This document shows, one piece after another, positions 1-64,000 of a stretch of DNA of 64,000 nucleotides (positions within the stretch are counted from its first letter, which is position 1; the number at the start of each line of letters is the position of its first letter). Both the position numbers and the translations under genes were made by a program. Origin of the DNA: Eledone cirrhosa. Lineage: Eukaryota. The stretch covers positions 181,226,001-181,290,000 of the forward strand of contig OZ024740.1 of the NCBI GenBank assembly GCA_964016885.1, read 5' to 3'. The notes beneath the pieces are model-generated. The model was given only the letters and a program-made list of their open reading frames with translations. It had not been told where the DNA came from and searched no databases.

Positions 1-57
1 ACCACAGTGACCCTGACCACCAGGGCAAGTAACCTCTCCCAGTTTACCACCCTTAAT

Positions 58-3000
58 TTACAGACACATACTCAGAGAAGGCCCATTCATTCGGGCCATA
101 CTTGCTTCTCTCACCCATCTTTCAACAAAATGCTGGGAAGAGAGCACTTCCCTCTCTACCCTGATTTTCCTTTTCAAATGAAATTTGAAAAAGTTAATCA
201 GGGCATCACTGAAGAGGTAAGTGCTCGTCTTCAGCCCTTTCAAACGTGTCCACCATACTATCTCTTTCGCCATGGCCACCAGACAGATAAAAACTGCCTG
301 CCCTTCCCGGCTAAAGGAAGAGGGCGGGGCAATCCTCACGATGGACTCAGCTGTTAGCTGGATCCGTCCTACACGTGACAGCAGGTGTTCGACATAAACC
401 CACAAGTCAGCAATGCTCGGACACTGGACGAGTGCGTGAAGGACGGTTTCGTCGCCCTGCGCGCATCTCGGACATGCCCGGCTGACGGCACCTCCATGCC
501 TGTAGAGTTTATCCCGAACTGGCAAAGCTCCCCGGTAGCACTGCCAGGCCAGGGATTTCTGGAAGTTGTCCATAGGCCCCGGCCCGAAAGTCGTTCCGAA
601 GAGATTGGCTAGTTGATTTTCGTCGACGCCTAGAGTTTCTCCAAGTACGTCGTCGCTCTTCCCCTCCACTAATCCCCTATAGAACGCCGAGGTGGAGTTT
701 CCACTGATCACATTGCCCGATTGGTCGAGGGCTTTGAGCGCCTGAATACATTCCAGTCTCCAAGCGCTCCCTCTCCGTCTTCGCTTGACCCAGGACTGCA
801 GCTCCGTCAAGGAAACGAGCTGGGGAAAAACGTGTCCAGCAAACGGCGACCACACCTGGTCACCGTCGAGGAAGAGGTGGAGATGCCATAACCTGAGCGC
901 GTGCCTGCGCATCATCAGCCACGGCATGCCCAGCCCTCCACGTAGCGGGTGTTGACAGCAGATGGACCGCCTGAGCATCGGAGCGCGTCCTTTCCACAAG
1001 AAGCGAAAGAGCAAACGCTCCAGCGCAGTCAGGCGGGGCTTAGGACAAGGTACGACAGTCAGGCGGTAGTAGATGACGAACGCGATGTACGCATTCGCCA
1101 CCTCCGCTCGACCTTTCAGGGATAGCTTCCTCTCGGCCCATTTCTGGGTGAGAGAAGCCACCCTACTCGTCACCTCGTCCCAGTTATTGTCCGTCTGGAG
1201 ATTTGGACCGAACCAGACCCCTAGCAATTTAACCGGTCCGTCCGTCCAGCGCCCGACGACGCTGTTGGACGGCTTGGACCTGCCTCTCCAGGTGCCGAGC
1301 TGCAGGCCCACTGACTTTTCCTGGTTGATCATTGCTCCTGTCACGGCTTCGTATTCTCTTAGTGTTGTGCCGATCGGCTCGATATGTTTGGCGTTCGACA
1401 CCGCTACGGTGACATCGTCGGCATATGCTGACACGGATCTTCCGCATCCTAGTTCGCGCGGGACCCCATTCAACGTCTCCAGTTTGTGCAGTAATGGCTC
1501 GAGAGTCAATACGTACAATAGGGACGAGAGGGGACATCCTTGGCGGACCGAGCGCATGATGTTGAACGGTTCCGAAAGGTGTCCGTTCACTCTCACTACA
1601 GAGCAGATGTCGCTGTGCATGGCAGCGATCCAGCCTCTGAAGACGGGTCCAAAGCCAGCCGCCCTCAGGACTGCCGCTAGGTAACGATGGTCGACCCTAT
1701 CGAAGGCTTTCGACTGATCTAAATTGATCAAGGACCCACCCGTGCCAGGTTCCCTAGCTACCCTCTCTGCGATGTATCGCATGAGGTGGAGTTTGTCGTG
1801 GATGGATCTGTCGGGAATGGCGCATGTCTGTGCCTCTACCACCAGACCACCAACGACAAGCGCCAACCTCTTTGCTAGCACCTTGTCCAAAATCTTGAAC
1901 TCTGTATTTAGCAGAGTTATGGGCCTAAAATTATCTATGTTATCCCCCTTGTTCGGATCCGTTCTCACCAGCGCCACCGCTCCTCGGCTCACAGAGCTGG
2001 GAATTCTCCCGTTCTGTTGCCAGTTGCAGTAGACGTCCGCCAAGAGGCCTCCGAACAAGTCTGGCATTTGTACGTAAAGTTCATAGGGCAGACCATCCAA
2101 ACCAGGCGATTTACCCCTTGTGCAGCCAGTCATTGCCTCCCGTACTTCAGCGGTTGTTATCGGCTTTTCGCAACACACCGCCTCAGTGGCCGAAAGCCGC
2201 GGCAGTCCGTCGAGGTAGACACTAAAGTCCATCACTCGATCCGGCCCGCCACTACCCCCGAACAATTGAGCGAAGTGTCGCTGAAAAGCTTCACACATTT
2301 GCGCGGGATCGAGTAGCATGCGCCCGTCGTGGTCCACCAAAGACGGATCGTGGCTTTATTGCCAAGACGCGCCTCCGCCACTCGGGCCCATTGAACGGCT
2401 TTCGTCCCCTCGTGTCTGAGAGCACGCACCCTAGCTCTGACAACGCAGCTTTCGTGCTTTGCATTGAAGAATTGGTCAAGGGCCAATTTCGCCGCAAGTA
2501 CGTCGGTCGCGATGCCTTTGCTAAGCGCCTCTCTAATTTTCTAACTAATTCTCCCTCTGCTCTATTTTTCTCTATTGCTAAAGTCTTACTAAACCTAATG
2601 GACTCTATTCTAATTGCTCTTTTCAGAGCAAACCACCACTTGTTGTTGACGATGTCCCCCGTCAACGCCCGCTGAACTAGATAATCCGGTCTCTGTAGAC
2701 CTTGCGCGCTGGTAAGGACGCGTTGAGCTTCCAGTAGCCGGGTCCTCGTCTATGAAGACTATCTAAGTCAAGCACACGGATCACGAATTTGTGGTCCGTG
2801 TAGCTGACTATCTTGAATTGTTGCCAGCCTATGCTAGATCTATCTATTTCCATACAAAATAATCTATCTAGATATCATCTGAATGACCCGATACGATTTG
2901 TCCAAGTCCACATTGGTACATTCGGGAAATCCAATCGGTACCTGTCAGACAATTCAAAACGCCTGAGCAGGTTGGTGAGACTCTTGTACCCTCCTCACCT

Positions 3001-3469
3001 ATCCACTAATCCCACACAGTCCCAGCGTGCATCTAAGATTCCGTTCCAGTCCTCCACTAGCACTAAAGAGCCGGACGTTCCAAGAAAGGTCTCCAGACGC
3101 CGGAAGGCCGCCCTGCTCCTATCGGAGCATAGACTACCACTAACCTGAAAGCTTGCCCGTCTCCGCTGGTCACGTCTAGCACCAACAACTTACCTTCTGG
3201 GTCCAGGAAGATGGCCCGTATGGCAAGATCCAAACTTCTCCGAAAAAGGACAGCAAATTCCCCCCCCCCCTTCATACCGGACGGCTGGGAGATGCGTACA
3301 CAACGTAGCCGCCGAAAGCGGGTGCCAAGGCCCGTGCTTCGGAGATTCTGGTCTCGCTGATGGCCACTACATGTATGTTTAGTGACCTGAGGTCGTTGAG
3401 CAGGTGGCCCTGCTTCCATGACGACCCCAAGCCACGCGCATTTATGCTGCCTATTCTGAGTGAGGTCAT
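58..3469 (-). pseudogene. Tx1-like ORF2 (APE endonuclease, reverse transcriptase, zf-RVT-like C-terminus), frameshifted
   Basis: RIGSINARGL and VAISET (APE); FRPITLLN, LDQSKAFDRVDH, SVRQGCPLS, AYADD (RT); CPRC..ETVLHALVQC. Split over ORFs 3272-3469, 3063-3503, 2291-2665 and 58-2340. Confidence 0.92.
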
Positions 3470-3503
3470 GTTGAATTGGAGTGGAAAAGATGGGAAAGAC
3501 CAC

Positions 3504-5490
3504 TTACCTTACTTCTCGTAGAGGAAGGACGGTTTCTCCATCCTTTCCACTGCTTTTGCCCTCCTCAGGAAGGATGTCCTTATAAATTCACCTGGAGAGT
3601 GCTTGTCGGAAGTCTCCGATGTCTTTGAGGAATTTTTGTTTTAGTGTCATGTACGTTTTCTGTGTGATGCGAGTGATTTGTATGTGTGGGGGTGGTGTGA
3701 ATTTTTGGGTTGTTGTGTAGTCTTTTTCTGTGATGCTGGTGTTGTGTTGGATGTAGTGTAATAATTGGTTGTTGTTCAAATTTAATGCTGTGTAGTGTGT
3801 ATCGTTTTGGCTGATTTGTTTTGTTTGCGTTTGCTGTGGGTTTGTTTCTGTTTCGCATTTTGGTGAAATTGTGGTGTAGGTGATGGTGGTGTTGGGGTTA
3901 ATGATGGTGATGGTGTTGGTGTTTGGCGTGATGGGGTTAATGCTGCTGGTTTGGATGGTGCCATATCTGTCCTAACTTTTTTGTTTGTTAATTTATTTGT
4001 TTCCCTCTGTATTTTGTTTTTGGAGGGGGAAGGAAGAGAATTTTTTCTTTTATAGTTTCTTTTTTTTTTCCTGATACCGTTTCTCACTCCTCGTCGTCAC
4101 AATCTGTCTCCAGTTGTGATAGGCCGGGGAGTGGAAACTCCTCCACAGCCGTTAGTTTTGGTTGTGGCGTGGTGGAAGGTGTAGGCGCTGGTGATAGTTC
4201 TGAAGCGTTGGGTGGTGGTGGTGTTGGTTTTGCTGGTGGTGATGGTGTTGGTTTTGCTACTGTTGCTGGGGTTGCTGCTTTTATAGTTGCTTCTGTTGTT
4301 TCTGCTACAGTTGTTGCTGCCATCTCTGCTACTGGTGGTGTTGGTGGTTGAGTAACTAGGGTCGGTAGGAGAAGTGGTCTCAACCTTTTAGCCTGAGAAC
4401 AGAAATCCCTTAGGCGGGTTCCTTCACCACAAACGACACACCTAGGCCTTCTGCCCTCCCCAATTACGGTGAGGTGGCTGCCGTCAGTGAGGTCTATTAC
4501 CTCTGGGATCTCCTCAATGCTTTTTTGGTCCGCTTGGATCAGGAGCTCCATCCCAGATCCGGACCAGTTCTCCTGCTTTTCTTTTGCTATTGCTATTATC
4601 TTTGTGCTGGCTTCGATGCCGGCGAGGACGGCCGCTATTAGCCAGGGAATTTCGATGGCCGGTGGAACGTGGGTCACCCTGATCTTTACGAGTCTCTGGC
4701 CACAATAGCTTGGGACGAGTGTGAAGTCGTCACTTTTTAATGGGGCCATGGAGTGTTCTCTAGCCTCCTCTGGTGTTTCAAAGAACACATCCACGGTTCC
4801 ATACTTTTGCCCACGTCTTATGTGGGTTTTTCTTGCCCACACATGTCCCAAAGCTTTTTGGATTTGGGAATCGGATGCCCTTCCACTCGGCGCTATTTTA
4901 CATTAATTGTTCGATACGACACGGTGCATAGGCGCCGATGCTCCATTTTATTAGGTGTGGCGGGGGGGGGGGGGGGGGGGGCTGACCCTGTACCCATCTT
5001 TCTTTACCATTTTTTTGGCATTTTCTAATTCCGCCTGAGATACCGTAAATGCTTCGCACTGTTTTGCTACTCTGGCAAAACTCAGGGTGGTTTTTTTTAA
5101 CGTCATTTTTGCTTTTGTTGTTATCGTTATTTTTGTTATTATTAATTTTAGTTTCAGTTGTGGTGGTGGTGACGTCAGTGGTGTTTGGTGTGGAAGTGGA
5201 ATAGTCCATTTTGGTTGAAATTATTTCGACATCACGAGTTGATTTATTTTTCCTTTTGTTTCTGTTGTCGCGGTGGTGGTTGTCGCGGTGGTGGTGGAGG
5301 CTTTAACACCTGCAGTCATTGGTAATGGCGGGAAATGAATGTCTGCCTGAGACAAATATAAAATATTGCTACTGCTTATATTTGTTGTAGTGTTGGCAAA
5401 CGTAGTAACATTTACAATGGTGGTGTCGGTGTGAGGTGTTAATTTATGAGGAAGGCTTTTAGCTGCTTGGTGCAGAGGTGAATTAGCCAT
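3504..5490 (-). pseudogene. Tx1-like ORF1, type 1 (RRM-like region, CCHC knuckle, Pro/Thr-rich), disrupted
   Basis: Fragments 5221-5490, 4898-5209, 4084-4851, 3782-4087 and 3588-3779 are colinear with copy C. Knuckle CVVCGEGTRLRDFC; ends LREVR*. The start position is uncertain. Confidence 0.75.
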
Positions 5491-5700
5491 TTTTTTTTCA
5501 AAGAAATGTTTTGATAATCATAAAAGTTTAAATTTTGGGCACAAGGCCCCAATCTTTTTGGGTGTCCTTTTCGGAAAACAATGTATGTGCGCTTATATAT
5601 AGTTAACAATAACAATTTTCCATAAATGGCAATTTTTAACAAACGGAAATAACAAACCTTTGCGGACCTCACGATGATACGATTTACTACGTAGGTCGCC

Positions 5701-5740
<40 letters not shown>

Positions 5741-5890
5741 TGGAACGCTTCAAAAGGCATGCTTGCTTGGAACAGCAAGAACCCTCCGATACGTCCTGAA
5801 TATCTGAGGCTGCAGGTAGTGGCTTGATATTCAATCCAACGGACTTTCCAGTTAACCAACATCAATGACTGAGATTCAAGGAATAACAAC

Positions 5891-5932
<42 letters not shown>
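5701..5932 (+). mobile_element. (AAT)n, a ~145 bp 3' fragment of the R4/Dong-like LINE (5741-5887), then (AAT)n
   Basis: Matches the end of ORF 13372-16422 (GTLQKACLLGTARTLRYVLNI*) plus its 3'UTR. Confidence 0.92.
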
Positions 5933-5934
<2 letters not shown>

Positions 5935-6182
5935 TTTCTTTATTAACCACAAGGGTTTACATAAAGTAGACATTAAGGACAGTGCAGGACAATGCAGGAC
6001 GGTACAAATGGGCATTTCTGCGTGTAAAAAACAAAAACAGAGGATGTAACAAAAAATAACAATGAAAAATTCCCCAATAGGGGGCAAACTTCGGAGGGAC
6101 ATTTGTGGAGAAAGCCCAGTAAAAAGCCACAATGACCCTGACCACCAAGGCAAGTGCCCTCTCCCAGTTTTCCACCTTTAAT

Positions 6183-9100
6183 TTACAGATATATACTCAG
6201 AGTAGGCCAATTCACTCGGGCCATTCTTGCTTCTCTCACCCATCTTTCAACAAAATGCTGGGAAGAGAGCACTTCCCTCTCTACTCTGATTTTCCTTTTC
6301 ATATGAAATTTGAAAAAGTCAATCAGAGCATCACCGAAGAGGTAAGTGCTCGTCTTCAGCCCTTTCAAACGTGTCCACCATACTATCTCTTTCACCATGG
6401 CCACCAGGCAGATAAAAACTGCCTACCCTTCCCGGCTAAAGGAGGAGGGCGGGGCAATCCTCACGATGGACTCAGATGATAGCCGGATCCGTCCTAAACG
6501 CGACAGCAGGTGTTCGACATAAACCCACAAGTCAGCAATTTTCGGACACTGGACGAGTGCGTGCAGGACGGTTTCGTCGCCCTGCGCGCATCTCGGACAT
6601 GCCCGGCTGACGGCACCTCCATGACTGTAGAGTTTATACCGAACTGGCAAGGCTCCTCGGTAGCACTGCCAGGCCAGAGATTTCTGGAAGTTGTCCATAG
6701 GCCCTGGCCCGAAAGTTCTTCCGAAGAGATTGGCTAGTTGATTTTCGTCGACGCCTAGAGTTTCCCCAAGTACGTCGTCGCTCTTCCCCTCCACTAATCC
6801 TCTATAGAACGCCGAGGTGGAGTTTCCACCGATCACATTGCCCGATTGGTCGAGGGCTGTGAGCGCCTGAAGACATTCCAGTCTCCAGGCGCTCCCTCTC
6901 GGTCTTCGCTTGACCCAGGACTGCAGCTCCGTCAAGGAAACGAGCTGGGGAAAAACGCGTCTAGCAAACGGCGACCACACCTGATCACCGTCGAGGAAGA
7001 GGTGGAGATGTCGTAGCCTGAGCGCGTGCCTGCGCATCATCAGCCACGGCATGCCCAGCCCTCCACGTAGCGGGTGTTGACAACAGATGGACCGCCTGAC
7101 CATCGGAGCACGTCCCTTCCACAAAAAGCGAAAGAGCAAACGCTCCAGCGCAGTCAGGCGAGGCTTAGGACAAGGTACGACGGTTAGGCGGTAGCAGATG
7201 ACAGACGCGATGTACGCGTTAGCCACCTCCGCTCGACCTTTCAGGGATAGCTTCCTCTCGGCCCATTTCTGGGTGAGAGAAGCCACCCTGCTCGTCACCT
7301 CGTCCCAGTTTTTGTCCGTCTGGAGGTCCGGACCGAACCAGACCCCTAGCAATTTAACCGGTCCGTCCGTCCAGCGCCCGACGACGCTGTTGGACGGCAT
7401 GGACCTGCCTCTCCAGGTGCCGAGCTGCAGGCCCACCGACTTTTCCTGGTTGATCATTGCTCCTGTCACAGCTTAGTATTCTCTTAGTGTAGTGCCGATC
7501 GCCTCGATGTGTTTGGCGTTCGACACCACTACGGTGACATCGTCCGCATATGCTGACACGGATCTTCCGCATCCTAGTTCGCGCGGGACTCCCCTCAACG
7601 TCTCCAGTTTGTGCAGTAATGGCTCGAGAGTCAATACGTACAAGAGGGACGAGAGGGGACATCCTTGGCGGACCGAGCGCATGATGTTGAACGGTTCCGA
7701 CAGGTGACCGTTCACTCTCACCACAGTGCAGATGTCGCTGTGCATGGCAGCGATCCAGCCTCTGAAGACGGGCCCAAAGCCAGCCGCCCTCAGGACTGCC
7801 GCTAGGTAACGATGGTCGACCCTATCGAAAGCTTTCGACTGATCTAAATTGATCAAGGACCCACCCGTGCCAGGTACCTTAGCTACCCTCTCTATGATGT
7901 ATCGCATGAGGTGGAGGTTGTCGTGGATGGATCTGTCGGGAATGGCGCATGTCTGCGCCTCTCCCACCAGACCACCAACGACAAGCGCCAACCTCTTTGC
8001 AAGCACCTTGGCCAAAATCTTGAACTTTGTGTTTAGCAGAGTTATGGGCCGGAAATTTTCTATGTTATCCCCCTTGTTCGGATCCTTTCTCAGCAGTGCC
8101 ACCGCTCCTCGGCTCACAGAACTGGGAATTCTCCCGTTCTGTTGCCAGTTGCAGTAGACGTCCGCCAAGAGGCCTCCGAACAAGTCTGGCATCTGTACGT
8201 AAAGTTCATAGGGCAGACCATCCAAACCAGGCGATTTACCCCTTGTGCAGCCAGTCATTGCCTCCCTTACTTCAGCGGCTGTTATCGGCTTTTCGCAACA
8301 CTTCGCCTCAGTGGCCGAGAGCCGCGGCAGTCCGTCGAGGTAGACACTAAAGTCCATCCCTCTACCCGGCCCACCGCTGCCCCCGAACAGCTGAGCGAAG
8401 TGTCGCTGAAAAGCTTCACACATTTGCCCGGGATCGAGTAGCATGCGCCCGTCGTGGTCCACCAAAGACCGGATCGTGGCTTTGTTGAAACGACGCGCCT
8501 CCGCCACTCGGGCCCATTGAACGGCTTTCGTCCCCTCGTGTCTGAGAGCACGCACCCTAGCTCTGACAACGCAGCCTTCGTGCTTTGCATTGAAGAATTG
8601 GTCAAGGGCCAATTTCGCCGCAAGCACGTCGGTCGCAATGCCTTTGCTAAGCGCCTCGTCTAATTTTCTAACTAGTTCTCCCTCTGCTCTATTTTTCTCT
8701 ATTGCTAAAGCCTTACTAAACCTAATCGATTCTATTCTAATCGCTCTTTTCAGAGCAAACCACCACTTGTTGTTGACGATGGCCCCCGTCAACGCCCGCT
8801 TAACTTTCGCTAATCCGGTCTCTGTAGGCCTTGCGCGCTGGTAAGGACGCGTTTAGCTTCCAGTAGCCGGGTCCTCGTCTATGAAGCCTATCTAAGTCAA
8901 GCACACAGGTCACGAATTTGTGGTCCGTGTAGCTGACTATCTTGAATTGTGGACAGCCTATGCTAGACCTATCTATTTCCCTACAAAATACTCTATCTAG
9001 ATATGATCTGACCCTATGCGGTTTGTCCAAGTCCACATTGGCACATTCGGGAAATCCAATCGGTACCTGTCAGACAGTTCAAAACGCCTGAGCAGGTTGG

Positions 9101-9596
9101 TGAGGCTCTTGCACCCTCCACCCCTATCCGCTAATCCCACACAGTCCCAGCGTGCATCTAAGATCCCGTTCCAGTCGCCCACTAACACTAAAGAGCGGGA
9201 CGTTCCAAGAAAGGTCTCCAGACGCCGGAAGAAATCAGGCCGCCCTGCTCCTGTCGGGGCATAGACGGCCACTAGCCTGAAAGCTTGCCCGGCTCCGCTG
9301 GTCACGTCCAGCACCACCAGCTTACCCTCTGGGTCCAGGAAGATGGCCCGTAGGGCGAGATCCAAACCTCTCCGAAAAAGCACAGCAACTCCTCCACCGG
9401 ATCCAGGACGGCTGGGAGATGCGTACACATCGTAGCCGCCGAAGATCGGTGCGAAGGCCCGTGCTTCGGAGATTCTGGTCTCGCTGATGGCCACTACATC
9501 TATGTTTAGTGACCTGAGGTCGTTGAGCAGGTGACCCTGCTTCCATGACGACCCCAAGCCACGCGCATTTATGCTGCCTATTCTGAGTGAGGTCAT
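6183..9596 (-). pseudogene. Tx1-like ORF2 of copy B (APE + RT) with stops and frameshifts
   Basis: ORFs 8997-9596, 8800-9036, 7473-8792, 6423-7469 and 6183-6404. In-frame stops at 7473 and 6423. Confidence 0.92.
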
Positions 9597-9631
9597 GTTT
9601 AAAATAGAGTGGAAAAGATGGGAAAGACCAC

Positions 9632-11726
9632 TTACCGTACTTTTGGTAGAGGAGGGATGATTTTTACATCCCTTTTCACTTGATCGTCTGGTGAAGGGAC
9701 CGTTGAATCGTCCCTTCGGCTGGTCGTCGGCTCTTCTAAGAGAATGTCTGAATATACTCTTCGATTGATCGTTCCTCCTAGGTCCCTGAAATCACCAACT
9801 GCGTTGGGGAATTTCGTTTTAATGTTTGTGTATTGTTTCTGTGCTATTTTTAGCAGTCTTATGTTAGTTGGCGTTTTGATTGGTGCTGGTATTATGTAGT
9901 CCTGTTGTGAAATGTCTGTGTGTTCAATTATGTAAGTCATTAGTTTCTTGTTGTGTGTGTTTATTGCCGTGCATTTGTTTTTCTGGGGGTGGGGTGTGGT
10001 TCTGCTATTTTCTTGTCGTTGTTGCTGGGTGTGTGTGTTTTGTTGTTGTGTTTGCGATGTTGGTGCTTGTGGTGGTGGAGTTGAAGGTGTTGTTGGCGGT
10101 GGGGTTGTCGCCGGTGGAGATGGTGGTGCTGGTGTGGGTGGTGATGGTGTTGGTGGTGTTGCTGCTGTGGGTCTCTTTGCAGTAGACTTTACCCTTTTCT
10201 CATTTCTTTCCTCCCTTTTCAAAGGCGACGATGCGCTGCTTCTGCGTTTGTGCCTTCTTGCGACCTTTTGCCATCCCTCTCCCACCTAACACTCCATGTC
10301 TGATTCTGTGAGGTCGGGGAGGGGTACCAGCTCCACTCTTTCAGTTGTTGTTGTTGGTGATGTTTGCACTGGAGTCTCTGTTGCAGCTGCATTTGGTATT
10401 GCTGTTGTTGTTGTTAATATTTCCACTGCTGCTGCAGTTTTTGATTTCCGTGGAGTGGGTATGGGTGCCACGGACCTATCGTTCCTGGTTGCCGCTTGTC
10501 CTGTTGCTGGTAGCCGTGGAGCCGGATTCGGAAGGAGGGGGGTTTTCTCCTTTCTCAGGGTCTTCTCGTTGTAGAAGGCCCTGAGGTGAGTCTTCGATCC
10601 ACAGCGAAAGCATTTCGGGCGTTTGCCCTCAACACTTATGGGCAGTTGAGTGCCGTTATCGAAGTCTATCACATCCGGGATAGCTTCGATGCACTCCTGG
10701 TTGGTTTGGATTAGCATCTCAATGGAGGAGCCGACCCAATCTTCTCCTACTTTTTTCTGTACTTGCAGTACAGTTGTTTTGTCCTCGATTCCGACGAGGA
10801 CGGACGGGGCCAGCCAAGAAGGGGTCATTCCGGGGGGGACGTGGGTCAGTTTGACCCTCACAATTTTTTGCCCGCAGTAGGAGGGCACCAACACCATTTC
10901 CTCGCTCCTTAGGGTCACTACTGATTGGGCCTTTGCCTCCTGGGGTGTGGCAAAAAGTACGTCTACGGTGGCATATTTTTTGCCTCGGGTGATGTGCGTT
11001 TTTCGCTGCCACACAGACCCCAAGGCTTTTTGTATTTGGGCCTGTGGCTCTTTCCACCCTACGGAATTTTGTACTTACTGTACGGTATGTGACCGTACAG
11101 TGCTCTTGGGTTTCGAAAAACTTTTCCGCTGCCTTGCAGATTGCTCGGTGTCCGTTCTTTGTCACCATCTTCTTCGCTTCCTCTAATTCCTCATTTGTTA
11201 TGAGGATTGTTTCCAAGTTTTTCGCAATACCTGCAAATGAGATTGGTTTTTCTCTGCTGTTGTTGTTGTCGTCAGAGCTGCTGGTACTTTTGTTGTTGCT
11301 GCAGGTACTACGACTACTGCCTCCGCCTCTGTTGCTGTGGTTGTTGTTGGTGTTGCTGCTGCTAATGCTGTTGTTGTTTATGCTGCTGGTGATGCTGTTG
11401 CGGCTGCTACTGTTGTTTTCATTGTCACTGTTGCTGTTGTTATTACGGCTGCTACTGCTATTATTCCTGACGTCAGACGAATGAACTGGGTTTTCGTATT
11501 TCCCGCACACCTGTTTCGTCGCTGTCGTCGTCGTCGTGGAGAAACCTTGCACGCTTTGCACGAGACTTTTCTTTTCTTTCGTCACTTGCGAAAGAGAAGG
11601 GAGGGAGAGAGACACATTTAAAGAAGGGAGGGAGAGAGACAATCTTCTCTCTGCTGTAGTGATGATTGAGGGAGAAGAAAACGGAATGAGTGGGAGTGAC
11701 GTATGAAATTTCTTTTTCGTAACCAT
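9632..11726 (-). pseudogene. Tx1-like ORF1, type 2 (Ser/Asn-rich N-terminus, RRM-like region, knuckle CFRCGSKTHLRAFY, Pro/Thr-rich)
   Basis: ORFs 10719-11726, 10286-11023 and 9632-10285; the last two are in one frame, separated by a single TAG. Homologous to type 1 (LVPSYCGQ, VEG.RP.C). Confidence 0.78.
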
Positions 11727-11965
11727 GTTGTTTTTTGTTTAAAATGAAATTTTGGGTACAAAACCCCAATAACTGGTTATTTAACCCCGAAGGGCCAAAT
11801 AACGGACAGAAAGACCCCTCTCACGAGGAGGAGGGTGTCTTTATGCACAATTTGGTTCAAGTTTTAAACAATTTACAATTGTTTTAACGGTTAAAAATTG
11901 CTATACCTTACAGAGCCGAGCCTCCGTCAACCATGGCATTCAATAATAATAATAATAATAATAAT

Positions 11966-13228
11966 AGAGTAAGGAGCGTATTGAAGTCACATCTGAACAA
12001 GAGTAAGGAGCGTATTGAAGTCACATCTGAACAGCAGAAATGCCATAAGCGCAGTAAATTCCCGAGCTGTGTCTATTATTAGGTACAGTGCGGGAATTCT
12101 GAGATGGAATGTTGCTGAACAAAAAGAAATGGATAGGAAGACTAGGAAGCTATTGACTATCTATAACATGTTCCACAAGAGGAGTGATGTCGATAGACTC
12201 TACCTAAGGAGATCTGAGGGTGGAAGAGGTCTTATCAGCATAGAGGACTGTGTTCAGATGGAGAAAAACAACCTATACAAATACGTGACCTATAGTAAGG
12301 AGCCAATGCTCAGAACTGTACTGAAGGAGGGGACAGTAGGCCAGGGGATGTCCAAGGAGGAAATAACATCAAGGAGGAAGAGCAGCCTTAAGGGAAAATC
12401 CCTTCATAGTACCTTCTTTGAGAAAACTGAATTTAGAGATCCACAGACATGGAACTGGTTGAGAAGAGGAGACCTCAAAAAGGCTACAGAAGGAATGCTA
12501 ATGGCTGCGCAGGAGCAGGCCCTCAAAACGAAGTGGTTGAAGCACCATATCTACAAGGAGGAGGCTAGCCCACTGTGCAGGATCTGTGGAGAGAGAGAGG
12601 AGACTGTGGCTCACATTGTGTCCGAGTGTAAACACCTAGCCCAGACCCACTATAAGGGCTGGAGACACGATGTGATGGGCAGGGTGATCCACTGGCACCT
12701 GTGCAAAGTAAACAATTTACCACATTCTGAGAAATAGTATGAGCATAGGCCAGAGGCGGTGATGGAGAACAATCAGGTGAAGGTGCTGTGGGATTTTAGG
12801 ATACAGACGGACAAAAAACTGGAACACAATAGACCTGAACTGGTGGTTGTGGACAAAGAAAAAAGATCGTGTCTGATTGTGGATGTGGCCTGCCCGTTCG
12901 ACACGAGAGTGCAAGAGAAGGAGAGGGAGAAAATTAACCGATACCAGGACCTAAAGTGGGAGGTGAAAAGGATTTGGAACTGCCATGATGTCAAAGTGAT
13001 CCCGATTGTCATAGGCGCACTGGGGACTATCTCCAAAAGTTTCCAGGGATGGTTAAAGAAAATCGGCCCCTTCACGCTTTTTGGAACGCTTCAAAAGGCA
13101 TGCTTGCTTGGAACAGCAAGAACCCTCCGATACGTCCTGAATATCTGAGGCTGCAAGTAGTGGCTTGATATTCAATCCAACGGACTTTCCAGTTAACCAA
13201 CATCAATGACTGAGATTCAAGGAATAAC
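11966..13228 (+). mobile_element. R4/Dong-like LINE, 5'-truncated copy with a 34-bp duplication at the 5' junction
   Basis: Nearly identical to ~15275-16502, with one TGG>TAG stop at 12735-12737. Flanked by (AAT)n on both sides. Confidence 0.93.
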
Positions 13229-13231
13229 AAC

Positions 13232-13297
<66 letters not shown>

Positions 13298-13298
<1 letters not shown>

Positions 13299-16200
13299 GC
13301 AGGCTCGGGTAATAAGAACTAATGGGTGGATAAGCGAGCTGGAACTGGAGGAACTGAGCAGAGAGAATGGCTTGGAGATGGCGGGTGTAGTATGCCAGAC
13401 AAGCGAGCCGGCGGGAAATGAAGGTGAGGAGGTCCTGAGAACGGAGGAACCACCCGAAGCAGACAATGATCTGAATACTGAGATAAATAATACCTGGAAC
13501 AGAGATACGGCCACTGAGGAGATGAATGCTGCCGGGCTAGGACAAGATTCGGTTGACACCCTAAATTTAGTGGTAGATGAGTTGAACAATGATAGTGGGA
13601 GACCTATGAACCTAAGATTTGTAGACAGGAAAAAGTTAAAAGAAACAACAGCTAAGGTAAACAAAGTCATCCCATACCTTGAGGCGAGGAGTCTTCACCA
13701 GTGCAACAATATCCTCAAAGCAACAGCAAATACGGTGAGGAAACTACTTGGTATAAAAGCGAGAGGAAACAACAGACAAGAAAGAGCAGAGCCGTGGTGG
13801 AAGAAGCGACTGAGTGGGCAAATCGGGGAAATGAGAAATGACATAGGAAAGCTTGAGTCACTACTGAATGGGACACTAAAAAACATAGGCACTAAAAATA
13901 GACTGGAAATAAAATACAAAACTAGGAGTAAAAAGCTAAATATTATCATAGAGGAATTGAAGCAACGCATTGTAGCAAAGAGTGCCAAAATCAGGCGATA
14001 CGAGAACAGAGTCAGTCAGTATAAACAGAACCGCATGTTCGACAACAACCAGAAGATGCTGTTTGGACAGCTTGAGGGGAAAGAAAGAGGCAACGACTTG
14101 ATCCCTGGGGCGGAACAAGCTAAAACATTCTGGAGAGGAATATGGGAGCAGGATGTTAGACACAATGCCCAGGCAGGGTGGATTGAGACAGTACAGAGGG
14201 AGATCGGTGAGCAGGCACAGCAACAGACTGATTTGAGTATCACAGTTGAAACTCTTAAGGGGCAAGCCAAAAAACTAACCAACTGGAAATCACCAGGCCC
14301 AGATGGTGTGCAGGGGTATTGGATTAAACATTTAACATCCCTCCACCCGAAGCTGACGGCCATGTTCAATGACTGCTTGGTGTCGGGTGAGGTGCCAGAG
14401 TGGTTGACAAAAGGTACCACAGTTCTGATAATGAAAGACCGAATCAAGGGTAATGATGTTACCAACTATAGACCTATCACATGTCTGCCCGTAATGTGGA
14501 AACTGTTGACGAGCATTGTGTCTGAGGAAATCTGCCATCACCTCCACACAAACAACTTGTTGCCGGACGAACAGAAAGGATGCCGAAAGAAGTCAATTGG
14601 TACAAAGGACCAGTTGCTTATTGATAAGATGGTAATGGGGAATTGCAGGAGGAGACACACTGATCTTGCCATGGGATGGATAGACTACAGAAAGGCATTT
14701 GACATGGTGCCTCATTCCTGGATCACCAAAAGCCTGGAGATCTTCAGGGTGGCAGATAACATCAGACAGTTGCTGGGCAGGAGTATGGGGTCCTGGGAGA
14801 CAGAGTTGACATCAACTGGAGTATCCTTGGGAAGCGTGAAGATCAAGAGAGGTATCTTCCAGGGAGATAGCCTGTCCCCTCTGTTGTTTGTCCTTGCCCT
14901 GATGCCCTTGACCATTATGCTGCGAAAAGTGAGAGGAGGATACAAGTTGGGAAGGGGAGAGCTTACCATCAATCACCTCCTCTTCATGGACGATCTTAAG
15001 CTCTTCGGGAAAAGTGAGAAGGAGTTGGATGTGCTTGTTGACACTGTCCGTATTTTCAGCAGTGATATATGTATGCAGTTTGGTATTGGTAAATGTGGAG
15101 TCATTGTGATGAGGAGGGGTAGGTTGAGCAGAAGTAACGGGATCCAGATACCAACAGGTGAGATGATAAAGGAAATTGACTCTGAGGAAGGATACAAGTA
15201 TTTGGGCGTTCTGGAGGCTGATGGCATAAAGAACAAAAAAATGAAGGAATTGTTAAGAACTGAATACATTCGGAGAGTAAGGAGCGTATTGAAGTCACAT
15301 CTGAACAGCAGAAATGCCATAAGCGCAGTAAATTCCCGAGCTGTGTCTATTATTAGGTACAGTGCGGGAATTCTGAGATGGAATGTTGCTGAACAAAAAG
15401 AAATGGATAGGAAGACTAGGAAGCTATTGACTATCTACAACATGTTCCACAAGAGGAGTGATGTCGATAGACTCTACCTAAGGAGATCTGAGGGTGGAAG
15501 AGGTCTTATCAGCATAGAGGACTGTGTTCAGATGGAGAAAAACAACCTATACAAATACGTGACCTATAGTAAGGAGCCAATGCTCAGAGCTGTACTGAAG
15601 GAGGGGACAGTAGGCCAGGGGATATCCAAGGAGGAAATAACATCAAGGAGGAAGAGCAGCCTTAAGGGAAAATCCCTTCATAGTACCTTCTTTGAGAAAA
15701 CTGAATTTAGAGATCCACAGACATGGAACTGGTTGAGAAGAGGAGACCTCAAAAAGGCTACAGAAGGAATGCTAATGGCTGCGCAGGAGCAGGCCCTCAA
15801 AACGAAGTGGTTGAAGCACCATATCTACAAGGAGGAGGCTAGCCCACTGTGCAGGATCTGTGGAGAGAGAGAGGAGACTGTGGCTCACATTGTGTCCGAG
15901 TGTAAACACCTAGCCCAGGCCCACTATAAGGGCTGGAGACACGATGTGATGGGCAGGGTGATCCACTGGCACCTGTGCAAAGTAAACAATCTACCACATT
16001 CTGAGAAATGGTATGAGCATAGGCCAGAGGCGGTGATGGAGAACAGTCAGGTGAAGGTGCTGTGGGATTTTAGGATACAGACGGACAAAAAACTGGAACA
16101 CAATAGACCTGACCTGGTGGTTGTGGACAAAGAAAAAAGATCGTGCCTGATTGTGGATGTGGCCTGCCCGTTCGACACGAGAGTGCAAGAGAAGGAGAGG

Positions 16201-16502
16201 GAGAAAATTAACCGATACCAGGACCTAAAGTGGGAGGTGAAAAGGATTTGGAACTGCCATGAAGTCAAAGTGATCCCGATTGTCATAGGCGCACTGGGGA
16301 CTATCTCCAAAGGTTTCCAGGGATGGTTAAAGAAAATCGGCCCCTTCACGCTTTTTGGAACACTTCAAAAGGCATGCTTGCTTGGAACGGCAAGAACCCT
16401 CCGATACGTCCTGAATATCTGAGGCTGCAGGTAGTGGCTTGATATTCAATCCAACGGACTTTCCAGTTAACCAACATCAATGACTGAGATTCAAGGAATA
16501 AC
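13298..16502 (+). mobile_element. R4/Dong-like RLE non-LTR retrotransposon, long 5'-truncated copy
   Basis: Single ORF, ~80-bp 3'UTR, (AAT)n on both sides. Confidence 0.93.
13372..16422 (+). CDS. Reverse transcriptase + CCHC zinc knuckle + PD-(D/E)xK restriction-like endonuclease polyprotein (R4/Dong clade); true N-terminus missing
   Basis: WKSPGPDG, YRPITCL, IDYRKAFD, GIFQGDSLSPLLF, FMDD; CRICGEREETVAHIVSEC; RHD; RPDLVVVD...VDVACP...EKINRY. The frame stays open upstream to the (AAT)n junction (QARVIRTNGWISELELEEL). Confidence 0.93.
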   Translation: MEMAGVVCQTSEPAGNEGEEVLRTEEPPEADNDLNTEINNTWNRDTATEEMNAAGLGQDSVDTLNLVVDELNNDSGRPMNLRFVDRKKLKETTAKVNKVIPYLEARSLHQCNNILKATANTVRKLLGIKARGNNRQERAEPWWKKRLSGQIGEMRNDIGKLESLLNGTLKNIGTKNRLEIKYKTRSKKLNIIIEELKQRIVAKSAKIRRYENRVSQYKQNRMFDNNQKMLFGQLEGKERGNDLIPGAEQAKTFWRGIWEQDVRHNAQAGWIETVQREIGEQAQQQTDLSITVETLKGQAKKLTNWKSPGPDGVQGYWIKHLTSLHPKLTAMFNDCLVSGEVPEWLTKGTTVLIMKDRIKGNDVTNYRPITCLPVMWKLLTSIVSEEICHHLHTNNLLPDEQKGCRKKSIGTKDQLLIDKMVMGNCRRRHTDLAMGWIDYRKAFDMVPHSWITKSLEIFRVADNIRQLLGRSMGSWETELTSTGVSLGSVKIKRGIFQGDSLSPLLFVLALMPLTIMLRKVRGGYKLGRGELTINHLLFMDDLKLFGKSEKELDVLVDTVRIFSSDICMQFGIGKCGVIVMRRGRLSRSNGIQIPTGEMIKEIDSEEGYKYLGVLEADGIKNKKMKELLRTEYIRRVRSVLKSHLNSRNAISAVNSRAVSIIRYSAGILRWNVAEQKEMDRKTRKLLTIYNMFHKRSDVDRLYLRRSEGGRGLISIEDCVQMEKNNLYKYVTYSKEPMLRAVLKEGTVGQGISKEEITSRRKSSLKGKSLHSTFFEKTEFRDPQTWNWLRRGDLKKATEGMLMAAQEQALKTKWLKHHIYKEEASPLCRICGEREETVAHIVSECKHLAQAHYKGWRHDVMGRVIHWHLCKVNNLPHSEKWYEHRPEAVMENSQVKVLWDFRIQTDKKLEHNRPDLVVVDKEKRSCLIVDVACPFDTRVQEKEREKINRYQDLKWEVKRIWNCHEVKVIPIVIGALGTISKGFQGWLKKIGPFTLFGTLQKACLLGTARTLRYVLNI

Positions 16503-16654
<152 letters not shown>

Positions 16655-17374
16655 TAGGCGGTCTTCTGCAGTTTTGTCTACAACATTTCACACTTAAAAA
16701 GAAGAGATTAATGTATTTCATACCATTATCATATATCTTGGGACTTTTCAAATTGATCTTCAACTGGAATTGGAACCATTTCAGAAAAATCACAATGGTA
16801 GGTCAGTGGAAGGGCAAAGTGTATGTGTTCTTACTCTGTTGGCCACGTCAATCATCCTTTGAAAATCTAGTTTGTCTACTAAGCAAGGATCCAATATTGA
16901 TAGACATATACTACAAGCAGATATTCCGACCGTACTTTAAGACAATTTATTAAGTTTAATCATTTATATCAACACGGAAAGTAGATATTATGATACATAC
17001 TATGTTATTGAAATACTTTACATCTGTGCGTAAAATGAGGTCAGCTTATGAGATCAGCAAAAGGTGAGATACACTTTTAAATACAAATAAAACGAAATGG
17101 AAATATTACTTAGTATTTTAGGTATTATATTTTACAAGCATGGTTACGTAAAAAGAATACTTGCTTAACTAGTTCACACAAACAAGGAACAGAAAAAAAT
17201 CAATTTATTTTGTGAGGTTGGGCTCAAAGTTTCGTAGGTTGACTAAGTAAGAGTGAAATCTGGCATAAATTAATTTCCAGTCTTCTTATTAATAACTGTA
17301 TTATATATTTCAAGGTAAACTGACATCTGACTGTTCAAAGAAAACTTCAGTTGTAACTAGTAGTGACTTCCCTT

Positions 17375-18255
17375 GAAGATGGAAAAAAATTGGCCTCGTG
17401 GTGTTATAAAATAACTGAAGAAAAATGGTTTAATCCTCAAGGAGATTCATGTTCACATAGTTGCTACATTGGAAGAGGAAGTCCCTGGTATATCAAAAGT
17501 GCAAAACTGAGTAGTTGAATTTAGGAGTGGAATGGAAAATCTTGAAGATAACCCATAGTCTGGACATCATGCAACTGTTACCACAGAGAAAAACATTGAA
17601 CATGTTCACTATATGGTGATGAATGACAAGAAAGTCACTAAGCATTAAATAGCCAATTCTTAATTTTCTGCCCAATGACCTTGTTATTAAGAAGATTTCA
17701 ACTCGGTGATTACCACGTTATCAGACGCCTGATATAAAATGCACCAAGCAGATCATAATACGGTAAAATTATACACTGTCTGAGGCAGATCTAGCTGGTT
17801 TAGGAGTGGAATGGAAAATCTTGAAGATAACCCATAGTCTGGACATCATGCAACTGTTACCACAGAGAAAAACATTGGTTTCAGGATGAGTACTGGGTTC
17901 ATCAATTTGAGACAGAGACAGAGAGACTATCCCTTAAGAGTAAACATCCCTCCAAAGTAGTCCAGTGTGGTTTGATCTGAAGGGAGGTTCTTGGCATGTT
18001 TGGTGGGTATGCATCCATGGTGAGTACTATGGCAACCTGTTGAAGCAGGTACAAATGGCTATCAAGGCCAAACCCCAAGGAAAACTGACGAAAGGAGTAT
18101 GATTTCATCGGGACAATGCTCCAGCACCCGTCCTTCGTTTCAATTGCTGCCGTATATGACTGTAGCTTTCAACTGGTTGATCACCCTCCCTATTTTTCTG
18201 ATTTCGCCCCACTTGAATATCATAAGTTCCCCACATGACAAACGAATTGGCTGGA
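17375..18255 (+). mobile_element. Degenerate Tc1/Mariner transposase remnant
   Basis: Broken frames give EFRSG.ENLEDNP.SG..ATVTTEKNIEHVH, QDE.WVHQFE.ET, GEYY.NLL.Q, KLTKGV.FH.DNAPA and LVDHPPY.SD.AP (mariner YSPDLAP motif). Confidence 0.85.
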
Positions 18256-18333
18256 AACACACACACACACACATACACACATGTATATAGCTGTCGAAAC
18301 GGGCGGCTCACCCGTCAAAGTCCTCACTCTTTT

Positions 18334-18370
<37 letters not shown>

Positions 18371-18557
18371 TGTGTGTTTATATGTGTGTGTGTGTGTATG
18401 TGTCTATCAGATAGGGTTCAGATCTAGCATTCGAAACGGACGAAGCTCAGCCATTGAGGTCCTGAATCTTTTCATATATATATACGATACAAATTACATA
18501 ATTTACTAATTTTCATATACATTAAGCTTATATGATGAAGCTTTTCTGGGCTGCTGC

Positions 18558-18663
18558 TAAAATAATTGTCTCTACTTTCGGCACAAGGCCAACAATTATC
18601 TATTGCATTACTGGTACTTTATATTATCTACACCGTAAGGATGAAAGACGAAGTTAACCTCGC
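18558..18663 (-). mobile_element. tRNA-derived SINE fragment (same family as 22319 and 28350)
   Basis: ggcacaaggcc..ctggtacttt..aggatgaaagac..aacctcg matches the 28350-28542 copy. Confidence 0.7.
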
Positions 18664-20909
18664 TGCTGCTAAATTATGTCGGAGCACAGTTGATGCCAAA
18701 AATGAAATTTTACTTTCCATAATTTTTGGTTCAGGCATTCGAAGGGGTGTGAGGCTATCAAAAAATCAACGAAGGTTTCGGTTGCAGATATATTATCACA
18801 AATAAAGTAACGTCTCTGTGATTCAGATGTTCACAGTTCACCATCCTATGTAGTTCATTTGGCACCAGTATCGCGACGCTGGAAAGAAAGTTGTTAAATG
18901 AAAATGTGTTACAGCTACAACTTCACTCACATTGTCAGATTATCCTGCCTTTTTGATATTAAAGAAAGAGATGAGGGGATGCATCGCGGTAGCCTGCAAA
19001 GGTCTGCGATGCTGCAAATTGTTGTTGTTCTTTAGTCAGAGAGCAGTGTTTATCTAACATACTTCTATAATAATTTGATTTTTATGAAAGTATTGTAGAT
19101 TTGTTGGAAATTCTATCGTAGCAAGTTCAATTGTTCGTATCTTTGCTTTTAAAATGTTAGTGAGGTTGATGTCGATGATAAAGTTAATGATGATAATGAC
19201 GCTGATGAGGATGATGATGATGATGACAAATTTGGAGAAAGAGGAAGTTGAATGGGAGAGGTGAAGAGAGAAGAGGAAAATAAAGATTATAAACACGAAG
19301 GGAAAGGGAAAACGGTATGAATGTAATCCTCATGAAATTAATCTGAGGTAAGTTAGAGAATGGCGATCTTGATAACGATGATTCAACAGTTGTGACGAGG
19401 GTGGTGATGAAAATGAATAGTTATTATTATTACGACGATGACGATGATCTATCCAATTAAATTTCTCCTAAATATCCTCTTCCTTCCTAAAACTTCGGTG
19501 ATTAATAAACTTAACAAGATAGCTGATAAGAGTACAGAATTTAATTGAGATGTTCATGCCAGTAGAATATTTAATCGAATTGGAACTCGTTACAGCTGGA
19601 GAACTGCTTTTGTTTTATATTTTTATATAACTCGAATATTTGGATAAACTATTATAACTGTATCCTTTAATTTCAATTACACGTCTCGATATTTGTTATT
19701 GTTCTTGTTGGTTTCAGTGTTGGTAACTGAATGCATTCTTATTTTGTAGCTATCGATAAACATTATTATTCAATTTGAATGCATAAATTTAAGATTTTAG
19801 GTTTGTGTGCAGCTAATATTAGACATATTATCTAACTACACATCTGTTACCTTATCTAGTAATACTTTCTTTAAAATACAAGAGATAAACATCTTAATTA
19901 CTATGACAATTTCCAATATTCTGCCCTCGCGAATTTCGGAATTCAAGAATACAATGACTGTACATAGTTATTTTGTCTTTACTCTTATTTTAAAGATGAA
20001 GTATATTTCGACCTTACAGGCCCATCAGACCTGAGCTTATTCAGGTTTCATGAGACGATAAGTGTCTAACAATACAATCGCCAGCTTAATCTACAGCAGG
20101 TGTTGGTGTGTATTTATTTATCTGAATATTATGAAGCAATGTAAAACAATGTCTCTTGTCCTAGAATATAGGACACAATGCGTTGCCTGATATTTAAGAT
20201 TATGAGCCCTACATTCTAACTACATTCTAAAGCAGTATTTCAATAAAATAGCTCAAAATCAATTTAGGAATTCCATGCTTGAGTCATTAGACAAAGGGCG
20301 GCTAAGGGTGATGACCTTTTTCAGACCATGTAACACTGAGAGGAGAAATTGAGGATATTCCGCTCTGATCGGACACCAAATCTGAATACTTACAAGATGG
20401 TCAAAAGATATCCAAATAAATGTCGGCCTTTTAAAATCTGGTGATAACGAATTACGCTACCCACTGAACATTTGCATCCTTTTTTCCTTAGCTTAATTCA
20501 AAAAATGTTACTGATTTCTCCCGATGTCATATAGTGAGATTGATTTAATCAATTATAGCCTATTTCTAAACGTGTGATATATTGCGAGAATGATTAGTCT
20601 ATTCTCCTTTGTCTTGGGCCCAGTGAAGTAGCAGAAACAAAACAACATGAAGTTAAATGCTTTCGTGCATTTAGGTTAATCTTAAATTTCTAAAATTTAG
20701 AATGAGATCATGTTTCATTTTGCCTCTTCTTCTTTATTCTGCGACCAATCATGCGAATGTATGACCTTTAACGGTGATTACTATAATTACATGTATCCTT
20801 TCGTGATCAACAATGAAATTGTTTTCTTCCCACATGTCAATTAACCCTTTCGTTCTATATGTATTTGTCTTTATTATTCTTTCCTCTTCCAAAAAGTCTG
20901 TCTTGAACC

Positions 20910-21176
20910 AGGTGGCTCATCAAACCAGTACTTATCCCACTCTCCGTGGCATGAAGTTTCTATGGGTATAAAACTCTCAATGCAGAGGATGCCAGATCAT
21001 CGGAGGATTAACCACCCAGTTATGGCTGGTACTCATTTTCATCTGAATATACTGGAGCAACGTTAAATGAAGTGTTTTGCTACAGAACACAATACATAAG
21101 CCACAGCAGGGATCGAACACGTAGCATTATGATCATTGCTCCCAATCCCCTGACCACCCGACTATACGCCTCCACA
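20910..21176 (-). mobile_element. Degenerate tRNA-derived SINE (second family)
   Basis: The reverse strand starts GTGGAGGCG..TAGTCGGGTGG (A-box-like) and has GTTCGATCCC (B-box), then a central domain AAAACACTTCATT..TTGCTCCAGT..AAAATGAGTACC. Confidence 0.65.
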
Positions 21177-22318
21177 TTATTTCCTTTCGATATTCAATAC
21201 ATTTCTTAGCTACTCAAATTCTTAATTAGTTCCCACATAAGTGCCATGTAATATACGTGTAGGCATGCTTGATTCATGGAAAGCAAGATAGGCTTTTGAA
21301 TTCAAGACGTGGTGGAAAATTACATCTGCATAATAGTTCGATTTCTTTTAACAATTTATAACTTTATACAATAAGTGTTAACTGCTTCGTTATTATACTA
21401 TTGCTTTATAAGTTTTTACCCGTGAAAACACCACTGGAAACTTACATTCAACTGTGTAGGCAGTTGTATTGATTCCAATACTGGACTGCTATTTATATCA
21501 AAAATATTCGAAATATGAAATCAGAAGTGGCCTAGAGAGTATTAAAACTTCCCATTAAAGGGCGAAACAAAATACCGTGAAGCAGGTTTTCTTGTGTTCT
21601 ACTATTTCTCTTATTCATCACACTTATTCAACGTCATCTAATTCGTTTAAGATTGCTTTCTATTTTTTCCATTCTTCCTTTTAAGAATCCACTCAATTCA
21701 CCTGTTCCATTTGCCCATATGATATTGTGTCACACGTAACTGCTGCCATTCTATGCACTTCGTACGTTGAGATGTATCCTTCTAGCATGCCCTTCACGAA
21801 ATCATAATGTTATTATTCCCAATATTAACATGCACTAGATGAATATAAATACTTTGTAAATTAAGTACTTTCGTATTTATATGATATAAAACCTTGTGAA
21901 GTTGTATAAAATGTTACGGCATTTGTATAAATGTGTCTCTACAATTTAAGGTATGAGATGAAATACTAACTGTACAATTAGTGTAAATGTAATTAAAACA
22001 AACAAAACCAATTGAAGTATAAACATTAGGGCATTCTTCAAAGAACCCACACTGGATGTATACGGGATTGTGCATTCTTAAAAAAAATATAACCAATCCC
22101 ACTTAAAAATTTCGCATCAAAGAATTGTATTTGCACTATGAAGTATTTCCTTTCAAATACGTAACATATTCACCTCATCAAAGTTTGCGTATAGCTTATG
22201 GCTTGAAAAGATTCAATTTTGCACTTCGAAGTTTTGCAATTAGTTTCTTTACAGGCAATAAATAACGTTGTCGTGTCTTTTTTTAACACTATATTCCTCC
22301 CATTATGTATGTAAACTA

Positions 22319-22538
22319 GGGCGTTGGATTGGCAGTATCAGCAGAGCGTCGAACAACATGCTTTGATGCATAGGGTTACGCCCCTTTACGATTTGAGTTC
22401 AAATCCTGCCGATGTTAGATTTGCATTTCATCCTTATGGGATCGATAACAAAAGTACCAGTAATGAACTGGGGTCGATAAATCGACTTTGGCCCTTCCCA
22501 AAATTGTTGGCCTTTTGCTTCAATCAGAAACTAATATT
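22319..22538 (+). mobile_element. tRNA-derived SINE (Meta-domain-like core)
   Basis: A-box-like TGGCAGTATCAG, B-box GAGTTCAAATCC, core TTTCATCCTT.GGGATCGATAA..AGTACCAG. The family assignment is from memory. Confidence 0.78.
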
Positions 22539-22573
22539 ATGTAAAGTAGTCAATGATTGTATGTATGAATTGC

Positions 22574-22605
<32 letters not shown>

Positions 22606-23922
22606 TATATATGTATGTATGTATGTATATATATATATATATATATATAAATATATATGTGTGTGTCTGTGTGTGTACATTTCCTGTGGTGATTTGCCTT
22701 AAAGCCTGCATAATAATATAGGAAAACAACTCTAAACTGGATTCCAGTCCTAAAACAGCTGATGAATATTTGCAAGTACATGTCATTGCCCTCAATCACT
22801 TTGAATGTATTTCGAAGGGCTAAGGGTCTCACATCCAACAGTTATTTGAAGTTCAACACACACATATATATAACGCTGTCTTTAAAAAAATCACACAAGG
22901 AGGTAGATAGAAAATTGATAACTATAGGAATATCGAAAAAGGACAGGCTCAGATCAAAGGAAAATATTTTTTGTATATTCATTTGTATATTTACTAAACT
23001 ACATCAATAATGTAACGATATATATATATAATTACAGGTGTAGCCTGTTGAAGGTCGCTGAACCTACTATGTATTGCAACCCAATCACAATATATCGTCT
23101 TAAATAATCTCAAGCTTCAAATAGATATATGTCTTCCGTCCTTTCCTCACTAGTGAACACAGATTACAAATGCAGCACGATGAAGTAAATAGGCGTTTGA
23201 AAAGAACATAAACATGCATATATTAAACAATGGCATCAATGCAAAACACACTATATTCAGGATAGAGTGTTCACTCGATTATATACATATACAACTGCAC
23301 CTAGAAAAGAAATGGACAGAAGAATACAAGTTTCCAGGAGGGAAATTTTTAAATGTGTTCGTGATATACCACGGACACGATTGAAACAACAGACATTTAA
23401 CAATTTAAAGTAAAACATGGAATTGATACGAACATTTCTAAATGTTGCGCATTCAGATGGTTAAAGGAAATATTATATAGGAGCTTCCCGAGAAACCATC
23501 CATTCAGTGTATATTCTGCTAAAAAAAAAGCAGTGCTAATTCACTTTGTACTTCCTGAACTTGAAGAACTGACAACTTAAATTCCTAATAAATATGATTC
23601 AGATTTCACATTGATGCATACTAAATAAATGATAATTCATCAAGAATGTATAAGCATAGAATAGTTGATGGGACTTCCCATCTATCACACTTATATCTAA
23701 TTGCTACCACATATCAGGACAACGGCCATATAGAGCTTCCATTTCTATTCCACCTATATATATTCTACAAGAATATTTTACACAATTACGTCAATGCGAA
23801 ACACACTATATTCAAGATAGTGTATTCATACTAATACATAGATATAGGCATGTATATATTTCTTTCTCTAGTTATCTCTCTCCCTCTTTTACCCACTCTC
23901 TCTCTTTCCCTCTCTCTAGCCC

Positions 23923-23960
<38 letters not shown>

Positions 23961-24689
23961 GTGTGTGTGTGTGGGGGGGGGTGTAGGTTTGTGTGTGTAT
24001 ATGTAGAGTGGTTGATAGATAGATAGACAGAGAAAGAGAGAGAGAGAGAGCGAGAGAGAGAGAAAGAAAAAGAGAGAGAGAAGTATAATGTATTTGAGTT
24101 CATATCTATCTGCTTGAATGTATACATTTCCATATGATGCTTGTAATTATATTCTACATTGGATAACTTTAATGAACACACCAATTACATTTACCGAAAC
24201 TGTATCGTTTCTTACATGCTGAGATGCACTTGGATTTAATGGTTACCTAAAAATATATCATAGATATACAACTAAACACACTTGCGTGTACCTATGTACA
24301 TACGCCTTTGTGTGTACATGTATGTTTTTGTATTTATGTGTATGTGAATCTCATTAGGCTCCAATGGATATCAACGTGTACCGGCCTCTGTATATATGAG
24401 TGGTGTATGTATGTTTATATATATATATATTTAGGCACACCATGTTAGAGAAATTGCAATTATGAAACTATATCTAATTATGGCAATATATTGTTTCTTA
24501 ATTAACATTTTCTGTAAGCAGGTGATAATATTCAGTTGGAATATTTCCATTGCATTACCGAAATCCTGTTTAAATCCATTTCGTCGTTATGCAACCTAAC
24601 TTAATTTTGCTATAGCTATGAATGCCTAATCCTAGTTCAGCGTGATCTTGAACAATTCTGATCAATGTTCCTCAAATCCCGACCATTTC

Positions 24690-24850
24690 ATTCATTTATT
24701 CTTTCCCTGGTTCCACTCATTATACTGTTGCCATGCTGGAACATCAGCTTAAACTGAATTAGTCGATTATAGAAACCAACCTCACCGATTATTTTTGATA
24801 GCTACTAAGCTAAGGGAGTGAAGCTCAAGCAAAAACACTTACATACTCAC
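24690..24850 (-). mobile_element. SINE remnant whose tail resembles the 3' end of the CR1-like LINE at 61957
   Basis: ttattctttccctggttccactcattatactgttgccatgctggaacatc resembles ttactcttttacctgtttcagccatccggctgaggccatgctggggcacc. Confidence 0.5.
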
Positions 24851-24861
24851 ACAGTCTCGTA

Positions 24862-25299
24862 TTAAAATAGGGGCTGAGCTGTTATCTGATCACCATCTAG
24901 TTATCTACAGTCGGAGACCACTTAAAGCCAAGAGATTCCACAAATGTTGCAGGAACAGGTCGAAGTTTTGGTTATGACCAAATAAATCCGAGCGCGAAAA
25001 GATCCCCCGACGACTCTTTGGGATAAGTTCCTCGACAAAGTACGTAACTCAGATTTCCGAGTCCCTTCAGGTAGGGCCACCACTTCTCTGAATTGAGAGA
25101 TCAATATTACGGTTAGAGTGTCTCAATAAAGAATCACTGGACAGATTCCAAGGGTAAAACCAACCTACAGGAGATACAAGATTAGATGCTGAGCAAGTTG
25201 ATTGGATAATATTCATGAGATCGGCTGGTCTCGCTCCGAGATTAGCCGGATGAAATGGAGACAATTCGGTACCTTCCTAGGAGTAAGTCAGCGAAGAAG

Positions 25300-25329
<30 letters not shown>
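24862..25329 (+). mobile_element. Highly deleted RTE-like LINE remnant ending in (AAG)n
   Basis: GAELLSDHHLV (end of APE domain) and LDNIHEIGWSR (C-terminus), then an (AAG)n tail at 25294-25329. Confidence 0.5.
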
Positions 25330-25331
<2 letters not shown>

Positions 25332-25497
25332 TAGACAATCTTCTGGAGTTTTGTCTACAGCATTTCACAGGTAAAAACATTGGGTAACCTAAAACAATAT
25401 TTGAAGACAGTGTTGAATTCAAAAGTACATACTTGCCGAAGGAATCCTTAGTCACCCAGCACATATATGTCCCTATAAGTCTATCACATATATATAT

Positions 25498-28059
25498 AAA
25501 TTGGTTTAATAGCAATTTAGTATTTAGTTAATCTCCTTAATATTTTAAATTTAAATTATTCCACAACGTAATATACGTTTAAGCTATCTGAAGACACTGA
25601 CAATAAAATATATACTGGTAGTATACTGACGTAAAATATATAGCAGAGTGTCGGTATAATATCTTAATTCGGAATAGCGGTAGATTAACAGAATCGTTAA
25701 AAGATCATACAAAATCACTTGCAGCTTTTGATGCAACCCTTTTACGCTTGAGGTCTAATTCCGTCAAGTTAATTTGATGACATCCGGCGGTCTTCGCCAC
25801 CTACTCACTTCTATCGAAGCGAAGCTGATAAACCCACAAATACAAGCCACACAATGTGAAATGGCTGTTCCAGCCTGTCTCTTTCACCTTCATTCAGGCC
25901 AATTGCTTCTCCATTCTTTCGACCAAGGCCACGAGGTTGACTGTCCCTTGATATATTCTGTTTGTTTGAAGTTTAAATTTGGAGAAAGTTAATTGGTGAA
26001 GAAATCCTAGAAATTCTATACTGGACAAATTTAATAATGTAACTAATAATCTCATGATTAAACTGGTGTTTGGAACATAACGTAAAGGTTCTGACCTAAT
26101 GATGGAACGTCTATTGATGAATGTTACGTAATCATTAAATTAGAATCTATTGACTATGGCAAAGGCAGTTTTGGCGGTACATGGCAGTGGATTTTCAGAA
26201 ATGTTATATGTAATGGTTGACTTAAGGTATTTTATCTGGTTACATGCGATTTGGTTTCGAATCATATTACCGGTAGGTTTTTGTCATACGTGATGGAACT
26301 GGTATATCTAACTTGCACCAATACCATACTACGAGAAGAAGTTACATTAGACTCCGGCTAATTTGGTGATGATGTACATTGTAACAACGCTGACATCAAA
26401 ATCACTACGAGTCATCTTGAATCTTGTTGACTATTTCCATTTAAAATATACATTTCTTTTAATAATCACTGTTTTTGATGATATTCTCCTAACTTTGTAA
26501 TGAATCGGAGAAATTGATTGCTATTATCAGAAAAAAATAGTAGGATTCTGTTCAGACTTCCTTAAACATTTGATGTAATATTTTACTATATCTCTGATCC
26601 AGGTTCAAATATTATTATAAGCATCACGCAATCCACAGCATAAATTTATCAAATGATATCTTTTGATTAATGATGAGGCGTGTTGTATAACTTTACCAGT
26701 TTAAAACAAAGAGGAAACGATAATATTTATAAAATTAAGACTGTTGTGTTAGCAATAATTTTAATGTAAGAGGAACCAATATCAGGCCAAGAGAGTAAAT
26801 AATATATGTCTGCCCTGGCTTAAGAATGTAAGACACACCGCCACGATATATCAATTCATATATTGATGAGAGTTGAATCGTTTCGAATGGCTAGTGTATT
26901 GCAATAGTTGGTAACAGGATTTTATCCTTTTACCCTGTAGGACTGCACCATATCACATCGACAGACTGTGACTTGAGTGCAAGATGTCCCATTCATATAT
27001 TTAACATCCATTTCATATCGCGAAGTGGGTGATAATCTATCTAATATTGTTATACGAGATACAAATCACAGACACTGAAAAAAATATGAAACATGTTTAT
27101 AAATGAAAGTTGGCACTAAATATTCATCTACAAGCAAAAGCAATTATAGTAGATTTCTTTGACACCAAGGAGCAAAGTTTTAGTGTCATCTGTTTGATTC
27201 CTAGTAATTTGCCTGGAGAATTATATTGAGCTGTAAGACATTATAAGATATAATTTGCCAACTATTCATATTCAGACACTTCAAGTCACTTTCACATAAA
27301 TGTCACCTGTACTTTCTTTAGGGAAAAATTGCTATTCTTTATTAACCATTTCCTTTTACAGAGTTAAAGTGAAAATTGTTAATTTCTTTATCGTGACTAC
27401 AAACTACTTCAGTTTTCTATGCAGCATTGAAATTAAAATGTGTCAATAATAGACACATACCTATCAATGATTCTAATGATGATGGGTAAATGTTCAATTG
27501 ATGTCAGTTGCTTGCACCATAGCTAATAGCAATTTTTATTACATTTACATGTCTTCTAGATTCCGGACAAATTTTAATATTCATTAGATAGATGAATACG
27601 GTAGTGTTAGTTCAGCCTTTAGAACACGGGATTAAATACGGTGCAACATTTATTCTTCTATATTTTGGACTTCTATTCTGCTTGTATTGATTTTTTTTCT
27701 TTTATTCCTCTGTAGTCGATAAAAATAAATAACGTCAGTTCACCAATGGTCAAATCAATTGGCTCAAATTGTTTCTCACAAATACTGGAATGTGTTGCAA
27801 AATGGAAAGAACGTCATGTTTATTGCACACATCCTCGCTATAGTTGTCTTAGACCTTATCAAATTGGTTTAATAGCAACTTAGTATTTAGTTAATCTCCT
27901 CAATATTTTAGATTTAAATTCTACCACAACTTAACTTATGTTATATCTTGACACTGATGATAAAATATATACTGGTAGTATACGTACGTAAATTATATTG
28001 CAAATTGTCGGGAATAAATCTTAATTCAGATTAGCGGTAGATTAACATAATCGTTAAAA
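25498..28059 (+). repeat. Diverged ~200-bp direct duplication: 25498-25702 and 27861-28059
   Basis: Both begin aaattggtttaatagcaa.ttagtatttagttaatctcct and end agcggtagattaaca.aatcgttaaaa. Confidence 0.85.
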
Positions 28060-28349
28060 CATTCTTTAACTTTTAATTTTTAATTCCATCAAAGAATCAT
28101 TTTCTCGTGGTCAATAAAGTACATTTTCAGTCAAGTACAGTGTCGATTTTACTGGTTTGTATTTCTCTGCACATTGCAGACCTTGTGTCTATACTAGAAA
28201 CTATTATATTTTTGCTAGGAATATATATTAAACCTTTACAGCGATAGGTTTTGCCCATATAGGTTAAATCGTTGAATACGACTGCTATAATATTTGCTTA
28301 TTAGTATACAGAAAAGAGTCAGGCAGTATTTAATTCGGCTCTTTACATT

Positions 28350-28542
28350 TAAAATAATTGTCTCTACTTTAGGCACAAGGCCAGCAATTACCCAGTGCAT
28401 TACTGGTACTTTATTTTATCGACCCCGTAAGGATGAAAGACAAAGTCAACCTCGGCGGGATTTGAACTCAGATCGTTAAGGGACGTAACTATGCTGGAAA
28501 GCATGGTGTCCGACCCTCTACTGATACTGCCAATCACCGCCC
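28350..28542 (-). mobile_element. tRNA-derived SINE (same family as 22319)
   Basis: Reverse strand GGCGGTGATTGGCAGTATCAG...GAGTTCAAATCCCGCCGAGGTTGAC...TTTCATCCTTACGGGGTCGATAAAATAAAGTACCAG. Confidence 0.82.
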
Positions 28543-30046
28543 TTCTGATTTGAAGTAATGCCTGTCAGATGAGCTACTCAAAATCCCGGGTTCATAAAAT
28601 AAAATATTATTAAAGTAATAGGCTTCATTTCATTGGCGTTCCCCTCTCCTAAAATGTTTGATCTTGTGCATATGTTACGAATTATTATCACACCAAGGGG
28701 GGAGCATCAAACTGCCTTTTCCATAAACATGTAAATTTCATGAGAAATTATTACTTAATTTCATGACAATATCTCCGATTTAGTTGGTTAATTATGTCAT
28801 TATATTTTTAAATATATAAATTATACTAGCCTGCAATTATCATTTAGCCGTAAACATCTGATATTCATGTAAACCAGCGTGCGAAATCAATTATTAAAAT
28901 CATGAAATTACCACCCATTTTGTTTGAACAACTTGGGCCGTTGTCATCGTTTTTCAAAACGAGCTGAAAATAGCGAATAGTTTATAAATTTTGAATACCG
29001 CATTCAATACATTTCATTGTAAGGTATATATGATAAATTTCTACAACACAAGGAATGGACATTTTGCTTATAAAAATACCAATATCTGCATATTTAAAAA
29101 TATTACTTGTATTGCAAAAGTACATAGATGCAGAGGAGAATATATATAAGGGAATACATAGAAACGAACAGCAGTCAGTAGCTGATTAGGATTTCCGCCC
29201 ATTATCTTACGGATATATATATTAGATATTCTATTAGGAAAAACAGGCTAGGAATAAGGAACATTTTGATGAGAGATTCATTTGATTAAATAATGTAAAA
29301 CGTGTTCCATTATCGATTACGTAATCATCTACGTAAGCTGAATATAAATATTTTATTTTTCTATTCTCTCATTCGAATTATATTTATATTCGTCAATTCT
29401 TCAGAGGTTAATGAAATAATAAACATTTTATAGATATATTTATATAGAAAGGGAAGGAGGAAGGGTGGAAATAGTCGGTAGCTAATGGGCATCTAATATT
29501 CATGGTACTAATGGAGTAGGAAATGCCATTGGCTTAGAGGAGTTTATTCTATAGTTCAAAACGGAAAATTGTATGAAATGGGAGTGTCTTTTGACATGAA
29601 AATAAATGGGACATAACATCAGTTGGCTATTGTCTACTTCCCTTTCTACACAAATACACCTAAACGAATGTTTATTATTTCATTAATCTCTAAAGAATTG
29701 CCGAATACAAACAATGCGAGTAAGTGAATGAAAAGAGAAGAAATGCCTATGCAGCTCAGGTAGATGATTTAACATTAGTAATGAAACATATGTTACTTTA
29801 TTTAATCAAATAAATCTTTCTTCAAATTACTCCTCAAAACTTGGCCTGTTTTTCCTCAAACAATATTTTATACTAAATATCTCAATGAAGTGTTGACAAC
29901 GTGTACCATAATCGAAGATTTAACATGTAGAAAATTATATTATATGACTCCATTTTGCACGTTCAGAAAAAAATTTTCACTATTATTTATATAATTATTC
30001 CACGTAAATACAATTTTACCAGAATAAAGTGAAACCTGCATTATCT

Positions 30047-30133
<87 letters not shown>

Positions 30134-30146
30134 TGTGTGTGTGTGG

Positions 30147-30177
<31 letters not shown>

Positions 30178-30461
30178 CACACATATTCAATGTGGTCTAC
30201 ATTTCGCGGTAGGATCTATACATAGTTACAATACGTTCTAATACGTTAGAATGTAGTTCAGTGAGACCTGTGATTGGTTCCGTTGGATATTAGGTACGAG
30301 AATTGTAGGTTTGTACTTCGTTGAGTCAATATTTTAGATAGTGTGTCTGATATATTACATATCTCTTTGTAAGAATGATAAATTACCTTTGTTATCATTG
30401 TTAGGAAAATTAATATGTAATATATATATATATATATGTATGTATGTATATTTACACAAGG

Positions 30462-31045
30462 AACTTATCAGCGAACCAAGTTTCTGGAGAACCTTCCATA
30501 ATGCATTTCTGTTAACAGTATTGTAAGCTTTTGTCAGATCGACAAAAACCTCATACAGAACCAAACCTTGTTCCATGCACTTCTGGAGCTGTATAGTTGA
30601 GATCATATCAGTAGTGCCGCGTCCAGCACGAAACCAGATTGACTTTCAGGAAGAACACAATCTGCAATGTGTGTCAGCAGACGTTCCAGAAGCACCCTAC
30701 ATACAACTTTCCCATCGACAGAAAGCAATGATTTACTTCTGTAATTCCCACAATCATTCCTCTTACCCTTTCCCTTGTACAAGACCACCATTACTGCATC
30801 TCTCCAGTCCTCAGGCACGGATTCATTAGCCCATATCCTGCCAAAGAAAGAGTGAAGATGTTGCAGGAGTCTCTCATCACCATATTGTAGGAGCTCAGCA
30901 TGTATGCCATCCATACCTGGAGACCTTCCACTGTTCAGCTTCGAGATAACCACTGCAACCTCCACAAGCGTCGGAGGTTCTGCGAGAGCTACATTCACAG
31001 GACTTTCTGGAATGAGATTGAGGAAATCTTCATTGAAGCACATAC
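30462..31045 (-). pseudogene. RTE-clade LINE reverse transcriptase fragment
   Basis: GRSPGMDGIHAELL, CGNYR..SLLSV.GKV, VLPESQSGF, FVDLTKAYNTVNRNALWKVLQKLG across ORFs 30603-31043 and 30355-30606. Confidence 0.88.
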
Positions 31046-32315
31046 TTACCTACATACATATTTTAAAAGATACGAAGTGGGCTTCTCCCCAGTGATCGCG
31101 TATAAATGGTGTTTTCATATTCCTTTGCACCACCAAACACGAGAATCCCATGACAGCTTCTCCATATAATGTTTACTTCCTAGAAACTACTTTTCACCCA
31201 CCAGTGCATAATTATGATATTATTAAGTTGTGTTGGTGCACGAACATGAAACGTAAAAGGTCATTAGAGAAGGAGAGTCCGTATGCTATTAACGTGACTG
31301 CACTGTTTGAAATACGGTTACGTGAAATACCATTTGTTCTGTTAACATTGTTTCGGTAGGTATCACCTGATAATATAATTCACAAATTCAATCTATCAGA
31401 TTACTGCCAAAAATGATGCAGTATGTTGCCGTAATTAACTATGGTTATTTATTTAAAACTTAATAAGGCAATATGAAAAGATCTCGCTTTATTTCATCTA
31501 TAAACTTATACCTTAATCGGCAGAAATCTTTAGAGAAAAGAACAAAATGGTTTACGGTGTTTGTTCCGACTTTCACTATTCGGTGTAAAAATTAATCTCG
31601 GCGGGATTTGAACACAGATATCGACAAAATAATTAACAAATCCAGTATGCTGTTGGATTGACAAAATGATTAGAGCGTCAGATGAGACGATTTGACCCGA
31701 TTATGATTTTTTTATTTGCGGTCTGTGTCATATATCGCTGTGGCTTGCTTGCGTGGTAAACTTAATCCGTTGCCCCATTAATATCAAAACTAGTCCTTTA
31801 GTCACTTTAATAGAATCAACTTTGTTGCAAGCCTCCGGGCGAAATTTCCCCTTCGACTACATCTTCCTCGTCCTCTCCAGTCTGCCTCCAATGCTCTGAA
31901 AATTATCATAGACACTAGGCTTCCCTCTCTTGCTAAACAAGAGAAATACGGACAGACAAAATTATAAATGTTACCCAACCTATACAATATATTTTCAAGT
32001 TTAACTAACAATCTTAATTCAAAAATATATTAAATAAAACTAAACCACATGAAATAATTCAATTATAACTTCTTCGCAATTAAGTAAGACCGGAAAGTCC
32101 ATTCAGCACTATTACACTTTCTCGGGAAAAATACTAGTAACGTGCTGAGATAGTGTGTACATACGATTTGCAATGAAAAATATATTTTTCTATTTACTCT
32201 ACATGACGTAAGTGTAGTTAATAGAAATGTAGTGTGAGGGTGTAATATATAACACTATCAACAATATGGTACAATATATCCAAAGGCCCAATCTTCAGTT
32301 AGCTAGCTGCGTGTA

Positions 32316-32320
32316 TAGTA

Positions 32321-32389
<69 letters not shown>

Positions 32390-32591
32390 ATATGAAGGAG
32401 AAGAGGGGTGGATGGGGAGGATAGAAGAAGAAGAAGAAGAAGAAGAAGAAGAAGAAGAAGAAGAAGAAGAAGAAGAAGAAGAAGAAGAAGAAGAAGAAGA
32501 AGAAGAAGAAGAAGAAGAAGAAGAAGAAGAAGAAGAAGAAGAAGAAGAAGAAGAAGAAGAAGAAGAAGAAGAAGAAGAAGAAGAAGAAGAA
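32316..32591. repeat. (TAG)n 32316-32389 and (AAG)n 32423-32591 microsatellites at the left edge of cluster 2
   Basis: Directly visible. Confidence 0.98.
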
Positions 32592-32595
32592 TGCA

Positions 32596-34394
32596 ACACA
32601 AATACGTGACTGATAGTAAGGAGCCAATGCTCAGAATTGTACTGAATAAGAGGACATTAGACCAGGGGATGTCCAAGGAGGAAATAACAACAAGGAGAAA
32701 GAGCAGCCTTCATGAAAAATCCCTTCATCGTACCTTCCTTAAGAAAACTGATTTCAGAGATCCACAGACATAGAACTGGTTGAAAAGAGGAGACCTTAAA
32801 AAGGCTACAGAATGAATGCTAATGGCTGCACAAGATCAGGCCCTCAAAACGAAGTGGTCGAAAGACCATATTTACAAGAAGGAGGGTAGCCCACTGTGCA
32901 GGATCTGTGGAGAGAGAGAAGAGACTGTGGCTCACATTGTATCCGAGTGTAAACACCTAGCCCAGACTCACTATAAAGGCTGGAGACATGATGTGATGGG
33001 CAGCGTGATCCACTGACACCTAAACTGAGCAGAAGTAACGGAATCCAGGTACCAACAGGTGAGATGATAAGTCAAATTGACTCTGAAGAAGAATACAAGT
33101 ATTTGGGTGTTCTGGAGGCTGATGACATCAAGAACAAAAAATGAAGGAATTGATAAGAACTGAATACATTCGGAGAGTAAGGAGCGTATTAAAGTCACAT
33201 CTGAACAGTAGCAATGACATAAGTGCAGTAAATTCCCGAGCTGTGTCTATTATTAGGTACAGTGCGGGAATTCTGAGATGGAATGTTGCTGAACAAAAAG
33301 AAATGGATAGGAAGACTAGGAAGCTATTGACTATCTACAACATGTTCCACAAGAGGAGTGATGTCGATAGACTCTACTTAAGGAGATATGAAGGTGGAAG
33401 AGGTCTTATCAGCATAGAGGACTGTGTTCAGATGGAGAAAAACAACCTACACAAATACGCGACTGATAGTAAGGAGCCAATGCTCAGAACTGTACTGAAG
33501 GAGGGGACAATAGATCAGGGGATGTCCAAGGAAGAAATAACATCAAGGAGAAAGAGCAGCCTTCAGGAAAATCCCTTCATAGTACCTTCTTTGAGAAAAC
33601 TGAATTCAGAGATCCACAGACATGGAACTGGTTGAAAAGAGGCTACCTTAAAAAGGCTACAGAAGGAATTTTAATGGCTGCGCAGGAGCAGGCCCTCAAA
33701 ACGAAGTGCTTGAAACACCATATTTACAAGAAGGTGGCTAGCCCACTGTGCAGGATCTGTGGAGAGAGAGAGGAGACTGTGGCTCACATTGTATCCGAGT
33801 GTAAACTCCTAGCCCAGACTCACTATAAGGGCTGGAGACAAGATGTGATGGGCAGGGTGATCCACTGGCACCTATGCAAACGAAACAATTTACCACATTC
33901 TGAGAAGTGGTATGAGCATAAGCCAGAGTCGGTGATAGAAAACGATCAGGTGAAGGTCTTGTGGGATTTTAGGATACAGACGGACAAGAAACTGGAACAC
34001 AATAGACCTGATATGGTGGTTGTCGACAAAGAAAAAAGATCGTGCCTGATTGTGGATGTGGCCTGCCCATTCGACACGAGAGTGCAAGAGAAGGAGAGGG
34101 AGAAAATTAACCGATACCAGGACTTAAAGTGGGAGGTAAAAAGGATTTGGAACTGCCATGAAGTCAAAGTGGTCCCGATTGTCATAGGCGCACTAGTGAC
34201 TATCTCAAAAAGTTTCCAGGGATGGTTAAAGAAAATTAGCCCCTTCACGCTTTTTGGAACGCTTCAAAAGGCATGCTTGCTGGGAACAGCAAGAACCCTC
34301 CGATACGTCCTGATTATCTGAGTCTGCAGGTAGTGGCTTGATATTCATTTCAACAAACTTTCCAGTTAACTAACATCAATGACTGAGACTCAAA

Positions 34395-34397
<3 letters not shown>
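32596..34397 (+). mobile_element. Older, rearranged R4/Dong-like copy (32596-33021 then 33026-34397)
   Basis: The first piece corresponds to ~15551-15974; the second jumps back to ~15125 and runs to the 3' end. Several stops and frameshifts, and more substitutions than the other copies. Confidence 0.9.
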
Positions 34398-34452
<55 letters not shown>

Positions 34453-34455
<3 letters not shown>

Positions 34456-34688
34456 GTGATCCCGATTGTCATAGGCGCACTGGGGACTATCTCCAAAGGT
34501 TTCCAGGGATGGTTAAAGAAAATCGGCCCCTTCACGCTTTTTGGAACGCTTCAAAAGGCATGCTTGCTTGGAACGGCAAGAACCCTCCGATACGTCCTGA
34601 ATATCTGAGGCTGCAGGTAGTGGCTTGATATTCAATCCAACGGACTTTCCAGTTAACCAACATCAATGACTGAGATTCAAGGAATAAC
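34453..34688 (+). mobile_element. R4/Dong-like 3' fragment between (AAT)n tracts
   Basis: Nearly identical to ~16268-16502. Confidence 0.92.
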
Positions 34689-34973
34689 AATAACAATAAT
34701 AATAATAACAATAATAATAATAATAATGTGTTCTTTATTAACTACAAGGGTTTACATAAAGTAGACATTAAGGACAGTACAGGACAATACAGGACGGTAC
34801 AAATGGGCATTTCTGCGTGCAAAAAAAAGAGGTTGAAATAAAATAACAAAGAAAAATTCCCCAATAGGGGGGGGGGAGACTTCCGAGGGACATTTGTGGA
34901 GAAAGCCTATTAAAAGACCACAGTGGCCCTGACCACCAGGGCAAGTGCCCTCTCCCAGTTTTCCACCTTTAAT

Positions 34974-37900
34974 TTACAGACACATACTCAGAGAAGGCCC
35001 ATTCATTCGGGCCATACTTGCTTCTCTCACCCATCTTTCAACAAAATGCTGGGAAGAGAGCACTTCCCTCTCTACCCTGATTTTCCTTTTCAAATGAAAT
35101 ATGAAAAAGTTAATCAGGGCATCACCGAAGAGGTAAGTGCTCGTCTTCAGCCCTTTCAAACGTGTCCACCATACTATCTCTTTCGCCATGGCCACCAGAC
35201 AGATAAAAACTGCCTGCCCTTCCCGGCTAAAGGAGGGGGGCGGGGCAATCCTCACGATGGACTCAGCTGATAGCTGGATCCGTCCTACACGTGACAGCAG
35301 GTGTTCAACATAAACCCACAAGTCAGCAATGCTCGGACACTGGACGAGTGCGTGCAGGACGGTTTCGTCGCCCTGCGCGCATCTCGGACATGGCCGGCTG
35401 ACGGCACCTCCATGCCTGTAGAGTTTATCCCGAACTGGCAAAGCTCCTCGGTAGCACTGCCAGGCCAGGGATTTCTGGAAGTTGTCCATAGGCCCCGGCC
35501 CGAAAGTCGTTCCGAAGAGATTGGCTAGTTGATTTTCGTCGACGCCTAGAGTTTCTCCAAGTACGTCGTCGCTCTTCCCCTCCACTAATCCCCTATAGAA
35601 CGCCAAGGTGGAGTTTCCACCGATCACATTGCCCGATTGGTCGAGGGCTGTGAGCGCCTGAAGACATTCCAGTCTCCAAGCGCTCCCTCTCGGTCTTCTC
35701 TTGACCCAGGACTGCAGCTCCGTCAAGGAGACGAGCTGGAGAAAAACGTGTCTAGCATAAGGCGACCACACCTGATCACCGTCGAGGAAGAGGTGGAGAT
35801 GTCGTAGCCTGAGCGCGTGTCTGCGCATCATCAGCCACGGCATGCCCAGCCCTCCACGTAGCGGGTGTTGACAGCAGATGGAACGCCTGACCATCGGAGC
35901 ACGTCCCTTCCACAAGAAGCGAAACAGCAAACGCTCCAGCGCAGTCAGACGGGGCTTAGGACAAGGTACGACGGTCAGGCGGTAGTAGATGATGGATGCG
36001 ATGTACGCATTCGCCACCTCCGCTCGACCTTTCAGGTATAGCTTCCTCTCGGCCCATTTCTGGGTGAGAGAAGCCACCCTGCTGGTCACCTCGTCCCAGT
36101 TTTTGTCCGTCTGGAGGTCTGGACCGAACCAGACCCCTAGCAATTTAACCGATCCGTCCGTCCAGCACCCGACGACGCTGTTTTGACGGCATGGACCTGC
36201 CTCTCCAGGTGCCGAGCTGCAGGCCCACTGACTTTTTCTGGTTTATCATTGCTCCTGTCACCGCTTCGTATTCTCTTAGTGAAGTGCCGATCGCCTCGAT
36301 GTGTTTGGCGTTCGACACCACTACGGTGACATCGTCGGCATATGCTGACACGGATCTTCCGCATCCTAGTTCGCGCGGGATCCCCCTCAACGTCTCCAGT
36401 TTGTGCAGTAATGGCTCGAGAGTCAATACGTACAATAGGGACGAGAGGGGACATCCTTGGCGGACCGAGCGCATGATGTTGAACGGTTCCGAAAGGTGAC
36501 CGTTCACTCTCACTACAGAGCAGATGTTGCTGTGCATGGCAGCGATCCAGCCTCTGAAGACGGGCCCAAAGCCAGCCGCCCTCAGGACTGCCGCTAGGTA
36601 ACGATGGTCGACCCTGTCGAAGGCTTTCGACTGATCTAAATTGATCAAAGACCCACCCGTGCCAGGTTCCCTAGCTACACTCTCTACGATGTATCGCATG
36701 AGGTGGAGGTTGTCGTGGATGGATCTGTCGGGAATGGCGCATGTCTGTGCCTCTCCCACCAGACCACCAACGACAAGCGCCAACCTCTTTGCTAGCACCT
36801 TGGCCAAAATCTTGAACTCTGTGTTTAGCAGAGTTATGGGCCGGAAATTATCTGTGTTATCCCCCTTGTTCGGATCCTTTCTCAGCAGCGCCACCGCTCG
36901 TCGGCTCACAGAGCTGGGAATTCTCCCGTTCTGTTGCCAGTTGCAGTAGACGTCCGCCAAGAGGCCTCCGAACAAGTTTGGCATTTGTATGTAAAGTTCA
37001 TAGGGCAGACCATCCAAACCAGGCGAATTACCCCTTGTGCAACTAGTCATTGCATCCCGTACTTCAGCGGTTGTTATCGGCTTTTCGCAACACTCCGCCT
37101 CAGTGGCCGAAAGCCGCGGCAGTCCGTCGAGGTAGACACTAAAGTCCATCCCTCGATCCGGCCCGCCACTGCCCCCGAACAGTTGAGCGAAGTGTCGCTG
37201 AAAAGCTTCACACATTTGCCCGGGATCGAGTAGGATGCGCCCGTCGTGGTCCACCAAAGACCGGATCGTGGCTTTGTTGCCACGACGCGCCTCCGCCACT
37301 CGGGCCCATTCAACGGCTTTCGTCCCCTCGTGTCTGAGAGCACGCACCCTAGCTCTGACAACGCAGCCTTCGTGCTTTGCATTGAAGAATTGGTCAAGGG
37401 CCAATTTCGCCGCAAGTACGTCGGTCGCGATGCCTTTGCTAAGCGCCTCATCTAATTTTCTAACTAATTCTCCCTCTGCTCTATTTTTCTCTATTGCTAA
37501 AGTCTTACTAAACCTAATGGACTCTATTCTAATTGCTCTTTTCAGAGCAAACCACCACTTGTTGTTGACGATGGCCCCCGTCAACGCCCGCTTAACTAGT
37601 TCGCTAATCCGGTCTCTGTAGGCCTTGCGCGCTGGTAAGGACGCGTTTAGCTTCCAGTTGCCGGGACCTCGCCTATGAAGCCTATCTTAGTCAAGCACAC
37701 AGATCACGAATTTGTGGTCCGTGTAGCTGACTATCTTGAATTGTGGACAGCCTATGCTAGACCTATCTATTTCCCTACAAAATACTCTATCTAGATATGA
37801 TCTGGATGACCCTATGCGATTTGTCCAAGTCCACATTGGTACGTTCGGGAAATCCATTCTGTACCTGTCAGACAGTTCAAAACGTCTGAGCAGGTTGGTG

Positions 37901-38394
37901 AGACTCTTGCACCCTCCTTCCCTATCCACTAATCCCACACAATCCCAGCGTGCATCTAAGATCCCGTTCCAGTCGCCCACTAACACTAAAGAGCCGGACG
38001 TTCCAAGAAAGGTCTCCACACGCCGGAAGAAAACAGGCCGCCCTGCTCCTGTCGGGGCATAGACGGCCACTAACCTGAAAGCTTGCCCGTCTCCGCTGGT
38101 CACGTCCAGCACCACCAACTTACCTTCTGGGTCCAGGAAGATGCCCCGTATGGCAAGATCCAAACCTCTCCGAAAAAGCACAGCAACTCCTCCCCCCGAT
38201 CCCGGACGACTGGGAGATGCGTACACATCGTAGCCGCCGAAGATCGGTGCGAAAGCCTGTGCTTCGGAGATTCTGGTCTCGCTGATGGCCACTACATCTA
38301 TGTTTAGTGACCTGAGGTCGTTGAGCAGGTGGCCCTGCTTCCATGACGACCCCAAGCCACGCGCATTTATGCTGCCTATTCTGAGTGAGGTCAT
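34974..38394 (-). pseudogene. Tx1-like ORF2 of copy C (APE + RT), one stop and one frameshift
   Basis: ORFs 37687-38394, 36145-37584 and 34974-36143 with the same motifs as copies A and B. Confidence 0.92.
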
Positions 38395-38428
38395 GTTGAA
38401 AAGGAGTGGAAAAGATGGGAAAGACCAC

Positions 38429-40414
38429 TTACCTTACTTCTCGTAGGGGAAGGACGGTTTTTCCATCCTTTTCACTGCTTGTGGCCTCAGGAAGGATGTC
38501 CTTATAAATCCTCCTGGAGAGTGCTTGTCGGAAGTCTCCGATGTCTTTGGGGAATTTTTGTTTTAGTGTCATGTACGTTTTCTGTGTGATGCGAGTGATT
38601 TGTATGTGTGGAGGTGGTGTGAATTTTGGGGTTGTTGTGTAGTCTTTTTCTGTGATGCTGGTGTTGTGTTGGATGTAGTGTAATAATTGCTTGTTGTTCA
38701 AATTTAATGCTGGGTAGTGTGTATCGTTTTGGTTGTTTTGTTTTGTTTGCGTTTGTTGTGGGTTTGTTTCTGTTTCGCATTTTGGTGACTTTTGTGGTGT
38801 AGGTGATGGTGGTGTTGGAGTTAATGATGGTGATGGTGTTGGTGTTTGGGTTGATGGGGTTGGTGATGCTGGTGTGGATGGTGGCATATCTGTCCTAACT
38901 TTTTTGTTTCTTAGTTTATTTGTTTCCCTCTGTATTTTGTTTTTGGAGGGGGAAGGAAGAGAATTTTTTCTTTTTTGGTTTCTTTTTTTTTCCGGATATC
39001 GTTTCCCACTCCTCGTCGTCACAATCTGTCTCCAGTTGTGATAGGCCGGGGAGTGGAAAATCCTCCACAGCCGTTAGTTTTGGTTGTGGTGCGGTGGATG
39101 GTGTAGGCGCTGGTGCTAGTTCTGAAGCGTTGGGTGGTGGTGGTGTTGGTTTTGCTGGTGATGGTAGTGGTGTTGGTTTTGCTACTGTTGCTGGGGTTGT
39201 TGCTGTTATAGTTGCTTCTGTTGTTGCTGCTACAGTTGTTGCTGCCATATCTGCTACTGGTGGTGTTGATGGTTGTGTCACTGGGGTGGGTAGGAGAGGT
39301 GGCCTCAACCTTTTAGCCTGAGGGCAGAAAGTCCTTAGGTGGGTTCCTTCACCACAAACGACACACCTAGGTCTTCTGCCCTCGACAATTACCGTGAGGT
39401 GGCTGCCGTCAGTGAGGTCTATTACCTCTGGGATCTCCTCAATGCTTTTTTGGTCCGCTTGGATCAGGAGCTCCATCCCAGATCCGGACCAGTTTTCCTG
39501 CTTTTCTTTTGCTATTGCTATTATTTTCGTGTTGGCTTCGATGCCGGCGAGGACAGCCGCTATTAGCCAGGGAATTTCGATGGCCGGTGGAATGTGGGTC
39601 ACCCTGATCTTTACGAGTCTCTGGCCACAATAGCTTGGGACGAGTGTGAAGTCGTCACTTTTTAATGGGGCCATGGAGAGTTCTCTAGCCTCCTCTGGTG
39701 TTTCAAAGAACACATCCACGGTTCCATACTTTTGCCCACGTCTGATGTGGGATTTTCTTGCCCACACATGTCCCAAAGCTTTTTGGATTTGGGACTCGGA
39801 TGCCCGTTCCACTCGGCGCGATTTTACTTTTATTGTTCTATACGACATGGTGCATAGGCGCCGATGCTCCATTTTATTAGGCGTGGGGGGGGGTAAGGCT
39901 GACCCTGTACCCATCTTTCTTTACCATTTGTTTGGCATTTTCTAAATCCTCTTGAGTTACCGTGAATGCTTCGAATTGTTTTGCTACTATGGCGAAACTG
40001 AGGGTCGGTTTTATAATGTCATTGTTGTTGTTGTTGCTATCGTTAATATTAATTTTAGTTTCAGTTGTGGTGGTGGTGACGTCAGTGGGTCTTTGGTGGG
40101 GAAGTGTCCATTTTGCTTGATTTCATTTCGACATCACGAGTTAATTTATTTTTTTCTTCTTTTGTTTCTGTTGTAGCGGTGGTGGTGGTGGTGGTGGTTG
40201 TCGCGGTGGTGGTGCTGGTGGAGGCTTTAACACCTGCAGTCATTGGTAATGGCGGGAAATGAATGTCTGCCTGAGACAAATTTAAAATATTGCTAGTGCT
40301 TATATTTTTTTGTGTGTTGGCACACGTAGTAACATTTACAATGGTGGTGTCGGTGTGAGGTGTTAATTTGTGAGGAAGGCTTTCAGCTCCTTCGTGCAGA
40401 GGTGAATTAGCCAC
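38429..40414 (-). pseudogene. Tx1-like ORF1, type 1, copy C
   Basis: ORFs 40082-40414, 38916-39914 and 38429-39022. Complete CX2CX4HX4C knuckle CVVCGEGTHLRTFC; ends LREVR*. Confidence 0.8.
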
Positions 40415-40622
40415 TTTTTTTCAAAGAAATTTTTTGATAATAATAAAAGTTTAAATTTAGGGCACAAGGCCCCAATCTTTTTGGGTGTCCTTTTCGGAAA
40501 ATAATGTATGTGCGCTTATAAACAGTTAACAATAAAATTTTCCATAAATGACAATTTTTAACAAACGGAAATAAAAAACCTTTGCAGAGCTCACGATGAT
40601 ACGATTTACTACGTAGGTCGCC

Positions 40623-40670
<48 letters not shown>

Positions 40671-40674
<4 letters not shown>

Positions 40675-41594
40675 CTCAGAACTGTACTGAAGGAGGGGAC
40701 AGTAGGCCAGGGGATGTCCAAGGAGGAAATAACATCAAAGAGGAAGAGCAGCCTTAAGGGAAAATCCCTTCATAGTACCTTCTTTGAGAAAACTGAATTT
40801 AGAGATCCACAGACATGGAACTGGTTGAGAAGAGGAGACCTCAAAAAGGCTACAGAAGGAATGCTAATTGCTGCGCAGGAGCAGGCCCTCAAAACGAAGT
40901 GGTTGAAGCACCATATCTACAAGGAGGAGGCTAGCCCACTGTGCAGGATCTGTGGAGAGAGAGAGGTGACTGTGGCTCACATTGTGTCCGAGTGTAAACA
41001 CCTAGCCCAGACCCACTATAAGGGCTGGAGACACGATGTGATGGGCAGGGTGATCCACTGGCACCTGTGCAAAGTAAACAATTTACCACATTCTGAGAAA
41101 TGGTATGAGCATAGGCCAGAGGCGGTGATGGAGAACAATCAGGTGAAGGTGCTGTGGGATTTTAGGATACAGACGGACAAAAAACTGGAACACAATAGAC
41201 CTGACCTGGTGGTTGTGGACAAAGAAAAAAGAACGTGTCTGATTGTGGATGTGGCCTGCCCGTTCGACACGAGAGTGCAAGAGAAGGAGAGGGAGAAAAT
41301 TAACCGATACCAGGACCTAAAGTGGGAGGTGAAAAGGATTTGGAACTGCCATGAAGTCAAAGTAATCCCGATTGTCATAGGCGCACTGGGGACTATCTCC
41401 AAAGGTTTCCAGGGATGGTTAAAGAAAATCGGCCCCTTCACGCTTTTTGGAACGCTTCAAAAGGCATGCTTGCTTGGAACAGCAAGAACCCTCCGATACG
41501 TCCTGAATATCTGAGGCTGCAGGTAGTGGCTTGATATTCAATCCAACGGACTTTCCAGTTAACCAACATCAATGACTGAGATTCAAGGAATAAC
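40671..41594 (+). mobile_element. R4/Dong-like 5'-truncated copy (knuckle + RLE region open, ORF 40672-41514)
   Basis: Nearly identical to ~15578-16502; flanked by (AAT)n. Confidence 0.93.
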
Positions 41595-41618
41595 AACAAC
41601 AATAATAATAATAATAAT

Positions 41619-42064
41619 AATGGGACACTAAAAAACATAGGCACTAAAAATAGACTGGAAGTAAAGTACAAAACTAGGAGGAAAAAGCTAAATATTATCA
41701 TAGAGGAACTGAAGCAACGCATTGTAGCAAAGAGTGCAAAAATCAGGCGATACGATAGCAGAGTCAGTCAGTATAGACAGAACCGCATGTTCGACAACAA
41801 CCAGAAGATGCTGTTTGGACAGCTTGAGGGGAAGGAAAGAGGCAACGACTTGATCCCTGAGGCGGAACAAACTAAAACATTCTGGAGAGGAATATGGGAG
41901 CAGGATGTTAGACATAATGACCAGGCAGGGTGGATTGAGACATTGCTGGGAACAGCAAGAACCCTCCGATACGTCCTGAATATCTGATGCTGCAGGTAGT
42001 GGCTTGATATTCATTCCAACGGACTTTCCAGTTAACTAACATCAATGACTGAGACTCAAGGAAT
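41619..42064 (+). mobile_element. R4/Dong-like copy with a large internal deletion
   Basis: 41619-41942 matches ~13868-14190 and is joined directly to the last ~120 bp of the element. Confidence 0.88.
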
Positions 42065-42079
42065 AATAATGATAATAAT

Positions 42080-42456
42080 GATTTCATTTATTAGCGACAA
42101 GGGCCGACATGTAGGGGACAATACAAAGACAGGGACAGTGGGGGTTTACAATAAGGTCGAGTAAAAGTGCACAATGGCAAGACTAATTTAACAATGAAAA
42201 TATAAAAATATAAAATAAACTATGCATAAATATAACAAAATAAATTCCCCGATAGGGGGTGGACGACCCTGGGGTGATTCGGGTACCCCACCAATCCTGA
42301 ACCACCCTGCGCTTCTAGGGCACCCAGGAGAGCACCCCTCTCCTCAAGTTAGCCAGCCTATAGGCACATGGTCAGAGTAGGCCCATTCATACGAGCCATT
42401 CTCGCCACATTCACCCACCTTTTAGCAAATGTACTGGGGGGGGGGGGGCAGCACTT
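42080..42456 (-). mobile_element. 3' fragment of a second, diverged Tx1-like family (copy D)
   Basis: Encodes ..RWVNVARMARMNGPTLTMCL*. Different 3'UTR ending CCCTTGTCGCTAATAAATGAAATC-(ATT)n. Confidence 0.8.
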
Positions 42457-42489
42457 ATAATAATAATAATAATAATAGTAATAATAATA

Positions 42490-42711
42490 ATGAAAAATCC
42501 CTTCATAGTACCTTCTTTGAGAAAACTGAATTCAGAGATCCACAGACATGGAACTGGTTGAAAAGAGGCTACCTTAAAAAGGCTACAGAAGGAATGTTAA
42601 TGGCTGCCCAAGAGCAGGCCCTCAAAACGAACTGGTTGAAACACCATATTTACAAGGAGGAGGCTGGAGACTTTCCAGTTAACTAACATCAATGACTGAG
42701 ATTCAAAGAAC

Positions 42712-42797
<86 letters not shown>

Positions 42798-42826
42798 GAA
42801 GAAGAAGAAGAAAAAGAAGAAGAAGA
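42490..42826 (+). mobile_element. Internally deleted R4/Dong-like fragment (42490-42711) followed by (AAT)n-(AAG)n
   Basis: EKSLHSTFFEKTEFRDPQTW..IYKEEA fused to the last ~45 bp of the 3'UTR. Confidence 0.88.
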
Positions 42827-43592
42827 CAATATTGATGTGTAAATGTGTAAATCTTTGCTATTTCTTTCCTAATAATTTGATTGCTATTGAAGACCCTCTT
42901 TTCGTCACTCAAAATCTTAAGATAATATGAGCCGGTGTGTCTCTCTTATTTTTATTTTATTTAAGAAAACAATAACGGGTATTGTATATACTTTGCAAAT
43001 ATGATATGTGTTAAGTGATTAAGGTGTTGCTTCAACTATTTATTCATTGCTTCCGCATAACTTAGGATATAGTATTAGATTGTGCATGATATGTAAAATC
43101 ATAAAATGTAATGTATAAGATTATTTCCAAGCGCACTAAAATGTAAATGAAAAAACGAAAATACTAAATAAAATGAAGTTGTCCATATGGTGTGGGAAAA
43201 CAAATTAAAACACCTTGACTGAATTCCTTTCATTAGGGGCTCTCAAGCTGTCAAATAACATGTTTCCAGCCAATTTCTTCTGTACGTCAGATTAGACTCA
43301 CAAGTCTTTCCCAATAATAAAAATCGATGATTAATGCTTATCAACTGAGAAAAAATGTTAAAATAACATAGCTCTATAAAATTCTTCTTCGTAACTATCT
43401 TCTTGTAAAATACTAATAAAAAGAAACAAGACAATCTAAAGATGAATTAACGATGACAGATTACAAGAAAAAACCCCCAGTAAACCTGACAATCTCAGAA
43501 GTATAAGTAAACTGATTCAAGAGTACATGAAGATACACTTTGAGGAAGCATGTTGAGAAAAACATGACGCAAGCATGAATCTTTATGTAAAA

Positions 43593-45051
43593 TCTAATAT
43601 ATATTTGTGAATTGGGCTGTGGTTGAAATTCAGATGTGCAGGGTTAAATGGTAGTAGACGTGGTCAGACTGACATGAAAATATACACACCAATGTAAAAG
43701 GTGCCAAGGAAGCAAATAGATGAGGTTTCAAATCTCTAACTTGAAAAATGTGGTCCCTGGGGCCCCAAAACTATCGCGTACGGTGAGTTATTTCCCCCCT
43801 GTTCTAATACTTTTGTCTTATTTACAATTTCATCAACGTTCTTTCGCTGTTAACATACAGTACCAATAATTTGAAAAATATTATTGAAAGTTTATTATAA
43901 AGAAGCAGTTTCAGGAAAAAGTGTAAACTATCATACAAACCTTCATAATATGCATTTTTAAACTTGCATATCATCGACATTGCTATTTCGCTGTTAATAC
44001 TCTATCATCCTTCTACATTTAACGATCATACAGTACCGTTTTATGAAATCGATTCTGCAGTACGGTCACTGTTTTTCATCTAAAGAAATAAAACCCTTGG
44101 CGATACTTGAGTTTAGTGTCCTAAATTATCACCATCGACATTCAATTATTAGCTCCACCCACTACACGATACGTCACGAAGGTAAATGTTTCGAAAAAAT
44201 GTTAAACTGTATATCGCACCAATATATTGTTTAAAGACATTTTTTTTCTGTTGTTAAAAACTGTAAATAAATATTCATGTAAAAATGAAGCATAGTGTTT
44301 CGGTTAAATACATTTTTTTAAAAACAGATTTACAGTTTTAAACAAAAGAAAAAAATTTCTTTAAACAATATATTGTTGCGATATACAGTTTTCCATTTTT
44401 TCGAAACATTTACCTTCGTGGCGTATCGTGTGTTAAAAAAAAATGTATTTCGCAGCAATTTTTTTTCTGTTAAAAACTGTAAATAAATATTCATGTAAAA
44501 ATGAAGCATAAATAAATATTTATTTTGTTAAAAAAATAAATCAAAAATCTAATTTTCTCTGTTAATATTTTAATAAATATTTATTCTAAAAATTCAGTGT
44601 TTTTTCGTGTAAAAATGAAGCATGTAAGAAAATCAACATGTAAAAATCAAGCAGTAGCAGCAGCTGATGACGTGTCGTGACGTATCGTGTAGAGGGTGGA
44701 GCTAATAATTGAATGTCAATGATGATCATTTAGGACACTAAAACCAAGTATCGTCCCCTTGGCGAAATTGCGAAGAAGGGACGCGTGTTTTTATTTTAAT
44801 TCTAATACATGTTAACCACCACTAACAGTAAGTAGTATTTTTTAAATTGCATATCATCGACATTGCTATTTCGCTGTTAATAAACAACGCTTTTCACGTC
44901 GCTCCACTTCTCATTGTACGCCCTCCAGCCCCAAGTGCATATTTCTATTTTTTTCCTGAAACTGCTTCTTTATAATAAACTTTCAATAATATTTTTTAAA
45001 TTATTAACTTAATGAAAAGTGGCCGCGGGTGCAACCGGGCTCAGCTGCTAG
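43593..45051 (+). mobile_element. Probable non-autonomous Helitron-like element with nested inverted repeats
   Basis: GC-rich subterminal hairpin, then CTAG|T at 45048-45052. Candidate A|TC start at 43593 (uncertain). Internal IRs 43867-43920/44949-45004, 44101-44179/44675-44753 and 44165-44268/44328-44432. Confidence 0.55.
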
Positions 45052-46969
45052 TTATGTATATATTGTAGCAAGGTATGCAGGAATGATTAGGTTTGTGTAT
45101 GAATATTCAATTCCTCGTTCTAATTTCTCTAATTTTCTTGTCTTTTTTCTCTTTTGATTTTTCTTTTACAACTTTGATACAACAAATACTCACCTTCAGG
45201 TACTTGAGGTTTTGCATTAACACGAGGATATCATGCCTTTCTTATATGGTCTATAGAGATATGTAATGGATATTGATGTTGTATAGAATGTTGCATGTCT
45301 GAGCATAGGTCATTTGGTTCTAAAATCAAATTCCTTATACTTGACTTAAAATATCATCTTTTCAAACGTTGTACAGAATCTTAATAGTATGCCTTTAGAA
45401 AAAGAGATAGTTGAAATCACGATGTTGATGCTGAACGTCCCATTCGCATTCTAAAATGAAGAGATCAAACAAGTGCAACCTACAGTATTCTAATATTAAT
45501 TACCAACTGACTACACACACAAACACAAACACACACACACAGATACACACACAGACACACACACATATACATTTATGTATATATATATATATATATATAT
45601 AGGTAAACTGTAAAAGCAGAAAGCATAGGAGTAGATTTAATGATTCTGTTTTCCGTAAAATCCGAGAAAATATTTTTTTGTTTGTTACATTACATGAATT
45701 TAGGTTTTATAAAATGTTATCGAAAATATTTGTTCTCATATACTGTGGGCTGTTTGAGGTTGAGTGAAATCTTTTGTGATATATATTCTTTATGGAAGTG
45801 AAGCGGCGATTGTGGAAGTCGGATGAGGATTCAACTGATTTCCAAGAAAACTCTTTCGATTTGTATAGAAGTTCCTTTTCTATCTAGAAAGAACGTGTAG
45901 ATGACATTGTGTTATTCTGTGGTGTATGTGTATGTAGGATTAACTTCTAATTACATGAGGTCATCCAAAACACAGGAAATGAATATCTCTGTGAATCTAG
46001 CAAAAGGAATAACCACAATATTATCAGACATGCGTAAAGACTTGTTGAACTAAAAAACATAATGTCCAAAGAGCCTTCTCACTTTACATAATCATCAATG
46101 GAATAAAAAGGCAAAACATACATATGCAGGTGATATGGATCTCAAATTACGAGATCATGACATGTGGTTTGCTATAATGTGTCAACTGTTTACCCTGTAA
46201 CATTTGGTGTTGAAATCACCTTATTCTAAACTTTCCTTTGCAATGAGTATGTAACAGAACGTTAAGAATTTTCCAGACATCTGATACTTCGGCACTCTAC
46301 CCTTGTGCTATTCAACAAGCGTCTGGGAGCAACTCAAGAAACCCTACAAACTTGTATCATACCACAAAAATTACTAAATGGTAAGGATTTTAATGAGATT
46401 TGTTTCCCTATCAGTACTGGAATATGGCCAATCAGTAGCATTCTATTCAAATTCAAGACGGAGAAGACACATATTCTAAAATATTTTGCAAAAATAAAAA
46501 AAATGTAAAAATATGAAATAGGTTTACAAATGTCGGCAAAGACTTAAATTAAGATAGAAGATAAATATATTAAGACCATTTGTTCTTTATGTCAAGTTAT
46601 AAATGACAATTTATCGAAAGTAGTAGCATCATAAATAAACATATTTACAGGGAGTTTTGCAATACTAGATACTGTAAGCACTGAAAACAAATTAAATGCC
46701 CGGGATATAAAAAATAATCAAATTTTAAAAGCTTCAGTAAGTGATATGTTGAAAGTCTCTACATGCAGAAATAAAATTTTTCTTGAGCAATTGTAAGAAA
46801 TTTAATTATATGTCAAAATATGTTTCTTTCACAAAAAATTCCAAAAGAGTATCATTCTAAGTGCAGCTTTCCAATATAAATTATATATGTAGGTGTCTAG
46901 GCAATGATATATTTATATATATATATATATATGGGGGGGGGGGGGGCGTGTGTGTGTGCGTGTAGATAA

Positions 46970-47282
46970 ATCTACCAAAATATACGGTAGTGTCCAATCC
47001 GTATGAAGAACTCAATGTAATCCAAATATAGAAGTTATCATGAAAAGAGGAGATGCATTAAAAAATCATAGGAAAGACGGCATGTATATGTGAAGGTATG
47101 TATATTTTCTCTGATAATTGTAATATTTTTACATAGATCTTAAACTTGATATACATACCAAAACACATATACATGCCGACTGTACTATGATTTTTGAATG
47201 CATCTTCTCTTTTCATGATATCTTCTATATTTGGATTACATTGAGTTCTTCATACGGATTGGACACTACCGTATATTTTGGT

Positions 47283-47286
<4 letters not shown>
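46970..47286. repeat. Foldback: ~120-bp inverted arms (46970-47091 and 47165-47286)
   Basis: The arms are near-perfect reverse complements (atctaccaaaatatacggtagtgtccaatccgtatgaagaactcaatg...). Confidence 0.92.
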
Positions 47287-47361
<75 letters not shown>

Positions 47362-47363
47362 CA

Positions 47364-47397
<34 letters not shown>

Positions 47398-47675
47398 TTA
47401 ACTACCAACGTGAGAATTGATTATATGTACATTAGAACGTCTGTATTAGAATAACACATATCGAATGATTATATAAATCCATGAAATACGTCATTCCTAG
47501 TGGCTCTTTGGATTATTTGTGCACATTGGTGTTGTCTCGGTTATCCACCCTGTATATGCACACACACACACGCATACACACACATAGATATCCATACATA
47601 CACATGCATACATACACACACTCACGCACATACACACACACACGCACGCACATACTCACACAAACACACACACAA

Positions 47676-47744
<69 letters not shown>

Positions 47745-47746
47745 TA

Positions 47747-49095
47747 GTATAAAAGAGAAAACACAGGTAAGCATTAAGAAAAGGATTTTATCCAGGTATT
47801 TACGACCGTTTCATTGGTAAGTGCAACCTTATATTGCTATACTGCAAATCGGATGTCCATTACATAGTATCCATTAAATAATGAATGTATGCAGTCTAAC
47901 CTTGTTTACCAATGCACACTAGAATCAGACAACCAGAAATGGTATTACATCGGAGCGACTGGGAATACATTTAAAGCCCGTTGGTATACACACCGTTACG
48001 CAATGAAACATTGCCAACATCGTTATGTAACTACCATTGCAAACAAGACCTGGCAACTGAGGGAAAGTAACCACCAGTACACCCTGAAGTGGAAAACACT
48101 ATCGAACACGCCCCCATATCGGAGTGGTATGTGAAGCTGTCGATTATGTGACCTTGAGCTGTTCCACATTTTGAGTTCGAAGAATAAGTTACTCAACAAT
48201 AAAATCGAAAGATCAATTTATTGTAACCATATACACAAAGAAAAGTGTTTGCACTACAAGTGAAAATAGAACCCTTAACCTCTTACTACCACTTGTCAAA
48301 CTGCTTATACTTAGACTTTCTACCCTCTTTTTGTATCCAACCTCTTTAATTACCCCCCAAAACCAATACCTATATCCCTCTCTTCTCCTTCATTCCTTTT
48401 CTATTTTTTTTTCGTTTTCTTCCTTTCTTCTCTCCCCGTTTTTCTATCTTGTCTCTTTTCTTTCTCCCCTTCTCTATTTTTATTTTTATTTTTTATATAT
48501 ATATATTTATCTCTCTATATCTCCCCCTCTCCATCTCGTTCTCCATCCCTCGCAATATAAACAATTTAATTCTCTTTAACTCATAACAATCTAAAAAATC
48601 GACATGAGGTCAAAACTGATCAAGGAATCCTTCCACCTCTACCCCTCCTTCCATCTCAGTTTGTCACTCTACTTCCTGACTCTTCTCCCCCTTCCTCTCT
48701 CTCTCTATACTATTCCGTTTGTCCCCCCACTTTCTAATTCATCTTCCTATCTCTATATACTAGTAAATACAATTCCCAAAAGATGTTTTTCTCTATATAT
48801 TAAAAACTTTTTTTAAGAGTAACTTACTCACTATTTTGAAAATGCGGACGTGAACAACAATTATCATTGAGTGGCTGCTATTTGCAGTATAGCAATATAA
48901 AGTTGCACTTACCAATGAAACGGTCGTAAATACCTGGTTAAAATCCTTTTCTTAATGCTTACCTGTGTTTTCTCTTTTATATTTTATACTCCAAGATTGA
49001 ACGGAATTGTTACAAACTTGTGGAGTTACCCCTAACCATACGTTGAAACCGTCCATGAAACTGGATCACAATAAGCATTTTCCTGCTTCCCTAAC
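47747..49095 (+). mobile_element. Penelope-like element 1: GIY-YIG endonuclease fragment with an inverted terminal segment
   Basis: PLNNECMQSNLVYQC..YYIGATGNTFKARW..H, CRLC..LLNNK. 47747-47848 is the reverse complement of ~48880-48981. (TA)n flanks. Confidence 0.85.
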
Positions 49096-49154
<59 letters not shown>

Positions 49155-49306
49155 ATAATAATAAATTTGAAGACTAAAATCCAAAGAGGGCTCGATAAGA
49201 ATAAATATATATCAAATATATAGATCCCCTAAAGGTGAAAGCAGCGATTATTTGCTTAAACTTTAATCTGTTATTTTAATAAATAAATATATATATATAT
49301 AAAAGA

Positions 49307-50000
49307 GAAAATTTCGATCTACATGGCTAAATACAATAAATGTAATCTGAGTTTTTCGAATATTAATGACAACATTCGATTCGTTTGCAATTTTGCAAAC
49401 AACCCTCAATTTTATAGCCATGTCAGTAGAAGGAACACTTCATTATTGCTCTTGTGTTGGCAGGCAAAATAACTTCAGACACTACTGATTCTGAGTATCA
49501 CCCTTCATCAGTACAGCATACAGTTCACCTGCCAAACTGTCAGAACGAGTGAAAATACACGGTGACTGTCAAAAATACACGGTGATTGATCGGCCTCCTT
49601 TGCATATTAGTTGACTGGCTGATCAGTCAGATCTGCATATTAGCAGATCCACTGATCAGCCAGATTTGCATATCAGCAGACTGGCCAGTCAGTTACCTGT
49701 ATACGAGCGATAAACGGCCGGCTTTGCCAAATTCAAATAAAAACGAAAATTTCGCTCTACACGACTGAATAGAATAAATGTAATCTGAGTTTTCGAATAT
49801 TAATAACAACATTCGATTCGTTTGCAAATTTGCCAACAAGCCTCAATTTTATAGATATGTCAGTAGAATGACAGGAAGCTGACTGGGCAGTCTGCTGATA
49901 TGCAAATATGGCTAATCAGTGGATCTGCTAGTATACAGTTCTTACTATTCAGCCAGTCTGCTAATATGCAAATTACGCCGATCAGTCACTGTGTATTTTC
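49307..50000. repeat. Complex repeat: ~120-bp direct repeat plus inverted subrepeats with octamer-like motifs
   Basis: 49307-49430 matches 49746-49868. 49572-49693 is inverted at 49878-50000 and contains TTTGCATAT/ATATGCAAAT units. Confidence 0.7.
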
Positions 50001-50443
50001 AAAAATAGCATATATTTTCACTGCATATATTTTACCGAAAACGATAAATAGAAAAAATGAAATTTCATTTCTCACTCTTAGTACGGCTTATACTTAAATA
50101 TAAGTATATATACGCACATACATATATGTATACATACGTTAATATGCATAAGGAAAGTATATACTTTCAAACATTCAATCGAGTGACAGGAAGGTATACG
50201 GTGCTGATGACAGCTAATACGCTAGAAACTAGTTCATGGTTCCTTTGTCAGTGTTGAATAAAGGGCAAACGATGGTTGCCGAACACTGTACGGCTAATAA
50301 TTCGGGCTGTTTGTTTAGAAAAAAAACGAGCATTATAATAAATGTTCGGTAAACCCATACGTACATATATATATGTGTGCATGTACGTATATATAGACAT
50401 AATTGTATACATCTGTATACATATATGTATGTACGTATACATA

Positions 50444-50514
<71 letters not shown>

Positions 50515-50737
50515 GTGTGTGTTTATGTATATAATACATATACTTCTATATATATGTATATATATACATGTATATATATAAATATAAAAAAGGAACCAGA
50601 GTACTCAATACTTAGGGTAGAAGAATGGGAAATATTATTTGAGACAACACACAGAGGTCAGGCGCCAAGACATCATTCAACTGCTCGTTTATTGTGATTT
50701 GTAAGATAACGGATATATATATATATATATATATATA

Positions 50738-50851
50738 GGAAAAAGTATGGCCCCGACGGCTAAGCCCAAGCCGTTTCAACGGCTATTTCTGGACTAAATT
50801 AGAAATTTTAGCCTGGAGGATAAATAGCCGAACTTGTCAAGGGGTACTTCC
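50738..50851 (-). ncRNA. Type I hammerhead ribozyme variant (core UUGACAA...GAAA, GUC triplet) at the 3' terminus of Penelope 2
   Basis: CCCC-UUGACAA-G..CGGCUAUUU..AAAUAGCCG.U-GAA-ACGGCU(UGGGCUU)AGCCGU-C-GGGG; all three stems pair. Confidence 0.72.

Positions 50852-64000: not shown

Follow-up and report, generated by a model that had tools for sequence, protein, structure and literature searches.

Does the splice-donor-like sequence that lies across the ORF1 stop codon of a LINE in Eledone cirrhosa open a short intron that fuses ORF1 to ORF2, or does it serve the RNA of the element in another way? The question was raised by three copies (A, B and C) in a window of 64,000 nucleotides (contig OZ024740.1, positions 181,226,001 to 181,290,000), which is part of a 3.0-Gb genome. 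An earlier note on this DNA had proposed that excision of a short interval at the ORF1/ORF2 boundary could produce a fusion protein, by analogy with Ogre elements, in which a splice removes stops.

Re-reading of the minus strand bore out the anatomy of the three intervals (Table 1). All of them begin with GTAAGT, preceded by AG in A and C and by CG in B, and the ORF1 stop TAA lies inside the donor at positions +2 to +4. Each interval contains a pyrimidine tract and no AG ahead of CTCACTCAG, at the 14th nucleotide of ORF2, and removal of the interval joins ORF1 in frame to ORF2 (LREV-R-IGSINARGL or LPKV-R-IGSINARGL). As a U2-type donor, the motif agrees with the U1-complementary consensus at 7-8 of 11 positions in A/B/C and at 6-9 across families. 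The donor is also present in B despite its diverged ORF1, as had been pointed out, but B does not count as independent evidence because C and B match at an identity of about 0.7 over the ORF1 end but of 0.92-1.0 once the donor is reached, the donor being shared with the ORF2 module. Compared with A/C, the spacer and ORF2 of B are 92-100% identical and ORF1 is 36-78% identical, with the switch point at the donor (window 9635-10235 versus 38432-39032); the pattern is evidently one of ORF1/5' module swapping.

Table 1. Features of the three LINE copies and of their ORF1/ORF2 boundaries in the window
Feature	Copy	Position	Strand	Remarks
LINE copy	A	1..5700	-	Frames broken; 3' end beyond the window edge
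LINE copy	B	5933..11941	-	Flanked by (ATT)n tracts; tandem neighbour of A (head to tail)
LINE copy	C	34730..40622	-	3' boundary approximate
GT..AG interval	A	3456..3507	-	52 nt; candidate intron spanning ORF1 stop and spacer and reaching 14 nt into ORF2
GT..AG interval	B	9583..9635	-	53 nt; candidate intron
GT..AG interval	C	38381..38432	-	52 nt; candidate intron
Donor-like motif	A	3500..3510	-	Positions -3..+8, conserved element; ORF1 stop TAA 3504-3506
Donor-like motif	B	9628..9638	-	ORF1 stop 9632-9634
Donor-like motif	C	38425..38435	-	ORF1 stop 38429-38431
ORF2 ATG	A	3467..3469	-	
ORF2 ATG	B	9594-9596	-	
ORF2 ATG	C	38392-38394	-	
Pyrimidine tract	A	3480..3501	-	Immediately 3' of the donor; predicted hairpin 3' arm
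Purine-rich stretch	A	3531..3551	-	In the ORF1 end; hairpin 5' arm predicted by folding
Poly(A)-signal hexamers	A	3992-3997, 3781-3786	-	In A-rich ORF1, upstream of the donor
Poly(A)-signal hexamers	B	9960-9965, 9818-9823	-	
Poly(A)-signal hexamers	C	38915-38920, 38703-38708	-	
Second donor-like motif	A	5665..5675	-	About 28 nt inside the 5' end
Second donor-like motif	B	11904-11914	-	
Second donor-like motif	C	40587-40597	-	
Acceptor-like pyrimidine tract and CAG	B	6018..6040	-	3' UTR; A/B/C families only

The frames of A, B and C are broken in the window, and long open ORF2 frames of 1150-1204 aa occur elsewhere in the genome. ORF2 carries an APE endonuclease, a reverse transcriptase and a C-terminal zinc-binding domain (PF03372, PF00078 and PF13966), and the best solved relatives of the endonuclease are L1 endonucleases. 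The separate ORF1 has a CCHC knuckle (C-x2-C-x4-H-x4-C in 9 of 11 family copies), for which an atlas gave zf-CCHC leads at 0.90-0.92 with a low recognition score. With these ORF2 domains and the separate ORF1, the A-type elements and their relatives are APE-type two-ORF LINEs of the L1/Tx1 group. They occur in mixed arrays, head to tail with a period of about 5.8-6.1 kb, and individual copies terminate in (ATT)n or (ATCT)n. Insertion into specific repeats and array formation fit the Tx1 clade, though the trait is not unique to it; the Tx1 label itself is provisional and comes from the earlier note. For Octopus vulgaris, 13 recently active L1-Tx1 families have been listed (PMC13282606).

Searches with two outside homologues gave group D, which has about 70% identity in the APE N-terminus and differs in the ORF1 end and spacer; the family letters D-H are labels coined in the present analysis. 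Family D1 (L101-L121) has more than 100 copies of identical score among the matches listed, mostly with a 1150-aa open ORF2, and was evidently active very recently. Different families share the same (ATT)n insertion tracts (L188, L189, L190 and L198; window 5700-5933), building the mixed arrays, and the E/F/H families terminate in (ATCT)n or (TA)n rather than (ATT)n. A 5'-truncated D-type copy leaves its 3' end at 42361-42441 (minus strand) of the window. The window further contains reverse transcriptase-bearing or zinc-finger frames of unrelated retroelements at 13297-16422 (+), 33473-34321 (+), 54261-55658 (-), 56882-58237 (+) and 62033-64000 (-), and a very AT-rich simple repeat at 60000-62000 (GC 0.11). 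Among database entries, P0002, annotated as an Octopus sinensis tectonic-3-like protein, starts with a fragment of the endonuclease of the element, which would make it either a chimeric gene model or a case of exonisation; loci L122-L126, from metagenomes, belong to distantly related L1 elements whose spacers are long, and they are uninformative for the motif.

Alignment of related families, which had been suggested as a check, revealed that the donor motif is kept far beyond A/B/C. A search pattern written on ORF2 codons alone gave 96 hits, of which 30 were fetched and 27 were true N-termini; counted by eye, GTRRGT stood at the ORF1 end in 23 of these 27 hits of other families, the four others being one truncation, one deletion, one point change and one decayed copy. 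At group-D loci, the donor was intact in 56 of 60 (three loci were fetched twice). The stop inside the donor can be TAA, TAG or TGA, and the motif persists where the stop has shifted by 4 nt (D1 and D3) or has moved out of it (D2). The in-frame phase, which was expected to be conserved, varies among families: the donor is held in phases 2, 1 and 0, with phase 1 in D1 and D3 and phase 0 in D2, as fixed by long open frames. In D2 (L070, L075 and L068), ORF1 does not stop at the donor but continues into a (CT)n tract of variable length, with spacers of 35, 39 and 41 nt, and this length variation alters whether the ORF1 stop and ORF2 share a frame.

Fifteen representatives of three deep groups had an identity of 0.51 between groups at fourfold sites and of 0.06-0.66 in the columns flanking the motif. 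At the unanchored motif positions, G was found at -1 in 15/15 and A at -2 in 14/15; the +1, +2, +5 and +6 columns are invariant partly by construction because the anchor was located with the same motif. Elsewhere in the element, G/GTRRGT has only 0-2 further occurrences per up to 5.6 kb. Since the motif is this scarce and yet stands at the ORF1 end in most of the codon-based hits, the boundary donor is, judged by its distribution, more than a chance occurrence. Its preservation amid half-diverged fourfold sites and diverged flanks, together with its scarcity elsewhere, makes it very likely that the donor is under selection as an RNA sequence within the families of this one genome. Because the three deep groups have one ancestor, this conservation is retention and not repeated origin. 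A note of caution comes from a weaker G/GTGGGT near the ORF2 end, seemingly derived from R-W-V codons, in 6 of 15 families, since its recurrence means that coding alone can preserve a pseudo-donor. We consider it highly improbable that the boundary motif was likewise kept by inheritance, chance or coding constraint without any function at the RNA level. The shared ancestry of all families in the tree, the recurrent pseudo-donor and the fact that a phase-2 Arg codon plus a stop determine six of the eight letters would suit such an origin, but G at +5 and T at +6 are non-coding in the phase-2 families and are nonetheless retained, the motif has survived in three phases, and the flanking columns have diverged between groups to the extent given above. 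On these grounds, we regard the boundary motif as a real, conserved RNA motif.

The acceptor side gave a different picture. We surveyed 18 representatives of known phase, leaving out G and setting aside a copy-specific TAG at 23 nt in E3. The first downstream AG was in frame in 15 of the 18, which appears to be largely one inherited state; it was an in-frame YAG at a distance of at least 45 nt in only four (A, B, C and F4). Five others have a YAG at 30-38 nt, six have AAG or GAG, and in D1, D3 and F3, which include the youngest family, the first AG is out of frame. The in-frame intervals of D2, E1 and E2 measure only 26-40 nt. In D1, with its 1150-aa open ORF2 and many identical copies, an in-frame YAG is reached only by deleting residues aligned with L1 endonuclease residues 8-10, and the same holds for the in-frame TAG of D3. 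Pyrimidines make up 15-18 of the 20 nucleotides after the donor versus 7-11 of the 17 before the AG, so the tract tracks the donor and not the AG. The acceptor of A/B/C is a CAG with 10-11/17 pyrimidines, 23 nt away from the tract, and is not conserved in other families. A conserved short intron with a usable acceptor is thus not seen.

A fusion mRNA would carry its own reverse transcriptase, and intron-less genomic copies would therefore be expected. The scan for such retrocopies found none among 4,222 A/B/C copies, 787 D copies (D1/D3) and 652 E copies. With exact-flank patterns, we found no shortened copy against 2,289 intact ones in A/C, no spliced copy but one internal deletion against 1,933 intact ones in B, and no intron-less copy against 652 intact ones in E. 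A broader pattern required the ORF1 end and accepted any continuation other than that of the intron, which lets the near joins in D and, in both groups, the far joins pass; it yielded three deletions or inversions in A/B/C and three small indels among the D1/D3 copies, and no splice join. The 95% upper bound for the rate of spliced A/B/C copies is about 0.07%. In human L1, 116 of 6,609 full-length copies, or about 1.8%, represent one spliced form (PMC5860796), a rate that would predict about 76 spliced copies among the A/B/C set. This comparison is limited by the exact patterns, which skip mutated copies, by array copies, which are perhaps not independent insertions, and by the possibility that spliced RNA is somatic or is kept from retrotransposition.

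Candidate joins were rejected individually: L031 is an internal 22-nt deletion with both interval ends retained, L206 an 8-nt deletion, L207 a microhomology deletion reaching into ORF2, L208 an inversion, L209-L211 small indels and L212 a nested insertion. L223 joins a weak GT in ORF1 to the proposed acceptor one base off the exact site, an ambiguous case scored as a deletion, and two further joins at this locus are not GT-AG. Joins from the 5' UTR to the acceptor were absent among eight A/B/C hits, with a pattern that would miss the second A/C donor, and a search in D1 gave no match. No run recorded as RNA was found to contain the sequence. Contigs of four runs, whose kind is not on record, were aligned to 37800-39200: no joint fell at the interval among the 15 of 53 joints listed, and three of the four runs contain contigs retaining the interval; as contigs drop rare variants, we gave these observations no weight.

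Of the earlier proposal, then, the widely kept donor and the mostly in-frame first AG stand, and the conserved short intron is not supported, nor were intron-less genomic copies found. We regard it as quite unlikely that low-level alternative removal of the short intron, with the stop and the ORF2 ATG, makes an ORF1-ORF2 fusion protein, and less likely than use of the motif as an unspliced U1 site. The join does stay in frame in A, B and C and retains a hydrophobic residue at the position matching I8 of the L1 endonuclease; E1 and E2 have TTAAC, a tract and an in-frame CAG; D2 has altered phase and has an in-frame TAG; and human introns of 37-65 nt exist (PMC4463651). The Arg codon at the acceptor is AGA in 13 of 13 cases, which is rare for conserved Arg columns (2 of 31), but AG is retained in 15 of these 31 columns regardless, and only 2 of 49 wider relatives have the acceptor Arg. 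To this come the lack of spliced copies, the out-of-frame first AG of three representatives, the very short intervals of D2, E1 and E2, the AAG or GAG acceptors and the residues that the D1 and D3 joins would delete. Family F3 (L132, L145 and L194) bears on the fusion as well, having no ORF2 ATG in 9/9 hits, with ACA in eight and ATA in one; its spread could reflect a non-AUG start, trans mobilisation or splicing. Among unspliced gene calls, the longest of the 120 proteins listed from 989 relatives has 1,302 aa, and a search for longer fused proteins gave two matches, both unrelated. Readthrough of the stop was rejected, as the frame of the spacer varies among families. The donor could instead be spliced to a distant acceptor, located in the 3' UTR or at the stop of ORF2. 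The roughly 3.45 kb of ORF2 would then be lost altogether, and an ORF1-only mRNA would remain, as in the Drosophila copia element for Gag. This we judge unlikely, though somewhat less so. In 8 of 10 families examined, the ORF2 stop is a TAG preceded by 10-13/17 pyrimidines, and the join would rebuild the native last codon and stop in H, E2, F1, F2b and F3 and would give G-W-stop for the native G-K-stop, of equal length, in D1; A/B/C have a 3' UTR CAG with 13/17 pyrimidines, and passages of PMC5580714 and PMC3735527 offer precedents. Set against this, ORF2 of A/B/C ends in TAA and their acceptor would add 20 residues, the E3 and F2 joins would add 50 and 79, and each copy has 1-8 equally good acceptors within ORF2, the site having been picked post hoc. 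No retrocopy of this kind was found in A/B/C or D1/D3, a weak objection, as it would need mobilisation in trans. Both splices could be combined in a switch, in which the micro-intron would give an ORF1-ORF2 fusion analogous to Gag-Pol, the 3.45-kb splice would give ORF1 alone, and the spliced RNAs would be barred from retrotransposition; we hold such a switch to be possible but doubtful, and the literature searched contained no LINE case of it.

The motif and tract might also act in translation, with a hairpin at the ORF1 stop promoting termination-reinitiation at the AUG of ORF2; the resemblance to a donor would then be incidental. We find this rather improbable. Folding predicts that the tract pairs with the purine-rich stretch of ORF1, with z scores of -4.06 in A (0/200 shuffles), -2.39 in C and -1.31 in B, and outside A/B/C the bases -3 to +1 are predicted to pair with the tract at a probability of at least 0.78 in 15 of 16 representatives. 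The motif lies on the stop codon in most families, and passages of PMC5972666 describe translational coupling in SART1 and L1. On the other side, B folds differently and without the hairpin of A and C, and register-specific pairing of donor and tract exceeds shuffled sequences in only 3 of 15 families, so that the pairing is mostly compositional and the hairpin was rejected as a conserved structure. Furthermore, the motif stays when the stop shifts or departs, and its conserved letters fit the donor consensus, not a stem. Masking of the donor by the hairpin is plausible.

Our preferred explanation, held with somewhat less than even confidence, is that the donor at the ORF1 end binds U1, mostly without being spliced, and thereby keeps the RNA from being polyadenylated prematurely within the A-rich ORF1. 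It fits best because a strong donor is combined with no conserved acceptor, with a tract that follows the donor and with poly(A) hexamers upstream in an A-rich region. U1 snRNP would bind the motif, usually without splicing, and the pyrimidine tract would assist as a TIA-type enhancer, as a masking hairpin arm or as both. Bound U1 would suppress cleavage at the poly(A) signals of ORF1 and so protect the full-length two-gene RNA, and ORF2 would be translated from its own AUG by reinitiation. A point against this explanation is that unspliced U1 sites can retain RNA in the nucleus, and a LINE must avoid such retention. Among the precedents, it is reported that the HIV-1 major donor suppresses a poly(A) signal 195 nt upstream (PMC3694450), that a U1 site in the Arabidopsis element EVD blocks premature termination (PMC5580714) and that U-rich tracts downstream of donors are bound by TIA proteins (PMC2964331).

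In 12 of 13 families, a poly(A) hexamer is located 70-680 nt upstream of the donor, which places the donor within about 1 kb of such signals. The 3' half of ORF1 has 40-44% A, again in 12 of 13 families, with AATAAA or ATTAAA upstream of the motif. Against the U1 explanation, the number of hexamers in ORF1 is by estimate close to that expected from base composition, and their position is not conserved. The absence of splice joins in all three genomic sets favours an unspliced U1 site, and the in-frame first AG of most representatives and the acceptor-like sites at the ORF2 stop argue against it. Most families have a second donor-like motif no more than 75 nt from the start of the element, usually at a distance of 22-35 nt, and it recurs in mutually unrelated 5' UTRs (L188, L191, L193, L197, L204 and L213). 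In B, a short upstream ORF (M-V-D-G-G-S-A-L-stop) has its stop inside this 5' donor at phase 2, just as ORF1 has its stop inside the boundary donor. In one run, X4, of a kind not on record, the summed contig depth around 38600-39200 is up to 1,000-fold higher over mid-ORF1 than it is at the boundary, and it drops close to 38703-38708, the hexamer of copy C closer to the donor. As contigs cannot show RNA ends or levels, this is a lead at most.

A donor kept in three phases, where synonymous sites are about half diverged, offers a sharp handle on how a LINE makes full-length RNA through A-rich sequence and on how it rations its ORF2 protein. If true, an unspliced U1 site would extend the retroviral and copia trick to LINEs, and a fusion splice or an ORF1-only splice would be new for the LINE group. 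Thousands of such donors in the genome also bear on the splicing of host genes. Outside subscription papers, Repbase entries and supplements, our literature search found no description of a donor motif on the ORF1 stop of a LINE.

Among the known systems, SART1 and L1 (PMC5972666) have an ORF1 stop, a short spacer and an ORF2 AUG as here, and structure may assist; the passages on reinitiation mention no donor-like motif. Ogre (PMC3735527), to which the earlier note had drawn the analogy, has an intron between ORFs but is an LTR element. Human L1 SpIREs and SpORF2 (PMC5860796, PMC2896524) are a LINE precedent for functional splice sites and for spliced RNAs that retrotranspose; their donors lie in the 5' UTR and not on the ORF1 stop, and they yield either ORF2 alone or a dead end instead of a fusion, whereas no spliced copy was found in the LINE families studied here. 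The Gag RNAs of Drosophila copia and barley BARE1 (PMC3735527) use a donor located where the structural gene ends, as in our LINE, and the removal of about 2.95 kb of pol in copia is comparable to the removal of ORF2 considered here. These RNAs have been demonstrated, and they belong to single-ORF LTR elements that need the splice to gain a stop, which the LINE already has. The Arabidopsis Ty1/copia element EVD (PMC5580714) is likewise an LTR element with one ORF, in which splicing of an intron of about 300 nt has been shown and yields Gag only; in contrast, we deal with a two-ORF LINE and a candidate intron of 26-66 nt. The major splice donors of HIV-1 and foamy virus (PMC3694450) are U1 sites near a poly(A) signal that suppress cleavage and that RNA structure can mask. 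Splicing uses these donors as well, and the site they protect is a single, defined LTR poly(A) site, whereas the hexamers of the LINE are scattered over an A-rich coding region and we infer the function; the position of the HIV-1 donor downstream of its poly(A) signal is a geometry like that of the LINE.
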